This document shows, piece by piece, positions 1 through 59,340 of a stretch of 59,340 nt of DNA. Below the pieces are notes generated by a model. The model saw nothing but the letters and a program-made list of their open reading frames with translations, was not told the origin of the DNA and searched no databases. The stretch is from a virus (Duplodnaviria; Caudoviricetes), in the IMG/VR virus record IMGVR_UViG_3300035670_000235, positions 1 through 59,340 of that record; one strand, 5' to 3'. A program made the position numbers and the translations under genes. Positions within the stretch are counted from its first letter, which is position 1, and every line of letters begins with the position of its first letter.

Positions 1-127
1 GCTCTTGATTGCCCTGCCAGACGTCGAAGAAAAGACCGAAGGTGGCATCCTCAAGGCAACCGAAACGATCCGCAACGAAACAGTGGCCACCGTGGTGGGC
101 TTTGTTTTGAAGCTCGGGCCGGATGCT
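1..127. repeat. Terminal direct repeat identical to 59214-59340 (circular assembly overlap)
   Basis: Exact 127-nt match of window start and end; it splits the GroES-like gene; 127 is a common assembler k-mer. Confidence 0.95.
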
Positions 128-301
128 TATAAGGATGAGAAGCGATTCCCCACTGGTGCCTACTGCAAAGAAGGTGACTGGGTGGTGTTTCGGGCGTACA
201 GCGGTACCCGAGTCAAGATTCACGGCAAGGAATTCCGAATCATCAATGATGACTCGGTTGAAGCCGTGGTGGATGACCCGCGTGGAGTTGAGCGAGTATG
301 A
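5..301 (+). CDS. groES: GroES-like co-chaperonin (Cpn10), C-terminal part
   Basis: KTEGGI...V..LGP...GDWVVF..YSGT.VKI.GKEFRIINDDSV.AVV Cpn10 pattern; lies upstream of scaffold and capsid genes. Confidence 0.85.
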   Translation: MIALPDVEEKTEGGILKATETIRNETVATVVGFVLKLGPDAYKDEKRFPTGAYCKEGDWVVFRAYSGTRVKIHGKEFRIINDDSVEAVVDDPRGVERV

Positions 302-1368
302 GTGACGAGAACAATGAAGTTGAATTAGTGGCAGAAGATTCTGCCCCCCAGTCCGAAGAAAGCAAATTCTTCGGAATCAAAACCCAAATCCTTCCCCGAG
401 CAGGCGACTCCGACCAAGACGATGAAATCAAGGTCGAAGTCATTGATCCTCGCAAGCCAGAGGATCGCAAGCCAAAGAAGGCAGAGGCCGTAAAGGACTC
501 TGATAACGAATCGGAAGTTGAGAACTACAGTGCGCGAGTTAAGAAGCGCATCGATAAGCTCAAGTACGATTACCATGAGGAACGGCGGCAGCGAGAGGAA
601 GCTGCCCGTTTGCGCGATGAGGCCATCAATTATGCCCAGCGAGTACAAGAGGAAAATAAACGTCTTGCTTCGCTGGTGTCGGATAGCCAAAAAGCAATTC
701 AGCAACAGATTGTGGAGCGAGCTAAAGCCGCCGCTTCATTAGCCGAAGCTGAACTGCGCCGCGCACATGAAGCCGGTGATGCTGATGCGATCGTTAAAGC
801 TCAACAGAGTTTGACCCGCGCACAGTTGACTGAGGCAGCCGCCCCTAATTACGCAAGCCAGATTGCAGCCAAGCTGAAAGAATCGAAAGTGGAGCAAGCT
901 CCGCAGAATGTTCTCCAGCAGGCAGCCCAATCAGCGCCAAGACCTGATCCGCGAGCTGCCCGATGGCAGTCAGAGAATCAGTGGTTTGGCAAAGACCCCG
1001 AGATGACTAGTTTTGCTTATGGCGTACACCAGAAGCTCATCTCGGAAAATGGCAGTGACTACGCATCAACCGATGAGTACTACGCTGCCATCAACAAAAG
1101 AATGCGTCAGGTATTCCCTGACCGTTTTTCGGAGGATGATGAGTCAGATGACTTCGATGCCGATGAGGTAAACGAAGTTGAGACTCGCACTGCGACCCCG
1201 AAAAAAGCATCCAAACGGATGCCCGTTGTGGCCCCGGCAACTCGAAATACCGGATCAGCCCCACGCAAAGTGCAGTTGACGGCCACGCAAGTCGCCCTCG
1301 CCAAGCGGCTTGGATTGACTCCTCAACAGTACGCCATGCAAGTTATGAAGGAGATGAAAAATGGCTAA
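298..1368 (+). CDS. Probable capsid scaffolding protein
   Basis: Acidic N-terminus, coiled-coil core, C-terminal LT..QVALAKRLGLT..QYA; located between portal and MCP. Confidence 0.7.
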   Translation: MSDENNEVELVAEDSAPQSEESKFFGIKTQILPRAGDSDQDDEIKVEVIDPRKPEDRKPKKAEAVKDSDNESEVENYSARVKKRIDKLKYDYHEERRQREEAARLRDEAINYAQRVQEENKRLASLVSDSQKAIQQQIVERAKAAASLAEAELRRAHEAGDADAIVKAQQSLTRAQLTEAAAPNYASQIAAKLKESKVEQAPQNVLQQAAQSAPRPDPRAARWQSENQWFGKDPEMTSFAYGVHQKLISENGSDYASTDEYYAAINKRMRQVFPDRFSEDDESDDFDADEVNEVETRTATPKKASKRMPVVAPATRNTGSAPRKVQLTATQVALAKRLGLTPQQYAMQVMKEMKNG

Positions 1369-1819
1369 TGAGCGCAAACCTCGCGAAATTGAAACTCGTG
1401 CTAACGAAACTCGAACTCAGAGTTGGAAGCCCCCTTCGGTTCTGCCAGATCCCATCCCGCAAGACGGTTGGGTATTCCGGTGGGTACGTACTGCATCTCT
1501 AGGTAACCTAGATAACAAAAACACTTCCATGCGCCTTCGTGAGGGCTGGGAGCCTGTACGAGCTGAAGATCATCCCGAACTGCAGATCATGTCTGATCAC
1601 AATTCGGAGTGGGCTAAGCGTGGAGCGATTGAAGTAGGTGGTCTCTTGCTATGCAAGATGCCGGTGGAAAAGGCGCAAGCTCGCCAGGACTTCTATGCAC
1701 AGAAGGCCGAGCAGCAAGTGAACTCCATCGACAACAACTACCTGCGTGAGAATGACCCGCGCATGCCGATGCTGAAGCCGGAGCGTAAGACGAGAGTCAC
1801 GTTTGGTGGCGGCAACTAG
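1361..1819 (+). CDS. Conserved phage head-module protein
   Basis: 152 aa, GGAG RBS, FRWVR...LREGWEPV pattern, position in head operon. Confidence 0.6.
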   Translation: MANERKPREIETRANETRTQSWKPPSVLPDPIPQDGWVFRWVRTASLGNLDNKNTSMRLREGWEPVRAEDHPELQIMSDHNSEWAKRGAIEVGGLLLCKMPVEKAQARQDFYAQKAEQQVNSIDNNYLRENDPRMPMLKPERKTRVTFGGGN

Positions 1820-1865
1820 GAATGGTTCCTGGCAGCCGTCTTTTTAATTAATAGGAGTATCAAGT

Positions 1866-2438
1866 ATGTCAAGCACTGCTACCCCGTATGGGATGCGGCC
1901 TGTCGGCGTCCTTGGTGGTCGTCCGGACAACAATGCTTTCAACAGCTACAAGATTGCTAGCGGCTATGCTGCTAACATTTTCTACGGCGACGTTGTGAAG
2001 CTGGTGTCCACTGGTGTCGTTGAGAAGGACACCGGAACTTCCACTTTGACCCCGATCGGTGTTTTTGTCGGCTGCCGTTACACGAACCCGACGACCAAGG
2101 AACTCACCTTTGCTCAGTACTGGCCGACCGGCACTGTGGCTTCGGATGCGTTTGCTTATGTCGTTGACGATCCGTGGGCAGTCTTCCAGATCCAGGGTGA
2201 TGACACTCTGGCTCAGACGACCCTCGGTAACAACGCGGCTATCGTTCAGACGGCTGGCTCTACCGCTATCGGTAACAGCAAGAACGCTCTGGACGCCTCG
2301 ACCGTGAACACGACCGATACGCTCCCGTTGCGTATTGTCGCGTTTGTGGATGGCCCCAACAGCGCCGTTGGCGATGCGTACACTGATGTGATTGTTAAGT
2401 TCAACAATCACCAGTTGACCACGCTCACTGGCGTTTAA
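1866..2438 (+). CDS. Putative capsid decoration/cement protein
   Basis: PYGMRPV...IFYGDVV...GVFVGC pattern immediately upstream of MCP; strong RBS. Confidence 0.6.
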   Translation: MSSTATPYGMRPVGVLGGRPDNNAFNSYKIASGYAANIFYGDVVKLVSTGVVEKDTGTSTLTPIGVFVGCRYTNPTTKELTFAQYWPTGTVASDAFAYVVDDPWAVFQIQGDDTLAQTTLGNNAAIVQTAGSTAIGNSKNALDASTVNTTDTLPLRIVAFVDGPNSAVGDAYTDVIVKFNNHQLTTLTGV

Positions 2439-2453
2439 TAGGAGTAACTAGCA

Positions 2454-3362
2454 ATGGCAATTTCACGCGCACAGTTGCTCAAGGAACTCCTTCCGGGCCT
2501 TAACGCCCTGTTCGGCCTTGAGTACAAGAAGTACGAAGACGAGCATGCGGAGATCTATGAGACGGAAAACTCTGAGCGTTCGTTTGAAGAGGAAGTGAAG
2601 CTTTCGGGATTCGGCGCTGCGCCGGTCAAGAACGAAGGCTCCGCGATCTCCTACGACAACGCCCAAGAGTCGTTCACCGCTCGCTACAACCACGAAACGA
2701 TTGCTATGGGTTTCGCGATCACGGAAGAAGCCATGGAGGACAACCTCTATGACTCGCTCTCGTCGCGTTACACCAAGGCTCTCGCTCGTGCGATGGCGTA
2801 CACGAAGCAAGTCAAGGCGGCCTACCCGCTGAACGCTGGCTTCAACACGTACCAGTCGGGCGACGGTGTTACGCTGTTCAGCACCTCGCACCCCTTGGTG
2901 TCGGGTGGCGTTAACTCCAACCGTCCGACGGTGGGTGTTGACCTGAACGAGACGTCGTTGGAAGCGGCAGTCATTCAGATCGCTGACTGGACGGACGAGC
3001 GTGGTCTTTTGATCGCTGCCCGTCCGCGCAAGCTCATCGTTCCGCCTGACCTGATGTTCGTGGCTCAGCGTATCCTCGCGACGGAACTCCGTCCGGCGAC
3101 CGCCGACAACGACATCAACGCCCTTCGTTCGATGGGTGTCATTCCGGAAGGGTTCTCTGTGAACCACTACCTGACTGACACGAACGCTTGGTTCTTGATG
3201 ACCGACGTTCCCAATGGCATGAAGCACTTTGTCCGTGCGCCGCTTGAGACGAGCATGGACGGAGACTTCGATACCGGGAATGTGCGGTACAAGGCTCGCG
3301 AGCGTTATTCGTTCGGCGTGTCTGATCCGCTCGGCATCTTCGGATCGCCCGGCGCGACCTGA
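2454..3362 (+). CDS. Major capsid protein (HK97 fold, Mu gpT-like)
   Basis: MAISRAQLLKELLPGLNALFG...KLIVPP...RYKARERYSFG; high-expression codon bias; followed by terminator. Confidence 0.9.
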   Translation: MAISRAQLLKELLPGLNALFGLEYKKYEDEHAEIYETENSERSFEEEVKLSGFGAAPVKNEGSAISYDNAQESFTARYNHETIAMGFAITEEAMEDNLYDSLSSRYTKALARAMAYTKQVKAAYPLNAGFNTYQSGDGVTLFSTSHPLVSGGVNSNRPTVGVDLNETSLEAAVIQIADWTDERGLLIAARPRKLIVPPDLMFVAQRILATELRPATADNDINALRSMGVIPEGFSVNHYLTDTNAWFLMTDVPNGMKHFVRAPLETSMDGDFDTGNVRYKARERYSFGVSDPLGIFGSPGAT

Positions 3363-3374
3363 TAGCAGGCAAAT

Positions 3375-3407
3375 AGGAGGGGGTCGCAAGACCCCCTTCT
3401 TTCCTTT
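3375..3407 (+). terminator. Intrinsic terminator after MCP
   Basis: AGGGGGTC-GCAA-GACCCCCT hairpin followed by pyrimidine/T tract. Confidence 0.7.
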
Positions 3408-3491
3408 ATCCTAGATTTATTTCCCATATCAGACAGGCTAGGCTGACGACATGCAGACGGATATGGGTATCTCGCATGTGAGGATACTTCA

Positions 3492-3938
3492 ATGAGTTTG
3501 ACCACTTTTTCTGGCCCGGTTAAATCCGACAATGGATTCATCGGCCCAGTTGCTAACACCACGCTGACGGCTGCTTCGACGTTAACGGCTGCGGATAGCG
3601 GTCGCACGTTCTTCTTGAACTCCGCCACGGAGTTTGCGACGACGTTGCCTGCCCCGGCTGCGGGTCTTTCGTTCTCGTTTGTTGTAACGGCTGCCCCGTC
3701 GGGTGCTAGCTACACGATCGTAACGGGCAGCAGCGCCAATATCATCAAGGGCGTTCAGTTCACGGCGGAAGATGCCGGTGGTTCTGGCGACTCTGGCACG
3801 GCTGATGACACCATCACGTTTGTGGATGGTCAGGCAGTGGCCGGTGACCGTGTTGATTTGGTATGTGATGGCACGAACTGGTTTGCCTATGGCTTCACCA
3901 AGTTGGTTGCCGCGCTGACCTTCACTCAGGCCAGCTAA
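3492..3938 (+). CDS. Putative virion structural protein
   Basis: MSLTTFSGPVKS N-terminus, Thr/Ala/Gly-rich, directly after MCP. Confidence 0.6.
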   Translation: MSLTTFSGPVKSDNGFIGPVANTTLTAASTLTAADSGRTFFLNSATEFATTLPAPAAGLSFSFVVTAAPSGASYTIVTGSSANIIKGVQFTAEDAGGSGDSGTADDTITFVDGQAVAGDRVDLVCDGTNWFAYGFTKLVAALTFTQAS

Positions 3939-3992
3939 TTTAGCCTTTAGGTATGCGGGGAGAGTTCTCCCCGCTATCCTTCGGAGACATAC

Positions 3993-4394
3993 ATGGCAGA
4001 TGCAGTAGCAAGTCAAACGCTGATCGACGGTGATCGCGTTGCTATTCTTAAGTTCACGAACATTAGCGATAGCACTGGTGAGTCCGGTGTTGTCAAGGTG
4101 GATGTGTCGGCATTGTCTGCGCCCGCCGGTAAGGTATGCAGCAGCGTGGCGATTGATCGCATCTACGCCTCTACGGTCGGCATGGGTGTGGACATCCTGT
4201 GGGATGCCACGACCGATGTGGTGGCGATGACGCTCGGCCCTGATCAGTTCTACGAGTACAAGTTCGATGATATCGGCGGACTCTGGAACAACGCTGGCGC
4301 TGGTAAGACAGGTGATGTCCTGTTCACCACAGTCGGAGCCGCTTCTGGTGATCGCTACACCATCATTCTGTACGTGACCAAGAAGTACACCTAA
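3993..4394 (+). CDS. Putative virion structural protein
   Basis: 133 aa, MADAVASQTL.DG, beta-rich, late operon. Confidence 0.55.
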   Translation: MADAVASQTLIDGDRVAILKFTNISDSTGESGVVKVDVSALSAPAGKVCSSVAIDRIYASTVGMGVDILWDATTDVVAMTLGPDQFYEYKFDDIGGLWNNAGAGKTGDVLFTTVGAASGDRYTIILYVTKKYT

Positions 4395-4753
4395 TGGTTA
4401 AGGGCGTAAAACGACTGCCATCCGGTGGCATCGAATATCGCGGTGAAAAGTTCTCAGGGTTTAACAAGCCCAAGAACGCCCCGGCTGGTGACACGCACAA
4501 GAAGGTGGTGTTAGCTAAGAAGGGTGACAAAGTTAAACTAGTCCGATTTGGACGGAGAGGTTATGGCCACAACTACTCGCCGGAAGCGCGGAAAAACTAC
4601 CTTGCGCGCAGCGCGGGCATCAAAGGGAAAGGCGGTCGCAAAACCGCCAGCGATCCCTTCTCAGCCAACTACTGGGCCAGAAAAGTATTATGGGCTGGTG
4701 CTGGCGGCAGTAAAGCGTCGCCTCCAGGCGGCTCTCGATTTCGTAAGAGGTAA
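4394..4753 (+). CDS. Small basic phage protein
   Basis: Lys/Gly-rich, FNKPK...VKLVRFG...SANYWAR; translationally coupled. Confidence 0.6.
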   Translation: MVKGVKRLPSGGIEYRGEKFSGFNKPKNAPAGDTHKKVVLAKKGDKVKLVRFGRRGYGHNYSPEARKNYLARSAGIKGKGGRKTASDPFSANYWARKVLWAGAGGSKASPPGGSRFRKR

Positions 4754-4759
4754 GTTTCT

Positions 4760-5182
4760 ATGAATAGGGGCAACATGAAACAAGAAATCATGAAAGCGCC
4801 TGCTTCGCCCAAGGCGAAGAAGAAGGTTGAGAAAGTGATGGGTGAGTTCAAGCGTGGCAAGCTGAAGTCAGGTTCTGGCCAGAAGGTCAAGAGCCGCGAT
4901 CAGGCTGTTGCCATTGCGTTGTCTGAAGCCCGTGGTGCCATGCAGCGTAAGTATGGCGGCAAGGGCATTACCATGTACAAGGACTCGGTGGGTCGTCGGT
5001 TTGGTGACATGATGGAAGACCCGCGTAAGCCGGGTGCCGGAATGCGCAATGCCGGTCGATACATTATGGATGCTCCTAAGTACAGCGAGAAAGAACGGCA
5101 GGCCATGCAAGAGGTCAAAGATGCCGAGATGACTCGCAAGATGCGGGAAGCTCGCCGTAAGTTCTACAGTCAAGGCAAATAG
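4760..5182 (+). CDS. Basic protein with DUF6496-like domain
   Basis: KVEKVMGEFKRGKLKSGSG.KVKSR.QAVAIALSEAR motif. Confidence 0.65.
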   Translation: MNRGNMKQEIMKAPASPKAKKKVEKVMGEFKRGKLKSGSGQKVKSRDQAVAIALSEARGAMQRKYGGKGITMYKDSVGRRFGDMMEDPRKPGAGMRNAGRYIMDAPKYSEKERQAMQEVKDAEMTRKMREARRKFYSQGK

Positions 5183-5193
5183 GAGATCCTTAA

Positions 5194-5358
5194 ATGATGC
5201 AGTGTCGTGGTATGGGTGCTGTTACCAAGAAAGGCAACAAGCCGAAAGTGATGGCCAAAGGTAAGAAAGTGCCAAACAAAATGATGGGCGGCAAGATGGT
5301 TCCCGGCTACAAGGCTGGTATGGCCGTCAAGCGTAAGATGAAAGGGAAGAAGGTCTAA
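5194..5358 (+). CDS. 54-aa Lys/Met/Gly-rich protein (missing from ORF track)
   Basis: AGGAG RBS, MMQCRGMGAVTKKG...KMKGKKV*, fills the gap between neighbours. Confidence 0.7.
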   Translation: MMQCRGMGAVTKKGNKPKVMAKGKKVPNKMMGGKMVPGYKAGMAVKRKMKGKKV

Positions 5359-5361
5359 TAA

Positions 5362-6072
5362 GTGACTACCAGCGCAACAGCAACATTCAATCTCGATCTC
5401 AACGCTATCGTTGAAGAGGCGTTTGAGCGTTGTGGCGCTGAACTCAGATCGGGCTACGACCTGCGGACTGCGCGGCGTAGCCTGAATCTGATGTTGATGG
5501 AATGGGCTAACCGGGGAGTCAATCTCTGGACGGTGGAGCAAGGCAGTCAGGTCTTAACCCCCGGCACTGCCACCTATAATTTGCCCGTTGATACGGTCGA
5601 TTTGCTGGAGCATGTGATTCGCACCGGCACAGGTCAGAACCAAACTGACATCGACATCACCCGAATTTCGGTTAGCACCTTTGCGTCCATCCCGAACAAG
5701 ACTGCCCAAGGCCGTCCGATTCAGGTTTGGATTGATCGCAAGTCGGGACAGACTAACGCTGCTAGCGTGGTGCAGTATCCCACCTTTACGGTGTGGCCAG
5801 TCCCTGACAACAGCCAGACCTACACCTTCGTGTACTGGCGCTTGCGCCGTATGCTCGATGCTGGCACTGGCGTAACCAATCAGGATGTGCCGTTCCGGTT
5901 TCTGCCTTGCTTGGTAGCAGGGCTTTCCTATTTCTTGTCGGTGAAGATCGCACCGGATCGCATGGTTGCATTGAAAGCCATGTACGATGAAAGCTGGGAG
6001 CTTGCGGCTGGCGAAGATCGCGAAAAGGCTGCAGTGCGTTTCGTTCCAAGACAACAGTTTTTGACGGGCTAA
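5362..6072 (+). CDS. Putative head-tail adaptor / tail tubular protein
   Basis: IVEEAFERCG...ARRSLNLML.EW.NRG..LW; WPVPD; position after capsid genes. Confidence 0.65.
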   Translation: MTTSATATFNLDLNAIVEEAFERCGAELRSGYDLRTARRSLNLMLMEWANRGVNLWTVEQGSQVLTPGTATYNLPVDTVDLLEHVIRTGTGQNQTDIDITRISVSTFASIPNKTAQGRPIQVWIDRKSGQTNAASVVQYPTFTVWPVPDNSQTYTFVYWRLRRMLDAGTGVTNQDVPFRFLPCLVAGLSYFLSVKIAPDRMVALKAMYDESWELAAGEDREKAAVRFVPRQQFLTG

Positions 6073-6075
6073 GCC

Positions 6076-6558
6076 ATGCAGGGGGATTTGCTTTTAGCGT
6101 GGGTAGCTGGGTTTTTTGACGGTGAAGGAAGCGTCATTGTCGAGTACTCGAAGTCATCAGCTTCAAAAAGAGGATGGAGGACTTCTCTTCACGCAACTCT
6201 AACGCAAACCAGCTTGCCATGTTTGGAGTTAGTTCAAAAGCATTTTGGTGGCTCTATAAAAACATCGGACACAAGAAAAGAATATGCTAGTAGGTGGGCT
6301 GTTCAATATACATGGTCTGTTAGGAATCAATCCGCTTTAGATTTTTTAAAAAAAATCAGGCCATATTCTATTGTTAAGGCTGATCAGATAGACCTTGCCG
6401 TAACTTATCCTATGTTTGATAGCAATGGGAAGAAATATGGGAATAAAGGAAACCCAATGCCGGATGCAGTTTGGGATAAGCGGATTCAGATAAGAGACGG
6501 ATTAAAAGATATCCGTTTTAGAATGAAAACCCCTGCTAGAGTTCTTCCGGATGTCTAG
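6076..6558 (+). mobile_element. Free-standing LAGLIDADG homing endonuclease
   Basis: AWVAGFFDGEGS motif, FGGSI, PYSIVKA.Q; AT-rich relative to flanks. Confidence 0.85.
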
Positions 6559-6928
6559 TAATTTTGCATCTGGAAGGCATTCTATAGCGGAATGTGATAG
6601 GTGTGGATTTCAATACAAGCTTTCCGATTTAAGTCAGCTTGTTATTAAAACCCAAAATGTTAATATCTTGGTTTGCCAAGAGTGCTATGACCCAGACCAA
6701 CCGCAGTTGTCTCTGGGTATGTATCCCATCGAAGACCCGCAAGCGGTGAGAAACCCTCGCCCAGATACCAGCTACTACGCTGTCGGAGCCAATGGCGCTG
6801 GAGGCAGTCGCATGATTCAGTGGGGATGGAACCCTGTTGGCGGCGCTAGAGCGTGGGATAATGGCCTCACCCCAAACGACCTAGTAGCCACTGGTGGTGT
6901 AGGCACTGTCACCGTAAGTACAACTTGA
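6551..6928 (+). CDS. Conserved phage protein with CxxC...CxxC zinc-ribbon N-terminus
   Basis: ECDRCGF...VCQEC.DPDQPQL...DPQA..NPRPD. Confidence 0.65.
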   Translation: MSSNFASGRHSIAECDRCGFQYKLSDLSQLVIKTQNVNILVCQECYDPDQPQLSLGMYPIEDPQAVRNPRPDTSYYAVGANGAGGSRMIQWGWNPVGGARAWDNGLTPNDLVATGGVGTVTVSTT

Positions 6929-6935
6929 GATAACC

Positions 6936-7592
6936 ATGAACTACGCACAACTAAGCGCCGCTATCCAAGAGTACTGCCAATCGACTGAATCGTCGTTTGT
7001 CGCAAACATCCCGACATTTGTTAAGCAGGCCGAGAAGCGCATCTACAACATGGTGCAGTTCCCAGCGCTTCGCAAGAACATGACAGGCTCTACCGCTGCC
7101 AGCAATAAATACTTAGCATGCCCTGATGACTTCTTGGCTCCATACTCACTGGCAGTCATATTGCCTGATGGAAGCTATGAGTATCTTTTGAATAAAGACG
7201 TTAACTTTATTCGAGAATCTTATCCCACGCCGACATCCACTGGCGTTCCAGCTTACTACGCCTTGTTTGGTTCTAGATCGGATAACCTAAATGAACTTAC
7301 ATTTATCCTAGGCCCAACGCCAAACAATGTGTATTCAATGGAGCTGCATTACTTTTACTACCCAGCCTCTATTGTGGATGCAGGTACAAGTTGGCTTGGT
7401 GACAACTTTGATCCGGTATTGCTGTACGGCTCTCTTGTCGAGGCTTACACCTACCTAAAGGGTGATCCAGACTTGATGACTCAGTATGAGAACAAGTACA
7501 AAGAAGCCATCTTGTTAGCCAAGCGCCTTGGAGACGGCATGGAGCGTCAAGATGCTTACCGTAGTGGTCAAGCTAGGATTCCTGTGACATGA
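6936..7592 (+). CDS. Putative phage adaptor/connector protein
   Basis: MNYAQL...FVKQAEKRIY...GPTP...LLYGSLVEAY pattern typical of podovirus adaptors. Confidence 0.65.
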   Translation: MNYAQLSAAIQEYCQSTESSFVANIPTFVKQAEKRIYNMVQFPALRKNMTGSTAASNKYLACPDDFLAPYSLAVILPDGSYEYLLNKDVNFIRESYPTPTSTGVPAYYALFGSRSDNLNELTFILGPTPNNVYSMELHYFYYPASIVDAGTSWLGDNFDPVLLYGSLVEAYTYLKGDPDLMTQYENKYKEAILLAKRLGDGMERQDAYRSGQARIPVT

Positions 7593-7879
7593 GTGGATTT
7601 AGCGGCGGCATGCAGATTGGCCCTGTCAATGTGTTCACCACGCAAAACCGTGGCTTTACTGCAGAGGAAATTGCAGATAGGGCATTGGATAAGATCATCT
7701 ATGTAGGCGATCAAAGTCATCCGGCCATTATCGAGCAGGCCAAGGCTTACAAGGAACACATCCGCGATGTGCTTATTAAGTACTTGAAAGAAGCTCAGCA
7801 AAGCGAACGCACCACGATTTGTGCCAAGCTCATTTTGCAAGGGCATAGTGATTTGGCAAAGATTATAGGAGAACTCTAG
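7589..7879 (+). CDS. Hypothetical phage protein
   Basis: 96 aa ORF coupled to neighbours. Confidence 0.6.
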   Translation: MSGFSGGMQIGPVNVFTTQNRGFTAEEIADRALDKIIYVGDQSHPAIIEQAKAYKEHIRDVLIKYLKEAQQSERTTICAKLILQGHSDLAKIIGEL

Positions 7880-8328
7880 TGGCCATCAGCCAAGCAATGG
7901 CGACCAGCTTTAAGGTCGAAATCCTCAACGGTATTCATGCGTTCGGCACGACAGTCGTTCGCGGCTCTACCACTGCCGATACGTTTAAGATTGCACTGTA
8001 CACCTCGTCAGCATCGTTAGACGCTACGACGACGGCGTATTCAGTGACGAACGAAGTGAGCGGTACTGGGTACACTGCGGGCGGCAACACGCTCACGGTA
8101 TCGCAAGTTCCAACATCCAGCGGCACGACGGCCTTCTTGGACTTTGACGACACGACCTGGAGTGCTGCCACGATCACGGCTAATGGCGCCTTAATCTATA
8201 ACAGCACCCAATCTAATAAGGCAGTAGCTGTGCTGGCATTTGGTGGAGATAAGACTTCTACCAACGGCAACTTCACGATTCAGTTCCCTGCCGCCACCGC
8301 TTCTGACGCGATCATTCGCATCGCTTAA
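7879..8328 (+). CDS. Putative tail structural protein
   Basis: FKIALYTS...NEVSGTGYTAGG...GALIYN...FGGDKTSTNGNFTIQFP. Confidence 0.65.
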   Translation: MAISQAMATSFKVEILNGIHAFGTTVVRGSTTADTFKIALYTSSASLDATTTAYSVTNEVSGTGYTAGGNTLTVSQVPTSSGTTAFLDFDDTTWSAATITANGALIYNSTQSNKAVAVLAFGGDKTSTNGNFTIQFPAATASDAIIRIA

Positions 8329-8341
8329 TTAGGTAGCGTCC

Positions 8342-9115
8342 ATGGCCGACGCTATTGTTGCCTTTCAGGGCTGGGGCGCCTCCGGTGTAGGCTGGGGCGA
8401 GCAGGGCTGGGGCGTTGGCTCCGGCTCTAACATCCAAGCTACAGGCGGTGTCGGCACTGTTGGGGTTAACGCCACCGCTGTAACCGGCGTTTCCGGTGAG
8501 GCAGTTCTTGCTGCGGTAGGCGATGAAATTGTTATTGGTGACGCCAACGTACTTTCAGTTGGGGTGCAGGCATCTGGAGCAACTGGCTCCGTTCTAGTAG
8601 TTGCTGAAGCTGTTGTAGTTTTAACTGGGATTGAAGGCGTATCAGCAACAGGATCTGTTGTTGTTGTCGCTGAGTCAATTGTTCCGACCGCTGGGGTGCA
8701 GGGTCAGCTACTGCCCGGTACTGTAGTGGTTGAGGCTGATGCCAATATCAGCGTTACGGAAGTTAACGGAGCAACATCACTAGGCTCCGTCTCTGTTAGC
8801 ACCGACCATATATTCAGCGTTACTGGTGTAACGGCTTTTGGAGAATCAGGCTCTGTTATTGTTTCTGCATCTGCCTCTACTGGGGTTACTGGAGTTCAGG
8901 CAGAAGGCGTCATTGGTTATTACGTCACTTGGAGCCTTGTTGATACCACTCAGATACCCAACTGGTCATCAATTGGCACAACGCAAGTGCCAACGTGGTC
9001 TAGTGTCAGTACCGCGCAAAACCCAAACTGGCAAGATATTAGCGTTACGCAAACACCTGGGTGGAGTAATATGTCTACCGCCCAGTCGCCTAATTGGACG
9101 CAGATTGCTGCATAG
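8342..9115 (+). CDS. Val/Gly/Thr-rich virion protein with C-terminal 11-aa Trp repeats
   Basis: VTGV-type repeats; five W-x-x-(V/I/M)-x-x-x-Q-x-P-x units at the C-terminus. Confidence 0.6.
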   Translation: MADAIVAFQGWGASGVGWGEQGWGVGSGSNIQATGGVGTVGVNATAVTGVSGEAVLAAVGDEIVIGDANVLSVGVQASGATGSVLVVAEAVVVLTGIEGVSATGSVVVVAESIVPTAGVQGQLLPGTVVVEADANISVTEVNGATSLGSVSVSTDHIFSVTGVTAFGESGSVIVSASASTGVTGVQAEGVIGYYVTWSLVDTTQIPNWSSIGTTQVPTWSSVSTAQNPNWQDISVTQTPGWSNMSTAQSPNWTQIAA

Positions 9116-9125
9116 AGGTAATTGA

Positions 9126-11309
9126 ATGGCAACGTACAGCAACCTTGGCATTACGCTGATCACCACAGGTGATGAAAGCGGTACTTGGGGTACCACCACT
9201 AATAGCAACTTCGAGAACATTCTCGATGAGGCTATTGCTGGTGCAGTCACGTACAACATCTCCAGTGATGCCGACTTCACGCTGACGGTCGTTGATGCCA
9301 CCTCTAGCGACGCTCGTCATGCTGTCATCAAGTTTACCTCGACTACGCTCTCCGCTACTCGCACCTGCACGTTCGCCCCCGACACCTTGCAGAAGACTTG
9401 GGTAGTCATTAACGCCACGACCGGCGGGCAGTCCCTTACATTCAAGCAAGGCTCCTCAGGAGCCACCGTCACGGTGCCTAACGGTGAGAGTGCCATTATT
9501 TATTCCGATGGCGCTGGAGCCACCAACGGCGCTATTACGCGCGTTCTGGATAGCTTTACCAACACCAAGATCACGACTGGCACATTGAATGCCACGACCT
9601 TGGATTTGACCAACCTTGAAGTGACAAACATCAAGGCGAAGGATGGTACTGCCGCCCTGACTATTGCCGATAGCACGGGCAAAGTGACTGTCAGTTCGGA
9701 GTTGGCAGTAGACAATCTTAATCTGTCCGGCAATGCCATTACCTCGACCAACAGCAATGGCAATATTGATCTGACTCCAAATGGGACTGGTGAGGTCAAT
9801 ATCACCAAGGTCGATATCGACTCTGGAGCTATCGACGGCACCACCATTGGCGCGAACTCTGCTGCCGCAGGCACCTTTACCACGCTAACCGCCACCACTT
9901 TAGGCGGGGCGTTGAATGCTAACAACCAAGCTATCACTAATGTCAATATTGATTCTGGCGCTATTGACGGTGTAACTCTGGGTACTAACTCTCCAGTTAC
10001 CAATGCTCAGATTGACAATATCAATATCAATGGCAATGCCATTACGTCCACGGACACCAATGGCAACATTGATCTCACGCCTAATGGAACCGGTGAAGTC
10101 AACATCACCAAGGTTGATATTGATGGCGGCGTAATTGATAACGTAACTATTGGTGGCTCCACGGCAGCTGCAGGCACCTTTACGACGGTTTCTGCCACGA
10201 CCGGTAATATCACTAGTGTCAACGCCACGACCGTCGACGCCACTAACGTAGAAGTTACCAATATCAAGGCCAAGGATGGCACGGCTGCCGCTACCATTGC
10301 TGATAGCACCGGCAAGATTACAGTTAGCACAGAACTTGCTGTCGACAATCTTAACCTGTCTGGTAATGCCATTACCTCAACAAACACGAATGGCAATATC
10401 GACCTGACCCCAAACGGGACTGGCGAAGTCAATATTACTAAGGTTGATATTGATTCCGGCACGATTGACGGCACATCTGTTGGAGCAAGCAGCGCATCTA
10501 CTGGCGCATTTACCACCTTGTCCGCAACTGGCAATGTTGATTTTAATGGCGGCACATTTGTATTTAATGATTCTGGCGCAGACAAAGACGCTAGGTTTGA
10601 AGGCGATACTGATACTAATTTGCTATTTTTAGATGCCAGCGCTGATACCGTTTTTGTCGGAACTACTAGCAACACTAATAGCAGCAAGTTGGTTGTTAAC
10701 GGCACAATCAGCGAAACAGTCAGTAGCACCCAATACCTTGTCGCCTCGCAGTACGACATCGGCACTGATCCGAACGAGATCCCGCTGAACCAGTACCTAG
10801 GTGCTTTGGCCTATGTAGACAGCGAATGGGTCGCACCGCAAGTGGGGTCAGGCATCACCGGCGGAACCGGTACGATCTGCAAGACCAGTTTTGCCGTCGA
10901 GGGCGGCGTCAAGAAAATGCAAGTGCTGATTGACCTGACCGGGTTGAACAGCGGCGGCACAGCGGGTGATATTATCGGCGTTAATGGCACGGCGAACCCC
11001 TGCTACATCGCGCAGATTCCAAGCACGTTCACCATCTTGGGCGGCAGGATGACTTGCCTAGAAACTCCGGCTGGCGGCGATACCGACATTGACTTGTATT
11101 CTGCTACCGAAGGAACCGGCGTGGAGGATCAGGCTATCACTGCACTGACTGAAACGCAGATTATCAACGCGGGTACGCAGTCGGCAGGAACGGTGACGTA
11201 TTTCTCCGCTGACCCTGCTGCGAACACGTATTTCTATTTGGTTGGTCAGAGTACATCGAATGCGACGTATACCGCCGGTCGCTTCCTCATTGAAGTTTTT
11301 GGAGCATAA
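9126..11309 (+). CDS. Tail fibre/spike-like protein with internal repeats
   Basis: GDESGTWGTTTN N-terminus; GNAITST.(S/T)NGNIDLTPNGTGEVNITKVDID repeated three times. Confidence 0.75.
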   Translation: MATYSNLGITLITTGDESGTWGTTTNSNFENILDEAIAGAVTYNISSDADFTLTVVDATSSDARHAVIKFTSTTLSATRTCTFAPDTLQKTWVVINATTGGQSLTFKQGSSGATVTVPNGESAIIYSDGAGATNGAITRVLDSFTNTKITTGTLNATTLDLTNLEVTNIKAKDGTAALTIADSTGKVTVSSELAVDNLNLSGNAITSTNSNGNIDLTPNGTGEVNITKVDIDSGAIDGTTIGANSAAAGTFTTLTATTLGGALNANNQAITNVNIDSGAIDGVTLGTNSPVTNAQIDNININGNAITSTDTNGNIDLTPNGTGEVNITKVDIDGGVIDNVTIGGSTAAAGTFTTVSATTGNITSVNATTVDATNVEVTNIKAKDGTAAATIADSTGKITVSTELAVDNLNLSGNAITSTNTNGNIDLTPNGTGEVNITKVDIDSGTIDGTSVGASSASTGAFTTLSATGNVDFNGGTFVFNDSGADKDARFEGDTDTNLLFLDASADTVFVGTTSNTNSSKLVVNGTISETVSSTQYLVASQYDIGTDPNEIPLNQYLGALAYVDSEWVAPQVGSGITGGTGTICKTSFAVEGGVKKMQVLIDLTGLNSGGTAGDIIGVNGTANPCYIAQIPSTFTILGGRMTCLETPAGGDTDIDLYSATEGTGVEDQAITALTETQIINAGTQSAGTVTYFSADPAANTYFYLVGQSTSNATYTAGRFLIEVFGA

Positions 11310-11312
11310 TTT

Positions 11313-13067
11313 ATGAGTCTCTCATCTAACTTCCCGACAATTCGTCCTTCGCTCCTTCTGGACTTTGCCAACGTCGGCAGACTCGATCCCCGCGTGACCT
11401 TCACCCGCGCTACCACGGCGACGTACTACGATGGCGTAACTACGGCGAAGGCGGAAGAAAATTTGCTGTTGCAGTCGCAAGCCTTAACGACAAGCCCTTG
11501 GACAACAACAAGTTTGAGTGCAGTCGGAAGTAAAACTGCGCCGGATGGAACTGCAACTGCAATAGAAATTACGGCGACAGCAACTAATGGTCGTACTCGT
11601 CAAACGGTGACAGTAGTTTCCGGTCAAACATACACACACTCCATGTTTGTTCGCCGCGTAACAGGGTCGGGAAACGTGACCTTGGCGATATTAGATTCTG
11701 GAGGCACCGCGTTATTTTCAACGGTAATGTCGCTAACTTCGGACTGGCAAAGATTCACAGTCTCGGGAGCGCCAGCGGTAACTTCGATTCAAGCAGGTAT
11801 TATTATCGCCACTAGCACTGATGCGGTTGAAGTCTGGGGCGCCCAACTCGAACAACGCTCCAGCGTCACGGCATACACGGCAACGACAACGCAGGCAATT
11901 ACGAACTACATCCCGGTGCTGCTGACGGCGCAGAATGATGTGCCGCGTTTTGATCACACCCCGACCACAGGTGCGGCGCTGGGGTTGCTGATCGAGGAGC
12001 AGCGGACGAATCTGCTGTTACAGTCGGAAGATTTTAGTACGACTTGGGCAGCAACCGGCGCAACGGTTACTACCAACGCAACGACTGCTCCAAGTGGATC
12101 AGCAACAGCCGATAAGTTGGTAGCAGGTTCTGGGATAACTGTTAGTCCGTCGGCAGTTTCCGCATTTGTGCGGCAAAACATCACAAAGGCTGCGACAGCG
12201 ACCACTTATACTTTTAGCCTTTTTGCAAAAGCCGGTGAATTTAATGCTGTTCGTCTTTTTGCAAGAGATGATGCGACATCGGCAAACAATGCTGCTGTAA
12301 CTGCCTTATTGACTGACGGAACGGTTTTAACAGCAGCGGCTGCTGCTGGAACTTTTACCAATGCGAGCGTAGTCATTACAAATGTTGGCAATGGCTGGTA
12401 TCGAGTCGCTTTGACTTTTACCACTTCAACTGAAACGGCTTTGCGTCTTATTTACGCCGTAGGCGATTCATCCTCAACGACTGGTGATGCAAGCAAGGGC
12501 ATCTTTATCTGGGGCGCACAACTAGAAGTCGGTGCGTTCGCCACTTCCTACATCCCCACAACCACCACCGCGCTGACTCGCAACGCCGATGTCGCCAGCA
12601 TGACGGGGACGAATTTCTCGTCGTGGTATTCGGCAAGTGAGGGGACGATGTTTGGAGAAGCATTTGTTCATACTGCGCCAAACAATGGAAATATCCCATG
12701 TATATTGAGTTTTGATGATGGGACTGCAAATAATCGTATTCAAATTTATCGCGCAAATAATAGCGGCAATCCACATCTGGGATTTGTAGTGGTTTCTGGA
12801 GGTTCAGTTTCAACTATTCGGACAACAGCCTCCACTCAAAGTCAACCCGGAAAAATTGCAGGCGCGTACAAAGTTGATGATTTTGCAGCGTCTGGAAATG
12901 GCAGCACTCCATCTACCGATACGACAGGAACCGTGCCGACGGTAACTCAAGCGCAAATTGGAAACGGTACTGGTTCAGGAATAGTTAATTTGAACGGCTG
13001 GATTGCCCGCCTTGCCTACTACCCAACCCGGCTGCCTAACGCTACGCTGGTTGCGTTAACGAGTTGA
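11313..13067 (+). CDS. Receptor-binding fibre/spike with two NLLLQS...WGAQLE modules and lectin-like C-terminus
   Basis: LLDFAN...TFTRAT; GLLIEEQRTNLL; WGAQLE x2; ATSYIPTT...TRNAD. Confidence 0.75.
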   Translation: MSLSSNFPTIRPSLLLDFANVGRLDPRVTFTRATTATYYDGVTTAKAEENLLLQSQALTTSPWTTTSLSAVGSKTAPDGTATAIEITATATNGRTRQTVTVVSGQTYTHSMFVRRVTGSGNVTLAILDSGGTALFSTVMSLTSDWQRFTVSGAPAVTSIQAGIIIATSTDAVEVWGAQLEQRSSVTAYTATTTQAITNYIPVLLTAQNDVPRFDHTPTTGAALGLLIEEQRTNLLLQSEDFSTTWAATGATVTTNATTAPSGSATADKLVAGSGITVSPSAVSAFVRQNITKAATATTYTFSLFAKAGEFNAVRLFARDDATSANNAAVTALLTDGTVLTAAAAAGTFTNASVVITNVGNGWYRVALTFTTSTETALRLIYAVGDSSSTTGDASKGIFIWGAQLEVGAFATSYIPTTTTALTRNADVASMTGTNFSSWYSASEGTMFGEAFVHTAPNNGNIPCILSFDDGTANNRIQIYRANNSGNPHLGFVVVSGGSVSTIRTTASTQSQPGKIAGAYKVDDFAASGNGSTPSTDTTGTVPTVTQAQIGNGTGSGIVNLNGWIARLAYYPTRLPNATLVALTS

Positions 13068-13690
13068 CTATGAGCAAACCACGCTTAAATCTTGTTGGGC
13101 AGCGATTTGGCAAACTTTATGTGATTGCTAGAGTAGAACCGCCAGTTGGAAAAACTAGATTTGTATGTGATTGCGATTGCGGCAATAAAACTGTTGCAAC
13201 TGGCATAGACATCAAATCTGGTAATACAACTTCGTGTGGATGCTTTAAGAAAGTTGTTGGCAAAACTTCTAATCTTAAGCACGGCGGGGCATCTGGAAAG
13301 TTTACTGGCGCGTATAAGGCGTGGCGGTCAATGAAGCAAAGATGCCTAGATAAAAACTGCAAAGCATATTCAGATTACGGCGCAAAAGGCGTTACTGTCT
13401 GCCAACAATGGATTGATTCGTTTGAATCTTTTTTGGCTGATATGGGCGAACGTCCTGATGGCTACAGTTTAGAGCGAATAAATGTTTTTGACGGGTATCA
13501 TCCTGCAAACTGCAAATGGATACCGTTGGCCGAGCAAATTAAGAATCAGCGCAAAACTGTTCGTTACAACGTTAATGGAACAATTATGATTCAAGCAGAC
13601 GCAGCGCGGCATCTTGGGATTAGCCCATCATCGTTGTTGGAGATGCGCCGAAAAGGGCGTTTGCCCAATGGCATAGGATTGCCAGCATGA
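13064..13690 (+). mobile_element. Free-standing HNH-type homing endonuclease (likely start 13070)
   Basis: GQRFGKL...C.CDCG...SCGC; W.SMKQRC; YG.KGV.VC..W; SLERIN...Y.P.NCKW; AT-rich. Confidence 0.85.
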
Positions 13691-13734
13691 CCGATTACCA
13701 TCTCCGCGCTAGTGACGCCACAGCCCTGATTTAG
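13687..13734 (+). pseudogene. 15-codon relic (MTDYHLRASDATALI*) resembling the start of the next gene
   Basis: ATGA overlap with HNH stop; TDY.L...D matches MYTDYYLKFTD of 13743..14060. Confidence 0.45.
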
Positions 13735-13742
13735 GAGCCACC

Positions 13743-14060
13743 ATGTACACCGACTACTATCTGAAATTCACCGACGAAGCAGAAGCCCGCGCTGTGCTGT
13801 ATCGCAAAGAGGGCGTGGTGGAAGCATCCGAAGGCGTGGAAGCGAGCGAAGGCTACGAGGTTCCCAACTTCCGCGCTATCGACCTAATCGGCACGATCTA
13901 CAAGCCGACCGGCAATATGCTTCAGACCGAAGAGGGTGAAGTGGCAGAGATGGCTGCAATCCCCGGCTACCATGTCAACGTGCGCGTAGTGGGCGAAGAT
14001 GCGTCGGCATTAGAGCCGTACCGAATTGTTCCTAATAATCCAGTGAGAGGTTGGGCGTGA
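13743..14060 (+). CDS. Putative fibre-associated/chaperone protein
   Basis: DYYLKF.DE...ID.IGTIY..TG...GYHVNVR...P.NPVR.W, typical downstream of fibres. Confidence 0.6.
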   Translation: MYTDYYLKFTDEAEARAVLYRKEGVVEASEGVEASEGYEVPNFRAIDLIGTIYKPTGNMLQTEEGEVAEMAAIPGYHVNVRVVGEDASALEPYRIVPNNPVRGWA

Positions 14061-14061
14061 C

Positions 14062-14283
14062 ATGGAATTGCAGGTTCTCTTTAACATCATTGTTGGCGTA
14101 GCTGGCATGTTTGGCGGCTGGATCTTAAACAACATCAGCCAATCTATTCGCACTCTGGACAAAGACGTTCGCAGCATGCCGCTGACCTACGTCACTCAGG
14201 TTCACTACCAACGCGACATTGATGACATCAAGAACATGCTGAGCAAGATCTTTGACAAGCTAGACGAGAAGGCGGACAAGTAA
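14062..14283 (+). CDS. Small membrane protein (1 TM + coiled coil)
   Basis: Hydrophobic N-terminus; ends KLDEKADK. Confidence 0.6.
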   Translation: MELQVLFNIIVGVAGMFGGWILNNISQSIRTLDKDVRSMPLTYVTQVHYQRDIDDIKNMLSKIFDKLDEKADK

Positions 14284-14444
14284 TGGAAATGGGGGTTATC
14301 GAAATCCTCATTAAGGCGTGGCCGATATTGCTGGCCATCATTACGCTCATCATTGTTCTGGCAAAGCTGGATCTTCGTGTTGCGGTGCTGGAAGAAAAGA
14401 TGAAGACCCTGTTTGACTTGTTTAACAAGAAGGCGGACAAATGA
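14283..14444 (+). CDS. 53-aa membrane protein (missing from ORF track)
   Basis: MEMGVIEILIKAWPILLAIITLIIVLAK...FNKKADK*; overlaps both neighbours (TAATG, ATGA). Confidence 0.65.
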   Translation: MEMGVIEILIKAWPILLAIITLIIVLAKLDLRVAVLEEKMKTLFDLFNKKADK

Positions 14445-14650
14445 ATATGGAAGCCAAACTTCGCGGTGCTATTAAATCCCGCATGATGTGGGTCAATGCG
14501 CTGCTGGCGGTGCTGGGCGGTTTGGAGCTACTTGGCTCCCACTTGACTGCTCTGTACGGCACCGAGGTGGCTGCGGCCATTCTGCTTGTTGGCGGTGTGA
14601 CCAACATGGTGCTTCGGTCTATTACCACTTCGGCTCTTGAAGACAAATGA
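14441..14650 (+). CDS. Holin-like 2-TM protein
   Basis: KSRMMWVN, two hydrophobic segments, LR.ITT C-terminus; lysis module. Confidence 0.55.
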   Translation: MNMEAKLRGAIKSRMMWVNALLAVLGGLELLGSHLTALYGTEVAAAILLVGGVTNMVLRSITTSALEDK

Positions 14651-15039
14651 TCCAAGCGCTGATCCCCACTATCGCGCCGATTCTGGGCAAGGTTGTTAGC
14701 AATCTGTTTCCCGATCCGGAGCAGAAAGCCAAGGCCGAAGCCGAGATGATGAAGGCGTTGCTCGCGCATCAAGCCGAGATAGAGGGGGCAGCGGCTAAGA
14801 TCATTCAAACCGAAGCAGCGTCGCAGCACTGGCTGGCGGCTAACTGGCGACCGCTTACCATGTTGGTTTTTGTGTGCCTAATCGTCGCCCGCTGGTTTGG
14901 GTGGGCAGCGCCGAACCTGTCCGAAGCTGAGTACGTCAAGCTCTGGAGCATCGTCGAGTTTGGACTAGGCGGCTATGTAGTGGGTCGCAGCGTGGAGAAG
15001 ATCGCGCCGTCTATTGCTGACGCCATGAGGAAGCGGTAA
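14647..15039 (+). CDS. 3TM holin (GTA-type holin family)
   Basis: EAASQHWLAANWRP...LGGYVVGRS.EK. Confidence 0.75.
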   Translation: MIQALIPTIAPILGKVVSNLFPDPEQKAKAEAEMMKALLAHQAEIEGAAAKIIQTEAASQHWLAANWRPLTMLVFVCLIVARWFGWAAPNLSEAEYVKLWSIVEFGLGGYVVGRSVEKIAPSIADAMRKR

Positions 15040-15410
15040 TGGATTGGAAGTTCTATCCCAACTTTAAAGCCGATGAGTTTAACTGCTCTCACTGCGGCGA
15101 CAACAAAATGACGCCCGAGTTCATGGGTAAGCTTCAGGCTCTGCGTACTGCCTATGGAAAGCCCATGCGCGTGACCTCGGGCTACCGCTGCCCCAAGCAT
15201 CCGATAGAGGCTAAGAAGGCGGCTCCAGGTGCGCATGCTTCTGGGTGTGCCTGCGACATCGGGGTGGAGGGGGCGGACGCCCACAGGCTGCTAAAGCTTG
15301 CCATGGAGATGGGCTTTACCGGCATCGGTGTCCAGCAGAAAGGAGCGGGGCGGTTTATCCATTTAGACACGTTGACCACGGGAGTTAGACCTACCGTTTG
15401 GTCTTATTAA
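15039..15410 (+). CDS. Endolysin, peptidase M15A family
   Basis: NF..DEF.C.HCG; SGYRC..H; H..G.A.DI; GIG...FIHLD. Confidence 0.85.
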   Translation: MDWKFYPNFKADEFNCSHCGDNKMTPEFMGKLQALRTAYGKPMRVTSGYRCPKHPIEAKKAAPGAHASGCACDIGVEGADAHRLLKLAMEMGFTGIGVQQKGAGRFIHLDTLTTGVRPTVWSY

Positions 15411-15431
15411 ACATATCAGGTTGGGGGATGA

Positions 15432-17261
15432 ATGCCGTTAACCAAGCCAAAATTTCAACCTGGTGTTAACAAGGAAGGCACCGAGTACACCGCTGATGGC
15501 GGTTGGTTTGATTCCGACAAGGTTCGTTTTCGGCAGGGCAGGCCAGAAAAGATTGGCGGCTGGCAGAAATACATTAGCTCCTCTTTCTTGGGGACTTGCC
15601 GATCAATCTATGACTGGGCTACTAACCTCTTCTCGACATACCTGAGCTTTGGTACCAACCTGAAGTTTTATGTCAACGAAGGTACGTCCATCTATGACAT
15701 CACGCCCATTCGGAAGACCGTTAATCCGATGGCGAATGACCCCTTCACCAGTGGGGCAGCAGGCTCGGTAGAGGTCACGGTAGCAGATACAGGTCATGGT
15801 GCTGTCGTTAATGACTTCGTGACCTTTAGCGGGGCCACTACATTCGATGGCATCCCTGCAGCCGATCTAAATAAAGAGCATCAGATCACGCAGATCATTG
15901 ACGCCAATAGCTACAAGATTGTTGTAGCTACACCTTGCACGACGGGTGGAATTTCTGGTGGCGGTGCTGCGGTAATAGCTGCCTATCAAATCAACGTCGG
16001 ATTAGATGTGTATGTTCCAAGCACCGGCTGGGGTATTGGCCCTTGGGGTTCTGGGTCTTGGGGTCTTGGATCTGCCATTACTGCCTCCAGTCAGTTACGC
16101 CTTTGGTCGCAAGACAACTACGGAAATGATCTGGTATTTAATGTTCGATTAGGCGGTGTCTACTACTGGGATCAAAGTGCTGGTGTCACCACTAGAGCTA
16201 TCGCTTTGTCGGCAGTGAGTGGTGCATCTGATGCACCTGTTATTGCCACCAAGATCATGGTAAGTGAAAACGCCGCTCAGGTATTGGCATTTGGTTGCAA
16301 CCCCATTGGGTCTACCAGCATTGACCCTTTGCTGGTCAGATGGTCTAAGTCAGACAGCCCAATTGACTGGACTCCGACGTCCACCAATGACGCTGGCGGG
16401 CAGCTGCTCAGTTCCGGCTCGTTTATTGTGACGGCGCAAAAGACCAAGCAGGAGGTGCTGATCTTTACCGATGCTGGCCTGTACAGCATGCGATATGTCG
16501 GATCGCCCTTTGTGTATTCGTTCTCGCTGGTGTCGGATTACCATGGCTGCCTATCTCCGAACTGCGTGGCAGATGCTGACGGCCTTGTGTTCTTTATGGA
16601 CGAAGGTAACTTCTATGTTTACAACGGCGCAGTGCAGACATTGGATTGCACTGTATTGGACTATGTATTCTCCGATCTTAATTTAGGCCAGGCATATAAG
16701 ATCTTTGCTGGCACCAACACCAAGTTCTCGGAAGTGACTTGGTACTATCCATCTAGCAATTCGCAAGAGATCAATCGGTACGTCACCTACAACTACAAAG
16801 AGCAGATCTGGTACATCGGCACCATGGAACGCACTGCGTACTATGAGTCTGCCCTAAAGAACTTCCCGATAGCCGCTGGCAAGGCCAACGGTTACAACTA
16901 TCTATACCAGCACGAGGTCGGCTACGACGCTGACGGCAGCCCTTTGACTGCCTACATTGAGTCGGGCAGTCTTGAGCTAGACCCGGGTCAGAAATTCATG
17001 TTTATGTCTAGGGTCATCCCCGACTTTAAGTTCAAAGGAAGCACCAGTTCGAATATGATTAGCCTTGTCATTAAGGGCAAGGATTACCCATTGCAGAACC
17101 TGAATGTCAAATCAACCTCGACAGTGGGTTCATCCACCGATCAGGTATTTGTCCGAAACCGGATGCGACAGGCAGCGGTTCGGGTGGAAAGCACTGGGCT
17201 TGGCTATGGCTGGCGATTAGGTGACCTTCGCTTCGACCTTCGCACGGACGGGCAGCGCTAA
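15432..17261 (+). CDS. Tail hub / DNA stabilisation protein (P22 gp10-like)
   Basis: PGVNKEGT.Y...GWFDSDKVRFR.G.PEKIGGW; beta-propeller-like body; ends DGQR. Confidence 0.7.
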   Translation: MPLTKPKFQPGVNKEGTEYTADGGWFDSDKVRFRQGRPEKIGGWQKYISSSFLGTCRSIYDWATNLFSTYLSFGTNLKFYVNEGTSIYDITPIRKTVNPMANDPFTSGAAGSVEVTVADTGHGAVVNDFVTFSGATTFDGIPAADLNKEHQITQIIDANSYKIVVATPCTTGGISGGGAAVIAAYQINVGLDVYVPSTGWGIGPWGSGSWGLGSAITASSQLRLWSQDNYGNDLVFNVRLGGVYYWDQSAGVTTRAIALSAVSGASDAPVIATKIMVSENAAQVLAFGCNPIGSTSIDPLLVRWSKSDSPIDWTPTSTNDAGGQLLSSGSFIVTAQKTKQEVLIFTDAGLYSMRYVGSPFVYSFSLVSDYHGCLSPNCVADADGLVFFMDEGNFYVYNGAVQTLDCTVLDYVFSDLNLGQAYKIFAGTNTKFSEVTWYYPSSNSQEINRYVTYNYKEQIWYIGTMERTAYYESALKNFPIAAGKANGYNYLYQHEVGYDADGSPLTAYIESGSLELDPGQKFMFMSRVIPDFKFKGSTSSNMISLVIKGKDYPLQNLNVKSTSTVGSSTDQVFVRNRMRQAAVRVESTGLGYGWRLGDLRFDLRTDGQR

Positions 17262-17512
17262 TGGCTGGCAGAATCCCACTCACCCTACCCATAGCTGCCC
17301 CTGCCTATGACAAGTTCAACGAGGCATTGACTCGCCGCACCTTGGAGCTGGAGATTCAGGAGCTTCGCTCTGAGGTACTACGAGCCAAAACGCAGGGCGA
17401 TAGCGTGGGCAGTCTTGCCATGAAACGCTTTCAGTTCATGCCCCTGTATCCATCCCAAAAAACGACCAACAATGTCGGGGAATGGCTGGGTGGCTGGGGA
17501 GGGTGCTGCTAA
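17261..17512 (+). CDS. Hypothetical virion protein
   Basis: LP.A...YD..NE...RR.LE pattern, coupled to hub gene. Confidence 0.55.
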   Translation: MAGRIPLTLPIAAPAYDKFNEALTRRTLELEIQELRSEVLRAKTQGDSVGSLAMKRFQFMPLYPSQKTTNNVGEWLGGWGGCC

Positions 17513-17847
17513 TGTCCTTCCAGAACATCACTGGGCTGAAGCTGGGGCAGGCCGCCATCACAACTAGCTACACCACGCTCTATACCGTCCCTACAGGCAC
17601 TCGCGCCTATGTCAAGGGCATGGATATCTGTAACACCACAGGCTCCTCTATTGGCCTCTACGTGTCTTTTGTGCCATCTGCTGGATCGGCAGGGGCTAGC
17701 AACGCGGTGTTCTATAATGCCGCCATTCCTGCTTACACCACGGTTCAGTGGTGCGGAACGCAGATCCTCAATGCCGGTGACACCATCCAAGTGAAGGCAT
17801 CAGCCACCGGCTGCACCATCACCGCTAGCGGTGGAGAAGCGCTGTGA
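17512..17847 (+). CDS. Small beta-rich virion protein (paralog of 19071..19406)
   Basis: Start MSFQNIT; LGQ...TTLYTVP...ICNT...LNAGD.I.V.AS. Confidence 0.6.
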   Translation: MSFQNITGLKLGQAAITTSYTTLYTVPTGTRAYVKGMDICNTTGSSIGLYVSFVPSAGSAGASNAVFYNAAIPAYTTVQWCGTQILNAGDTIQVKASATGCTITASGGEAL

Positions 17848-19061
17848 TCTCGGTATACCCGGCTGGTGTACAGGATGTTGCCCTCGGTGGCACCAACCTC
17901 GATGCCTTCGGAAGGCTTCGGGTGTCGAATCCGTTTACCCTGTTTGATAGTCAGAACCGATATGGCAAAGACCCTCAGTTTGATGAGTCCCTGACGGGTT
18001 CTGCCACCAGCACCTACTTGGCCAATGAGTCGTCGGTAGAGCTTGCGGTTACCACCGCATCTGGAGATAAGGTAGTTAGGCAGTCAATGCGGGTGTTTCC
18101 GTATCAGCCGGGCAAGAGCTTGCTGGTTCTTGCCACCTTCACCATGGCAGCTGGAGAGGAAAACCTTCAGCAGCGAGTTGGTTATTTCAATACTAACAAT
18201 GGTGTGTTCTTTCAGCAGAAGGACGATGTGCTGTCTTTTGTTGTGAGAACCTACACGGGCGGATCTGCCAGTGATGCCCGCACTGTCAATCAGGCTGACT
18301 GGAATGGAGACAAGTTAGATGGAACCGGTTCCAGCGGTATTACGCTGGATGAGACCAAGACTCAAATCTTGTTTTTGGACTTTGAGTGGTTGGGTGTGGG
18401 GTCTGTGCGCTGTGGGTTCATCATTGACGGGCAGTTCATTGTTGCTCATACATTCAACAATGCAAACTCGCAGACTGCCGTTTATATGCAGACCGCTATC
18501 CTGCCGGTTCGCTATGAGATAGAGGCAACTGGAGCGTTATCCACTTCTGCATCGATGAAGCAGATCTGCTCGTCGGTTGTTTCTGAAGGTGGTTACAGTC
18601 AGATATCGGCTGAAAGTATTGCCAGACGAACCGCCGCACTGGGTTCTATTAGCACAACCTTTTTGCCATTGGTTTCGATTCGCCTTGCATCAGATTCACT
18701 TGGCGCAGTGGTGATTCCATCGAACGTCAAGGTTCTCCCAACCAGCACTGCCGACTACGAGATTGTGTTGGTAAAGAATGCAACCTTGACTGGCGCCTCT
18801 TATGACACATCCACGTTCGCGCATGTGGATTACGACGTTACCGCTACGGCAATGACGGGTGGCACGATCGTACAGTTGTCTTATGCAACAGCAACCAACC
18901 AAGCGGCTGGTCAAGCCACGCCAGAAATTGGCTACAACTTTCACTTGCAGTTAGGCGTGACCTTGGGTGGGGTCAGCGATGTCTACACCATCGGTATTCG
19001 CACCTTCAGTGGCACAGGCAGTGCTGTTGGATCTCTGGCCTTCTACGACCTGACAACCTAA
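17844..19061 (+). CDS. Putative virion protein (lectin/beta-sandwich-like)
   Basis: DAFGRLRVS.P.TLFDS; YQPGKS; WNGDKLDG.G; EWLGVG.VR.GF. Confidence 0.6.
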   Translation: MISVYPAGVQDVALGGTNLDAFGRLRVSNPFTLFDSQNRYGKDPQFDESLTGSATSTYLANESSVELAVTTASGDKVVRQSMRVFPYQPGKSLLVLATFTMAAGEENLQQRVGYFNTNNGVFFQQKDDVLSFVVRTYTGGSASDARTVNQADWNGDKLDGTGSSGITLDETKTQILFLDFEWLGVGSVRCGFIIDGQFIVAHTFNNANSQTAVYMQTAILPVRYEIEATGALSTSASMKQICSSVVSEGGYSQISAESIARRTAALGSISTTFLPLVSIRLASDSLGAVVIPSNVKVLPTSTADYEIVLVKNATLTGASYDTSTFAHVDYDVTATAMTGGTIVQLSYATATNQAAGQATPEIGYNFHLQLGVTLGGVSDVYTIGIRTFSGTGSAVGSLAFYDLTT

Positions 19062-19070
19062 AGAGGAATC

Positions 19071-19406
19071 ATGGCTGATTCAATCAAAGTACTAGGTCAG
19101 GTTTCTCCAGCAGCCACTACGCTGACTGATTTGTATGTTGTACCTGCCCAAGCGCAGACCACGGTCAGCAGCATCACGGTCTGCAACACCGGGTCTTCTG
19201 CAGTCACGATCCGCATTTCAGTGGCAGTGGCAAACGCTGCCGACAACGTGAAGCAGTACATCTACTACGACTATGTGATCGGGGCGAAAGACACCCTGCT
19301 CATTGTTATTGGGATGACCCTGAATGAAACCGATAGGGTCAAGGTTTATGCCAGCGCCACCAATGTTGCATTCAACATCTTTGGCGTAGAGACAGCGAGA
19401 GAGTAA
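19071..19406 (+). CDS. Small beta-rich virion protein
   Basis: KVLGQ..P.ATT.TDLY.VP...VCN...FNIFGVE. Confidence 0.6.
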   Translation: MADSIKVLGQVSPAATTLTDLYVVPAQAQTTVSSITVCNTGSSAVTIRISVAVANAADNVKQYIYYDYVIGAKDTLLIVIGMTLNETDRVKVYASATNVAFNIFGVETARE

Positions 19407-19409
19407 ACA

Positions 19410-22400
19410 ATGCCAAACCAGAACATGCAGGGGCTTGCAGCGATATTGGCTGAGCAGGGTCGCAATGGCGACACCATGCTGATGCATGTCGCTCCGAGCG
19501 AAGTGGAGTACCTTGCTGGCTTTGGTGGCATCACCGAGAACCCGATGACGGGTTTGCCGGAGGCATTTAAGTTTAAGGATCTGCTGCCGTTTGTGGGTTC
19601 CGCCTTTCTCGGCCCTGCGTTCAAGGCAGTGGGATTCTCTCCGGGTGTGTCGAACTTTCTAGCCACCACTGCCTCGACTATGTTAGGCGGAGGTAGCCTT
19701 GAGAAAGGCATCATGTCTGGCTTGGTGTCATCCTCGATTGGTCGGCTTGGTAGGAACTTGGCGGATCTTGGCCCTAATGCCGCTGTAGATGCGGCAACAG
19801 GTCAGCCTATTGCAGACACTGGTTACAAGTTCGGCATCTTCAAAAAGCCAGAGACCGGCACATTCGGATCTCGCTATTCACAAGCGTTCCAGTCGCCGGA
19901 GTTTAATCCGGTTCAAATGGTGAAGGCTGCTGGCGAAGCGGGCTTGGATAACCTGCTTGAGCAAATCCAAAAACCCAGCGTCATGATTCCATTTACTGTC
20001 GGTGCTGGTGAACTTGGCCGAATCAAGGCCGAGGAAGATTACGCAAGGCAGTATCAAAACTTCCTTGAGGATCAAGCGGAGCGTCGCCGCAGAATCCGCG
20101 AACGTACCCCACAGATTTTACCGCCATCGAGTCCGTACTATCGTTCACCTGGCATGGCGCAGGGTGGGGCGGTACAGCGGAAGTTCGATGGCTATTCTTT
20201 TGACCTGAGTTTCCTTGACAACATGGGCAGCATGGATTTCCCGCAGCTGCAGGATTTCATGGCATCTCAGGCTGGGCAACAATATGCAGAGCCTAGCCCT
20301 GTCTCGATGGGCGTGATTGGTCAAGAACCAATTTATATGCCGGAACTTGTACAAGAAGTTGCGCAAGTGGATAACCGGGAGGCTGAGTTGGCTGCGGCAA
20401 GAGAGGCAGAGATGGCTGCCGCCCGGGAAGCCGAGTTGATTCGTCAGCGAGAACAAGCTGCTGCCGAGGCAGAGGCTGCTCGTGTTGCTGCTATGCAGCG
20501 TGAAGCGGAGATGCAAAGAGCCGCTGCTGAAGCGGCTGCTGCTGAGCGTGAACGTCAGCGCATGGAGGCAGACCTTGCTCGCAGGGCGGAGGAAGCTGCG
20601 CAGAGGGAAGCCGCTGCCCGCACTAGGGCGGCAGAGGAAGCTGCTCGCAGAGAGGCTGAGCGTATTGCTGCGGAACAGGCTCGCCTTCAGGCGGAGCGTC
20701 AAGCTGAAATGCAACGACAGCAGCAACTAGAAGCACAGCGTCAGGCAGAGCTGGCTCGCGCTGCTCAGCTAGCAGAGGAGGCTCGGCAGGCAGAGATTGC
20801 TCGTCAGCAGGAAGTGGCTAGACAGCAGGAAGCAGCCAGACTTGCCGCTGAGCAGGAAGCATCTAGGCAGGCTGAGTTTGCTAGGCAGCAAGAAGCCATG
20901 CGCGTTGAAGCGGAACGTCAACGCCAAATGGAAGAGGCTCGCCAAGCAGAGGTTATGCGTCAAGCAGAGCTTCAGCGACAAGCCGAAGCTGCCCGTCAAG
21001 CAGAACTGGTTGAGATTCAGCGAAGAGCGGATCTTCAACGACAAGCTGAAATGGAAGTGGCTAGGCAGCAAGAGGCTGCCAGAATTGCTGCTGAAGAAGA
21101 GGCGGCTCGTGCCGCACAGCCCACTGGCATTTTGACTGCCTTGCCGGAGCCTGAGCCATCACCTCCAACTGCGCTTAGCGAGCCTGCAGTTACGCAGTCT
21201 CAGCTTGAGAGGGACATTCTAAATAGAACTGGCCCGGGGTCACCGGAGGGCGAATTAGCCCCGTTGTTTGATGAAGCCCCTGTTGGCCCGGCTCCACTTA
21301 CTGATATCCCGGGATTCACGCCAGCTCCAGAAGGCCCATCTGGGCCGGGCAGTCTGCGTAGCCAAGAGATTCCGACTCCACCTCCCACGATTGTCGCCCC
21401 TACTTCAGCGCCAGCTCCAATTATTACTGATGAGGAAATCATCAATAGTTTGTTTGCACCGGGTGCAGATGTGCCGCAAAGCACGGGCATCAATGAGGAT
21501 GCGCTTTACAACCTTGGTGCTTTGTTGAGTCAACCGAAAGTTGGTGGCGCAGCGGATGTGTCTCGCAACTTTGCAGTTGGCCCAATTTCGGTTGATCCGA
21601 ATGTGGCTGGTACGGCGTTAAGCGGAGAGGCATTTGGTGTGGCGCCGCCGCAGCCGACTCCGCCTCCGCCTGCAACAGCGCAGGATCTCGGCATGAGCCA
21701 AGAGGAGTTGGATGCTATTGCTGCTAACTTCAAACCACTGTATTCGGATGTAGACACCAAGCAGATGGAGCAAGATTTCCTTGCCACCCTGCCGCCGGAG
21801 GAGAAGAAAGCTGTTGAGCAGATGAACGACTACAGTCAGTTCCTGCAAAGCAGATTCAATCAGATCCGAGAAGCACTGGCAGCCAAGGACTTCGAGAAAG
21901 CCTTTGACCTTGCCATCTCCGGTGACAAGCAGTACATCAAGGAATACAACCCGGGTGAGATGACGCAAGGCATCTTTACTGCCAACTTGATGCGTACATC
22001 TGACATCTCCCAGATGACTGGGCCGATGACAGAAGAAGATATTCGCGCCTATTACGAGGCGATGCCGGTTAATGAAGTGATCCCGCTTCTGTACCCGGGT
22101 GCGAAGGTGGGCGATTACATCTACACCTTGGACAAGAACAAGGCGATGCAGCAAGACATCGCTAACCTGAGAGCATCTGGTGGCACTGGGTTCCCGAGTG
22201 CGGCCAATCAGGTTGGCATGAAGTCAACCAAGCAGAACCTCACTATCCCGCTGATTGCGGCAGCACTGGCTTTCGCCGGTGTGCCGTTTGCACTGGGCGA
22301 TGCGATCGCTTCTAGCTCTATTGGCGCAAAGCTTGGCCTTGCTGGTCTTGGTAAAGCCGGAACGACTGCGCTTGGTTCGGCCATCATTGGCGCATCTGGC

Positions 22401-24203
22401 TCTGCCCTTCAGGGTGGTAGCTTTGAGGATGCACTGAAGGCTGGATTGATGGCTGCTGGCTTTAGCTTCATAGCTGAAACGGCGCTTGGCGAGATCAAAG
22501 AAGCCTACAACAACTGGGCATTCGACAATCTGCCTGCCGGTGAGCAAGTAGCCAATACTTTGGTCACCGTTGCTGATCCTAGCAACGTGATTGTGACGGC
22601 AGTAAATCAAGCCAACAACATTGCCCAGTCTGTTACCCAGACTGCTGCGCAACTTGCGGCTCAGCAGGTCTCTCAGCCTGAAGTCAAGGTCGAGACGACT
22701 CGCGATGTGACTCAACCCAGTGTTCCTGCGCCAGTTGCTCCTCCGCCTGCCCCGCCGGTTCAAACGCCGCTGGATCAAGTTACTGTCACGACGCAGCAGC
22801 AGCAGCCTCAGCAGCCGAACGTGCCTGTCGTGGTAGCGCCGCCTGCGCCTCCCGCTCCACCACCTCCTCCGGTCATCGAGACGCCGTTGGATCAAGTGAC
22901 GGTGACAACGCAGCAGCCGACCACGCAGCAGCCAAATGTTCCTGTTGTGGTTCCGCCTCCAGCGCCACCAGTTCGTGTTGAGCCGCCATTGGATCAGGTG
23001 ACCGTAACGACTAGCCCAACCACTCAAGATAGGGTGAATGTGCCGGTTGTTGTGCCGCCGCCTGCGCCTCCACCTGTTGTCCAGACACCGCTGGATCAGG
23101 TCACTGTCACAACCAGACCTGTAACTGATGACAGGCTTAATGTGCCGACTCCGGTTCAGCCACCGCCGACTCCGATCGAGTTGACTGCCCCCGTTGAAGA
23201 GATCGTGGTAAGCACAACAAAGCCACCCAAAGATGAACTCAATATCCCCGACCTGACGATCCCGCTAACAACACCTGTGACGCCACCGGTGGAGCCGGTT
23301 ATCAATACGCCAGATCTTTTGGATAAGCTGAAAGATAAAACCAAAGATGTCCTTGAGGACGTTGCTGTATCCCAGCTTATCAGTGCTTTAATTCCAAAGC
23401 CTAAAGCGCCAACTACATCTCAAACAACCACTAGACCGCCAACCACTCAGTACACAATACCCGAGGGTTTTGAAAGACGCTATGTGGCGGCACCGGGGGA
23501 TTACAGGCATGGATTCTTGCCAGAATTCCTGTTCTTCGAAAACCTCAATCCACCCGCTGTTGAGGTGGGATCTCCATCCACAACGCCAACTGATCCAACA
23601 AGACCAGACAGGCCAGATACTATCGACGAAAGAATCGAACCCAAAGCCGCAGGCGGGAAGATCAAGTCCTATTCCCCTCGTGGATATTTGGATCTGATCC
23701 AAGGCTACAGCGAGGGCGGTGAGATCGAGGATGAGGAGAGCATTGAAGAGGAAGTGGCTGAGTACTCGGAAGCCCCGATGACGGACGGCAGTCGAGGACT
23801 CATCCAACTTGCTCAGGCAGCAATTCTTGGTCAACTGCCAGAAGAACAAACCGATGACGTCATTCAGAAGTTCATCGATCTGCATGGCAATAAGGCATTC
23901 CGAGAACTTCGCGAGAAGACGCTGGAGTCCGTTGCGAATGGCAGCCGCAAGGAAGGTATGATCGAAGGTCATACTGGCGGTATGGACGATATGGTTGAAG
24001 GCGTGATCGGGAGTTCAGAGCGAGTGGCAGTGTCGCCGGGTGAGTTCATCATCCCCGCTGATGTGGTCAGCATGTTGGGTGATGGCAACAGTGACTCCGG
24101 CAGAACCAAGCTCGAACAGATGATGTCTCGCGTTAGGAAAGATAAGACGGGTTCAACCAAGCAGGCGAAACCCATCAACTCAGCCAAAGTTTTACCTGCT
24201 TAA
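19410..24203 (+). CDS. 1597-aa putative internal virion/ejection protein
   Basis: GR.GDTML.H...NP.TGLPEAF N-terminus; A/E/Q/R coiled coil; Pro-rich repeats; C-terminal DD.V...S.GEFIIPADVVS.LG.GNSD.G. Confidence 0.7.
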   Translation: MPNQNMQGLAAILAEQGRNGDTMLMHVAPSEVEYLAGFGGITENPMTGLPEAFKFKDLLPFVGSAFLGPAFKAVGFSPGVSNFLATTASTMLGGGSLEKGIMSGLVSSSIGRLGRNLADLGPNAAVDAATGQPIADTGYKFGIFKKPETGTFGSRYSQAFQSPEFNPVQMVKAAGEAGLDNLLEQIQKPSVMIPFTVGAGELGRIKAEEDYARQYQNFLEDQAERRRRIRERTPQILPPSSPYYRSPGMAQGGAVQRKFDGYSFDLSFLDNMGSMDFPQLQDFMASQAGQQYAEPSPVSMGVIGQEPIYMPELVQEVAQVDNREAELAAAREAEMAAAREAELIRQREQAAAEAEAARVAAMQREAEMQRAAAEAAAAERERQRMEADLARRAEEAAQREAAARTRAAEEAARREAERIAAEQARLQAERQAEMQRQQQLEAQRQAELARAAQLAEEARQAEIARQQEVARQQEAARLAAEQEASRQAEFARQQEAMRVEAERQRQMEEARQAEVMRQAELQRQAEAARQAELVEIQRRADLQRQAEMEVARQQEAARIAAEEEAARAAQPTGILTALPEPEPSPPTALSEPAVTQSQLERDILNRTGPGSPEGELAPLFDEAPVGPAPLTDIPGFTPAPEGPSGPGSLRSQEIPTPPPTIVAPTSAPAPIITDEEIINSLFAPGADVPQSTGINEDALYNLGALLSQPKVGGAADVSRNFAVGPISVDPNVAGTALSGEAFGVAPPQPTPPPPATAQDLGMSQEELDAIAANFKPLYSDVDTKQMEQDFLATLPPEEKKAVEQMNDYSQFLQSRFNQIREALAAKDFEKAFDLAISGDKQYIKEYNPGEMTQGIFTANLMRTSDISQMTGPMTEEDIRAYYEAMPVNEVIPLLYPGAKVGDYIYTLDKNKAMQQDIANLRASGGTGFPSAANQVGMKSTKQNLTIPLIAAALAFAGVPFALGDAIASSSIGAKLGLAGLGKAGTTALGSAIIGASGSALQGGSFEDALKAGLMAAGFSFIAETALGEIKEAYNNWAFDNLPAGEQVANTLVTVADPSNVIVTAVNQANNIAQSVTQTAAQLAAQQVSQPEVKVETTRDVTQPSVPAPVAPPPAPPVQTPLDQVTVTTQQQQPQQPNVPVVVAPPAPPAPPPPPVIETPLDQVTVTTQQPTTQQPNVPVVVPPPAPPVRVEPPLDQVTVTTSPTTQDRVNVPVVVPPPAPPPVVQTPLDQVTVTTRPVTDDRLNVPTPVQPPPTPIELTAPVEEIVVSTTKPPKDELNIPDLTIPLTTPVTPPVEPVINTPDLLDKLKDKTKDVLEDVAVSQLISALIPKPKAPTTSQTTTRPPTTQYTIPEGFERRYVAAPGDYRHGFLPEFLFFENLNPPAVEVGSPSTTPTDPTRPDRPDTIDERIEPKAAGGKIKSYSPRGYLDLIQGYSEGGEIEDEESIEEEVAEYSEAPMTDGSRGLIQLAQAAILGQLPEEQTDDVIQKFIDLHGNKAFRELREKTLESVANGSRKEGMIEGHTGGMDDMVEGVIGSSERVAVSPGEFIIPADVVSMLGDGNSDSGRTKLEQMMSRVRKDKTGSTKQAKPINSAKVLPA
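22680..23220 (+). repeat. Coding repeats PLDQVTVTT (x4) with Pro-rich linkers
   Basis: Units near 22767, 22884, 22986 and 23088, plus variants EVKVETT and EEIVVST. Confidence 0.85.
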
Positions 24204-24214
24204 GAGGATAGGTC

Positions 24215-25471
24215 ATGGCAGAAACAGCACCCACCAGTACCACGGTTTACCAACAGGCACTGCCTGAGTACGCCGCCCCTTACTTCGAGCGTCTCCTGCA
24301 ACGTGCAGAGACGGAAAGTCTGCAGGGGTATCAGCCGTACACAGGCGCAAGGCTCGCCGACTTCACTGCCGGAGAATTGGCAGCTCAGACCGGCATTGCC
24401 GGGCTTACAGCTCCCGCTCAGATTGCGGCAGCCACTGGTGTGGCGACGAGGGCAGCGGCAAGTCCAGCGGGTGTCCCGACTGCCTTTGATTACGCCAAGG
24501 GTTATCAGCCAGGAGCCTTTGCAGCGGCGTACACGCCGACCGATATCACCTCTGGCTACACCGCTGGAGTCGGCCCTGCGGCTTATGAGGCTGGAATATT
24601 GGGCGGCATGGGGCCATTCACCGCCGATGTTGCCGCTCGCTACATGACGCCCTACCAAGAGGCAGTCACTAGCGCAGCGGTACGAGAGCTGGAGAAGGGT
24701 GCTGAGCGAGCCAGAACCGGCATTGGTCAGGCGGCAGCACAGGCGGGTGGTCGCGGCGGATATCGAGAGGCTTTGGAGCGATCCGAGTTACAACGTAACA
24801 TCCTTGAGCAGATTGGCGACGTCACTGCCAAGGGCCGAGCCGCTGCCTATGAATCTGCCATGCAGCAATATGAGCGAGATCGTCAGGCTCAGTTGGCAGG
24901 TTTCCAGACCCAAGAGGCTGCGAGACAGGCGGCAGCAGCCAGTGGCTTGGCTGGCTTTCAAGCACAGGAAGCAGCGCGTCAGGCTCAAACTCAGTTTGGC
25001 ATGACCGCTCAGCAGGCTAGCCAGCAGCAGCGTCAGGCAGCGGCAGAGTTGGCCGCTCGTCAGGAAGCGGCTCGCGAGGCTGCCCGTCAGCAGCAGACGC
25101 AGTTTGGTTTGGCCGGATTGCAACAAGATCTGGCCGGACGCCAGCAGCAGTTGGCAGCCGCTCAGACCTTAGGTCAGCTGGGTCAGACCCAGCAGGCTTT
25201 GGATCTGGAGCGATTAGCCCAGCAGGAGTCGGTGGGTCAGCGGAAGCGAGCATTGGACCAAGCCTCGCTCGATGTCGGCTATCAGGACTTCCTGAACCAG
25301 ATGGGCTACACCCAAGGTCAGCTTGGGTTCTATTCCAACATCCTGCGCGGTGTTCCGGTGCAGCCGCAACAGACCGTCTCTACATTCCAACAGCAGCCCA
25401 GCCTGTTCCAGTCTGTACTGGGAGCCGGTATCGGCGGACTCGGACTTTACAATGCCTTGCGAGGGGGCTAA
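24215..25471 (+). CDS. Putative DNA ejection/pilot protein
   Basis: LPEYA.PY...YQPY.G.RLA.F; YM.PY; Gln/Ala-rich; Gly-rich hydrophobic C-terminus. Confidence 0.65.
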   Translation: MAETAPTSTTVYQQALPEYAAPYFERLLQRAETESLQGYQPYTGARLADFTAGELAAQTGIAGLTAPAQIAAATGVATRAAASPAGVPTAFDYAKGYQPGAFAAAYTPTDITSGYTAGVGPAAYEAGILGGMGPFTADVAARYMTPYQEAVTSAAVRELEKGAERARTGIGQAAAQAGGRGGYREALERSELQRNILEQIGDVTAKGRAAAYESAMQQYERDRQAQLAGFQTQEAARQAAAASGLAGFQAQEAARQAQTQFGMTAQQASQQQRQAAAELAARQEAAREAARQQQTQFGLAGLQQDLAGRQQQLAAAQTLGQLGQTQQALDLERLAQQESVGQRKRALDQASLDVGYQDFLNQMGYTQGQLGFYSNILRGVPVQPQQTVSTFQQQPSLFQSVLGAGIGGLGLYNALRGG

Positions 25472-25474
25472 TCC

Positions 25475-26890
25475 ATGAGCCTTATTGACCAGCAAAAAGA
25501 TCTGGAGAACTTCAGCGATCAAGCCCTCCTGCAAGAAGCCATGCAGCCGAGGCGGGGATACCCCCCGTTCTTGGTTGCCGCCGAGATTCAGCGCAGGCAG
25601 CAGGATCGCAGTCGGGTACAGCAGCAGACCATGGCAGCCCAACCAGAGGCTCCTCCGGTGGCCATGCAGCAGGCTGCTCAGTTTGCCAGCCAGATGGCTC
25701 CTATGGCGCAACCAGAGCCTGTTATGGGCGGTATGCCGCCAGAAGCAGGTATGGGCATGGCCGGTTCCATGGCCGGTTCTATGCCCTCTCCTGAGCCTGT
25801 AGGGATTATGGGTGCCGCCCCCGTGCAGGCCATGGCAGGCGGCGGGGAAGTGAAGCGGATGCAGGCGGGCATGAATGTGCCGGGTCAGCCGCTGAGTAAC
25901 CTGATTCGTCGAGGGCTTTCAGCCCTTAGCCCACGTCGCTCTGGCACCAGCCTGATGCGCGAGATCGCTCGGGTTGAAGCCGCTGGCGGTGATGCCTCTG
26001 CGCTTAAGGCTGAGCTTGCAAGGGTGCAGCGTGGTATTGCGCCAGAAGTTGGCGCTGCTCCAGTGGCTACACCGTCCTCTGCCCCCGGTATCGCGTCAGT
26101 GGCTGCGCCGAGCCAGATAGACATGGCGAGTGTGCTAAACGCACCGCAGGGTTCATATCTGCGTGGCGTCCCCGTTGGCGGAGCAACCGCGACCACAGAG
26201 AGGGTGGCCGCTCCCTCTGCCAAACCCGCAGCGGTCACGCCTCGCGCTGCCCCTGCCGGCATCGAGCAGCTGCAGGAAGTGGCGGTGACGGGCAAGCGTA
26301 CCGATCCCTACTACCTCGAAGCCGCTGGCGAGATGTACAAGTTCGCTCCGAGTCGCGAGGATTTCGAGCGTCGAAGCCGTGCCGAGACTCTGGTCGGACT
26401 GGGCGAGATCATTGGTGGCGCCACACAGCGCGGTGATATCGCCAAGGGATTGGCTGCCCTGACCCGTCAGCGTTTGGCTGGTGAGCGTGAGATGCAGCGA
26501 GAGGAGCGGGACTTCCGCATGGCGATGATGGGGCTTCGTGGTCAGGAGCGAGCAGAGACTCGCGCCGAGGCTCGTGAGACAGCCGCCATTGCTCGCGATG
26601 AGGCTCGCTTCAAAGCGGAAATGGATTACAAACTTCGGGATCTCGATATGCGTCGGGCAGCCCTTAGGGAAGAAACCGCTGCTCGCATACGGGCAGCAAA
26701 CAATGATGCAGAGCGTTTAGCGATTCAGCAGAGAGCGGCTGATGTTGAAGAGCAGTTGCTGGCAGCGCGTGAGGATCTCCTTAAGGCGCAGGCTGAATAC
26801 TATCGCGGCAAGGGCGTCAGCACGCTACCATTCGGTGGTCAGAACCAGTTCGCCACAGCACAGGATATCTCTGCTGCCCTCGGACAATAA
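25475..26890 (+). CDS. Putative internal virion/ejection protein
   Basis: MAGGGEV motif, low-complexity and coiled-coil segments, between pilot and giant protein. Confidence 0.6.
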   Translation: MSLIDQQKDLENFSDQALLQEAMQPRRGYPPFLVAAEIQRRQQDRSRVQQQTMAAQPEAPPVAMQQAAQFASQMAPMAQPEPVMGGMPPEAGMGMAGSMAGSMPSPEPVGIMGAAPVQAMAGGGEVKRMQAGMNVPGQPLSNLIRRGLSALSPRRSGTSLMREIARVEAAGGDASALKAELARVQRGIAPEVGAAPVATPSSAPGIASVAAPSQIDMASVLNAPQGSYLRGVPVGGATATTERVAAPSAKPAAVTPRAAPAGIEQLQEVAVTGKRTDPYYLEAAGEMYKFAPSREDFERRSRAETLVGLGEIIGGATQRGDIAKGLAALTRQRLAGEREMQREERDFRMAMMGLRGQERAETRAEARETAAIARDEARFKAEMDYKLRDLDMRRAALREETAARIRAANNDAERLAIQQRAADVEEQLLAAREDLLKAQAEYYRGKGVSTLPFGGQNQFATAQDISAALGQ

Positions 26891-26906
26891 TTGCGGGAGT
26901 TTTTGA

Positions 26907-29900
26907 ATGGCAGTTACGCCGACCCCGAAGAAGCGACTTCTTCTTCCGGACAATTCCTTTTTGGAGTTGCCGGATGTAGTCACTGAGGAAGATAAGTACC
27001 GCATCTCACTGGATCTCGCTCAGAGATTCCCAGATGAATATGGTTCACTGCTAGATCCATACCAGACATTTGCTGGCGGAGCAGCAGAGTTCTTCAAGGG
27101 TATCCCACGAGGCTTCGCCAGTTCACTGGTAGGCGCAGCACAAGGTGCTGTGGGCTTGGTAACGCCGGGGGTAGATACCGAGTTCGAATCTAATCTTGCC
27201 GCTGCGCAAAAATACCTTGAAGACGAAAGTGTGTTGGCTCCCGAGGAGCCGTACAAAGACTTCTTCGCCACCAAGTTAGGTGCAGGTCTTGGCTCTGTTG
27301 CCACCTACGCAATGCCGGGTGGTATCGCTAAAGCCCTTGGCGCCTCCGCCACTGGAGTGGCTGCGCGATCGGCTGGTCTTGGCATGGCAGTCACTGGTGG
27401 TGCTGGTGAGCAAGCACAGCGCATTCAGCAAGAGCGAGAACTCGGGAACGACATCACGACAGGCAGTGAAGCTGCTGCTCTCTTAGGTGGCGCAGGTGTC
27501 GGCGCCACCGAGATGATCCCGATCAATCGGTTATTTAGCAAGGTCACGCCAGAGACAGGCAGTGCGTTGCTGAATATCTTCTCGCGCATGGATAAGCGCA
27601 GCCCTCTGGCTGGCAGTGTATCGGACGACATCATCCGCCTCACCAAGGGTGCTGCCTCACAAGGCTTTGCAGAAGGTCTGCAGGAAGGCTTGGCTGGCAT
27701 GGCGCAGAACGTCGTCAGCAATGTGGCCTATGACGCTGACATCGAGGTTGGCGACTCCTTCCTCGATGACCTGATGGTGGGTGGCGGTGTCGGTGCGATC
27801 GCTGATGTGATCGTGGATGCCATGGGCGGTCGCCGTACCGTTGCCAATAAGATATACCGCGACAAGGAAGAGCAGCTTCGCAAGCAACGCATTGAGCGTT
27901 ACAACGCCGAGCAAGCAGAAGAATTGCGTAAGCAGCGCATGGACGAGATGGTTAAGCGTGGTCAGCCGCCAGAAGGTGTGCTGATGCTGCCGCCTCCTGC
28001 TGCCACACCCTCTGCCACGCCCACTATTGATGGCGTTTACACTGTATCGCCAGCTGGCAATCCTGATCGCTTCACTAGAGCGACGGTGTTCACATCGCCT
28101 GATGGTAGGGGCGGTCTTTCCACGATGGTGTACAGCCCCGAGAGCGAGGGCTACTTCGATATCACCGAAGAACTGCAGCGTGGCCGCAGCGTAGAAGATG
28201 CGGTGGCGATGGCAGTGGCTGGTGACTTTGGGTTCACCCGAGATCTGCCTGCATTGGGATCTGCTGCAATCAAGCAGAGCTTTAGTGTTGCCAAGGATGC
28301 CACCATCCCGAGCATCGATCCGAATCGAATTCAGGCTGAACTGGAAGGCGGTCGGTTCTCTGCTCCCAACGAAGACTCGTTCATCAAAGTACAGCCTCTG
28401 CCGAATGGTAGCTTCGGGCTAGTTGATGTCACTACAGGGATGCCTGTTGACGGTGGGATGTACTCCACGGTCAACGATGCTTTTGCCAGCTTGCGGCAAA
28501 TCAATGACCAGAACGCTGCAATCTCTGCAGCGAATGTCCTGAACTACACCGGCCTTATTAAAAACAATCCGGCTTACCGACTCGCTGCATCGTTGCGTTC
28601 GCCCAAGAACCGCTTGATCCAGAAGTCGGTGGTGGCTGCGTATCTGCCTAAGGATAAGCGCAAAGATCTCAAGGATTTCTATTCGCCTGAAGAAGCCAAG
28701 AAGCTGCTTGGGCCGAAAGACTTCGACGAGATGATGCAGGGCTTTGGTCAGATCACAGAGACCAATGATCTTCTGCGTAAGTACGTGGCTGATCCTGTTG
28801 GTATCAACCCCAACAAGCGAACCATTACATCCTCTGCCCTGACTAAACTCGGCAAGGATAAGAACCTCAAGATCGACATCAAGGACAAGGCGTTCAAGGA
28901 TTACGCCAAGTACTGGACGGGTGCTGAGAACTGGGCAGATATGTCCAATGGTCAGCGCCTGTACCTGATGACCCGCATTGCCAACAACCCGGCGATGCCA
29001 GAGATGATCAAGTTCCCGAATCTGTTTCAGCGGCAGTACAGAAGGCCGCAGTTTGAAGCAGTGCTGGGCAAGCTCGGTCAGGCACAGAAGGATGGCAAGA
29101 CAGCGGCCATCTCTGTTTCGGATATCCAAAAGGAAACGGGATTATCTGCCCCTGCCGCCAAGCAGATGTTTAGCGACCTGATATTCAGTGGTCGCGTCAA
29201 GCCTGTTGCTCCCGGCAAGATCCAGCTGATCCGCTCTGAGCAGGACTATCAGGCAGATAAAACTGCCAAGGCTGACGGCCTTATCCAGAACGAGACGGTC
29301 GAGCAGACTGCCTCTCGTCTGCGTGGCGCTGGATTCACTGACGAATCTGTCAAGCAAGTTGAGAAGCAAGTACAGCAGCAAACCGTTGAGCCGAAGTCCC
29401 CGACACCGGCTGTCAAGGCTGAGATCGATGCTCGCGAAACGGCTGCTGTCGCACAAGGCGCTAACCCGCAGAAGGAACGCACCGCCTCTAACTTCGACAA
29501 GATCATCGCTGATGCGCTTAACCGCTACGGCATTGCCAAGTTCGTCAAGCATCAGCTTGAGACCGACGCTGCCAAGACTCGCAAGCTGCCTAATGGACAG
29601 ATTGTGATGCGGGTGGGCTACTTCTCACCGCTGAAGAAGATGATCACCGTGAATGTGGGTGATCAGATTAATGACCCCAACATCTCCATCGAGGAGATTG
29701 TGCGTCGCATCAGCGGCACGGTTGACCATGAGGTTATTCACGCCATGCGTGAAGCCGATATGTTCACCGAGAAGGAGTGGAACACGCTCTCCAACTTCGT
29801 CAGGACTGCCAAAATCGACAAGGCATTCCTTGATCAGGCTGGTGACAAGAGCCTTATGGCTGTTGGCGGCAAGGGCAAACAGATCACCACGATGCTCGAT

Positions 29901-32900
29901 GAGGTTCGCATCCGCTATGCGGGTAAGAATCTCAATGAGATGCAACTGGTTGAGGAGGCAGTGGCTGAGAGCTTCCGCCTGTGGAGACAGCATGGTGGTA
30001 AGTTTGCCGCTGGTAAACCCGCCTCGCTCTTCCAGCGTATCCTCAACTTCATCACCTCCTTTGCCACAGCATGGAAAGGATCAGGCGCTACCTCGGCAGA
30101 TCAGATCTTCTCTGCGATTTCCGATGGTGAGATCGGACAACGCACACCGGGACTCTCGGTATTCAACCCAAGTGCAGATGCCACTATCCGCACCCTCAAC
30201 TTCGCTGATCAGGAACTCTCTAAGGTCAAGAAGACTATCCGCAAGGGTGATGTCGCTCGTGGCCCTGTTAAGTTTAATCCGGAGTCGTTTGATAAGTCTG
30301 CCGACAAAGCCGGCGAGGAACTGGCGGGTTACTTCATAGACGCTCGCGGTGTTGCTGGCCTTAAAAAAGAACGCATCAACTCCCTGCTCAATGAATATGG
30401 TTATACCTACCCGATATCTAAGGCGAAGGCATATCTCACTTACCTCACGCCAGATCAATTCATCAATGCGACCACTCCAGAGTCTTATAGAAAATACATC
30501 AAGCAGGAATCAAGACCGCTAAATGCTCAGGAGCTTGCCGAACAGCGGCAGCCTATCTTCTTAAAGATGAGAAGGACGCCGTTTAATCCTGATGGCACGC
30601 CAGAGATAAGCAAGCCCAATTCAAAGACATTGGTTGGATCGGTCGTATGGGAGATCAGCGGACACGAGGGTCGCCACAGAATGCAGGCTCTTAAAGATGC
30701 AGGCATCAAGGAAGTCCCAGTTGTTATTCAGTTGAGCGAGGATGGCAGAGACTTTAGATCAAAGCCAGATAACGCCATTGATATAACAAGCAACACCGTT
30801 TTCATCCAAGGTCAAGACTTTTCTTCTGCTACAGAGACAAGCAGAGGGGATGACTTTTTAATCTCCAATGTGATGACCCCGATCAGCTACTCCAATGCAA
30901 AGGCTCTTGAGCAGAGGTTTGTAAACTCAGAACTCGATGTCAGCTTTATGGAGATGCCACTCTCTGAGGCCGACAACAAGCGAGTCGATGACTACCTAGA
31001 GTCCCATGTCGGCAACACACCAAAAGGTTACATCCCGAAGGTGAATCCGAATGCGCCTAGGGCTGCCATTGCTGCCGCGGTTAAGTTCGAGCAGGATGGC
31101 AAGGAAGAACCGTTCCCGGATGTGGGACGGCAGTTCATGCTCAATGAGATTGCTGAAGAGCCGATTGAGAATGACGTCATTGCGGATTATGTCCGTCGCT
31201 ATGGCAAGATCAAGCCGGAGGAGATGACGTTCGGCCAGAAGGCGATCTTCATCCTAGAGAGTTGGAAGGAAGGCGGATTCAAGTCCGCCTTCGATGACTT
31301 CTCCCGCGTATTCCGCAAGGCAGTGATCGATCGATACAACGAATTCCGTCGTCAGGAAGCCGAACTCATCGGCACTGAGAACGAAGGGATGCTGTTGGCC
31401 GAGACTTCCGCCAGTGCTGCCTTGGGTCAGCTTGATCGCGCTAGGGGTTGGCTGGCATCTGCCTTCAACTACGGCGGTGTCAAGTGGGTCAGGGGTGCAA
31501 ACATCGTCACTGCCGATCCGAGTGCGTTTGAGAATGACAAGCTCGCTGGTTACATCGATGTCGATGAATCCACGCCGGGCTTACTCAACATCCTAGGCCC
31601 ACTGGTCAACGGCTCTGTACCTAACGGTATGGGGCAGTTCAAGACCTACTCCACCCTGAAGCGCGTACAAGGCTTTAGGAACCGCGCTAAGCAGGCTCAG
31701 TTCGAGCTGAGCAACATGCCGAAGGAGACGCAGGACGCTGCCACAGAAGCCCGTCGTGCCGCCCTGCGGGACATCATCATGGCTGCCAACAATGTGCGTC
31801 TGGTGGACAACCCATCTGATGCGCAGATCAGTCAGTTGATCGAGGAGATCGACACCAACTTCCCGCAAGTCACCGAAGCGTACAACGGATATCAGAACTG
31901 GAACAAAACGCTGATCCAGTTTGGACGTGACACCGGCATCCTGACAGAGGAGCTGGCCGAGCGTTGGAAGCAGTGGGGCGACTACTTCCCGTTCTATCAA
32001 GAAATGGAAGAGGCCGTCATGCGGGATCAGGGATTCCGCAGCAAGTCCTCGATGACCAAGGTGGACTTCTTCACCAAAGCCTTGTCTGAGAATGCCAAGG
32101 ATCTAGAGGATGCTGATCCGTTTGAGATGATCTCCAAGAACGCCTTTGGGATTATCCAAGCGGGACTGAAGAACGTGGCGGCTGGTCGTATCCTGCGTAA
32201 CTCCGAGATCGTGGGAGAAGCCAGGAAGATCACCGGCGCGAACCCCGCCAAGCAAGCCTCTCAGCTTCGCAAGCGTGGCAGCTACATCAAGACCGTGTAC
32301 GAGGATGGCATTGAGGTCTACTACGAGATCGCTGATCCTCTGTTGCATGAGTCGATGATGAACTACGGTGATCCGACTCTGAACACCATGACCAAGATCT
32401 TGGCAATGCCTGCCAACGTCCTTCGTGAAATGGTGACCAGAGATCCGGGCTTCGTGATGGCCAACATGCTTCGCGATACCCTCTCGTCGTTCGTCACCAG
32501 CGGCACGGGCTATGTCCCTGTTATCGATACCTTCAAGCAATTCGGCATGGGTGAGATCGACACCCTGCTGAAAACGGGTATCGTCGGCGGCTACGATATG
32601 TCTGCTGATCCGCAGGATCTGAAGCAGTACATCAAGAAGCAGTACCGCAAGCAGGGTATCGACATGCGCAATCATGCGATCACCAGCACTAACGCGGTCA
32701 CTAGAGTGTGGGACTGGTTAGGCGACATGAGTACCCGCTCTGACGCCGCCACTCGCATGGCTGTCTACAACGCTGTACTGAAGCGCACAGGCAGTGAGGC
32801 TGCCGCAAGACAGGCTGCCATCGAAGTCCTCAACTTCAGCCGTCGTGGTGGTAACCCGATATGGAAGGTGGTCACTGCCTCTGTCCCGTTCTTGAACGCC

Positions 32901-34001
32901 CGTATACAGGGTCTCGATGTGATCTACCGCTCACTCGGCGGCAAGTACTCACCCTATGAAGGGCTTGAGGATCGCGCTGTCACGCAGAAGCGAGCCTTGA
33001 TGCGCGGTGCGATGCTGGCCGCCACCACGGGCGTGTACTTCATGCTGATGCAGGACAACGAGGAGTACAAGAAAACTCGTCGTGAGGTTCGCGATGACAA
33101 CTGGTTGATCCCTGCGCCTGTCCTTGGCGACAAGGTCATGCTGAAGATTCCGATCCCCTTCGAAATCGGCATGCTCTTCAAGGCAGTGCCAGAGACCTTC
33201 TTAAACTTTATGTTCGGGGATATGGATGCTCGTGGGTTCCGCGATAGTCTTGTCCGACAGGTGAACAACTCCACCAACATCGATGTCACTGGCTTCCAGA
33301 TTGTGAAGCCGCTGGTGGATGTGTGGCGCAACAAGGATAGCTTCACCGGCAAGGAAATCGTACCTTACTGGGTGGACAAGGGAACTGAGGCTGCAGAACA
33401 ATACGATGAGCGTACTACCGAAGTGTCTAAGTTCTTAGGTAAAGCGCTGAACATCAGCCCAATGAAACTCGACTATCTGGTGGGTGGCTATGGTGGTTCA
33501 CTCGGCCTGTCGCTGTTCTTAACGACCGACAAGATCATCCGAGAGGCATCTGGCGATAAGACTGCCGGAACTCGCGCTGACTACACCGATGTGAATAATC
33601 TCCCTGTTGTTCGCCGCTTCTTCTACAACGCTGGCACGGCAGGCAGTCGGCAGCAACAGGAGTTCTATGAACTTCGCGATGAAGTAGATAAGACCGTGGC
33701 CACGCTTAATAAGATCCAGAAGCGAGGCGACATAGCCGAGTACTACGCTTATGCGAATACTCGCCGGGGATTGCTGGAAATCAAGAGTGAAGTTCTGGCG
33801 GTAGAGCGTTACCTGAAGCGGTATCGACAGACCCGCGAGGACATCATTCGCAGCGATCTGCCTGCCGATGTAAAGCGCGATTACCTAGAACAGCTAGATG
33901 CTGATCGAGATATGCGCATGACCATTGTCCCGGTAATGCGAGAGCGGGGCGACATCCCATCAAGGGCTGCCTCTGCAATAGCCGACGCCTTTATCGGCTA
34001 G
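26907..34001 (+). CDS. 2364-aa large polyvalent (ejected) protein with zincin-like HExxH, ParB-like insert and LPD38-like C-terminus
   Basis: DHEVIHA...EEAVAE; GHEGRHRMQAL...EVPV; NFSRRG...VPFLNARIQG...IP.PFEIG...SP.KLDYL..GY.G. Confidence 0.75.
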   Translation: MAVTPTPKKRLLLPDNSFLELPDVVTEEDKYRISLDLAQRFPDEYGSLLDPYQTFAGGAAEFFKGIPRGFASSLVGAAQGAVGLVTPGVDTEFESNLAAAQKYLEDESVLAPEEPYKDFFATKLGAGLGSVATYAMPGGIAKALGASATGVAARSAGLGMAVTGGAGEQAQRIQQERELGNDITTGSEAAALLGGAGVGATEMIPINRLFSKVTPETGSALLNIFSRMDKRSPLAGSVSDDIIRLTKGAASQGFAEGLQEGLAGMAQNVVSNVAYDADIEVGDSFLDDLMVGGGVGAIADVIVDAMGGRRTVANKIYRDKEEQLRKQRIERYNAEQAEELRKQRMDEMVKRGQPPEGVLMLPPPAATPSATPTIDGVYTVSPAGNPDRFTRATVFTSPDGRGGLSTMVYSPESEGYFDITEELQRGRSVEDAVAMAVAGDFGFTRDLPALGSAAIKQSFSVAKDATIPSIDPNRIQAELEGGRFSAPNEDSFIKVQPLPNGSFGLVDVTTGMPVDGGMYSTVNDAFASLRQINDQNAAISAANVLNYTGLIKNNPAYRLAASLRSPKNRLIQKSVVAAYLPKDKRKDLKDFYSPEEAKKLLGPKDFDEMMQGFGQITETNDLLRKYVADPVGINPNKRTITSSALTKLGKDKNLKIDIKDKAFKDYAKYWTGAENWADMSNGQRLYLMTRIANNPAMPEMIKFPNLFQRQYRRPQFEAVLGKLGQAQKDGKTAAISVSDIQKETGLSAPAAKQMFSDLIFSGRVKPVAPGKIQLIRSEQDYQADKTAKADGLIQNETVEQTASRLRGAGFTDESVKQVEKQVQQQTVEPKSPTPAVKAEIDARETAAVAQGANPQKERTASNFDKIIADALNRYGIAKFVKHQLETDAAKTRKLPNGQIVMRVGYFSPLKKMITVNVGDQINDPNISIEEIVRRISGTVDHEVIHAMREADMFTEKEWNTLSNFVRTAKIDKAFLDQAGDKSLMAVGGKGKQITTMLDEVRIRYAGKNLNEMQLVEEAVAESFRLWRQHGGKFAAGKPASLFQRILNFITSFATAWKGSGATSADQIFSAISDGEIGQRTPGLSVFNPSADATIRTLNFADQELSKVKKTIRKGDVARGPVKFNPESFDKSADKAGEELAGYFIDARGVAGLKKERINSLLNEYGYTYPISKAKAYLTYLTPDQFINATTPESYRKYIKQESRPLNAQELAEQRQPIFLKMRRTPFNPDGTPEISKPNSKTLVGSVVWEISGHEGRHRMQALKDAGIKEVPVVIQLSEDGRDFRSKPDNAIDITSNTVFIQGQDFSSATETSRGDDFLISNVMTPISYSNAKALEQRFVNSELDVSFMEMPLSEADNKRVDDYLESHVGNTPKGYIPKVNPNAPRAAIAAAVKFEQDGKEEPFPDVGRQFMLNEIAEEPIENDVIADYVRRYGKIKPEEMTFGQKAIFILESWKEGGFKSAFDDFSRVFRKAVIDRYNEFRRQEAELIGTENEGMLLAETSASAALGQLDRARGWLASAFNYGGVKWVRGANIVTADPSAFENDKLAGYIDVDESTPGLLNILGPLVNGSVPNGMGQFKTYSTLKRVQGFRNRAKQAQFELSNMPKETQDAATEARRAALRDIIMAANNVRLVDNPSDAQISQLIEEIDTNFPQVTEAYNGYQNWNKTLIQFGRDTGILTEELAERWKQWGDYFPFYQEMEEAVMRDQGFRSKSSMTKVDFFTKALSENAKDLEDADPFEMISKNAFGIIQAGLKNVAAGRILRNSEIVGEARKITGANPAKQASQLRKRGSYIKTVYEDGIEVYYEIADPLLHESMMNYGDPTLNTMTKILAMPANVLREMVTRDPGFVMANMLRDTLSSFVTSGTGYVPVIDTFKQFGMGEIDTLLKTGIVGGYDMSADPQDLKQYIKKQYRKQGIDMRNHAITSTNAVTRVWDWLGDMSTRSDAATRMAVYNAVLKRTGSEAAARQAAIEVLNFSRRGGNPIWKVVTASVPFLNARIQGLDVIYRSLGGKYSPYEGLEDRAVTQKRALMRGAMLAATTGVYFMLMQDNEEYKKTRREVRDDNWLIPAPVLGDKVMLKIPIPFEIGMLFKAVPETFLNFMFGDMDARGFRDSLVRQVNNSTNIDVTGFQIVKPLVDVWRNKDSFTGKEIVPYWVDKGTEAAEQYDERTTEVSKFLGKALNISPMKLDYLVGGYGGSLGLSLFLTTDKIIREASGDKTAGTRADYTDVNNLPVVRRFFYNAGTAGSRQQQEFYELRDEVDKTVATLNKIQKRGDIAEYYAYANTRRGLLEIKSEVLAVERYLKRYRQTREDIIRSDLPADVKRDYLEQLDADRDMRMTIVPVMRERGDIPSRAASAIADAFIG

Positions 34002-34246
34002 GCATCAAACTCACCTGCCAACAGGCAGTGCCTGAACTGTTCGATCAGGAACAACATCTCTCCTTTGGATGAGGTGTTGCTTCCTGTTCGGAAGGTTCCG
34101 TCATTATCAATGCTGATCACCAGCACTTGACTAACCCCCTTACCAATAAAGCCTTTCAATACTGTGTCTGCACTGGGATGTAACTCCGTTACCTCGCCAT
34201 CATTTTTCACGATTGAAAGTTTTCCCTTTTGATCTTTGTCCTTCAT
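33998..34246 (-). CDS. Hypothetical protein (start probably 34246, MKDK)
   Basis: ORF track 33998..34291; AGGA upstream of internal ATG. Confidence 0.5.
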   Translation of the reverse strand: MKDKDQKGKLSIVKNDGEVTELHPSADTVLKGFIGKGVSQVLVISIDNDGTFRTGSNTSSKGEMLFLIEQFRHCLLAGEFDA

Positions 34247-34290
34247 TTGCAAATTCCTGCGATTGCTGATAAAAACCATCATCCTTTCCA

Positions 34291-35370
34291 ATGTGGATTG
34301 ATGGCATGGCTCAGAAGATAACCGATAAAGAGTTCATTGACATCTGGAATGCAGCGCAATGCTCTCCAACGATAGTGTCAAAGATCACGGGGTTTACGGA
34401 GGCGGCAGTCTACAAACGTAGGCGGGGCTTGGCGGACAAGGGTATCGTCCTAAAGACAACCCAGAAGCAAGTCACCAGTAGCCACAGGTATGGCTGGGCT
34501 GCAATCAAGCAGCAGTTTCCTCTAGAAGTTCCTCTTTCAATCGGAACCGGCACCATCCTCTGCATATCAGATGCGCATTACTGGCCGGGTATCACCACGG
34601 TTGCCCACATAGCGGCTGTTGAATTTGCCAAACAGGAACGCCCCACCATCATCGCCGCTCTAGGCGATATGTTCGATGGAGCCACAGTCTCAAGGCATCC
34701 GCCCTTGGGATGGGAGAATCGACCAAGGGTTATTGACGAATTGGATGCCTGTCGGGAACGGATGAGTGAGTTCGAGAGAGCCTCGCCCGAATCCTTGAAG
34801 GTGTGGCATGTGGGAAACCATGATGCCAGATTCGATCGAACCCTAGCCCTGAACACCTACCAGTACGAGGGCTTAGCTGGGTTCTCTATCACAGACTATT
34901 TCAAGCAGTGGCAGTTCACCTACATGAGCAAGGTGAACAACCAACTGGGTATGCGACACCGGCCTGTCAATGGCGGTGTCCACTCTGGTTATAACTCTGC
35001 ACTTAAATACGGACTGAGTTACGCACATGGCCACCTTCACCAGTTGAAGGTCACCCCTGTAGACAATGCCAATGGCCGTCTCTGGGGTATCGACTGCGGC
35101 CACTTGGCTGATCCTGATGGCCCTCAGTTTGCCTACCGAGAAGGGCTAACCATCGGCGCTTGCTCAGGCTTTGCGCTGCTGTCTTTCTACAAGGGACAGA
35201 TGGTGGATGCCGAGATCTGCCATGTGAACAACCTCGGCGCTTTCTTCAGGGGTCAGATGATCGTTTCAAAGACTGTCGTTCCCGACGACGCCGCCGCTGA
35301 AAACAGTGGGAGCAAAGCAAAGAAGACTTCCGGTTCCCGGAAACCTCGCAGCGGCAAAGGACGCACCTAA
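34291..35370 (+). CDS. Calcineurin-like metallophosphoesterase with N-terminal HTH
   Basis: SDAH, GDMFD, GNHD, H, GHLH motifs; start possibly 34306. Confidence 0.8.
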   Translation: MWIDGMAQKITDKEFIDIWNAAQCSPTIVSKITGFTEAAVYKRRRGLADKGIVLKTTQKQVTSSHRYGWAAIKQQFPLEVPLSIGTGTILCISDAHYWPGITTVAHIAAVEFAKQERPTIIAALGDMFDGATVSRHPPLGWENRPRVIDELDACRERMSEFERASPESLKVWHVGNHDARFDRTLALNTYQYEGLAGFSITDYFKQWQFTYMSKVNNQLGMRHRPVNGGVHSGYNSALKYGLSYAHGHLHQLKVTPVDNANGRLWGIDCGHLADPDGPQFAYREGLTIGACSGFALLSFYKGQMVDAEICHVNNLGAFFRGQMIVSKTVVPDDAAAENSGSKAKKTSGSRKPRSGKGRT

Positions 35371-35426
35371 CGGTTTCCTTCTCAGGCAGTCCGTGGATCA
35401 CCCGAAAGTCTAGTGCCTCGGGTGGT

Positions 35427-35630
35427 TCATCCCCTGCCAGCGAGATCTTCGAAAAGCTGTTCAAGTTCAGCTTCCCTTTTTTTGTTGAGCCAAACTGTTT
35501 TTTCCATTTCTTCAATAGCTCGCGCCGCTGCATGCGCTAACTCCCCTATTGCGATGTACCGATCCTCCAATGCCATCACAAAGCATGGTGGGATCTGCCT
35601 AAGTTCATCGATCAGCTTGTTGGTTTCCAT
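35427..35630 (-). CDS. Hypothetical protein (start METNKL)
   Basis: GGGGG RBS; ORF track 35427..35657. Confidence 0.5.
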   Translation of the reverse strand: METNKLIDELRQIPPCFVMALEDRYIAIGELAHAAARAIEEMEKTVWLNKKREAELEQLFEDLAGRG

Positions 35631-35645
35631 GATACCCCCGCCCAT

Positions 35646-35674
35646 AAAAAACCCCACCCCGAAGGCGGGTGGGG
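35646..35674 (-). terminator. Intrinsic terminator
   Basis: CCCCACCC...GGGTGGGG hairpin followed by T6 on the - strand. Confidence 0.75.
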
Positions 35675-35715
35675 AAACAACCTCTATGGAGCTTTAGCAC
35701 TATACCAAATCAATC

Positions 35716-36042
35716 TCAAAACGGAAGCGGATCATCCGGATCTTCAGCTTGGGTAGGCGGGGGGTTTGCCTTGTACCCAGATGATCCACCGCCGTTGAAC
35801 TCCTTCTTCGGCTTGGCCTCTACCGGCTCATACTTGATGTAGTGGTAGGGGTTGCCAGCCTTGCTCACGCGATTCCAGATAGCGACCTTCAACGCTGGCT
35901 CCTTGCCTTCCTTCAGGAGGCTGACCAACTGCTTGAGGGTTTCCTTGTTGACCACGAACTCGCCAGTGATGTCCGGCTTATTCGGAGCATCCTTGTACTT
36001 GTTCGGGTAGATCTGGCCGTCGCCACTAATTCTCTGTTCCAT
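35716..36042 (-). CDS. Putative single-stranded DNA-binding protein
   Basis: NKYK...KPD.TG...VAIW..SKAG; Gly-rich linker and acidic DDPLPF tail; next to annealase. Confidence 0.65.
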   Translation of the reverse strand: MEQRISGDGQIYPNKYKDAPNKPDITGEFVVNKETLKQLVSLLKEGKEPALKVAIWNRVSKAGNPYHYIKYEPVEAKPKKEFNGGGSSGYKANPPPTQAEDPDDPLPF

Positions 36043-36049
36043 ACTTTCC

Positions 36050-36700
36050 TCACTTTACCTTCGTTGCATACATCTTGAACTTCTTAACGAGATCGTCGTA
36101 GCCGGTTACCCCGTCTGCGTCTGTGATCTCTCTAAGATCCGAGAACCAAGGCTCCAACTTACGGAAGAATCCGTTGAGTTCAGTCTTGGCTTTGAACTTC
36201 GCTACATGCTTCTCGACTGCCTCCAGGAATGCTTGGTGTTCCTCTGGCGTCTTCACTCGATTCGGCGCTACAAACTCTTCCTCTTCAGGCAGGTCAGATC
36301 CTGCGAAGATGTAGAGTCCGAGGCCGAACAACGCAAAGCACTTCACGAGGCAGCGCATCTTGGTGTCCGAGATAGCCCGGGCATCTGGGTTCTGCACTGC
36401 GTTGTTGCGGTTATCCATCACCGGCAACCACATGTGCCGAGTCACGCCCTGCACGATGACCGTGCAGTGGACTGAGCAAGTGCGATCAGGGTAGTAGAGG
36501 ACATCCCTGTCCATACCGTCTACATCCCTGAAGGTTGACCAAATGATCTGCATATCGGGGAAGTGATCCATCATGGTCTGGTATGCCCATGCCCATGAAA
36601 GATAGGTCAGGTGACCCTTCTTCTCCGTGTGATCGTTTACGTTCAGCTTACTAAGCGTCTGCCAAATCTGCTTGGCATTGCTTGCTTCTGTGTTACTCAC
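36050..36700 (-). CDS. Sak-like (Rad52-family, DUF1071) single-strand annealing protein; start GTG 36700
   Basis: VNDHTEKKG.LTYLSWAWA; LPVMD.RN; MRCLVK..A.FGLGLYIFAG.DLP. Confidence 0.85.
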   Translation of the reverse strand: MSNTEASNAKQIWQTLSKLNVNDHTEKKGHLTYLSWAWAYQTMMDHFPDMQIIWSTFRDVDGMDRDVLYYPDRTCSVHCTVIVQGVTRHMWLPVMDNRNNAVQNPDARAISDTKMRCLVKCFALFGLGLYIFAGSDLPEEEEFVAPNRVKTPEEHQAFLEAVEKHVAKFKAKTELNGFFRKLEPWFSDLREITDADGVTGYDDLVKKFKMYATKVK

Positions 36701-37440
36701 GCCTTCATCTCCTTCATCGCTTGCCATTGAGAGCAGAACGGTGCGACCTGACACCAGTTGCCTTCGCACCGAATGTTCTTACCCTTGCGCAGCCACCGAT
36801 CCTCGTCTGTGCATTCAGGCAGTTCGCCTTTCATGGCGGCCTGGTGCATGGCAACACGTTGCTGCACGAAGTCGGTCTGCTTTATGAATCCCCACAGGGG
36901 GATCTCCAAGCACACCACAGGGGACTGAGGGTAGTCAAACTTCTTGTCTGCCTCGCTCCGTCGCCAGTCCCGCAGGATGGCCATGATGCGCAGTCGCTCG
37001 ACTTCATAGCCATGCTTGCGCCATAGCCAAGTGTAGAGATTCAACTGCTGTTCCCACTCAGGCTTGTCTGATCCAACCGCATACACGCTAGTGCATTTGT
37101 AGTCGGTCAGCATCTTCTCCTTGAGCGACATCGTGTCGGTCTGCCCACTGATCCGCCAGCCATCGATCTCGGCATAGAGTCGACGCTCTGGGATCAGGTT
37201 CTCATCACCCGCATTGGCATTCTCCAACGCCAAGTGGACTGCCTTGCCGAGCAGCTTGAACACTTCATCTCGATAGTCCACCGAGATATCCGCATCATGT
37301 TGTTCCGCTAGCGCAACAATCCTAGGCGACTTGATCAACTGCGTAACGGATAACGTTACGCCCTCGCCCTTGGTGTACGGGTCGTTCTGGACTGCCCGTA
37401 TCACCTCGATAGGTACGTTGTGTTTGTTGGTGTACTGCAT
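36697..37440 (-). CDS. Cas4-like / PD-(D/E)xK exonuclease
   Basis: SVTQL; G.AVH..LE; ISGQ.D...DYK; QLNLY; C-terminal Cys cluster. Confidence 0.8.
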   Translation of the reverse strand: MQYTNKHNVPIEVIRAVQNDPYTKGEGVTLSVTQLIKSPRIVALAEQHDADISVDYRDEVFKLLGKAVHLALENANAGDENLIPERRLYAEIDGWRISGQTDTMSLKEKMLTDYKCTSVYAVGSDKPEWEQQLNLYTWLWRKHGYEVERLRIMAILRDWRRSEADKKFDYPQSPVVCLEIPLWGFIKQTDFVQQRVAMHQAAMKGELPECTDEDRWLRKGKNIRCEGNWCQVAPFCSQWQAMKEMKA

Positions 37441-37682
37441 TACTTCACTCGATACACTAAGAAACTCTTGATCAGCCAGATCACTCGGTACTTCTCGCCC
37501 TTGCGATTGGCTAGTTCTTTCTTGATGGCACGGTAAGTGGCCTGTGTCCCAGTCTTACCCTGCACCGTGGACTCGACAATGAACCCATTGCCGACATCGA
37601 CGTTAGGCAGTTTCAGTTTGACTACCGGCTTCATCTCCACGGTTGCCTTCTTCTTTTTGAACTTCATCTCCTTGATCACCAT
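37440..37682 (-). CDS. Small basic protein
   Basis: 80 aa, AGGAG RBS, coupled to exonuclease. Confidence 0.55.
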   Translation of the reverse strand: MVIKEMKFKKKKATVEMKPVVKLKLPNVDVGNGFIVESTVQGKTGTQATYRAIKKELANRKGEKYRVIWLIKSFLVYRVK

Positions 37683-37965
37683 CTGTCCACTCCTGAATGC
37701 TGAGCATTTCGTCCATCGTTATTGCGGTGTTCATTAAAAAATCTAGGCCGCCATCTCTAACTGCATCGTAGTAAAACGTGATAGCACCCACTTCCCTAAA
37801 CCGGCTATCGACCTTGTGCATCCTGACCATCTGCCTATCCACCATGAAGGTAAGGCCAAAGCCTGTCAGGTTCTCTCGGGTGGCCGCATGCACAAAGGCA
37901 ATGGCCATCTCTTGTAGGTCTTCTGGAATAGGGGATCGAAACCCCTCAGGATTTCCTTGTCGCAT
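37603..37965 (-). CDS. Hypothetical protein (start probably MRQGNP)
   Basis: GGAG RBS before ATG 37965; the longer ORF overlaps RusA. Confidence 0.45.
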   Translation of the reverse strand: MRQGNPEGFRSPIPEDLQEMAIAFVHAATRENLTGFGLTFMVDRQMVRMHKVDSRFREVGAITFYYDAVRDGGLDFLMNTAITMDEMLSIQEWTDGDQGDEVQKEEGNRGDEAGSQTETA

Positions 37966-38020
37966 GTCTTTACTCCAAGTATGATCTTTGTTATGAAAGC
38001 CAATATTAGCGAGAAATAAA

Positions 38021-38440
38021 TTGCAAGTCAAGAATTTTTGGGAAGGCGTCATCCACGGCGAGGCTGCCAGCAAAGCGAACTCCCGTCGGTTCGTCAACTT
38101 CGGGGGCAAGCCTCGGTTCATCAAGAGCCAGAAAGCACTTGGCTATGGCGAGGCTTTCAAGTTGCAAGTGCCTGAGCTAGAAGAAAAACTCGAAGGAGAT
38201 CTTTTCTTCGCAGCGAAAATTTACTACGCTTCACGACGGCCTGACCTCGATGAGTCACTGATCCTAGATCTACTTCAGGGTCGTGTCTATACCAATGACA
38301 GGCAAGTCAAATGCAGATTTGTGCTATGGGGGCTTGACAAGGATGACCCTCGTGCAGAAATCTTCATCTGCTCCATGTCGGACTTCAAGGATCAGTTCAA
38401 GGACAAGCTCGGTGTTTTTTGGCACGATGAAGATTGCTAA
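38021..38440 (+). CDS. rusA: RusA-like Holliday junction resolvase
   Basis: SKANSRR; RRPDLD...D.LQG.VY.NDRQV; DKDDPRAEI. Confidence 0.8.
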   Translation: MQVKNFWEGVIHGEAASKANSRRFVNFGGKPRFIKSQKALGYGEAFKLQVPELEEKLEGDLFFAAKIYYASRRPDLDESLILDLLQGRVYTNDRQVKCRFVLWGLDKDDPRAEIFICSMSDFKDQFKDKLGVFWHDEDC

Positions 38441-38657
38441 GCGGGTGGTGTTTCAGGCTATCGAGGACGCCACTGACCTAGACCCTGACATCAGGCAGGA
38501 TGCCCTGCGATGGATAGGCAGTCAGGACTTCATCGAAGCCTGCTCCGAGGCAGGCATGGACTCTGTGCAACTGAAGAAGTTTGTTGCCCAGATCATGAAA
38601 CTGCCTACAGGGATAAGACGAAAACAAGTTCAGTCCCTGCTAGATAGATACCTTTGA
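38427..38657 (+). CDS. Conserved small phage protein
   Basis: VVFQAIEDA...ALRW...DFIEAC..AG.D pattern; start MKIAK. Confidence 0.55.
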   Translation: MKIAKRVVFQAIEDATDLDPDIRQDALRWIGSQDFIEACSEAGMDSVQLKKFVAQIMKLPTGIRRKQVQSLLDRYL

Positions 38658-38981
38658 CAGAGAAAGGAACCAAGACCCAATCTTCCCGAGGTCTTCTCTA
38701 CTAAAGTCAGACTTGAGTCTGTTGGCCATAAAGGAAACCACCCTTACGTTTCCTTTAACGTAACCCTTTTGGTTATCAATTCTGTCAAGACTTGGAGCTT
38801 TAAGCCGATCTTCCATTGAGTGCTGAATGTATTCCAGTTTATGCCCAAAGCATGGACATACATCAACCCAGTCAATGTCCTCCATGGTTAAATCAAATTC
38901 CATTCCAGCTCTTTTCGCCTTGCTCTTTGTTCTAGTGAGCATCCATTTTTTAAATGATTCAGGTTTAAACTTTTTACTCAT
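38640..38981 (-). CDS. HNH/His-Me finger endonuclease-like protein
   Basis: K.KAK..G.EFDLT; CP; PSLDRIDN.KGYVKGNV.VVS..ANRLK; AT-rich; start ATG ~38981 or GTG 39011. Confidence 0.8.
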   Translation of the reverse strand: MSKKFKPESFKKWMLTRTKSKAKRAGMEFDLTMEDIDWVDVCPCFGHKLEYIQHSMEDRLKAPSLDRIDNQKGYVKGNVRVVSFMANRLKSDFSREDLGKIGSWFLSLSKVSI

Positions 38982-39011
38982 ATCACCATGACCTTTGGTG
39001 AATCCCCGCAC

Positions 39012-39210
39012 GGTACAGACGGAGTTTGCCTACGCCCGATCGTGCAGAGTTGTGACCTTTGGAGCCACCCCGCTGTCAGCAACTTTTAACCAGATTGCTC
39101 TGGCTGTGGTTCGCGCTTCCTGACTAACGCTGCGCGTTCAGAGGCCCACTGCCCCGGTCTGAATACAAATCGTGCTGCGCGTAGTTTCCCCGACCAGAAC
39201 GATAGGGGGA
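39012..39210. ncRNA. Structured non-coding element (ncRNA or replication origin candidate)
   Basis: No ORF; hairpins; direct repeats TGACCTTTGG (38989, 39053) and GCTGCGCGT (39129, 39174). Confidence 0.4.
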
Positions 39211-39218
39211 TTAAGTGT

Positions 39219-39247
39219 TTGACATGAGTAGTTCACTACACTACCCT
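39219..39247 (+). promoter_or_regulatory. Sigma70-like promoter
   Basis: TTGACA-17 nt-TACCCT. Confidence 0.55.
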
Positions 39248-39253
39248 CTCACA

Positions 39254-39326
39254 CACTCGGTTCCCAATACCAGAGTACCCTGCCTCACTAGCAGACGCAA
39301 GCCCCCGAAAGGGGGTTTGTTGTTTG
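39254..39326 (+). ncRNA. Putative ~75-nt three-hairpin small RNA
   Basis: Promoter upstream, two stem-loops, then GCAAGCCCCC-GAAA-GGGGGTTTGT terminator. Confidence 0.5.
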
Positions 39327-39396
39327 TACATACCGATAAAGAGTTTGAAAAAAACCGTGGTATGTAGAAAATATTCTGAACAGAAGGAGAAGACGC

Positions 39397-41163
39397 ATGC
39401 TAAGTATGACGAACGATGACGATATGATTGGACGGGCAGTCCAACATCTCGACAACGGGCAGCACAAGGTCGAATGTCCTAGCTGCCAACACACCAGAAA
39501 CAAGCACCGCCACGACAGACCTTTGTCGGTCTACGTGGATGGCCAATCTATTCGATGGACTTGCTGGCATTGCGGGGTTGAAGGCGGCATGGACAGATTT
39601 CAAAGCAACGTGACACCGATCAGACAGGTACAGGCAGTCAAGGCTCCCAAGCCCGAGATCGTCTTGGCTGATCTCAACGAGACGGACAAAGAGCAGGGCG
39701 TTCGCTACCTGAAGGAGCGAGGCATTCCTGCTGCTATCTCCGAGGAGTACTGCGTGTTCGGCAGGTGGGGCTTTGCTTCTGTAGGCAGTCTCCCTGCTAT
39801 TGGTTTCCCCTACCGCGAGAACAACAAGATCTTCGCGGTCAAGTGGCGCAGTGCTGACACTGACAAGCACTTCAGTCAGCAAGCGGTATGCACTAGCTTC
39901 TGGAACATTGATCGGGCAGTGGCGGGTAAGCCGCTGCTGATCTGTGAGGGCGAGATCGATGCCCTGTCATGGCTTGCTGCTGGCGTGGATGCCAACGTGG
40001 TGAGCGTCCCGAACGGTGCGCCGCAGCGCGTCAAGGATGGCGCCATCGATCCGCAGGATGATCGTCGCTTTGCCTATGTCTGGGAAGCGCAGGAGCTTCT
40101 CGCCAACACAGACCGCGTCTACTTCTCGCCTGACCTAGACCCTGCCGGTGAAGCCCTCATCGAGGAACTCTCTCGCAGGGTTGGCAAGGCCAAGTGCTGG
40201 CGGATCAATCTGCCATGCAAGGATGCCAATGAAACCCTCGCTCAGGCTGGCACAGACGGCCTATTGGCGGCTTTCAACTCTGCCCGACCCATCCCCATGG
40301 CTGGCCTCTACGGAGCCGACCACTACGCGCAGCGGTTCGACAATCTCTACAACGAGGGTCACACCAAAGGTGTCAGCACCGGCATCCCTGCCTTGGATCA
40401 GATCATGAACATCTCGGAGGGGATGATGACCGTGGTCACAGGGTTCCCGGGCAGTGGCAAGTCTGATCTCATCGATCAGGTCTGCCTCAATGCCGCGCAG
40501 CAGCATGGGTGGAAGACCGCCTTCTGTAGTTTCGAGAAGCCACCGCATCTGCACATGGCGCAGTTGGCTTCAAAGATCGTCGGCAAACCGTTCTTCGATG
40601 GCATGACAAAGCCCCGTATGTCTATCGAAGAGCGGGATGCCGCGCTTGGTTGGATGCTCGATCACTTCGTGTGGCTCGACTACATGGCCGGTGCGCCAGC
40701 CCACATCGAGGGCATCCTCGACTTTGCTCGTGCGGCAGTCATGCGTATGGGTGTGCGGATCTTGGTGATCGACCCCTATAACTTCATCGAGGTTGACACT
40801 AAGGATCGTCTGGAGACAGACGCCATCAACGGCATGCTCACCAAGGTGCAGCAGTTCGCCAAGCAATCCGGTGTGCATGTGTTCTTCGTGGCGCATCCGG
40901 CAAAGCCGATGGATCGTACACAGAAGGTGGTCACAGGATTGGATGTTGCCAAGTCGATGTCATGGTTTGCCAAGGCCGACCTTGGTCTGACTGTGACACG
41001 CACTGAGGATGGGCCAGAGGCGCATGTGTGGAAAGCGCGATGGCAGTGGCTTGGCAGAATGGGAATGGCGTATTTACAATTTGATCCTGCTAGCACAAGA
41101 TGGTCGGATCGGCAATACGCTGCAGCGAAACCGGATAACTTTGACTGGAACATTGACAACTAG
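39397..41163 (+). CDS. Bifunctional primase-helicase (Zn finger, TOPRIM, SF4; T7 gp4/Twinkle-like)
   Basis: CPSC...CWHC; ICEGEIDALS; SVPNGA; KDANE; GFPGSGKS; VIDPYN; VAHP. Confidence 0.92.
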   Translation: MLSMTNDDDMIGRAVQHLDNGQHKVECPSCQHTRNKHRHDRPLSVYVDGQSIRWTCWHCGVEGGMDRFQSNVTPIRQVQAVKAPKPEIVLADLNETDKEQGVRYLKERGIPAAISEEYCVFGRWGFASVGSLPAIGFPYRENNKIFAVKWRSADTDKHFSQQAVCTSFWNIDRAVAGKPLLICEGEIDALSWLAAGVDANVVSVPNGAPQRVKDGAIDPQDDRRFAYVWEAQELLANTDRVYFSPDLDPAGEALIEELSRRVGKAKCWRINLPCKDANETLAQAGTDGLLAAFNSARPIPMAGLYGADHYAQRFDNLYNEGHTKGVSTGIPALDQIMNISEGMMTVVTGFPGSGKSDLIDQVCLNAAQQHGWKTAFCSFEKPPHLHMAQLASKIVGKPFFDGMTKPRMSIEERDAALGWMLDHFVWLDYMAGAPAHIEGILDFARAAVMRMGVRILVIDPYNFIEVDTKDRLETDAINGMLTKVQQFAKQSGVHVFFVAHPAKPMDRTQKVVTGLDVAKSMSWFAKADLGLTVTRTEDGPEAHVWKARWQWLGRMGMAYLQFDPASTRWSDRQYAAAKPDNFDWNIDN

Positions 41164-41674
41164 GGATCTAGTCGCCAACGAACTCGGCTCCAATGAATTG
41201 CACCGTCGCCACACGGTGAGGTTGGAGTCCGAGGACGGCGTCTTCCTCAGGGCAAAGGTGGTCGACCAACTGCTGGTCGATCGCCTCTACCTGCAGAAGG
41301 CCATCGATGTCGATCAGTACGACGCTGCGATAGCGTTCTATTCACTGGCTCATAGGTCTGGGGTGTTTCCATCTTCGATACAGATGGAGCGGGTGCAGAT
41401 GTCGGTGGGGAACCGCGCACCCAGAGCATTGGCCATCCTTACGGCTGACCGTTACTTGCAAGACCACTGTCCGCCTAGTGGATACCGGGCGGTGTGGCTT
41501 ACCGTGATTCGAGAACTGCCTTCGCCGATCGGGGCATTGAGAATGGGTCTCGATACACTCAAACTTTACTTCAACCCGACGCTGACTCCGGACTCTCATC
41601 GGTCGGTGCGTTCCACCACTGAGCAGGCTGAGAGCCTTTTACAGGCGGCGTGTCTTCAGCCTGCTGCTCGGTAG
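41153..41674 (+). CDS. Hypothetical protein, possible transcription regulator
   Basis: TTG overlapping helicase end; DRLY....I...QYDAA pattern. Confidence 0.45.
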   Translation: MTTRDLVANELGSNELHRRHTVRLESEDGVFLRAKVVDQLLVDRLYLQKAIDVDQYDAAIAFYSLAHRSGVFPSSIQMERVQMSVGNRAPRALAILTADRYLQDHCPPSGYRAVWLTVIRELPSPIGALRMGLDTLKLYFNPTLTPDSHRSVRSTTEQAESLLQAACLQPAAR

Positions 41675-41912
41675 CGTACTTCGCTGCCAGCGCCTCCTCG
41701 ATAATCTCCTTCGGTTTGGCGCTAGGTTTTTTCTTCAGGGTGTTCTTGGCAGCCTTGATGAAGCGGGGCTTGAGCGGGTAGTCATCAATCATGTGACGAA
41801 TCTGGGCTGATACTGTCCGCCCCTCGGCTGCTGCGATGGCCTTGACCTTCAGGATTGTTGCTTCATGGCAACGGAAGATCAGCATCTTGTCTTCGTTCTT
41901 CTTCTTTGGCAT
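41571..41912 (-). CDS. Arc-like ribbon-helix-helix DNA-binding protein
   Basis: LIFRC...KVKAIAAAEGRTVSAQIRHMI. Confidence 0.7.
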   Translation of the reverse strand: MPKKKNEDKMLIFRCHEATILKVKAIAAAEGRTVSAQIRHMIDDYPLKPRFIKAAKNTLKKKPSAKPKEIIEEALAAKYATEQQAEDTPPVKGSQPAQWWNAPTDESPESASG

Positions 41913-41913
41913 G

Positions 41914-42303
41914 TCAGTCTCGGTACTTCTTAACCTTCTTGGCGATCGCTTTGGGCTGCTTCACGAACTGCTTTCCCTGTGATTTGCCCTTGCGCTTGGC
42001 GGCCGTTGTCTTGGCATACTCCTCCGAGGACAACGCCTTGACTGCCTTCTTCGGCAAATATCTTTCGCCAGTCTTGCTCGAAGGCTTGCCAGATTTGGTT
42101 GTCCATTCTTGCTTTGTCCATTTGCTTAAGTCCTTTTGGGCTTTGGTTTTGCTGCCGGAGTAGCCGCCGCCAGCGTCTTTGTAACGCTTACCTAGCAGCT
42201 GGGCTTTGCGGGCTGACCACTGCCCTGCCTTCGTGCCAGCCACGTTCTCGCTCATGATCTGGTTCTTGAGTCGCTCACGCAGACTCGGTTTGGTGTAGGC
42301 CAT
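41914..42303 (-). CDS. DUF5872-like basic protein
   Basis: YTKP.LRERLK; GQWSARKAQ; YK.AGGGY; KWTKQEW; RYLPKKA; GKQFV.QP. Confidence 0.75.
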   Translation of the reverse strand: MAYTKPSLRERLKNQIMSENVAGTKAGQWSARKAQLLGKRYKDAGGGYSGSKTKAQKDLSKWTKQEWTTKSGKPSSKTGERYLPKKAVKALSSEEYAKTTAAKRKGKSQGKQFVKQPKAIAKKVKKYRD

Positions 42304-42513
42304 GTCGATCTCCTATATGTCAATACAGATTATGCCACCCTTCGCTTGGGTTGGGTGGCATCAGTTCCGGGTTCGTACACAAACTGGGAACAGGCAGCGT
42401 AGAGATGTCCCTCCCATAATGTGCAGTATAAAAGCCAATCAGTTTTGCCGCCCTTTTGCAGATCATATTGCACTGCTTTTGAGTAGTGGCATGCACCGCA
42501 TGTTGGCTGGTAT

Positions 42514-42915
42514 CTAGGAGGGTCTTGTTTCAACTTCCCCCTCCATGCGCATGACTTCGAACCCACTGAAGTCCACGGGATCAACCAGTTCTATCTGGTG
42601 TCCACCCATGATCTCTTCGTAGGCAGTCGATAGGGCGATCATCGTCATGCGGAAATGATCTACGTCATGTGGGACATGCGTTGCCAAGCCTACCCGCAGA
42701 ACCCCATTGCTCTCATAGACATGGTTGACCATGCCCATGCAGATGGAGGCATCTCGGTTGGCAGAGATGATGGCAGCACAGCATTGCGCCAGCACCTCAA
42801 CTAGCCTCTCTGCTGAACGCAGACAGGCTTCTTCGTTCTTCATGATCAAGATCCTAGGCATCACGACATTGATGTCGATCTCATCTGGGATCACAGGTTT
42901 CTTCTTTCTAGCCAC
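42514..42915 (-). CDS. Hypothetical protein (start GTG 42915)
   Basis: GGAG RBS just after the terminator; ORF track 42514..43023. Confidence 0.5.
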   Translation of the reverse strand: MARKKKPVIPDEIDINVVMPRILIMKNEEACLRSAERLVEVLAQCCAAIISANRDASICMGMVNHVYESNGVLRVGLATHVPHDVDHFRMTMIALSTAYEEIMGGHQIELVDPVDFSGFEVMRMEGEVETRPS

Positions 42916-42925
42916 AGCTAACTCC

Positions 42926-42959
42926 AAAAAAAAGCCCGTTGGGTTTGACGCCAACGGGC
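42926..42959 (-). terminator. Intrinsic terminator
   Basis: GCCCGTTGG-8 nt-CCAACGGGC followed by T8 on the - strand. Confidence 0.85.
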
Positions 42960-43010
42960 AAAGTTCACCACAACCACGGAGTGAAGACGCATGAGATGGG
43001 TGGTGAGGCG
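42926..43010 (-). ncRNA. Putative antisense sRNA targeting phage translation-initiation regions
   Basis: Extended -10-like TGTTAAATT upstream, terminator downstream, 8-11 nt complementarity to five start regions. Confidence 0.5.
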
Positions 43011-43020
43011 CAGAATTTAA

Positions 43021-43035
43021 CATAACATTGTTATG
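43021..43035. repeat. Palindrome CATAACA(W)TGTTATG, first of 9 copies
   Basis: Copies at 43021, 47192, 48907, 50397, 51589 (variant), 51933, 52306, 53057 (14-mer), 53751. Confidence 0.9.
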
Positions 43036-43483
43036 CAGAGGGGCTATTGCCCTTCATTTTTTCCACAGCCTCGGCCGCCAACCCCATGTAGGCAGCCCCA
43101 TCTATCCAGTTATCGATGTCAGATCCGGTGCGTTCTCGGCAGAGCTTGAGAACCACCATGAATAACCAGCCCTCGACCTCGGTCATCTTGTGATCGGTCA
43201 GGGCTTCGAAGGTCTTGACAATCCTTTGCATCGAGCGTTCCTGCCCGTTGTCCCTGCGCCTGCCCCGCTCAGCAATCATGTCCTTGGCTTCCTGCAATAC
43301 AGCCTCGGGTGTCAATCCCTTGACAGGCTGTGCGTTGAGTACCTTCATCATGTCGGACAGCAGATAGGCCGCCTCGGACATGCAGTCGGAGTAGGCAGTG
43401 GCGGGGTGCGTTGAAGACCAGCCATGCAACTCATAGATCAGTTGCTCTGCACGTAGCCTCATCTCAATGGGTATAGGGGACAT
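43031..43483 (-). CDS. DUF6378-like protein
   Basis: A..MI.ERG...ERSM..IV..F; GW.FM..LK..R; D.WID.AAY. Confidence 0.7.
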   Translation of the reverse strand: MSPIPIEMRLRAEQLIYELHGWSSTHPATAYSDCMSEAAYLLSDMMKVLNAQPVKGLTPEAVLQEAKDMIAERGRRRDNGQERSMQRIVKTFEALTDHKMTEVEGWLFMVVLKLCRERTGSDIDNWIDGAAYMGLAAEAVEKMKGNSPSA

Positions 43484-43646
43484 CTTTCTTTCTCAGGAAT
43501 GGTGGGATGTAGTCATCATCAAACTGGAATGGCTCCGGTGCGCCAGTCTCAAGTCGAGTCAGCTTTGCATTGAGGGATTGAATCCTGCTGTGCAGGGCTT
43601 TGATTTCCAGATAGATCTGCTTTTTGAGTTCGTTCTTGCTCGACAT
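43464..43646 (-). CDS. Hypothetical protein
   Basis: 60 aa coiled coil ending IPPFLRK. Confidence 0.45.
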   Translation of the reverse strand: MSSKNELKKQIYLEIKALHSRIQSLNAKLTRLETGAPEPFQFDDDYIPPFLRKKDVPYTH

Positions 43647-43854
43647 ATCTTGCTAACCTCTCTCTTGCTGAAAACAAATCGGCTTGAAGTCTGCGGATCT
43701 CGTCGCTCAGTGATGTGTATTCCACATACAGGTTCTTCGCTTGCAGCCTAGCAAGCGCCTCGTTAGGTGGGATGGATGAGTGCTGGCTCCACTTCCACGG
43801 CATCCGGTTCATCTCCTCCTGCCAGCTACCTGGAGGTGACTTGTCATCGATCAT
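43549..43854 (-). CDS. Hypothetical protein
   Basis: AGGAG RBS; DDKSPPGSW motif. Confidence 0.5.
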   Translation of the reverse strand: MIDDKSPPGSWQEEMNRMPWKWSQHSSIPPNEALARLQAKNLYVEYTSLSDEIRRLQADLFSARERLARYVEQERTQKADLSGNQSPAQQDSIPQCKADST

Positions 43855-43855
43855 G

Positions 43856-44338
43856 TCAATCTCCTATGTTCAGTAACGCTACGTTATGCAACTCACTTTG
43901 GATAGCGGCATAGCCCTCCCCATGCCCTAGGTTAGTCAACCTTTTGGCGTCGAGCAATTCGGTGGCTGTCAAGAAACCGGCACACCGATACTTGGGGAAT
44001 CTGCCCACCATCAGGACAAACAGGTCTACCTGTGTGGCGTCTTTCCATTTGACTGCCAACAGCCTGCCGCTCTCATAGGTGGTGGACTTGACATCAACTG
44101 ACCTGCCGTCCCGAAGGTAGCAGTCCTCTGCCTTGGTGTGATCAAGATCTAGGTCGGGGTAGACATTGGCGAGTTTGCAGAAGGCGATCTCGGCAGCGAT
44201 ACCCTCAAGGTCAGTGAGTTCGTTGGACTGATCCCCCATCTTCCGATTAGGCAGCCCCTTCTCTCTGGCACTGTCATACCGCTGCTTAGCTAAGTACTTA
44301 GCTAACCTCTGCTCTGCATCGCTCAATGTTACATACAT
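43856..44338 (-). CDS. Putative PD-(D/E)xK-fold protein
   Basis: G..AE.AF...D.....VDVKST pattern. Confidence 0.55.
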   Translation of the reverse strand: MYVTLSDAEQRLAKYLAKQRYDSAREKGLPNRKMGDQSNELTDLEGIAAEIAFCKLANVYPDLDLDHTKAEDCYLRDGRSVDVKSTTYESGRLLAVKWKDATQVDLFVLMVGRFPKYRCAGFLTATELLDAKRLTNLGHGEGYAAIQSELHNVALLNIGD

Positions 44339-44341
44339 GAT

Positions 44342-44524
44342 TTAATCCTCGACCACCGGATCAAACTTAAACCACTCGCAGATTTCGTGCATCACGGCTT
44401 GCGTGATCTTTTCTCGAACCTGCTCGGCGGTCGGCTTGTCGGTGTGCTTGTAGGCTCGCGTCAATCCATAAGCCACGCCAGTCTCAACGCAATGCTCGAT
44501 CAGTTTGTAAATGTCTGGCTTCAT
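44342..44524 (-). CDS. Hypothetical protein
   Basis: CVE.GV.YG..RAYKHTD.P...EICEWF.F. Confidence 0.55.
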   Translation of the reverse strand: MKPDIYKLIEHCVETGVAYGLTRAYKHTDKPTAEQVREKITQAVMHEICEWFKFDPVVED

Positions 44525-45027
44525 GCTTCGCTCCTCGCCCGAATCGCGGCGGCAATTTCACGGTAGTCATAAGCCCACACTTCACCATCAAACATCTTCG
44601 CACACACCTCCCGCTCGGCTTTCACCGCAGCGTCTAACAATCCGCAGTACTGTGTCGTCCGTTGCCCCTCGGCACACTTGCGGTAGCCCTCGCTGACCAA
44701 AGCCTTCAGATGCAGTTCCAGAAAGCGATTGAGTTTGTTCAGAGTCACACGCTCGTCGGTCAGGCTCATCACGATTCCGGCCTCGTCTGCCATCTTGATA
44801 ACGTCATCCGTGTTCACGCCGCACATCCTCCAGATGTTTTGATCTTCGCCCAACGCTTGCTTGGCTCGCGCCTCTTGATACATGGAGTTCTGGCTGATGG
44901 AGATGTCATGCAGGGCTTCGCGTAGTCGCTCGTTTTCAACAATCAGCGCATACACTTCTGGGTCATCGCTCCACCGCTTGCCATCTTTTGCGGGAATAGC
45001 CTCGCCAAACTTGTATTCCTCGTTCAT
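44521..45027 (-). CDS. Hypothetical mosaic protein ending AEREVCAK...IRAR
   Basis: Coupled ATGA overlaps; C-terminus similar to next gene. Confidence 0.55.
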   Translation of the reverse strand: MNEEYKFGEAIPAKDGKRWSDDPEVYALIVENERLREALHDISISQNSMYQEARAKQALGEDQNIWRMCGVNTDDVIKMADEAGIVMSLTDERVTLNKLNRFLELHLKALVSEGYRKCAEGQRTTQYCGLLDAAVKAEREVCAKMFDGEVWAYDYREIAAAIRARSEA

Positions 45028-45269
45028 CGCGGTTGCTCCTGTTCACCCCTCGCCCGAATCGCTTCGGCGCAATCAAGCGTCCCACGCATATAGTCGTGCC
45101 GGAATCTTGTATCCGATTCATCTAGATCTTCACACACCTTCGCACACGCCTCCCGCTCGGCAGCGGCAACTAGGGCGGCGAAACGTTGGAAGTTCTCCAG
45201 AATCCCGCCTTGCTCTAACCCAACCAGTCCGGCACTACGCGCCATGCGGATAATGTCATCGCGGGTCAT
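45024..45269 (-). CDS. Hypothetical protein (MTRDDIIRMA...AEREACAK family)
   Basis: Flanked by a 20-bp direct repeat. Confidence 0.6.
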   Translation of the reverse strand: MTRDDIIRMARSAGLVGLEQGGILENFQRFAALVAAAEREACAKVCEDLDESDTRFRHDYMRGTLDCAEAIRARGEQEQPR

Positions 45270-45285
45270 CGCGGTTGCTCCTGTT
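45024..45285. repeat. 20-bp direct repeat TCATCGCGGTTGCTCCTGTT at 45024 and 45266
   Basis: Exact match; contains RBS and ATGA stop/start on the - strand. Confidence 0.85.
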
Positions 45286-45454
45286 TAACTACTTCAATCT
45301 CAGTCCATGCTGCCAGATGCATTACATTCCCATCATCATCTGTGCAATAGGAATACATGCCATCGATGTGGTGGAAATTTAATTCCATGTCACTCGATAG
45401 CGTGTCGCCTAGCAATCTGATGCGACTGTTTCTTGGAACGTCATAGAGTTTCAT
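45266..45454 (-). CDS. Hypothetical protein
   Basis: MKLYDVPRNS...FHHIDGMYSYC...HLAAW. Confidence 0.6.
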   Translation of the reverse strand: MKLYDVPRNSRIRLLGDTLSSDMELNFHHIDGMYSYCTDDDGNVMHLAAWTEIEVVKQEQPR

Positions 45455-45636
45455 AACTGCCCCTTCACGATCGGCTCGTAGTCCTTACGCACCACGATGT
45501 AGGCCAGCGGCTCGCCATCGAATGTGCCTTCGGTTACCACTGAGATCATGTAGTCCTTAGTCAACTGATACAAACATTGCTGTGCATCCTTTAGGGTTTT
45601 GAATCCAATGAGGGTAGCCCTAGGCTTTCCGTTCAT
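45451..45636 (-). CDS. Hypothetical protein
   Basis: 61 aa, AGGAG RBS, coupled. Confidence 0.5.
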   Translation of the reverse strand: MNGKPRATLIGFKTLKDAQQCLYQLTKDYMISVVTEGTFDGEPLAYIVVRKDYEPIVKGQL

Positions 45637-45850
45637 GCTGCGTCTCCTTCCATATTTTGTAGTCGTATTGCTTGATGCCGCGCTTGAGGGCAGTACCCAA
45701 GACAGACTGCCCTATGCCCCACGCCTTCACCAGATCACGATACTTCGCCCTATTGTTGATGGCATTAGCCTTGCGCTGTAGCAAGGTGGTGTACTGGTCA
45801 AAAGATATGCGCGGGTTGTACCTGGATATCTTGGTGTACTTTTGTTCCAT
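45620..45850 (-). CDS. Hypothetical basic protein (possible HTH)
   Basis: YRDLVKAWGIGQSVLGTAL. Confidence 0.5.
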   Translation of the reverse strand: MEQKYTKISRYNPRISFDQYTTLLQRKANAINNRAKYRDLVKAWGIGQSVLGTALKRGIKQYDYKIWKETQHERKA

Positions 45851-45853
45851 AAC

Positions 45854-46120
45854 TCATTCCTTGACACCGAAGTAGGCTGTGATCAACTTCATTGCATCGA
45901 TGTGCTGCTGAATGATCTTTAGATCCTCCCGCTTGTTAGACGAGAACACACCGTACTCATACCCACCAGCCTTGCGCTTCTTCAGGTCATGCTCAAGGCA
46001 GTCCAGTGTGGACATGAGTTCAGCCACGATTAGAGACTGGATCATCTCGTAGGTATGGCTGTTCAACACTAAAAGCATTTCCTCAAACGCTTTGTTTCTC
46101 TTTATTGCTTTTCCTGCCAT
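45854..46120 (-). CDS. Hypothetical protein
   Basis: 88 aa, GAGGA RBS. Confidence 0.5.
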   Translation of the reverse strand: MAGKAIKRNKAFEEMLLVLNSHTYEMIQSLIVAELMSTLDCLEHDLKKRKAGGYEYGVFSSNKREDLKIIQQHIDAMKLITAYFGVKE

Positions 46121-46338
46121 GACTTATCCTCCTCTGTGATGAGTGTCATGTTGGTGGGATCGCATGGAATCCACTGGAATTTAGCGGTTTTCGGGTGATA
46201 CATCGCACCGCAACTCTGCACTGCCTGAACTTCATTGATGGTCTGCGTTACATAGTAACCACCAATGAATCCAGTGGTGGCACACACGATGCCGATCACC
46301 AAGCCAACCGCCGCTTTCTGTCTGTCTGAAAATGACAT
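46102..46338 (-). CDS. Small membrane protein
   Basis: N-terminal TM segment; AGGAG RBS. Confidence 0.5.
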   Translation of the reverse strand: MSFSDRQKAAVGLVIGIVCATTGFIGGYYVTQTINEVQAVQSCGAMYHPKTAKFQWIPCDPTNMTLITEEDKSWQEKQ

Positions 46339-46339
46339 G

Positions 46340-46525
46340 TCACACTCCTGCTAACCAGTAACCAATCACGATGCCAGCGCCAAACAACATGGCGCATAGC
46401 ATCACCTCTGCAACTAAACGCTCACCGCGTTCTTTGTTGATTGCTATCTCCATCTCCGCTATCTGATTGCGAAGACTGGCGATCTCGTTGATCTTCCTGT
46501 CTATGGTTTGATTTTTATTCCTCAC
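46340..46525 (-). CDS. Small coiled-coil protein with C-terminal TM
   Basis: 61 aa, coupled. Confidence 0.5.
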   Translation of the reverse strand: MRNKNQTIDRKINEIASLRNQIAEMEIAINKERGERLVAEVMLCAMLFGAGIVIGYWLAGV

Positions 46526-47004
46526 AATAGCCTTCCCTTGATTGCTTTAGCTTTTGGCATGAACTGCCTACGCATCCGGCGATACTGCGATAGAAGATCA
46601 CCATAGATGGAATCAACGTTCATGCCGTCATAGGCTTCGTTGTCTGCCGTCCCCTGCGGGACTCGCATCTGCACACTACGCACAATGTAGTTGCTGCGCA
46701 GATCACAGGCGGAGTTCCACAGGGTCAGGTTCTTGTCTGTTGCTCGCTCGGCATGCATATCGATCACATGAATGATCTCGTGCATAACAAGCCCATCGAG
46801 TTGATCGTCATCGAGCATATCCACATGGTCGAAGTTGAACATCAGGCGGCTGCCGTCAGTGCCAGCCACGGCCAGGTGTGGAGCATGCTCGATAGGCAGT
46901 CCCTCGATGAAGTCAGACAAGCCAAGAAACTTGCGAGACAACTTAGAAAGGGATGTCTGTATTCGGTTTGCTGCGGATAGCATCAGAGAACTTCCTCTTA
47001 CCAA
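46522..47004 (-). CDS. Metallopeptidase-like protein (DUF2201 N-terminal type)
   Basis: AGTDG...HEIIH...H..R...WN.ACD..N..IY. Confidence 0.7.
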   Translation of the reverse strand: MVRGSSLMLSAANRIQTSLSKLSRKFLGLSDFIEGLPIEHAPHLAVAGTDGSRLMFNFDHVDMLDDDQLDGLVMHEIIHVIDMHAERATDKNLTLWNSACDLRSNYIVRSVQMRVPQGTADNEAYDGMNVDSIYGDLLSQYRRMRRQFMPKAKAIKGRLL

Positions 47005-47176
47005 GCCCTAACTCCATCACCTTGAGTTCCGTCTCTAAGCAATCCACTAGGGTTTTGTGATATCGAATCAGTGTCTGTATCTCCAGCACTCGCTGTTGAT
47101 GCTGACTCTGCTCATGATATGCACGATGCATATCGTAATCGTCGTTGTAGTAATAATCGTCACTGTATTGGCTCAT
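46943..47176 (-). CDS. Hypothetical protein
   Basis: AGGAG RBS directly after a palindrome copy; ends DIPF. Confidence 0.5.
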   Translation of the reverse strand: MSQYSDDYYYNDDYDMHRAYHEQSQHQQRVLEIQTLIRYHKTLVDCLETELKVMELGLGKRKFSDAIRSKPNTDIPF

Positions 47177-47237
47177 GCTTATCTCCTATTACATAACAAT
47201 GTTATGCAGCCGATGGCTGCATACAGCCGCAACGCGG

Positions 47238-47648
47238 CTACCAACTGGCCTGATAAATCACCATGCGGTATTCACCTGGCACTCTGTTCTCCATGTCGCT
47301 CACCCACAGCAAGGCTCTCTGAAAGATGGCGACATCCTCTGCAACCCTCTCATCACTAGTTTGTGATACGCCAAAGAAAAAGCCTTCAGTGAATGGCAAC
47401 TTCCTTGTTTTGATTGCCGATATAACCTCCCTGATATCAGGCTCTGTTAGGTATATCTCTCGACAATCATCGACACCACTGGCGAAACTCTGCACCATGT
47501 AGCCATGCAGGTTGGGATGCTTACGCCAGTAGCCCAACTCATATCGCTTCGACCTCAGTCGAAAGCCATCCTCCATGATGTTCTTACTCGGGTCTTCGAA
47601 GTCATCGATGAATGACTTCTCACCAGTCAGGTACATATCAAGTCCCAT
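47238..47648 (-). CDS. Conserved phage protein (MGLDMY...YWRK...Y.ASW family)
   Basis: MGLDMYL, GYWRKHPNLHG, GFFFG, YQASW. Confidence 0.7.
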   Translation of the reverse strand: MGLDMYLTGEKSFIDDFEDPSKNIMEDGFRLRSKRYELGYWRKHPNLHGYMVQSFASGVDDCREIYLTEPDIREVISAIKTRKLPFTEGFFFGVSQTSDERVAEDVAIFQRALLWVSDMENRVPGEYRMVIYQASW

Positions 47649-47660
47649 GTCATCACTCCT

Positions 47661-47927
47661 TTAGTATTTGTATAAGGTACTCAGTACAGGCAGGGTTGGT
47701 CTGTTCCGGTCTGTTGTGAACATCGCCCCCGCCCCATTACCCTCATCGTCCATGCTAGGCCATAGCAACGTGCCGTCATCCAGTTCAAAGATAACTGACC
47801 GTGTATGCCAACCGAGTCGCTTCGCCTCCTTCTTGTCAAGGTATCGAGCAGCCACAATCGTGCGGCCAACCAGTAAGTCTTGAGCAGCCTTTTCCCAATG
47901 CTGCTCTGGGTTTTGAATGATGCTCAT
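47661..47927 (-). CDS. Hypothetical protein (start probably MSIIQ)
   Basis: LVGRTIV..RY; PSMDDEGNG.G. Confidence 0.55.
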   Translation of the reverse strand: MSIIQNPEQHWEKAAQDLLVGRTIVAARYLDKKEAKRLGWHTRSVIFELDDGTLLWPSMDDEGNGAGAMFTTDRNRPTLPVLSTLYKY

Positions 47928-48868
47928 TAATAGCCACCCATTTCCCATTCGACCCTCATGTTGAAGGGCGTGAGGCCGTGATCGGTGAACAACTCCTCGA
48001 TCCACTGCGCTGCCATAACCGGATCATCTGCCACGATGTCCTCGCATTCGGCACTCTCGTAGGCGAACTCCAACAAGGCGCTGGCTTTCCACGGCGCATC
48101 GTTGACCCACTGCAGTAGGTTGTTGTTGAGCCATGAGTTGTAGGCAGCCTTGACCACCACCTTCATCTCTGTCGGTGAGTTGCGAGATACCTCCTTGCTT
48201 TTCTTGTTGTATGAATAGCCCTCCTCCCAGTCGTAGTAGGAATACTCACCGGCATAGCGACTGCCATAGGAGGAATACACAGAGGCGCCAGAGGTTTTAG
48301 CGCCAAGCCCATATCTACCGGCAGACCATGCGTAGGTGTTGGAGAGCCACGCACCTTGGAAGGTCACGCCTGCACTGCGATTGATGATGATGGACTCGCC
48401 GGTGTGCAGCATGAAGCCGAACTTGTTAGTGCCACCGATCAGATCGCCAAGGAACGCCTGATACTGCGGATCGAGCAGTAGCGCAGGGTTATACGACACA
48501 GCAGGCTCGATGACATTGCGGATGAAGTGCCAGGTATCGGACTTCTTCTTGTCGTTGTCATTGCCTGACGAGAGGATGCCGTTGTGCGCCATCCAGATGT
48601 TCTTGGTCACCATGTAGGGATGGCAGTTGTCGAGGTCGATATCGCCGTGAGTCTGCATACGGGCATGCCAGATGCAGTCACGACCATCTGCATACTGACG
48701 ATAGAACTCCACGAAATCCTGCGCCGTCTTGGGCAGCAGCTTCTTGACTACAACATGGCCAGCCTCGGCGTACATGATGCCGATGCCGTCACGGTTCTTG
48801 CTATACACGTCACGCAGGAAATCGTCGGTGAATTGGGTATCTTGATTCTGTTGAACTAACAAACACAT
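47927..48868 (-). CDS. Class II (Ntn) glutamine amidotransferase
   Basis: MC start, N.DG.G, H.RM.THG, NCHP, HNG, SDT. Confidence 0.85.
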   Translation of the reverse strand: MCLLVQQNQDTQFTDDFLRDVYSKNRDGIGIMYAEAGHVVVKKLLPKTAQDFVEFYRQYADGRDCIWHARMQTHGDIDLDNCHPYMVTKNIWMAHNGILSSGNDNDKKKSDTWHFIRNVIEPAVSYNPALLLDPQYQAFLGDLIGGTNKFGFMLHTGESIIINRSAGVTFQGAWLSNTYAWSAGRYGLGAKTSGASVYSSYGSRYAGEYSYYDWEEGYSYNKKSKEVSRNSPTEMKVVVKAAYNSWLNNNLLQWVNDAPWKASALLEFAYESAECEDIVADDPVMAAQWIEELFTDHGLTPFNMRVEWEMGGY

Positions 48869-48916
48869 TGTCATTACTCCTTGGTTGATTTGATTGTCGA
48901 GCCTTGCATAACAATG

Positions 48917-50380
48917 TTATGCGGCTTCTTCTGTTGATATTTCTGCTCGTCCACTAATGCGCTGCGATACATACGCTCGCAGTATTTTGGTGTCTGCTGC
49001 CAACTGCTTGGAGCAGAAGGTCAGGAACGCACCGGCTGACAGTTGATTGATGCCGGTGTTGGCTGGCTTGCAGAACTCGAGTATGGCGTGGCAGAACTCG
49101 ATTGCTGCGATCACGGCCTCGTACTTGAGACTGCCTCGGAAGATGCGGAACTCGATAGTGCGGCGGTTAGTGAGATTGACTGCCTCATATCTGTCGTGTC
49201 CGATGTGGATAGACTTGCCGACCTTCTTGTCGGACTTGACCACACAGAAGCCCGATGAGTAGCGGCGAGCCAATGCGCGGATGAACCACTCGTTTTCAGG
49301 TGAATTGACAAAAGCCACGACCTTCTGGATTTGAAGGTCAGTCAGGCCACGACGGCTGACATGGACATGCAGACCACAGGTAGTGGTGTTATGGCTACGC
49401 ATACCGCGAGTGATCGATCGCTGCGTGAGGAAGGTGAATAGATCACGCTGTGCGGGCAGTGACATAGGATCGGTGATCATCTCGAAGCCGCAGGACAGAG
49501 ACCCGTCACGCTCGAAGAACAGACGGTGACCGCTGTTCTCGACGTAATCCTTGATCATCTGTGCTTGTGAGGTGCGACTGGTCTCGACGCACTCGACCTC
49601 CAACTCGACGCCGATAAATCGGTCGTGCTTGGTAGTCCACTCGTCATTCTTATGCACGACACTGCTCTTGGATGAGTGGTACTCGCGGATGAGCGGAGGT
49701 GAGTACTCGTCATGGACGTACATCTCACGATCTTCGTCGTAGGTGAAGTCACCAGTGTTGTTGGAACTGATGGACACCTCGTTGCCATGATGATCGAGGG
49801 CAGTGCATACATCGTCGTTGTGGATGTAGCGATCCTCGTAGTCTGACCAAGTGTAGTTATCGTCGCAGCAACTTGGGCAAACGCTGTGGTAGTCGCCCAC
49901 GTTGCGCGAGTCATCTTCTGAGGTTATCTCGCCGCAGTCATCGCAGGTGAACGTGCCGATTGCGTTCTGCATGTACTCAAGAGCATCGGAGCCATCGCAT
50001 ACATAAGGCTCGTCGCAGTAGCGATGCCACAGGCGTAGTCGATCTGTCGAGATAGACTCATCCCGATAACTGACCTCGTTTTGGTACATCACCCATGGCA
50101 GCATGAAGCCATTGTCTTTGCAGGCGTCGGTCAACGGTCGCAGGATAAAACTCACGCAGTGATGGCGTGTGATGTTGTGCCGCCCGTCAACGCCTTGGTA
50201 CTCGTTGGTACGATAGGACGGCGTGGAAACGATGAACTTCTCCATCAGACTGATGGCAGTGTCACGTTCCTCGCTGTACAGTTTTAGGTAGGCCTTGATG
50301 AACGATCGCTGCCTGAAACGCGATAGGTCATGCGGATCGTCAAAAGCCCAAGCGAAATACTTTAAGCCGAAAATATGCAT
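48917..50380 (-). CDS. Putative amidoligase (Amidoligase_2-like) with N-terminal Cys-rich region
   Basis: GVELEVE, RDGSL..GFEM.T, TCGLHVHVS, RY.AVN, TIEFRIFRGS; start ATG 50380. Confidence 0.85.
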   Translation of the reverse strand: MHIFGLKYFAWAFDDPHDLSRFRQRSFIKAYLKLYSEERDTAISLMEKFIVSTPSYRTNEYQGVDGRHNITRHHCVSFILRPLTDACKDNGFMLPWVMYQNEVSYRDESISTDRLRLWHRYCDEPYVCDGSDALEYMQNAIGTFTCDDCGEITSEDDSRNVGDYHSVCPSCCDDNYTWSDYEDRYIHNDDVCTALDHHGNEVSISSNNTGDFTYDEDREMYVHDEYSPPLIREYHSSKSSVVHKNDEWTTKHDRFIGVELEVECVETSRTSQAQMIKDYVENSGHRLFFERDGSLSCGFEMITDPMSLPAQRDLFTFLTQRSITRGMRSHNTTTCGLHVHVSRRGLTDLQIQKVVAFVNSPENEWFIRALARRYSSGFCVVKSDKKVGKSIHIGHDRYEAVNLTNRRTIEFRIFRGSLKYEAVIAAIEFCHAILEFCKPANTGINQLSAGAFLTFCSKQLAADTKILRAYVSQRISGRAEISTEEAA

Positions 50381-50471
50381 GGTCTTCACTCCTTTGCATA
50401 ACATTGTTATGTGGCCTTTGGCCACGTACAGGCGCAAGCGCCTTCCCGTTTAATAATTATTCAACACGCTA

Positions 50472-50499
50472 ATTATACTCTCTTTTGTATATACGTCAA
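50472..50499 (-). promoter_or_regulatory. Sigma70 early promoter
   Basis: TTGACG-16 nt-TATAAT, GTATATAC in spacer. Confidence 0.8.
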
Positions 50500-50500
50500 G

Positions 50501-50704
50501 TTATCCCTGACTCTGTGTCACCTCGTGTCCGCCTGACACAATGCAGGCGTCATCCACCCACACTGCGTCTGCGCCATAGGCTAGGGCAAGCGTCACCACC
50601 TCCTCGTTGATGCCCTCGATCCAGCTCTCTGCCTCTGGACTGTCTGCGCTGTCGATACCGTCATACTCAAATACCACTGTCACTCTCAGTGCTTTATTGC
50701 TCAT
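50501..50704 (-). CDS. Small acidic protein
   Basis: 67 aa, AGGAG RBS. Confidence 0.55.
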   Translation of the reverse strand: MSNKALRVTVVFEYDGIDSADSPEAESWIEGINEEVVTLALAYGADAVWVDDACIVSGGHEVTQSQG

Positions 50705-50963
50705 GGGTTTTCTCCTGATGTTCTACGCATCCAAAATCGTCGCGGGTAATAAGCATTGCAGAATAGTCCTCGCCATCCTGCACAAAGAACTTGCTGTCTT
50801 TGCGCCTATCCTCGTTGAGTTTCTCGTTGTGATCATCGTCGTACCAGTCAATGGCTTCCCAGTACTTGACCACCTTCCTGCATACGCCTAGGTTGGGCAA
50901 ATCCCAGTCATGCAACTTGTCTTGACTCCATTTAGCCCAGTGCTGGCATGTTTCACACCTCAT
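50694..50963 (-). CDS. Cys-containing hypothetical protein
   Basis: C.TC.HW...G.C...T..DFGCV.H. Confidence 0.55.
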   Translation of the reverse strand: MRCETCQHWAKWSQDKLHDWDLPNLGVCRKVVKYWEAIDWYDDDHNEKLNEDRRKDSKFFVQDGEDYSAMLITRDDFGCVEHQEKTHEQ

Positions 50964-50964
50964 C

Positions 50965-51162
50965 TCAAACCTCCGTTTCGTCAAATAGATGCTGCTCGAT
51001 AAAGAACAGTTGATTACCCTCGACACCAAACTTCCTGTACCAAGCGATCTTCTTTTCGCGGTACTCCTCGGCCTTCTCCATCGTGGAGAACACTCCCATG
51101 ACCGAGAAACTGAGCAGCCCGGTCGAGTGAGACTGTTTCATCAAGACGTATACCGAATTCAT
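50965..51162 (-). CDS. Hypothetical protein
   Basis: VYVL...GVFST.EKAE motif. Confidence 0.55.
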   Translation of the reverse strand: MNSVYVLMKQSHSTGLLSFSVMGVFSTMEKAEEYREKKIAWYRKFGVEGNQLFFIEQHLFDETEV

Positions 51163-51170
51163 TTCGCACC

Positions 51171-51530
51171 TCAATCCAGTCTGGAATTGGCATGGGCTTT
51201 GATCCCTGCCTCGTTGAGTACCTTGGCGAAAGCGATGGCATAGGCTTCCTTGCGAGCGATCGACTGACCGCCCTCGCTCACCCACACACACAGCCCTTTC
51301 GGGTAATGCGGACGAGCCACGCCTGCCTTCTTCGCCCATCGACCGAAGGCAGTGTTACCGGCGAACTCCACCCATGCGAACCCACACGCACCCTCACTGA
51401 TGTAGTAGGACTTCCGCTCACCTCCAGGCACACCACCTGTCACCACCATTGGATCGGGCTGACACTCCTGCAAGGCAGCCATTCCTGCGTCATGCGCCTT
51501 GTTCACTAAACCCTGATAATCAATACCCAT
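51171..51530 (-). CDS. Conserved phage early protein
   Basis: GACGFAWV...QSIARKEAYA.AFA.VL...GI...SRLD; start MGIDY. Confidence 0.7.
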   Translation of the reverse strand: MGIDYQGLVNKAHDAGMAALQECQPDPMVVTGGVPGGERKSYYISEGACGFAWVEFAGNTAFGRWAKKAGVARPHYPKGLCVWVSEGGQSIARKEAYAIAFAKVLNEAGIKAHANSRLD

Positions 51531-51597
51531 GTGACTCACTCCTCTGTTGTTTGCTGTCGTCACGTACAGGCGCTGAAGCGCCTTTCCACATAACAAG

Positions 51598-51819
51598 TTA
51601 TGCGACAAGTTTGCCGCTTCGAATTAGGGCAGGCTCTGCACCCAAAGCCACTGCCTTCTCATACAGGGCGACGGCATGGAGTTTGTCTCCCACGACAATC
51701 ACCTGACCCTTGATCTTGATCGCCCAACGGGATGCCCCCTTGTTGCGGAGGTTGTCCATCACGCGGGCAGTTGTGCCGCCTGTCTGGAGGCGGTCATAAG
51801 TACGGCTATCGAGTCTCAT
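51598..51819 (-). CDS. Hypothetical protein (start MRLDSR)
   Basis: AAGGAG RBS; stop inside a palindrome copy. Confidence 0.55.
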   Translation of the reverse strand: MRLDSRTYDRLQTGGTTARVMDNLRNKGASRWAIKIKGQVIVVGDKLHAVALYEKAVALGAEPALIRSGKLVA

Positions 51820-51849
51820 GCGATTCTCCTTCTGGCTTGTTGAACACCC

Positions 51850-52350
51850 ACGGCTGCCCTGTCTCCCAACAAGGCAGCCTAGGCTGTCCACTACTGCGGT
51901 ACAGCGATATATGCGGATACTGATGGCAGCGACATAACATTGTTATGTGCTTCAGCCACTAACGCCGCAGGACATACATTGCCTGTCCGTATCGGCTACG
52001 GAGCAAGTCATCTAGGCGTCTATGCACACAGGCTTAACACGATCGAACCGGCTATCCGGTGCTGTGACCCGACAGACCGCAGTCCATCTATCGTCAATCG
52101 TCTACCCTTATAGGGCTGTCTAACACCTTCTTGTGTGTGTACACAGAAACCGACTTGTCACGACTTCACTCCTCGCGTGTGCAGCCCACACGCCAGCGCA
52201 TCATTGCCCGAACAGAGTGTCAGTCTGTCCCGATCCTTTTCCAGATCGTTTCAGGGGTCACCGCCCATAACTAGGCTCGCCCATCCCGCCTACCGACTGA
52301 ACTTACATAACATTGTTATGCAAACTTGTAATGCCTTATCCAGTCTTGGC
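51850..52350 (-). ncRNA. ~500-nt structured non-coding leader/ncRNA candidate
   Basis: Directly downstream of a consensus promoter, no - strand ORF of 60 aa or more across most of it, many hairpins. Confidence 0.5.
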
Positions 52351-52356
52351 TCCGCC

Positions 52357-52385
52357 ATTATAGCAAATGTATATACATATGTCAA
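52357..52385 (-). promoter_or_regulatory. Perfect-consensus sigma70 promoter
   Basis: TTGACA-17 nt-TATAAT, spacer contains TGTATATACA. Confidence 0.9.
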
Positions 52386-52483
52386 TACCCCCTGACACTT
52401 ATCCGCCCGCCTGCCTATTGCCTAGCGCCTATCACGCCATGTACATTCCGACCATCCGAAATTCGTTATAAGGTCATAACGTC

Positions 52484-53053
52484 ATGCCGAGCAATCAACC
52501 GACTATGCAGGGGCTGAAGCCTCTGACTAAAAATGCCATTAAGTTCTGTGAGTTAGTGGTGAAGGGCGACCGTCCGGTGCAGGCCTATGCGACCGCCTAT
52601 CGTCCTGGAGAGAACGCCAAGAAAGCGTCTATACATTCTGCGGCCGCCCGTCTGATGGGCGATCCGAGGGTGCAGCGACACATCGAGGGGCTGAAGCGAA
52701 AGAGCGAGAAGGCGCTTCTGGAGCAGAGCATCGGACTGAGGGAGTGGACGCTCACCCGTCTGAAAGAGGAGGCGAGTGACAGAAACAGCCCGCCTGCCTC
52801 GCGTGTGTCTGCCCTATCGATTCTGGCGAGGGCATCGAAACTGATCGAGACTGGCAGCCAGCAAGTGAACGTGAATGTGGCGAATGTCACCCGCCCGTCT
52901 GCCGAGGTGGAGAGCGAACTGATCGCCCGTCTGTCTGCGCTAGTGCAAGCGCCTGTCAGCCATGACGATGCAGAGGATGAGGACGACATTCTGGGCGAGG
53001 ATGGCAGCGAGGATGACGTCGAGGGCGAGGGTGATGACGCGGAAAGCGCGTAG
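52484..53053 (+). CDS. terS: Terminase small subunit-like protein
   Basis: LT....KFC...G....QAY..AY...SAAARL..DPRV HTH pattern; acidic tail. Confidence 0.7.
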   Translation: MPSNQPTMQGLKPLTKNAIKFCELVVKGDRPVQAYATAYRPGENAKKASIHSAAARLMGDPRVQRHIEGLKRKSEKALLEQSIGLREWTLTRLKEEASDRNSPPASRVSALSILARASKLIETGSQQVNVNVANVTRPSAEVESELIARLSALVQAPVSHDDAEDEDDILGEDGSEDDVEGEGDDAESA

Positions 53054-53078
53054 CCACATAACATGTTATGCAAAAAGC

Positions 53079-53109
53079 AAAAAGCCCTAGGGCGTTAACC
53101 CTAGGGCTT
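53079..53109 (-). terminator. Terminator between convergent genes
   Basis: AAGCCCTAGGG-CGTTAA-CCCTAGGGCTT with A/T tracts. Confidence 0.8.
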
Positions 53110-53140
53110 GGTGGTGGAATCGGCGCGGACGTTTTAGGTT

Positions 53141-53623
53141 TTACTTGCTATTGGCGATTGCGGAAGCGAACAGGCCGTCAATGCGCGATCGCATCGAGGT
53201 TAATTCGGCCTTACCTTTACCGGCTACCCATGCCGACACTACAGAGAGAAAATCTGTAGGCGTTGCGGCCTGAATAGTCGCTGTGGTCGCTGCGGCCTTA
53301 CCGCCCTTCGCGGTAGTGGCTGCGGCCTTTGGTGTCGCCTTTGGTGCGGCCTTTCGGCCGCCTTTACGGGCTACCAGTTTGATGTTAGCGGCGGCGAGAA
53401 TGTCACGGTTCAGAACCGTGTTAATCGCAGCCTTTACGTTGGTCGCTTTACTCTTATCGGATACCGCCTTGTCCACCGCCTCATTAACGGCCTTGCGGCG
53501 CGCTATGTAGTCGGCTGCGGTCTTGCATCCAGAGTAAAGGTCTAACACTTTCGCCTTGAATGATCCGCGGGTTTTCTCCACAGCATCAAAGGCGGTGACA
53601 ACAGGCTTGATATTAACGGACAT
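53141..53623 (-). CDS. Lys/Ala-rich early protein (histone-like linker)
   Basis: RKGGRKAAPKATPKAAATTAKGGK; own promoter and terminator. Confidence 0.65.
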   Translation of the reverse strand: MSVNIKPVVTAFDAVEKTRGSFKAKVLDLYSGCKTAADYIARRKAVNEAVDKAVSDKSKATNVKAAINTVLNRDILAAANIKLVARKGGRKAAPKATPKAAATTAKGGKAAATTATIQAATPTDFLSVVSAWVAGKGKAELTSMRSRIDGLFASAIANSK

Positions 53624-53711
53624 AGGATTCTCCCAATGGTTGTGAGTGTGCTATGTCCGCACCGATTCCAGATTTTTACAGAGCGAGTCGGCCGCTAGTG
53701 CCGACATGGAT

Positions 53712-53739
53712 ATCTTAACATCGGTATATACAAATGCAA
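53712..53739 (-). promoter_or_regulatory. Sigma70-like early promoter
   Basis: TTGCAT-16 nt-TAAGAT with extended TG and GTATATAC in spacer. Confidence 0.6.
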
Positions 53740-54419
53740 GCCCTATCTCGCATAACAATGTTATGGCCACCTAGCGGACACCTGTAAAATTTCACAAGGA
53801 ACTGCCAGTCTCACCCTGGCGTCGCTCAAAGAATTACCAAAGAAATCACCCATACCCGCTTCGCGTGACGCTGGCGCGCGTCTGCGTGTACCCCCGACCC
53901 CCCGCTGCGCGTGACGGTACCCGCGCGCGACCCGTACACTATTCCGCTTATTAGATTCCCAACACTCCGACCCCCACCCGGTTGCTTAAAAACCACACCC
54001 CATTCCCACAGGCAGTTCCCCTTTTTTTTTGCAATAAAGTCATAGGAACCCCTACCCCACGGGGGGATATGCGATGTACGTACAACGTACACACATCGTT
54101 CATACCTATATCCGCTAGATGGACACAAAGTAAAATCGTATAAAACTGCCTACTGAATCTCCTAACGCTATGAATCTAATCAGGATTACTTGTAAAAAAA
54201 TACCTGTTGAATTTTTTGTCAAGGGGGGGTAGCATGCTAAAATCGAGGGAAATCCCCCCTAAGAACCCCCGGGTATTCCAACGTAAAGTCTGTATTAAGT
54301 CAGTACTGTTTGCAGGGGGTTATGCCTCGGGGCTAGTGAAGCCCCTCGGCATGGTGTATATATATACGCTGTACCGCGCGGCTTACTAGGCAGTTCTTAT
54401 TCTCAACCTTGACCCTAAT

Positions 54420-55904
54420 TTGCTTGGCAAGATTTCGGCTTTGCCTGATGCTCAGAAGGCAGAGATCTTGCATCTGGTTGAGGAGCTAGAGAAAGCCCGT
54501 GAGGTTGAGAAAGCTCAGCGGGGCTTCCTCCAGTTTGTGAAGAGTCAGTGGCCAGCCTTCATCGAGGGCAATCATCACAAGGTGATGGCTAAAGCTTTCG
54601 AGCGGGTAGCCAATGGTGAGTGCAAGCGCATGATCATCAACATGGCTCCTCGTCACACCAAGTCCGAGTTTGCTTCCTACATGCTCCCGGCTTGGTTTCT
54701 GGGTAACTACCCGAACAAGAAGATCATCCAGTGTTCGCACACAGCGGAACTGGCGGTTGGGTTTGGCCGAAAAGTAAGAAACCTCGTAGCCTCCGACGAC
54801 TACCACAAGATCTTCCCCGATGTGGACTTGCAGGCAGATTCCAAGGCGGCAGGCCGCTGGAGTACCAACAAGGGTGGTGAGTATTTCGCCATCGGTATTG
54901 GTGGTGCGGTTACCGGTAAGGGTGCTGATCTTCTGATCATCGATGACCCTCATAGTGAGCAGGAGGCTGCCCTCGGAGATCCTGCGGTCTACAACAAGAC
55001 CTATGAGTGGTACACCTCCGGCCCTCGGCAGCGTTTACAGCCCGGTGGTGCGATCATCATTGTGATGACCCGCTGGCACCAGCGGGATCTGACAGGCAGG
55101 GTGCTAAAGGCTTCCATCGAGCGTGGTGGCACTGATGAATGGGAGGTCATTGAGCTTCCCGCTATCCTGCCCTCGGGTAATGCGTTATGGCCAGAGTTCT
55201 GGTCGCTGAATGAGCTAGAGGCGATTCGATCAGAACTGCCTGCGGGTAAGTGGTCGGCTCAGTATCAGCAGAACCCCACCTCTGAAGAAGGGGCGATTGT
55301 TAAGCGAGAATGGTGGCAGGTATGGGAGCGAGAAGACCCGCCGCCTTGTGAGTTTTTAATTCAGTCCTGGGACACTGCCTTCACCAAGAAGCAAACCTCG
55401 GACTTCTCCGCCTGCACCACTTGGGGCGTGTTTAAGTATCCAAATCCGGAAACCGGCGTAACACAGAACAACATCATCCTTCTGGACGCTGTGAAAGAAC
55501 GCATGGAATTTCCGGAACTAAAGAAAAAGGCATATGAGATGTACATGCAGTACAACCCAGATGCCTTCATTGTGGAAGCCAAGGCCGCTGGCGCACCGCT
55601 GATTTATGAGCTTCGGGCGATGGGGATTCCGGTATCGGAGTTCACCCCGAGTCGTGGTAATGACAAGGTGGCCAGAGTCAATGCGGTCAGCGATTTGTTC
55701 TCTAGCGGGGTCGTATGGGCGCCGCAGACTCGCTGGGCAGAAGAGGTTGTTGAGGAATTCGCAGCCTTCCCTAACGCCGAGCATGATGACTTGGTAGACT
55801 CCAGCACCCAAGCCCTCCTGAGATTCAGGCAGGGTGGGTTCATATCAATCGATAGCGATGAGCCGATGGAAACCGTTCGGCGCCGTCGCATCAACTATTA
55901 CTGA
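54420..55904 (+). CDS. terL: Terminase large subunit
   Basis: MAPRHTKS Walker A variant, GKGADLLIIDDP, MTRWH..DL, SWDTA, HDDLVDS. Confidence 0.93.
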   Translation: MLGKISALPDAQKAEILHLVEELEKAREVEKAQRGFLQFVKSQWPAFIEGNHHKVMAKAFERVANGECKRMIINMAPRHTKSEFASYMLPAWFLGNYPNKKIIQCSHTAELAVGFGRKVRNLVASDDYHKIFPDVDLQADSKAAGRWSTNKGGEYFAIGIGGAVTGKGADLLIIDDPHSEQEAALGDPAVYNKTYEWYTSGPRQRLQPGGAIIIVMTRWHQRDLTGRVLKASIERGGTDEWEVIELPAILPSGNALWPEFWSLNELEAIRSELPAGKWSAQYQQNPTSEEGAIVKREWWQVWEREDPPPCEFLIQSWDTAFTKKQTSDFSACTTWGVFKYPNPETGVTQNNIILLDAVKERMEFPELKKKAYEMYMQYNPDAFIVEAKAAGAPLIYELRAMGIPVSEFTPSRGNDKVARVNAVSDLFSSGVVWAPQTRWAEEVVEEFAAFPNAEHDDLVDSSTQALLRFRQGGFISIDSDEPMETVRRRRINYY

Positions 55905-55911
55905 GGAAGGC

Positions 55912-56349
55912 ATGGCATCGGCTAAGCGCGAGGCAGTGGCGAGCGAGATTCGCAAATCCTACAAGAAGGGACTCAAAGCCTGCCCAGTTGCTACCCAAGA
56001 TGTGCATGTAAACCTTAAAAACCGCAACCATGCGATTAAAGAGTATGGTTATGGCCCTCTGAATCCAAACGAACCCAACCGCAAGTTCTGGCAAGCAAAG
56101 TCGGATATGTGGATGGTTCCTGCATCTGAAGCAAAGAAGTCCCGATGTGGAAACTGCGCTGCCTTTATTCAGACCCCGCAGATGCTCGATTGCATCGCCA
56201 AGGGGATGGAGGCAAGTGATGAGCCGCATCAAAGCAATGCCGAAGATGTCATCGAGGCATCGAATTTAGGGTATTGTGAGTTCTTTCATTTTAAGTGCGC
56301 CGGTGACAGGACATGCGATGCATGGATTGTTGGCGGCCCTGTCAAATAG
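55912..56349 (+). CDS. Cys-rich head-module protein
   Basis: CGNCAAF...GYC....FKC...RTC.AW; GAGGAAGG RBS. Confidence 0.6.
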   Translation: MASAKREAVASEIRKSYKKGLKACPVATQDVHVNLKNRNHAIKEYGYGPLNPNEPNRKFWQAKSDMWMVPASEAKKSRCGNCAAFIQTPQMLDCIAKGMEASDEPHQSNAEDVIEASNLGYCEFFHFKCAGDRTCDAWIVGGPVK

Positions 56350-56356
56350 GTAATTC

Positions 56357-58834
56357 ATGGCCATCGACAAGGCACTGGTTCCGCTAATTGCAGATGATCC
56401 TGATGCTCAAGTCGCAGAACTTGAGATCGATGTCATTGCGATGGGCGATGCTGCCCCGGCCATGACCATCAACGAAGATGGCAGTGTTGAGATTGATCTG
56501 GGTGGTTCCGAAGCTGCGGTAGCCACCGACCATGACGCCAACCTTGCTGACTTCATGAGTGATGGCGACCTCGCTTCGCTTTCCAATGAACTTGTGGGTT
56601 TGTTCGAATCCGATAAAGATTCTCGTTCGGATTGGGAAAAGACCTACATCAATGGCTTGAGCTTGCTCGGCCTGAAGATCGAAGAGCGTACCGAGCCATG
56701 GCCAGGCGCTTGCGGTGTGTTCCACCCGCTGCTCACTGAGGCAGTGGTCAGATTTCAGGCTCAAGCCATAACAGAAATCTTTCCCGCCCAAGGCCCAGTC
56801 CGTGGTGTGGTGATCGGTAAGCACACCGAGGAAAAAGACCGTCAGGCGGTCAGAGTTCAGGACTACATGAACTATCTGCTCACCGAGCGGATGGTGGAAT
56901 ATCGCTCCGAAACGGAGAAAATGCTGTTCTCGCTGGCTTTGGCAGGCAGTGCTTTCCGCAAGGTCTACTTCGATCCGCAGCTTAATCGCCCGGTGTCGAT
57001 GTTTGTGCCTGCCGAAGATCTCGTGGTTTCCTATGGAGCCAGCGACTTAGAAACGGCAGAGCGTGTATCGCATGTCATGCGCAAAACGCGCAACGACGTT
57101 CGCAAGCTGCAAGTCGGTGGCTTCTACCGCGATATCGATTTAGCTGATCCGGTCAATATCTCTAGCGATATTCAGACCAAGGAAGATGAATTATCGGGTG
57201 TGTCGCCCGGCGGTGAAGGCGACAGCCGTTATCAGATCATTGAAATGCTGGTGGATCTTGATCTTGCGGGTTTTGAAGATCAGGATGAAAACGGTTCCTC
57301 CACTGGAATCGCATTGCCCTATGTGGTGACCATCGACAAGAGTTCTCGAAACATCTTGGCGATTCGCCGTAACTGGGAAGAATCTGACCCGCTTAAAAAG
57401 AAGCGGGATCATTTCGTGCATTACCGCTATCTGCCGGGGGTCGGTTTCTATGCCTTCGGCCTTATCCACCTCATTGGTGGGTTGGCAAAGAGTGCGACCA
57501 GCATCCTGCGGCAGTTGGTGGATGCAGGCACTTTGTCCAACCTTCCCGGTGGCCTCAAGGCACGCGGCCTTCGCATCAAAGGCGATGACACACCGATCGC
57601 ACCGGGTGAGTTCCGCGATGTCGATGTGCCAGGTGGCAGCATCCGCGACAACATCACGTTCCTTCCGTACAAAGAACCTTCGGCAGTTCTCTATAGCCTC
57701 CTGAATAACATCATCGATGAGGGTCGGCGTTTTGCCTCCCTTGCTGATATGAAGGTGGCTGACATGAATGCCGAGGCTCCGGTCGGCACCACACTCGCCA
57801 TTCTCGAACGCACCATGAAGGTCATGAGTGCGATTCAGGCAAGATTGCATGCCTCGTTCCGTCAGGAGTTAAAGCTCCTCTCTGGAATTATCAAGGACTA
57901 CGACGAACCCGAATATCCCTACGAGGTTGAGGGTGGCGTCGAGATTAAGTCCGAAGATTTCGATGATCGCATCGATGTCATTCCGGTCAGCGACCCCAAT
58001 GCCAACAGCATGGCGCAGCGAATCATGCAGAGCCAAGCTGCCCTGCAGTTGTCTTCGACCGCCCCGCAGCTGTATGACATGAAGGTGCTGCACCGTCAAA
58101 TGCTCGAAAGCATGGGCATCAAGAATGTTGATGAGATCATCAAGCCGGATGAGTCGGAGACCCCGATTGATCCGGTGCAAGAGAACTCCAATGTAATCAA
58201 TCAGAAGCCAATCAAGGCTTTTGCATACCAAGATCACGCGGCTCACATTGCCGTTCACATGTCGCTTCAACAAAGCCAAGCATTCCAGATGCTGCAGAAC
58301 ACACCGGCATTTCCGGTTATGGCTGCTGCTCTCGATGCGCATGTGCGCGAGCATTTGGCCTTCCAGTATCGCCAAGATGTCGAAAAGCAGATGGGCATCC
58401 CGCTGCCGACCGAAGGCGAAGTACTGCCAGCCGACATCGAAAAGCGTCTCAGCCCACTCATCGCGGCGGCTGCAAGCCAGATGTCGATTGCTCAGGCCAA
58501 GATTGCCGAAATGCAGAAGAACGAAGCCTTGCTGCAAGACCCGATTGTCATGCAGAAGGAGAAGGAATTGCAGATTCGCGCAGCCGATGTTCAGCGCAAA
58601 GCGCAAGAAGCAGCGGCCAAGCTCGCTCAATCTGCTCAAACCGCTGCGGCTCGCAACGCTATCGAGGTCGAACGTATTCGATCACAAGAGAGAGTTGCAC
58701 AAGCTGCGGTACAACAGCGTATGATCGACACTGTTATCAGCGCCGAAACGGATCGCAAGCAGATAGATTCTGTCGAGATGCAAAAAGGCGTGGATGTGGG
58801 CCTAGAATTAGGTCGTCGAATTACTGGAGAGTAA
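56357..58834 (+). CDS. Portal protein
   Basis: D..SR.DWE; PW.GA.GV.HP; GSAFRKVY; RQLVDAGTLSNLPGG; coiled-coil barrel; follows TerL. Confidence 0.88.
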   Translation: MAIDKALVPLIADDPDAQVAELEIDVIAMGDAAPAMTINEDGSVEIDLGGSEAAVATDHDANLADFMSDGDLASLSNELVGLFESDKDSRSDWEKTYINGLSLLGLKIEERTEPWPGACGVFHPLLTEAVVRFQAQAITEIFPAQGPVRGVVIGKHTEEKDRQAVRVQDYMNYLLTERMVEYRSETEKMLFSLALAGSAFRKVYFDPQLNRPVSMFVPAEDLVVSYGASDLETAERVSHVMRKTRNDVRKLQVGGFYRDIDLADPVNISSDIQTKEDELSGVSPGGEGDSRYQIIEMLVDLDLAGFEDQDENGSSTGIALPYVVTIDKSSRNILAIRRNWEESDPLKKKRDHFVHYRYLPGVGFYAFGLIHLIGGLAKSATSILRQLVDAGTLSNLPGGLKARGLRIKGDDTPIAPGEFRDVDVPGGSIRDNITFLPYKEPSAVLYSLLNNIIDEGRRFASLADMKVADMNAEAPVGTTLAILERTMKVMSAIQARLHASFRQELKLLSGIIKDYDEPEYPYEVEGGVEIKSEDFDDRIDVIPVSDPNANSMAQRIMQSQAALQLSSTAPQLYDMKVLHRQMLESMGIKNVDEIIKPDESETPIDPVQENSNVINQKPIKAFAYQDHAAHIAVHMSLQQSQAFQMLQNTPAFPVMAAALDAHVREHLAFQYRQDVEKQMGIPLPTEGEVLPADIEKRLSPLIAAAASQMSIAQAKIAEMQKNEALLQDPIVMQKEKELQIRAADVQRKAQEAAAKLAQSAQTAAARNAIEVERIRSQERVAQAAVQQRMIDTVISAETDRKQIDSVEMQKGVDVGLELGRRITGE

Positions 58835-58840
58835 TTTCTC

Positions 58841-59032
58841 TTGCAAGCTGAACAAGTGCTGGAGTTTTTGAGATCAGAACTTCGCAAATACATGAACGAG
58901 TATGCGGATAATGTCGCTACGGGTTCATGCCAAGACTTCGCAGAGTACAAAAGACTGTGCGGGGTGATCGAGGGGTTAGCCCTCGCAGAACGAGAAATCC
59001 TGGATATTAAGGATCGTCTCGAAAATAGCTAA
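58841..59032 (+). CDS. Conserved small head-module protein
   Basis: G...DFAEYK.LCG.I.GL..AE.EI.D pattern. Confidence 0.65.
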   Translation: MQAEQVLEFLRSELRKYMNEYADNVATGSCQDFAEYKRLCGVIEGLALAEREILDIKDRLENS

Positions 59033-59118
59033 TGATTTAGCGCAAAGAAGCTCGCTTGCGAGCGCATATAGAAACCTTGTTTCTAAACGCGGAATGTCTC
59101 CGCGCAGTAGAGGTAGTA

Positions 59119-59340
59119 ATGACAAGCATTGCTCTCGTTAATCCGCTTCCAAAAGAAGCGAAATCGCCCCCTGAGAAGAAGGCAAGCCAATTGCCGGAAC
59201 CGAAGGGGTACAAGCTCTTGATTGCCCTGCCAGACGTCGAAGAAAAGACCGAAGGTGGCATCCTCAAGGCAACCGAAACGATCCGCAACGAAACAGTGGC
59301 CACCGTGGTGGGCTTTGTTTTGAAGCTCGGGCCGGATGCT
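59119..59340 (+). CDS. groES: GroES-like co-chaperonin, N-terminal part (continues across the origin into 5..301)
   Basis: ATG 59119 after GAGG; MTSIALVNP...LPEPKGYKLLIALPDVEEKTEGGI in frame with ORF 5..301. Confidence 0.8.
   Translation, partial: MTSIALVNPLPKEAKSPPEKKASQLPEPKGYKLLIALPDVEEKTEGGILKATETIRNETVATVVGFVLKLGPDA

What the first reader, a model, noticed from the sequence alone, without database searches (positions are those of the whole stretch)
22560..23230. Tandem TonB-box-like motifs in a predicted ejected virion protein
Seen: the 1597-aa protein carries LDQVTVTT four times, plus SNVIVTA, EVKVETT and VEEIVVST, separated by Pro-rich linkers. Established: TonB boxes of TonB-dependent receptors (FhuA DTITVTA, BtuB DTLVVTA) and of group B colicins have this acidic-x-hydrophobic-x-V-T shape and are pulled by TonB. 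Inference: the phage ejects a protein displaying several TonB boxes so that host TonB-ExbBD pulls it, or the DNA conduit, through the periplasm. That would be a colicin-like energising mechanism for a phage ejectosome, which I do not know to have been described.
Basis: partly seen in the sequence, partly recalled or inferred. Interest (0 to 1): 0.85.

Follow-up and report, generated by a model that had tools for sequence, protein, structure and literature searches.

The report
TonB-box-like repeats in phage protein
A giant protein of an uncultured phage, probably shot into the host with the DNA, carries a conserved row of short peptides that look like the handles the bacterial TonB motor pulls on, so the phage may borrow host energy for entry, though no binding has been shown.

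Summary
Gene 19410-24203 (+) encodes a 1597-aa protein with PLDQVTVTT four times, plus VEEIVVST, in a Pro-rich stretch. The four copies differ at 35 of 54 pairwise codon comparisons, all synonymous, while the 8-aa spacers are mostly nonsynonymous. So the peptide itself is under selection.

The window is a complete 59-kb phage genome. The gene lies in the structural module, next to a 'DNA ejection protein' family gene and a 2364-aa LPD38 protein.

I built a TonB-box matrix without supervision from 57 TonB-dependent transporter (TBDT) N-termini. With it, the homologues carry canonical boxes such as LDEVVVTGSR, LEEVVVTGTR and LQEVTVTGSR:
- 21 hits of 12 bits or more, against 0.24 expected from shuffles.
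- 2 hits in 109 kaa of other phage ORFs.
- 0 hits in 85 kaa of the wider family.
- 34 of 36 core hits fall in one inter-domain region.

The window's own LDQVTVTT is a weak match at 6.8 bits, though the genuine BtuB box scores 6.3. The exact heptapeptide also occurs in MurA-like enzymes. SNVIVTA and EVKVETT do not score.

Best reading (about 0.5): tandem TonB-box mimics in an ejected protein, colicin- or pyocin-like. Virion location, TonB binding and the host are untested. I found no description in print.

The parts
19410..24203 (+). Gene for the 1597-aa protein (P0001), putative internal/ejected virion protein
   Evidence: ORF list and translation. No Pfam or PHROG family. Full-length homologues in 7 viral and 11 metagenome loci.
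19458..19568 (+). Conserved N-terminal motif GRNGDTMLMHVAPSE...NPMTGLPEAF (aa 17-53)
   Evidence: Nearly invariant columns in alignment A2. Also present in distant proteins P0014-P0020 and in the DSL-LC04 positional homologue.
19581..19637 (+). Hydrophobic segment 1 (aa 58-76)
   Evidence: Kyte-Doolittle 19-aa window of 1.4 or more.
20373..21197 (+). Ala/Glu/Arg/Gln-rich, probably helical insert (about aa 322-596), absent from several homologues
   Evidence: Composition per 100 aa. P0002, P0003 and P0005 lack it.
22233..22322 (+). Hydrophobic segment 2 (aa 942-971), followed by a Gly/Ala-rich stretch
   Evidence: Kyte-Doolittle window. Conserved in homologues.
22716..23279 (+). Pro-rich stretch (about aa 1103-1290) that carries the repeats; predicted without regular structure
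   Evidence: 25-32 Pro per 100 aa. AlphaFold2 on a 10-sequence alignment gave mean pLDDT 42 and no helix or strand in model residues 84-295.
22767..22793 (+). PLDQVTVTT copy 1
22884..22910 (+). PLDQVTVTT copy 2
22986..23012 (+). PLDQVTVTT copy 3
23088..23114 (+). PLDQVTVTT copy 4. It aligns with LDEVVVTG(SR) of L008 and LEEVTVTG(AR) of L005.
23193..23216 (+). VEEIVVST, the best TonB-box match in the window protein (core matrix 14.0 bits)
22818..23156 (+). Second conserved element of each repeat unit, NVPVVV or NVPTPV. It sits exactly 8 residues after each box (22818-22835, 22935-22952, 23037-23054, 23139-23156).
   Evidence: 19 synonymous and 6 nonsynonymous differences of 36 codon comparisons. 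Spacing and weak likeness to the first plug strand of some TBDTs.
22581..22601 (+). SNVIVTA, in a conserved non-Pro-rich segment; not a TonB-box match
   Evidence: 1.1 bits. Conserved as NTVIVSA or SNVIVTA in homologues.
22680..22700 (+). EVKVETT; not a TonB-box match
   Evidence: -9.8 bits
23772..24200 (+). Widely conserved C-terminal domain (aa 1455-1597; GGMDD...VAVSPGEFIIPADVV...LGDGN)
   Evidence: 6870 representative proteins at E of 0.001 or less. Alignment A1. Three-helix bundle plus low-confidence parts. No fold match.
24215..25471 (+). Neighbouring gene, 418 aa, PHROG 4287 'DNA ejection protein'
   Evidence: E 4.4e-10
25475..26890 (+). Neighbouring gene, 471 aa, with its own box-like LQEVAVTGKR (26270-26293)
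26907..34001 (+). Neighbouring gene, 2364 aa, with Pfam LPD38 (large polyvalent protein-associated domain)
   Evidence: E 5.4e-33

Best explanation
The 1597-aa protein is most likely an internal virion protein of a short-tailed-type phage that is expelled into the host envelope at infection.

A Pro-rich, unstructured stretch of about 200 aa lies between the protein's second hydrophobic segment and its conserved C-terminal domain. That stretch displays a tandem array of short linear motifs of the TonB-box type: four PLDQVTVTT copies and one VEEIVVST.

Proposed mechanism: once in the periplasm, these strands are captured by the C-terminal domain of host TonB through beta-strand pairing. TonB-dependent transporters and group B colicins, pyocin S2 and klebicin C are captured this way. 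The ExbBD/proton-motive-force motor would then pull on, or anchor, the ejected protein and with it the DNA conduit.

Shown here:
- the motif exists and is under purifying selection;
- it is homologous to canonical TBDT-type boxes in relatives;
- those boxes are statistically enriched;
- they have a fixed place in the architecture;
- no structure is predicted around them.

Inferred, not shown: presence in the virion and ejection, exposure in the periplasm, binding to TonB, energy coupling, and a host that has TonB.
For: 1. Selection on the peptide. The PLDQVTVTT codons show 35 synonymous and 0 nonsynonymous differences of 54 comparisons. The spacer shows 5 synonymous and 37 nonsynonymous of 48.

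2. Unsupervised motif finding. On 57 TBDT N-termini from three genomes, it recovered [ILV]EE[IV]xVT[GA][ST]R[IR], 13-18 aa before the Plug domain.

3. Enrichment with the 11-wide matrix. The 22 close-family sequences have 21 hits of 12 bits or more, in 14 of 22 proteins. Controls: 0.24 expected from 100-aa block shuffles (maximum 2 in 200 shuffles), 2 hits in 109,320 aa of other phage ORFs, and 0 in 85,319 aa of the wider C-terminal-domain family. The 8-wide core matrix gives the same picture.

4. Fixed position. 34 of 36 core hits of 10 bits or more lie in the 330 aa before the HGFLPEF anchor, which is 25% of the length. This holds in 19 of 20 non-redundant proteins, with 25 distinct 8-mers.

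5. Boxes persist where linkers change. In L008 and P0006 the linkers are not Pro-rich, yet the boxes are LDEVVVTGSR, LAEVIVTGSK and LEEVVVTGTR. Window copy 4 aligns with them.

6. Specificity of the consensus. In genome G002, 22 of 23 occurrences of the DNA pattern for EE[IVM]xVT[GA] lie just upstream of a Plug match. Across 40 genomes there were 72 hits, against 16 for the reversed pattern. Four of four inspected ORFs were Plug and/or barrel proteins.

7. Calibration. The genuine BtuB box scores 6.3 and FhuA 14.3. The window's LDQVTVTT scores 6.8 and VEEIVVST 14.0.

8. Genomic context. The genome is a complete phage with terminase, portal and head genes. The gene sits between virion structural genes and a PHROG 'DNA ejection protein' gene plus an LPD38 giant protein. 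It has two hydrophobic segments, as T7-type ejection proteins do (passages of PMC8954989).

9. Precedent. TonB boxes occur in unstructured segments of imported proteins that pass through non-TBDT channels (klebicin C, colicins 5 and 10), and pyocin S2 has a Pro-rich region (passages of PMC11658791).

10. No structure around the boxes. AlphaFold2 gives no secondary structure and pLDDT 42 for the repeat stretch.
Against: - The window's own main motif is a weak match: LDQVTVTT scores 6.8 bits on the core matrix (7th percentile of TBDT boxes) and 2.2-8.9 bits on the 11-wide matrix. It ends in T, not A or G, and lacks the [ST]R tail.
- The matrix comes from only three genomes and is biased towards EE boxes.
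- The exact peptide [LF]DQVTVT occurred 17 times in 401 gammaproteobacterial genomes. Fourteen were in MurA-like ORFs (3 of 3 tested were Pfam EPSP_synthase) and none in a TBDT. The string is therefore an ordinary beta-strand elsewhere.
- SNVIVTA and EVKVETT do not score.
- Some family members have no hit of 10 bits or more. L004 has only LDQVTV[RT]T and VEEQVTVTT-type copies below that mark. In P0011 and P0012 the only hits lie in a coiled-coil repeat.
- The wider family with the same C-terminal domain has no boxes. Neither do the positional homologues in DSL-LC04 and HMO-2011. The boxes are therefore an add-on, not the core function.
- Every characterised TonB box I know of is N-terminal and single. 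These are internal and tandem.
- The host is unknown. The only lead is an in-silico prediction of Pseudomonadota for the relative DSL-LC04.
- Virion location is inferred from gene order only.
- Family sequences are related to each other, so hit counts are not independent events.
Confidence: 0.5

Rival explanations
1. Structural spacer. The Pro-rich stretch is an extended, polyproline-type ruler that lets the ejected protein span the periplasm. The short beta-strands (LDQVTVTT, NVPVVV) pair with each other between subunits to build or stiffen the conduit. TonB plays no part, and the likeness to TonB boxes comes from shared beta-strand chemistry.
For: - The repeat number varies among close relatives: 3 to 7 units, as expected of a length-setting spacer.
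- A second strand-like element, NVPVVV, is also conserved in each unit.
- LDQVTVTG is an ordinary internal strand in MurA-like enzymes.
- The window's own copies score low on the TBDT matrix.
Against: - It does not explain why relatives with quite different, non-Pro linkers keep 10-residue strings identical in pattern to TBDT boxes, including the G[ST][RK] tail (LDEVVVTGSR, LEEVVVTGTR).
- It does not explain why such strings are otherwise nearly confined to TBDT N-termini (22 of 23 in G002).
- AlphaFold2 predicts no strand pairing in the region, though at low confidence.
Confidence: 0.25
2. TonB decoy. The boxes do bind TonB, but in order to occupy it rather than to be pulled. An array of boxes delivered at infection would block TonB-dependent uptake. 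That could exclude competing phages and bacteriocins that need TonB, or shut down transporters.
For: Same sequence evidence as the best explanation. Several copies per protein would raise the capacity to titrate TonB.
Against: Only a few copies of an internal protein enter each cell. I recall, with no call behind it, that TonB is present in hundreds of copies in E. coli, so titration looks inefficient. There is no evidence that the protein is made early in infection.
Confidence: 0.08
3. Another periplasmic partner. The strands dock by beta-augmentation on a different host protein, for example a Tol-Pal component, a POTRA domain or a lipoprotein carrier.
For: Short amphipathic strands in disordered linkers are generic beta-augmentation ligands. 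The window variant differs from the commonest TBDT consensus.
Against: The homologues' motifs match the TBDT consensus over 10-11 positions. I know of no other periplasmic recognition motif of this form (recalled, not searched).
Confidence: 0.08
4. Chance or low-complexity artefact. A Val/Thr/Pro-rich repeat merely happens to resemble a TonB box.
For: The region is compositionally biased. A single 7-8-mer match at 6.8 bits would not be significant on its own.
Against: - Block shuffles that keep local composition give 0.24 hits against 21 observed.
- The motif codons show 0 nonsynonymous differences of 54 comparisons beside a freely changing spacer.
- There are 25 distinct high-scoring variants, all in one region.
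Confidence: 0.03

Closest known systems
TonB boxes of TonB-dependent transporters (FhuA, BtuB and the 57 environmental TBDTs sampled here)
   Same: Same sequence pattern: hydrophobic, acidic, acidic or polar, I/V, x, V, T/S, G/A/T, often followed by [ST][RK]. Homologues reach the median TBDT score (LDEVVVTG 19.6 bits, LEEVVVTG 22.0). The boxes lie in a segment without predicted structure.
   Different: No Plug domain or beta-barrel follows (no Pfam or NCBIfam hit even at E up to 10). The boxes are internal, tandem (up to 7 copies) and in a phage protein. The window variant ends in T and has Gln at the third position.
TonB-dependent bacteriocins (group B colicins, pyocin S2, klebicin C, colicins 5 and 10)
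   Same: A foreign protein that must cross the envelope shows a TonB box in an unstructured, partly Pro-rich segment and is pulled by TonB. Klebicin C and colicins 5 and 10 do so after threading through a channel that is not a TBDT (passages of PMC11658791; PMC5692591 seen only in a search listing).
   Different: Bacteriocins carry one N-terminal box and have receptor-binding and killing domains. Here there are several internal boxes, no such domains, and entry would be through the phage tail.
Ejection (internal virion) proteins of short-tailed phages (T7 gp14/gp15/gp16, P22 E-proteins)
   Same: A large protein encoded late in the structural module beside an ejection-protein family gene. It has hydrophobic segments. 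Such proteins are expected to leave the capsid unfolded and rebuild a trans-envelope conduit (passages of PMC8954989).
   Different: No sequence family in common. No lytic transglycosylase or other known domain. In the passages I read, none of the described ejection proteins is reported to carry TonB boxes or to use TonB.
TonB-dependent phages T1 and phi80
   Same: Phage infection that needs TonB and the proton-motive force (passages of PMC11658791).
   Different: In those phages the dependence runs through the receptor FhuA and irreversible adsorption. No TonB box on a phage protein is described there.
Tail tape measure protein (the label of the positional homologue in phage DSL-LC04, OR003939)
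   Same: A long protein with hydrophobic and low-complexity parts, at a comparable place in the gene order.
   Different: The window protein hits no tape-measure PHROG. Among the 19 large ORFs I scanned, none hit a tail tube or sheath family. The basis of the DSL-LC04 label may be in that paper's Table S2, which I could not see.

Membership tests
TonB box (linear motif recognised by TonB) | Sequence matches the TonB-box consensus of real TBDTs | tested here: met
   Met for the protein family: 21 hits of 12 bits or more against 0.24 expected. Met for the window's VEEIVVST (14.0 bits). Borderline for LDQVTVTT (6.8 bits, against 6.3 for the genuine BtuB box).
TonB box (linear motif recognised by TonB) | Lies in an accessible, unstructured segment exposed to the periplasm | tested here: inconclusive
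   AlphaFold2 gives no secondary structure and pLDDT 42, and the region is Pro-rich. Low confidence is not proof of disorder. Periplasmic exposure is inferred.
TonB box (linear motif recognised by TonB) | Binds the TonB C-terminal domain by beta-strand pairing | not testable with these tools
   Needs the true host's TonB and a binding assay. See Tried and rejected for the one modelling job.
TonB box (linear motif recognised by TonB) | Function depends on TonB-ExbB-ExbD and the proton-motive force; host has TonB | not testable with these tools
   The host is unknown and the phage is uncultured. The phage itself encodes no TonB_C domain.
TonB-dependent transporter | Plug domain and 22-stranded barrel after the box | tested here: not met
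   No Pfam or NCBIfam family for the protein or the repeat stretch, even at E up to 10.
Podovirus ejection / internal virion proteins | Encoded in the structural module next to other ejection genes | tested here: met
   Upstream: virion structural PHROGs 3287 and 1645. Downstream: PHROG 4287 'DNA ejection protein' and the LPD38 giant protein. Same order in DSL-LC04.
Podovirus ejection / internal virion proteins | Sequence or fold homology to a characterised ejection protein | tested here: not met
   No PHROG or Pfam hit. No tblastn hit in 50,697 phage records for the whole protein. The C-terminal domain model has no PDB match at E of 0.001 or less.
Podovirus ejection / internal virion proteins | Present in virions and released at infection | not testable with these tools
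   Needs virion mass spectrometry of a cultured relative.
Group B colicin / S-type pyocin | Single N-terminal TonB box, then receptor-binding and cytotoxic domains | tested here: not met
   The boxes are at aa 1121-1269 of 1597 and are tandem. No bacteriocin domain found.
Tail tape measure protein | Match to tape-measure families; tail tube and chaperone genes nearby | tested here: not met
   No tape-measure PHROG for P0001. None of the 19 scanned ORFs hit tube or sheath families.

The most novel reading that the evidence does not exclude
The phage taps the host's proton-motive force through TonB for genome delivery. The row of TonB boxes, spaced 34-39 residues apart in an unfolded Pro-rich thread, would let successive TonB strokes reel the ejected protein hand over hand out of the tail and across the periplasm, and with it the conduit or the DNA end. 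This is a colicin-style import engine built into a virion.

Two further observations hint that TonB-box mimicry could be a wider, unrecognised device of phage DNA-delivery proteins:
- a second protein of the same module carries LQEVAVTGKR;
- unrelated viral contigs carry LDEVVVTG[HQK][KR]K-type strings in a tape-measure protein and other large proteins.
Probability: 0.25. Interest if true: 0.9.

Novelty: new variant of a known kind. Interest (0 to 1): 0.72.

Why it matters
How short-tailed phages get proteins and DNA across the periplasm, and where the energy comes from, is still open. The ejection-protein review I read in passages mentions no host motor.

TonB-box mimicry is established for bacteriocins but, as far as my five searches show, not for any phage protein. 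If the boxes bind TonB, three things follow:
- a phage would be using the Ton motor from the periplasmic side, independent of a TBDT receptor;
- tonB/exbBD would become host factors for entry;
- a simple sequence signature would allow a search for the same device in tape-measure and ejection proteins of other phages.

Limits: the phage and its relatives are uncultured, so a direct infection test needs a cultured relative or a reconstituted binding assay.

Tried and rejected
- **Complex model.** Complex prediction with TONB_ECOLI residues 150-239 and P0001 residues 1112-1175 (collected) returned 'no answer' (score 0.01, controls not run). E. coli TonB is only a stand-in for an unknown host.
- **Profile libraries.** Pfam and NCBIfam scans of the repeat stretch and four homologues at E up to 10 gave no TBDT family. 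Profile HMMs do not pick up a 10-residue motif.
- **Exact-peptide searches.** The window peptide led to MurA-like enzymes, not TBDTs. DEVVVTG in 61 genomes gave only 2 hits, both in non-TBDT ORFs. Exact 7-mers are too rare to be useful.
- **Second block of the repeat.** N[VI]PVVV sits 8 residues after the box, the same spacing as [DE][VT]P[VI] in 10 of 57 TBDTs. The score is weak: mean 0.10 bits, and 8.7% of shuffles reach it. I kept it as a remark only.
- **Host inference.** The genome-contig scan with the C-terminal domain found only 9 MAG contigs of mixed and implausible taxa (Chloroflexi, an archaeon, Maricaulis, Rickettsiales and others). These are probably mis-binned phage contigs, so no host was inferred.
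- **C-terminal domain fold.** The AlphaFold2 model (pLDDT 67.6) had no PDB match at E of 0.001 or less.
- **Known phages.** tblastn of the whole protein against 50,697 phage records found no match. The C-terminal domain matched 3 cyanophage records weakly.
- **More relatives.** A second viral scan with an alignment returned the same 7 loci.
- **Tool errors and closures.** 'of' needs a G handle.
Full report
**What the window is.** The window is a whole virus record of 59,340 bp with direct terminal repeats. It encodes:
- a large terminase (54420-55904), a portal (56357-58834) and a major head protein (2454-3362);
- a primase-helicase;
- tail proteins (11313-13067) and two virion structural proteins (15432-17261, 17844-19061).

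After these come four large genes in a row:
- the 1597-aa gene of the finding (19410-24203);
- a 418-aa gene of PHROG 4287, 'DNA ejection protein';
- a 471-aa gene;
- a 2364-aa gene with Pfam LPD38.

The nearest deposited phages by the 405-aa structural protein are the metagenome-assembled DSL-LC04 (57% identity) and Puniceispirillum phage HMO-2011 (45%). DSL-LC04 has the same gene order. Its authors place it in no known family and predict a Pseudomonadota host in silico (passages of PMC10611076; their supplementary tables were not visible to me). That HMO-2011 is a podovirus is my recollection, not a call. None of the 19 large ORFs I scanned hit a tape-measure, tube or sheath family.

**The observation.** It is correct. 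All four LDQVTVTT copies are preceded by Pro. In 54 pairwise codon comparisons of PLDQVTVTT, 35 differ, and every difference is synonymous. The 8-residue spacer that follows has 5 synonymous and 37 nonsynonymous differences of 48. A second element, NVPVVV, has 19 synonymous and 6 nonsynonymous of 36. Tandem Repeats Finder does not detect the DNA repeat. This is an old duplication in which the nine-residue peptide is held fixed. The minus-strand ORF 22224-23027 overlaps the region. I take it for a by-product of the Pro-rich coding frame.

**The protein and its relatives.**
- P0001 has no Pfam or PHROG family and no tblastn match in 50,697 phage records.
- Full-length relatives exist in 7 viral contigs, in 19 protein clusters and in 11 metagenome loci.
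- Its last 140 aa or so form a domain found in 6870 representative proteins. The model is a three-helix bundle followed by low-confidence parts, with no PDB match.
- The architecture is: a conserved N-terminal motif; a hydrophobic segment (aa 58-76); a variable Ala/Glu/Arg/Gln-rich insert; a second hydrophobic segment (aa 942-971); the Pro-rich repeat stretch; the C-terminal domain.

**Are the repeats TonB-box-like?** I built the yardstick from real data rather than from memory.
- A Plug-domain search in genomes reached through MAG loci gave 59 matches in three genomes.
- I read the 57 distinct N-termini.
- An unsupervised one-site-per-sequence search found [ILV]-E-E-[IV]-x-V-T-[GA]-[ST]-R-[IR], 13-18 residues before the Plug start.

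Results with the 11-wide matrix on the 22 close-family sequences (P0001-P0013, P0021, P0022 and the ORFs of L003-L009; some are near-duplicates):
- 21 hits of 12 bits or more, in 14 of 22 proteins;
- 0.24 expected from 200 block shuffles that keep local composition (maximum 2);
- 2 hits in 335 other phage ORFs (109,320 aa);
- 0 hits in 143 proteins (85,319 aa) of the wider C-terminal-domain family.

The 8-wide core matrix agrees. After removing near-duplicates (29 sequences down to 22, of which 20 have the C-terminal anchor):
- 34 of 36 core hits of 10 bits or more fall in the 330 aa before the anchor, which is 25% of the length;
- this holds in 19 of 20 proteins;
- the hits are 25 distinct 8-mers.

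Examples are LDEVVVTGSR and LAEVIVTGSK (L008), LEEVVVTGTR and LEEVTITAQR (P0006), LEEVTVTGAR (L005) and LQEVTVTGSR (P0013). In L008 and P0006 the linkers are not Pro-rich, so the box is the conserved unit, not the linker. In the alignment, window copy 4 sits in the same columns as these boxes.

**Specificity of the consensus.**
- In genome G002, for which I hold the full Plug list, 22 of 23 occurrences of the DNA pattern for EE[IVM]xVT[GA] lie directly upstream of a Plug match.
- Over 40 genomes (the unpublished G043 left out) there were 72 hits, against 16 for the reversed pattern.
- Among 27 loci from that pattern search that I inspected (29 including the two DEVVVTG loci), 11 looked like TBDT N-termini. 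The rest were short frames or other ORFs. Four of four that I tested had Plug and/or barrel domains.

**Results against the reading.**
- The window's own LDQVTVTT scores only 6.8 bits on the core matrix. SNVIVTA scores 1.1 and EVKVETT -9.8.
- For calibration, the genuine boxes read from E. coli K-12 score 6.3 (BtuB) and 14.3 (FhuA) on the same matrix. The matrix, from three EE-rich genomes, undervalues D-x-type boxes.
- The exact string [LF]DQVTVT in 401 gammaproteobacterial genomes occurred 17 times. Fourteen were in MurA-like ORFs (3 of 3 tested were Pfam EPSP_synthase), three were in other ORFs, and none were in a TBDT.
- L004 has no hit of 10 bits or more. In P0011 and P0012 the only hits lie in a coiled-coil repeat.
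- The positional homologues in DSL-LC04 and HMO-2011 have no boxes.
- The family members are related, so counts are not independent. The host is unknown.

**Structure.** AlphaFold2 on a 10-sequence alignment of aa 1006-1347 gave mean pLDDT 42, and no helix or strand across the repeat stretch. This fits a disordered thread but does not prove one.

**Mechanism.** The best-supported reading treats the boxes as linear TonB-box mimics shown in the periplasm by an ejected protein. TonB would capture them as it captures the boxes of colicins, pyocin S2 and klebicin C. Klebicin C is captured after threading through TolC, which is not a TBDT (passages of PMC11658791). T7-type ejection proteins leave the capsid unfolded and rebuild a conduit in the envelope (passages of PMC8954989). 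An unfolded Pro-rich thread with several handles would suit capture by TonB. Every step after 'the motif is there and is selected' is inference. The rivals are a structural spacer, a TonB decoy, another partner, and chance. They are set out in their own section.

**Novelty.** Five full-text searches found no paper that joins 'TonB box' with phage ejection, virion, tape-measure or delivery terms. The 24 papers using 'TonB box motif' or 'putative TonB box' concern transporters and bacteriocins.

**Verdict.** The identification as TonB-box-like is well supported for the family and moderately supported for the window's own copies. The mechanism is plausible, has precedent in bacteriocins and is untested. 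I rate it as a new variant of a known kind, with interest 0.72.

Noticed in passing
window 25475-26890 (box at 26270-26293): The 471-aa protein two genes downstream carries IEQLQEVAVTGKRTD (core 10.3 bits, 11-wide 13.6 bits) after a long Ala/Pro-rich stretch. It is kept in 4 of 5 orthologues (L003, L004, L007, L008) and precisely deleted in the most distant one, L009.
   Followed up: partly
window 22818-23156: Each repeat unit has N[VI]P[VT]xV exactly 8 residues after the box. Ten of 57 TBDTs show the same spacing between the box and the first plug strand ([DE][VT]P[VI]). The score is weak, with 8.7% of shuffles reaching it. This may hint that the unit was copied from a transporter N-terminus.
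   Followed up: partly
L194:1934-5317 (-), L150:965-3175 (+), L197:4399-6888 (-), L191:4578-11405 (+), L190:5606-7618 (-), L161:6899-9220 (-): A scan of viral contigs for DEVVVTG found box-like strings with a hydrophobic residue before and basic residues after. They occur in a tape-measure-family protein (NELDEVVVTGHRKDK), in a 737-830-aa family (V[IV]DEVVVTGQMP), in a 2276-aa protein with two boxes, and in others. L213 is a truncated member of the window's family.
   Followed up: partly
window 23772-24200: The C-terminal domain (GGMDD...VAVSPGE[FY]I[IV]PADVV...LGDGN) occurs in 6870 representative proteins of very different lengths. It has no Pfam family and no PDB fold match. A related GEF[VI].PA motif sits at the N-terminus of HMO-2011 gp49 and the C-terminus of the DSL-LC04 homologue.
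   Followed up: partly
window 20373-21197: An Ala/Glu/Arg/Gln-rich insert of about 275 aa, probably a long helix, is present in the window, P0008, P0011 and P0013 but absent from P0002, P0003 and P0005.
   Followed up: no
window 26907-34001: A 2364-aa protein with Pfam LPD38 (large polyvalent protein-associated domain). It matches PHROGs 9854 and 18222, both of unknown function.
   Followed up: no
L001 16132-18411 (OR003939): The DSL-LC04 gene annotated 'tail tape measure protein' is the positional homologue. It shares the N-terminal GxDTMLAHITPxE motif and a C-terminal GEFVFTAKAV motif, and has no TonB-box-like strings. The label looks doubtful.
   Followed up: partly
L007 5980-8214: In this relative the homologous ORF stops after 738 aa, although the tblastn match runs to 9641. 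It could be a frameshift, a split gene or an assembly error.
   Followed up: no
L096-L109, L112 (bacterial genomes): [LF]DQVTVTG is a conserved internal strand of MurA-like (EPSP_synthase family) enzymes in Gammaproteobacteria.
   Followed up: yes
L010-L018: Contigs carrying the C-terminal domain are binned into MAGs of Chloroflexi, an archaeon, Maricaulis, Rickettsiales and others. They are probably phage contigs mis-binned into those MAGs.
   Followed up: no

What the first reader, a model, noticed from the sequence alone, without database searches (positions are those of the whole stretch)
42926..43020. Candidate multi-target antisense sRNA complementary to the translation starts of many phage genes
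Seen: a - strand non-coding unit ends in a strong terminator and contains UCUCAUGCGUCUUCACUCCGUGGUUGUG. It is complementary to the RBS/start regions of primase-helicase (GAAGACGCATG, 11 nt, 39389-39399), amidoligase (GGAGTGAAGAC, 11 nt, 50382-50392) and GATase (11/12 nt, 48876-48887). It also matches the gene starting at 51819 (9 nt, 51814-51822), the leader of the gene starting at 53623 (8 nt, 53637-53644) and a site in the 52-kb non-coding region (9 nt, 52164-52172). Other early genes use GGAGTG RBSs. Inference: one anti-Shine-Dalgarno sRNA shuts off early and replication translation. Alternative: a relic + strand start site with a 9-codon mini-ORF (42991-43020).
Basis: partly seen in the sequence, partly recalled or inferred. 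Interest (0 to 1): 0.8.

Follow-up and report, generated by a model that had tools for sequence, protein, structure and literature searches.

The report
Phage small RNA matching gene starts
A conserved, roughly 80-base phage RNA gene carries in an exposed loop a sequence complementary to the ribosome-binding regions of several of the phage's own DNA-metabolism genes, so it probably switches their translation down, and it may explain similar unexplained start-site motifs in other phages.

Summary
On the - strand at 42926-43007 lies a compact non-coding unit: an extended -10-like promoter element, a hairpin with a ~20-nt apical loop, and an intrinsic terminator with a T8 tail. It recurs in 11 IMG/VR contigs and 19 of 47 pattern-matched metagenome loci (13 distinct variants), always between the same two genes. 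Both stems show compensatory changes (10 of 19 pairs; 0 of 500 shuffles reach this).

The loop core UGCGUCUUYACUCC is invariant in all 13 variants. It is complementary to a family of start regions, GGAGTRAAGAC(N0-2)ATG and GGAG(N1-3)AGACGC-ATG. These serve amidoligase, GATase, primase-helicase and other non-structural genes, and recur at orthologous genes in related genomes.

With an accessibility-aware energy model, 11 of 92 start regions reach -12 kcal/mol or better. Loop shuffles give a mean of 1.4-1.9 (0 of 150 reach 11). Mid-gene and antisense controls give 0 of 92 each.

The + strand mini-ORF is not conserved. No RNA data exist, so expression and repression are inferred.

The nearest Rfam families are the Burkholderia anti-RBS sRNAs, matched only below threshold. 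The motif-plus-palindrome layout parallels the unexplained SAS/ESAS of Cluster K mycobacteriophages. In phage Anaya the lone reverse SAS likewise sits in a hairpin loop.

The parts
42926..43007 (-). Predicted small RNA (about 80 nt), from the inferred start near 43007 to the end of the T8 run
   Evidence: Covariance model R1 matches 42926-43016 at 98 bits and 19 loci from metagenomes at 79-98 bits. MFE -30.2 kcal/mol, z -3.74, 0 of 200 shuffles fold as well. The 5' end is inferred, not mapped.
43014..43022 (-). Extended -10-like promoter element TGtTAAATT (TG 43022..43021, hexamer 43019..43014), 7 nt upstream of the hairpin base
   Evidence: A TGnTAnnnT element is present in 13 of 13 distinct variants. 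In 11 it lies 31-37 nt upstream of the core. In 2 it lies 62 nt upstream, with a 30-nt insertion between. The middle hexamer positions vary while T1, A2 and T6 are kept. Promoter function is inferred.
43021..43035 (.). 15-bp perfect palindrome CATAACAWTGTTATG overlapping the sRNA promoter element and the stop codon of gene A; operator-like
   Evidence: 7 perfect copies in the window, all between 43 and 54 kb; 8 matches at up to 3 mismatches, which 0 of 100 shuffles reach. Two 14-bp variants. 7-10 copies in each of G001, G002, G004 and G005, and 3 in the partial contig G003. The binding factor is unknown.
42965..43006 (-). Hairpin 1: stem of about 10 pairs enclosing the apical loop
   Evidence: RNAalifold consensus. 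On 14 distinct rows, helix 1 has 5 of 9 pairs with changes on both sides and 93.7% of cells paired.
42978..42996 (-). Apical loop UCUCAUGCGUCUUCACUCC; invariant core UGCGUCUUYACUCC at 42978-42991 (the anti-start-region seed)
   Evidence: Core identical in all 13 true variants apart from Y, while the flanking gene A protein falls to 44-67% identity in the more distant genomes G002, G004 and G005. Unpaired in the consensus structure.
42926..42959 (-). Intrinsic terminator: stem-loop 42959..42934 and T8 at 42933..42926
   Evidence: Helix 3 has 4 of 9 pairs with changes on both sides and 100% of cells paired.
39386..39399 (+). Predicted target: primase-helicase start region GGAGAAGACGC-ATG
   Evidence: GGAG(N1-3)AGACGC directly before ATG in 6 of 6 genomes, while the sequence further upstream differs. 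-15.8 kcal/mol in the window, rank 3 of 92. -12.8 in G002, rank 4 of 87.
50378..50392 (-). Predicted target: amidoligase start region GGAGTGAAGAC-C-ATG, 4 nt after a palindrome
   Evidence: 11 contiguous complementary bases. -16.9 kcal/mol, rank 2 of 92. G in genomes whose sRNA has C (window, G001, G004); A in G005, whose sRNA has U.
48866..48882 (-). Predicted weaker target in the window: GATase start region GGAGTAATGAC-A-ATG
   Evidence: The orthologues in G002, G004 and G005 read GGAGTAAAGAC. It is the top hit in G002 at -16.7 kcal/mol. It is not among the 16 best in the window.
47646..47659 (-). Predicted target: start region GGAGTGATGAC-ATG of the 136-aa gene 47238..47648
   Evidence: -14.4 kcal/mol. 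The orthologue in G003/G004 reads GGAGTAAAGAC.
37963..37976 (-). Start region GGAGTAAAGAC-ATG of the first gene of the recombination block (37603..37965); motif member, one central mismatch to the window's sRNA
36698..36712 (-). Predicted target: Sak-like annealing protein start region GGAGATGAAGGC-GTG
   Evidence: Best energy in the window, -18.0 kcal/mol. Gene identified by PHROG 659, E 3.7e-44.
52159..52172 (-). Complementary site GGAGTGAAGTCGTG in the roughly 530-nt leader of the leftward early operon
   Evidence: The homologous site in G004 is a perfect 13-mer, GGAGTGAAGACGC.
52357..52385 (-). Consensus sigma-70-type promoter TTGACA-17-TATAAT with TG; likely early leftward promoter
   Evidence: 12 of 12 matches.
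43031..43483 (-). Gene A (DUF6378), upstream neighbour in all variants
   Evidence: Pfam PF19905, E 7.2e-10. Synteny.
42514..42915 (-). Gene B (133 aa, no family), starts 8-40 nt after the terminator in all variants seen
   Evidence: AlphaFold2 pLDDT 81.2; no PDB match at E <= 0.001.
42991..43020 (+). + strand 9-codon mini-ORF: judged not a real feature
   Evidence: A start codon is present in 6 of 13 variants. Peptides differ in sequence and length.

Best explanation
The locus is a phage gene for a roughly 80-nt trans-acting antisense RNA of the 'double-hairpin' type.

Proposed mechanism:
1. Host RNA polymerase starts at an extended -10 promoter at the 3' end of gene A. In this clade the promoter is overlapped by a 15-bp palindromic operator-like site.
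2. Transcription stops at a strong intrinsic terminator.
3. The RNA folds into one hairpin whose ~20-nt apical loop displays the invariant sequence UGCGUCUUYACUCC, followed by the terminator hairpin and a U8 tail.
4. The loop pairs with the Shine-Dalgarno sequence plus spacer, and in some cases the start codon, of a family of phage mRNAs.
5. Pairing occludes the ribosome-binding site and lowers translation, perhaps with mRNA decay.

The target start regions share GGAGTRAAGAC(N0-2)AUG or GGAG(N1-3)AGACGC-AUG. They serve primase-helicase, amidoligase, GATase, the Sak-like annealing protein and other non-structural genes. There is also a site in the early leader.

Shown here: the element's conservation, its structure, its terminator, the loop-to-start-region complementarity above controls, and the recurrence of the motif at orthologous genes.

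Inferred: transcription, the 5' end, the direction of regulation, the timing and any chaperone.
For: 1. Conservation. The core pattern is found in 11 IMG/VR contigs. Model R1 matches 19 of 47 metagenome loci at 79-98 bits, plus the window. That gives 13 distinct true variants, always between gene A and gene B.

2. Structure. There are 19 consensus pairs. On 14 distinct rows 96.5% of cells are paired. 10 pairs show changes on both sides, against 3.6 in shuffles (0 of 500 reach this). Slid controls give 0-2 such pairs and 23-49% of cells paired. That alignment was fitted to the model, but the first MAFFT/RNAalifold run on 9 sequences already gave 7 of 19 compensatory pairs.

3. Transcription signals. 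TGnTAnnnT is present in 13 of 13 variants at a fixed distance. The terminator carries T7-8 in all.

4. The loop core is invariant although gene A protein identity falls to 44-67% in the more distant genomes.

5. Motif enrichment. GGAGTRAAGAC at up to 1 mismatch occurs 7 times on the strand that carries the sRNA and the early genes. On the other strand it occurs only at the locus itself. The pattern is similar in the 5 related contigs.

6. Energies (hybrid plus opening energies on both sides). 11 of 92 start regions reach -12 kcal/mol or better. Loop shuffles give a mean of 1.43, and 1.85 with CUCC fixed; 0 of 150 reach 11 in either set. Mid-gene controls give 0 of 92 and antisense controls 0 of 92. 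In the divergent genome G002 the mean of the top five is -14.5 against -11.3, reached by 2 of 120 shuffles.

7. Orthologous start regions keep the complementary spacer while their flanks diverge. The primase start region keeps AGACGC before ATG in 6 of 6 genomes. The amidoligase motif has G where the sRNA has C (3 genomes) and A where it has U (G005).

8. Sub-threshold likeness to Burkholderia anti-RBS sRNAs. Their CU-rich unpaired stretches are reported to pair with ribosome-binding sites (PMC5688073, passages).
Against: There is no expression evidence of any kind. No listed sequencing run is on record as RNA.

The start-region set rests on my own rough gene calls. These contain errors; for example, 20412 is an internal start and 3389..2463 is spurious.

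A genome-wide duplex scan without accessibility terms, using a 31-nt query, was dominated by GC-rich coding sites. The start regions were not at the top of that scan.

In G002 the enrichment is modest: 5 start regions reach -12 kcal/mol against a mean of 1.64, and 7 of 120 shuffles reach 5.

Covariation between sRNA and targets amounts to one C/U split across two clades. Within the C-type genomes several motif copies carry A or C at that position, which would mismatch (GATase, the 37965 gene, G004 copies).

Part of the shared motif (GGAGTGA) could reflect extended pairing with the 16S rRNA 3' end rather than with the sRNA. That point rests on my own knowledge of the E. coli-type 16S tail; the host is unknown.

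The unit sits directly upstream of gene B, so a cis role is not excluded.
Confidence: 0.55

Rival explanations
1. The element is a cis-acting leader or attenuator of gene B. The hairpin and terminator would set how much transcription reads into gene B and the genes beyond, and the conserved loop would be the binding site of a protein or antitermination factor rather than a base-pairing seed.
For: The terminator ends 8-40 nt before the start of gene B in every variant with enough flank. Synteny of A, element and B is invariant.
Against: A promoter-like element sits immediately upstream in 13 of 13 variants, which suggests a separate short transcript. No alternative (antiterminator) pairing was seen in the single-sequence or consensus folds. 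The loop core is complementary to a start-region family far above controls, which a protein site would not require. The two roles are not mutually exclusive.
Confidence: 0.15
2. It is a phage-encoded anti-Shine-Dalgarno sRNA whose main targets are host mRNAs (host take-over), like the Burkholderia double-hairpin 'toxic' sRNAs. Complementarity to phage start regions would then be a side effect of both carrying Shine-Dalgarno-related sequence.
For: Sub-threshold matches to RF02837 (30.7 bits) and RF02278 (20 bits) at exactly this locus and strand, and to RF02837 in 5 of 6 relatives. Those sRNAs are predicted to pair with many ribosome-binding sites, and overexpression of one of them (ncS27) attenuates growth (PMC5688073, passages).
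Against: Shuffles that keep CUCC fixed still fall far short (0 of 150), so the match reaches beyond the Shine-Dalgarno core. The non-SD part, AAGAC(GC), recurs at orthologous phage start regions. The host is unknown, so host targets could not be tested.
Confidence: 0.15
3. The locus is a relic or live + strand translation start with a 9-codon mini-ORF (42991-43020), ended by the + strand terminator-like hairpin at 43038-43055.
For: GGAG-N9-ATG and a terminator-like site on the + strand are present in the window.
Against: A start codon is present in only 6 of 13 variants. The peptides (MRWVVRRRI*, MRWGGEA*, longer in others) are not conserved. The T-run of the + strand hairpin is absent in the L006-L008 clade. 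Conservation is highest in the part that is unpaired loop on the - strand.
Confidence: 0.02
4. The element is a structured DNA or RNA element with another role (protein-binding RNA, replication or packaging signal). Its likeness to start regions would reflect its origin, as an inverted copy of a start region, rather than its function.
For: The loop's complement looks like a full start region (GGAGTGAAGACGCATG) in this clade. That is how an inverted duplication of the primase start would look.
Against: Hairpin covariation with a T-run on one strand only, plus the promoter element, point to an RNA made from the - strand. The invariance of exactly the complementary 14 nt across diverged genomes needs a sequence-specific partner.
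Confidence: 0.08

Closest known systems
Burkholderia 'double-hairpin' / toxic small RNAs (Rfam RF02278) and anti-hemB ncS04 (RF02837)
   Same: Short RNAs of 57-105 nt. The RF02278 double-hairpin RNAs consist almost entirely of two hairpins. [quoted passage not shown] 55-80% of predicted interactions for the double-hairpin RNAs fall at gene starts (PMC5688073, passages read). The locus aligns end to end with both models on the right strand.
   Different: Scores are below Rfam's thresholds (30.7 against 49.5; 20 against 50). Hairpin 1 aligns with 4 non-standard pairs. The seed here sits in an apical loop and reads CUUYACUCC, not CCUCC-type. The RNA is phage-encoded and its best matches are the phage's own start regions.
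c4 antisense RNA of phages P1 and P7 (Rfam RF01695)
   Same: A phage-encoded, structured RNA whose loop sequences pair around the ribosome-binding site of a phage mRNA made elsewhere, and so block translation (review PMC12197685, passage on c4).
   Different: c4 acts on one operon (ant) for immunity. Here several unlinked genes on both strands carry the site. There is no Rfam C4 match in the window at gathering score, nor at E <= 10 at the locus.
Start-Associated Sequences and extended SAS (SAS/ESAS) of Cluster K mycobacteriophages
   Same: An asymmetric conserved motif that includes the Shine-Dalgarno core and extends beyond it, lying a few bases before the start codons of a subset of non-structural genes. 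About half are preceded by inverted repeats. All are in one orientation, except a single reverse copy not linked to a gene start. The function is unknown (PMC3203893, passages; PMC11373665; PMC12699233). In Anaya I found 16 forward copies and 1 reverse copy. The reverse copy lies in the apical loop of a predicted hairpin in a 385-bp non-coding gap.
   Different: The motif sequence (GGGATAGGAGCCC), the host phylum and the phage lineage are all different. No sRNA has been proposed there in the texts I read. The parallel is my inference and was followed up only in part.
P22 sar and lambda OOP antisense RNAs
   Same: Small phage RNAs that base-pair with a phage mRNA and reduce its translation or stability (PMC12197685, section 2).
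   Different: Those are cis-encoded, overlap their single target and are fully complementary. This one is encoded apart from its predicted targets and has partial complementarity to several.
T4 RegA translational repressor (recalled from general knowledge; the review PMC3014915 was seen only in a search listing)
   Same: One phage factor that lowers translation of many early mRNAs by occupying their start regions.
   Different: RegA is a protein. Here the proposed effector is an RNA.

Membership tests
Rfam RF02837 anti-hemB | Covariance-model score at or above the gathering score (49.5 bits) | tested here: not met
   30.7 bits, E 9e-06, model positions 1-81 of 81. Relatives score 24-29.7 bits in 5 of 6 loci. 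No match at gathering score.
Rfam RF02278 Betaproteobacteria toxic sRNA | Covariance-model score at or above the gathering score (50 bits) | tested here: not met
   20.0 bits, E 0.044.
Rfam RF01695 C4 antisense RNA | Match to the C4 covariance model | tested here: not met
   No match in the window at gathering score. Not among the matches at E <= 10 at 42800-43150.
Trans-acting base-pairing sRNA (general class) | Conserved secondary structure supported by covariation | tested here: met
   10 of 19 pairs have changes on both sides; 0 of 500 shuffles reach this. 7 of 19 in an unfitted alignment.
Trans-acting base-pairing sRNA (general class) | Intrinsic terminator with a U-tail at the 3' end | tested here: met
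   T7-8 in all 13 variants.
Trans-acting base-pairing sRNA (general class) | Own promoter and a discrete transcript | tested here: inconclusive
   An extended -10-like element is present in 13 of 13 variants, but no -35 element and no transcript data. The simple sigma-70 scan did not list it.
Trans-acting base-pairing sRNA (general class) | Conserved unpaired seed complementary to targets beyond chance | tested here: met
   (11 of 92 start regions against 0 of 92 for each of the mid-gene and antisense controls; 0 of 150 shuffles).
Trans-acting base-pairing sRNA (general class) | Expression, and regulation of the targets | not testable with these tools
   No RNA holder listed. The laid runs were contigs.
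SAS/ESAS-like start-motif system (Cluster K mycobacteriophages) | Asymmetric motif containing the SD core, within a few bases of start codons, mostly at non-structural genes, in one orientation | tested here: met
   All 7 window copies at up to 1 mismatch are on the strand of the - strand genes. 5 of the 7 stand directly before a start codon.
SAS/ESAS-like start-motif system (Cluster K mycobacteriophages) | Inverted repeats upstream of a subset of the motifs | tested here: met
   The palindrome lies 4-26 nt upstream of GGAG at 3 of 9 window copies, and similarly in relatives.
SAS/ESAS-like start-motif system (Cluster K mycobacteriophages) | The consensus sequence GGGATAGGAGCCC | tested here: not met
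   The motif here is GGAGTRAAGAC. The system is an analogue, not a member.

The most novel reading that the evidence does not exclude
Start-associated motifs of phage genes may be address labels read by a phage-encoded antisense 'loop RNA'. The one motif copy that lies in reverse orientation is the gene for that RNA.

On this reading the same three-part design has arisen independently in this uncultured phage group and in Cluster K mycobacteriophages. The three parts are an extended start motif on a set of non-structural genes, inverted repeats upstream of some of them, and one reverse copy displayed in a hairpin loop.

That would give the first mechanistic explanation for SAS/ESAS, whose role has been reported as unknown since 2011.
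Probability: 0.3. Interest if true: 0.85.

Novelty: new variant of a known kind. Interest (0 to 1): 0.72.

Why it matters
Known phage antisense RNAs mostly act on one overlapping or single target, or on host genes. A small RNA that addresses a whole set of the phage's own replication, recombination and DNA-modification genes through a shared start-region motif would be an RNA counterpart of protein translational repressors such as T4 RegA.

It would also show how a phage can time a block of genes after transcription.

It turns the unexplained SAS/ESAS motifs of Cluster K mycobacteriophages into a directly testable hypothesis: look for a transcript across the lone reverse SAS. It also provides a search recipe for other phages: find an extended start motif that has one reverse copy in a hairpin loop next to a terminator.

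Tried and rejected
- RNA evidence. The look-up of sequencing runs listed no RNA holder. The four runs laid (X1, X2, X3, X10) were Logan contigs of relatives and say nothing on transcripts, starts or ends.
- Megablast of the locus against GenBank phages found no match. The nearest phage by primase-helicase protein is 36% identical (cyanophage records), so no annotated relative was available.
- The Rfam gathering scan of the whole window gave 0 matches.
- The genome-wide duplexfold scan with a 31-nt query and no accessibility term was dominated by GC-rich sites and dropped as a measure. A first accessibility script that used only untrimmed suboptimal duplexes under-scored short helices. It was replaced by a trimmed version.
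- Genome contigs: 19 loci matched the 18-mer pattern, about what chance allows by my own rough estimate. None matched model R1 strongly. L133 and L142, and the metagenome loci L109 and L110, scored 23 bits with no terminator and were left out as doubtful. No host or prophage was found.
- Gene B: the AlphaFold2 model (pLDDT 81.2) had no PDB match at E <= 0.001. No Pfam or PHROG family was found. Its role is open.
- One literature search was badly aimed and gave nothing useful. Searches listed no paper describing a phage sRNA that addresses a family of the phage's own start regions.
- Supplementary files were not asked for. The SAS site lists for Adephagia, Angelica and CrimD are in supplements I did not see.
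- Considered and rejected: the + strand mini-ORF, and the ATG at 43023 as the start of gene B (no Shine-Dalgarno sequence, and a terminator would lie inside the gene).
Full report
WHAT THE WINDOW IS. The window is a complete IMG/VR virus record of 59,340 bp with a 127-bp direct terminal repeat and about 53% G+C.

No GenBank phage is close. Megablast of the locus finds nothing, and the best primase-helicase protein match is 36% identical.

Gene content:
- Packaging and structural genes lie on the + strand: small terminase at 52484, TerL at 54420, portal at 56357, then 298-35370.
- A - strand recombination block lies at 35716-37965 (exonuclease, Sak-like annealing protein).
- A + strand primase-helicase lies at 39397-41163.
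- A long - strand block of small non-structural genes runs from 51819 down to about 41342. It includes an amidoligase (48917-50380) and a class-II GATase (47927-48868).
- A 12-of-12 consensus sigma-70-type promoter with TG lies on the - strand at 52385..52357. It is followed by a leader of about 530 nt.

THE OBSERVATION. The unit lies between - strand gene A (43031-43483, DUF6378) and gene B. Gene B most likely starts at GTG 42915, behind GGAG at 42925..42922. The longer ORF from ATG 43023 has no Shine-Dalgarno sequence and would contain the terminator. The terminator-like hairpin at 42959..42934 with T8 is listed by the scan.

IS IT A GENE FOR AN RNA? Relatives were found through the two flanking proteins. 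They were also found through a degenerate pattern of the conserved core, in IMG/VR (11 contigs) and in metagenomes (47 pattern matches).

A covariance model built from 9 sequences matched the window and 19 of the 47 metagenome loci at 79-98 bits. It matched none of the 19 genome-contig loci strongly. This gives 13 distinct true variants.

The consensus fold has two parts: a hairpin with a stem of about 10 pairs and a ~20-nt apical loop, then the terminator hairpin. On 14 distinct rows:
- 96.5% of cells are paired.
- 10 of 19 pairs show changes on both sides, against 3.6 in shuffles (0 of 500 reach this).
- Slid registers give 0-2 such pairs.

That alignment is fitted to the model, which favours the structure. 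However, the unfitted alignment already gave 7 of 19 compensatory pairs. The single sequence folds at -30.2 kcal/mol, z -3.74.

Upstream, all 13 variants carry TGnTAnnnT. The hexamers read TAAATT, TATGAT, TAGAAT, TAGGAT, TAAAGT, TACAGT and TAGATT. In 11 variants the element lies 7 nt before the base of the hairpin. In 2 it lies further up, with a 30-nt insertion that can itself form a hairpin. The keeping of TG, T1, A2 and T6 while the middle varies is what an extended -10 promoter would show. This is read from sequence and is not a mapped start.

A + strand start codon after GGAG exists in 6 of 13 variants, and the peptides differ.

THE LOOP AND ITS MATCHES. The loop core UGCGUCUUYACUCC is identical in all 13 variants apart from Y. 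Over the same set, gene A protein identity falls to 44-67% and gene B to 42-48% in the more distant genomes.

Its complement, GGAGTRAAGAC, at up to 1 mismatch occurs 7 times in the window on the strand that carries the sRNA and the early genes. On the other strand it occurs only at the locus itself. The five related contigs show the same bias.

In the window, 5 of the 7 copies stand directly before a start codon, and one more lies in the early leader:
- amidoligase: GGAGTGAAGAC-C-ATG
- GATase: GGAGTAATGAC-A-ATG
- gene 47648: GGAGTGATGAC-ATG
- gene 37965: GGAGTAAAGAC-ATG
- one further copy, GGAGTCAAGAC, seven bases before an ATG that I did not assign to a gene
- a site in the early leader, 52172..52159

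A second class, GGAG(N1-3)AGACGC-ATG, is found at the primase-helicase gene on the other strand. It pairs with the 5' half of the core. AGACGC directly before ATG is kept in 6 of 6 genomes, although the sequence upstream of GGAG differs in each lineage and the first codons differ too.

The amidoligase motif has G in the three genomes whose sRNA has C, and A in G005, whose sRNA has U. Other copies are mixed, so this is weak covariation resting on a single split.

ENERGIES AGAINST BACKGROUND. A plain duplex scan with a long query was useless: GC-rich coding sites came out on top.

I then scored hybrid energy plus the cost of opening both partners. This used unpaired probabilities from local folding, with duplexes trimmed to their best sub-helix. 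The query was the loop region, and the targets were positions -40 to +20 of 92 called genes.

The best sites in the window were:
- Sak-like protein, -18.0 kcal/mol
- amidoligase, -16.9
- primase-helicase, -15.8
- genes 47648 and 51530, -14.4 each

Controls:
- 11 of 92 sites reach -12 kcal/mol or better. Shuffling the 20 loop bases gives a mean of 1.43; with CUCC held in place the mean is 1.85. 0 of 150 shuffles reach 11 in either set.
- Mid-gene windows of the same genes give 0 of 92. The antisense of the start regions gives 0 of 92.
- 9 of 45 non-structural genes reach the threshold, against 2 of 47 structural or packaging genes (Fisher p 0.02).
- In the most divergent near-complete relative (G002; 87 start regions) the top sites are GATase (-16.7), a gene after a palindrome (-15.9) and primase-helicase (-12.8). 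The mean of the top five is reached by 2 of 120 CUCC-fixed shuffles, and the count at -12 or better by 7 of 120.

Caveats: the gene calls are my own rough ones and contain errors, and the energy model is a home-made approximation of IntaRNA.

CONTEXT: THE PALINDROME. A perfect 15-bp palindrome, CATAACAWTGTTATG, occurs 7 times in the window, all between 43 and 54 kb. At up to 3 mismatches there are 8 matches, which 0 of 100 shuffles reach. There are two 14-bp variants. Each of G001, G002, G004 and G005 has 7-10 copies, and the partial contig G003 has 3.

Several copies lie 2-26 nt upstream of the start motif, for example at amidoligase, GATase and gene 47176. One (43021-43035) overlaps the sRNA's promoter element in the window, L002, L032 and L038 clades, but not in the G002/G005 clade. 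I take it for the site of a dimeric regulator. Nothing identifies the protein.

COMPARISON WITH KNOWN THINGS. At gathering score Rfam finds nothing. With permissive settings, the locus on the - strand, end to end, matches RF02837 anti-hemB at 30.7 bits (gathering 49.5) and RF02278 toxic sRNA at 20 bits (gathering 50). 5 of 6 relatives give 24-29.7 bits to RF02837.

[quoted passage not shown] 55-80% of the predicted interactions of the double-hairpin RNAs lie at gene starts, and overexpression of one of them slows growth (PMC5688073, passages; PMC4603805, passage). The element therefore works like that kind but is not a member by Rfam's own test.

Among phage RNAs, c4 of P1/P7 is the nearest in logic: loop sequences pair around a ribosome-binding site (PMC12197685, passage). 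It has one target operon, and there is no C4 match here. The sar and OOP RNAs are cis-antisense (same review, section 2). Searches listed no paper describing a phage sRNA aimed at a family of the phage's own start regions.

A PARALLEL WORTH FOLLOWING. Cluster K mycobacteriophages carry 13-bp Start-Associated Sequences just before the start codons of 13-19 non-structural genes. About half are preceded by inverted repeats (ESAS). [quoted passage not shown] The role was open in 2011 and is still called unknown in 2024 and 2025 (PMC3203893; PMC11373665; PMC12699233, which contains neither 'antisense' nor 'small RNA').

What I found in Anaya:
- 16 forward copies and 1 reverse copy at up to 2 mismatches in the right 36 kb.
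- The reverse copy lies in a 385-bp non-coding gap, after a hairpin followed by a T-run that I read by eye just past the gp96 stop. On the transcribed strand it sits in the apical loop of a long GC stem (z -5.0 for the gap).
- The region is conserved in 145 phage records.
- In an alignment of 7 phages the anti-SAS loop is kept in 5, altered in Ekdilam and replaced in SirPhilip. The stems show few compensatory changes.

This is the same three-part layout as in the window. It is my inference, only partly followed up, with no transcript evidence seen.

VERDICT. The RNA gene is real with high probability, about 0.85-0.9. I put at roughly even odds that it acts by pairing with several phage start regions, with primase-helicase and the amidoligase/GATase genes as the best-conserved candidates. 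Repression, timing and chaperone use are inferred.

It is a new variant of a known kind (anti-RBS base-pairing sRNA). It has an unusual feature: it is phage-encoded and apparently aimed at a start-motif family of the phage itself.

Noticed in passing
window 43021-43035, 47192-47206, 48907-48921, 50397-50411, 51933-51947, 52306-52320, 53751-53765; 14-bp variants at 51589-51602 and 53057-53070: A perfect 15-bp palindrome, CATAACAWTGTTATG, confined to the non-structural region. It is conserved in number and position in relatives and often lies 2-26 nt before the start motif. It is probably the site of an unidentified dimeric regulator.
   Followed up: partly
L148 (Mycobacterium phage Anaya JF704106) 34871-34883, within the non-coding gap 34683-35067: The single reverse-oriented Start-Associated Sequence of this Cluster K phage lies in the apical loop of a predicted long hairpin in a non-coding gap that is conserved in 145 phage records. 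This suggests an antisense RNA against SAS motifs.
   Followed up: partly
window 52357-52385 (- strand) and leader 51820-52350: A 12-of-12 consensus sigma-70 promoter with TG, followed by a leader of about 530 nt. The leader contains two palindromes and a site complementary to the sRNA loop (52172..52159), which is a perfect 13-mer in relative G004.
   Followed up: partly
window 42514-42915 (- strand): Gene B always follows the sRNA terminator. It has a basic N-terminus (MARKKKP) and invariant D84, D86, H87, F88 and R89. The model is confident (pLDDT 81) but matches no family and no solved fold.
   Followed up: partly
L103 and L120 (metagenome loci), upstream of the core: Two variants carry a 30-nt insertion, able to form its own hairpin, between the promoter-like element and hairpin 1. 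This would add a 5' stem-loop to the RNA.
   Followed up: no
L133, L109, L110, L142: Four loci (one in a Neomarinimicrobiota MAG) share 21 bases of the loop core but lack the terminator. They score only 23 bits with the model, so they are either chance or an unrelated element.
   Followed up: no
G002 (oriented coordinates) 17949-20172: In this relative the amidoligase homology starts at residue 129 of the window's protein, about 1.2 kb after the motif-bearing start. The gene may be split or may have a different N-terminal part.
   Followed up: no
window 9588-10531 and 22725-23113: Tandem repeats of about 300-330 nt and about 102-117 nt lie inside two large structural genes (727 aa and 1597 aa).
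   Followed up: no
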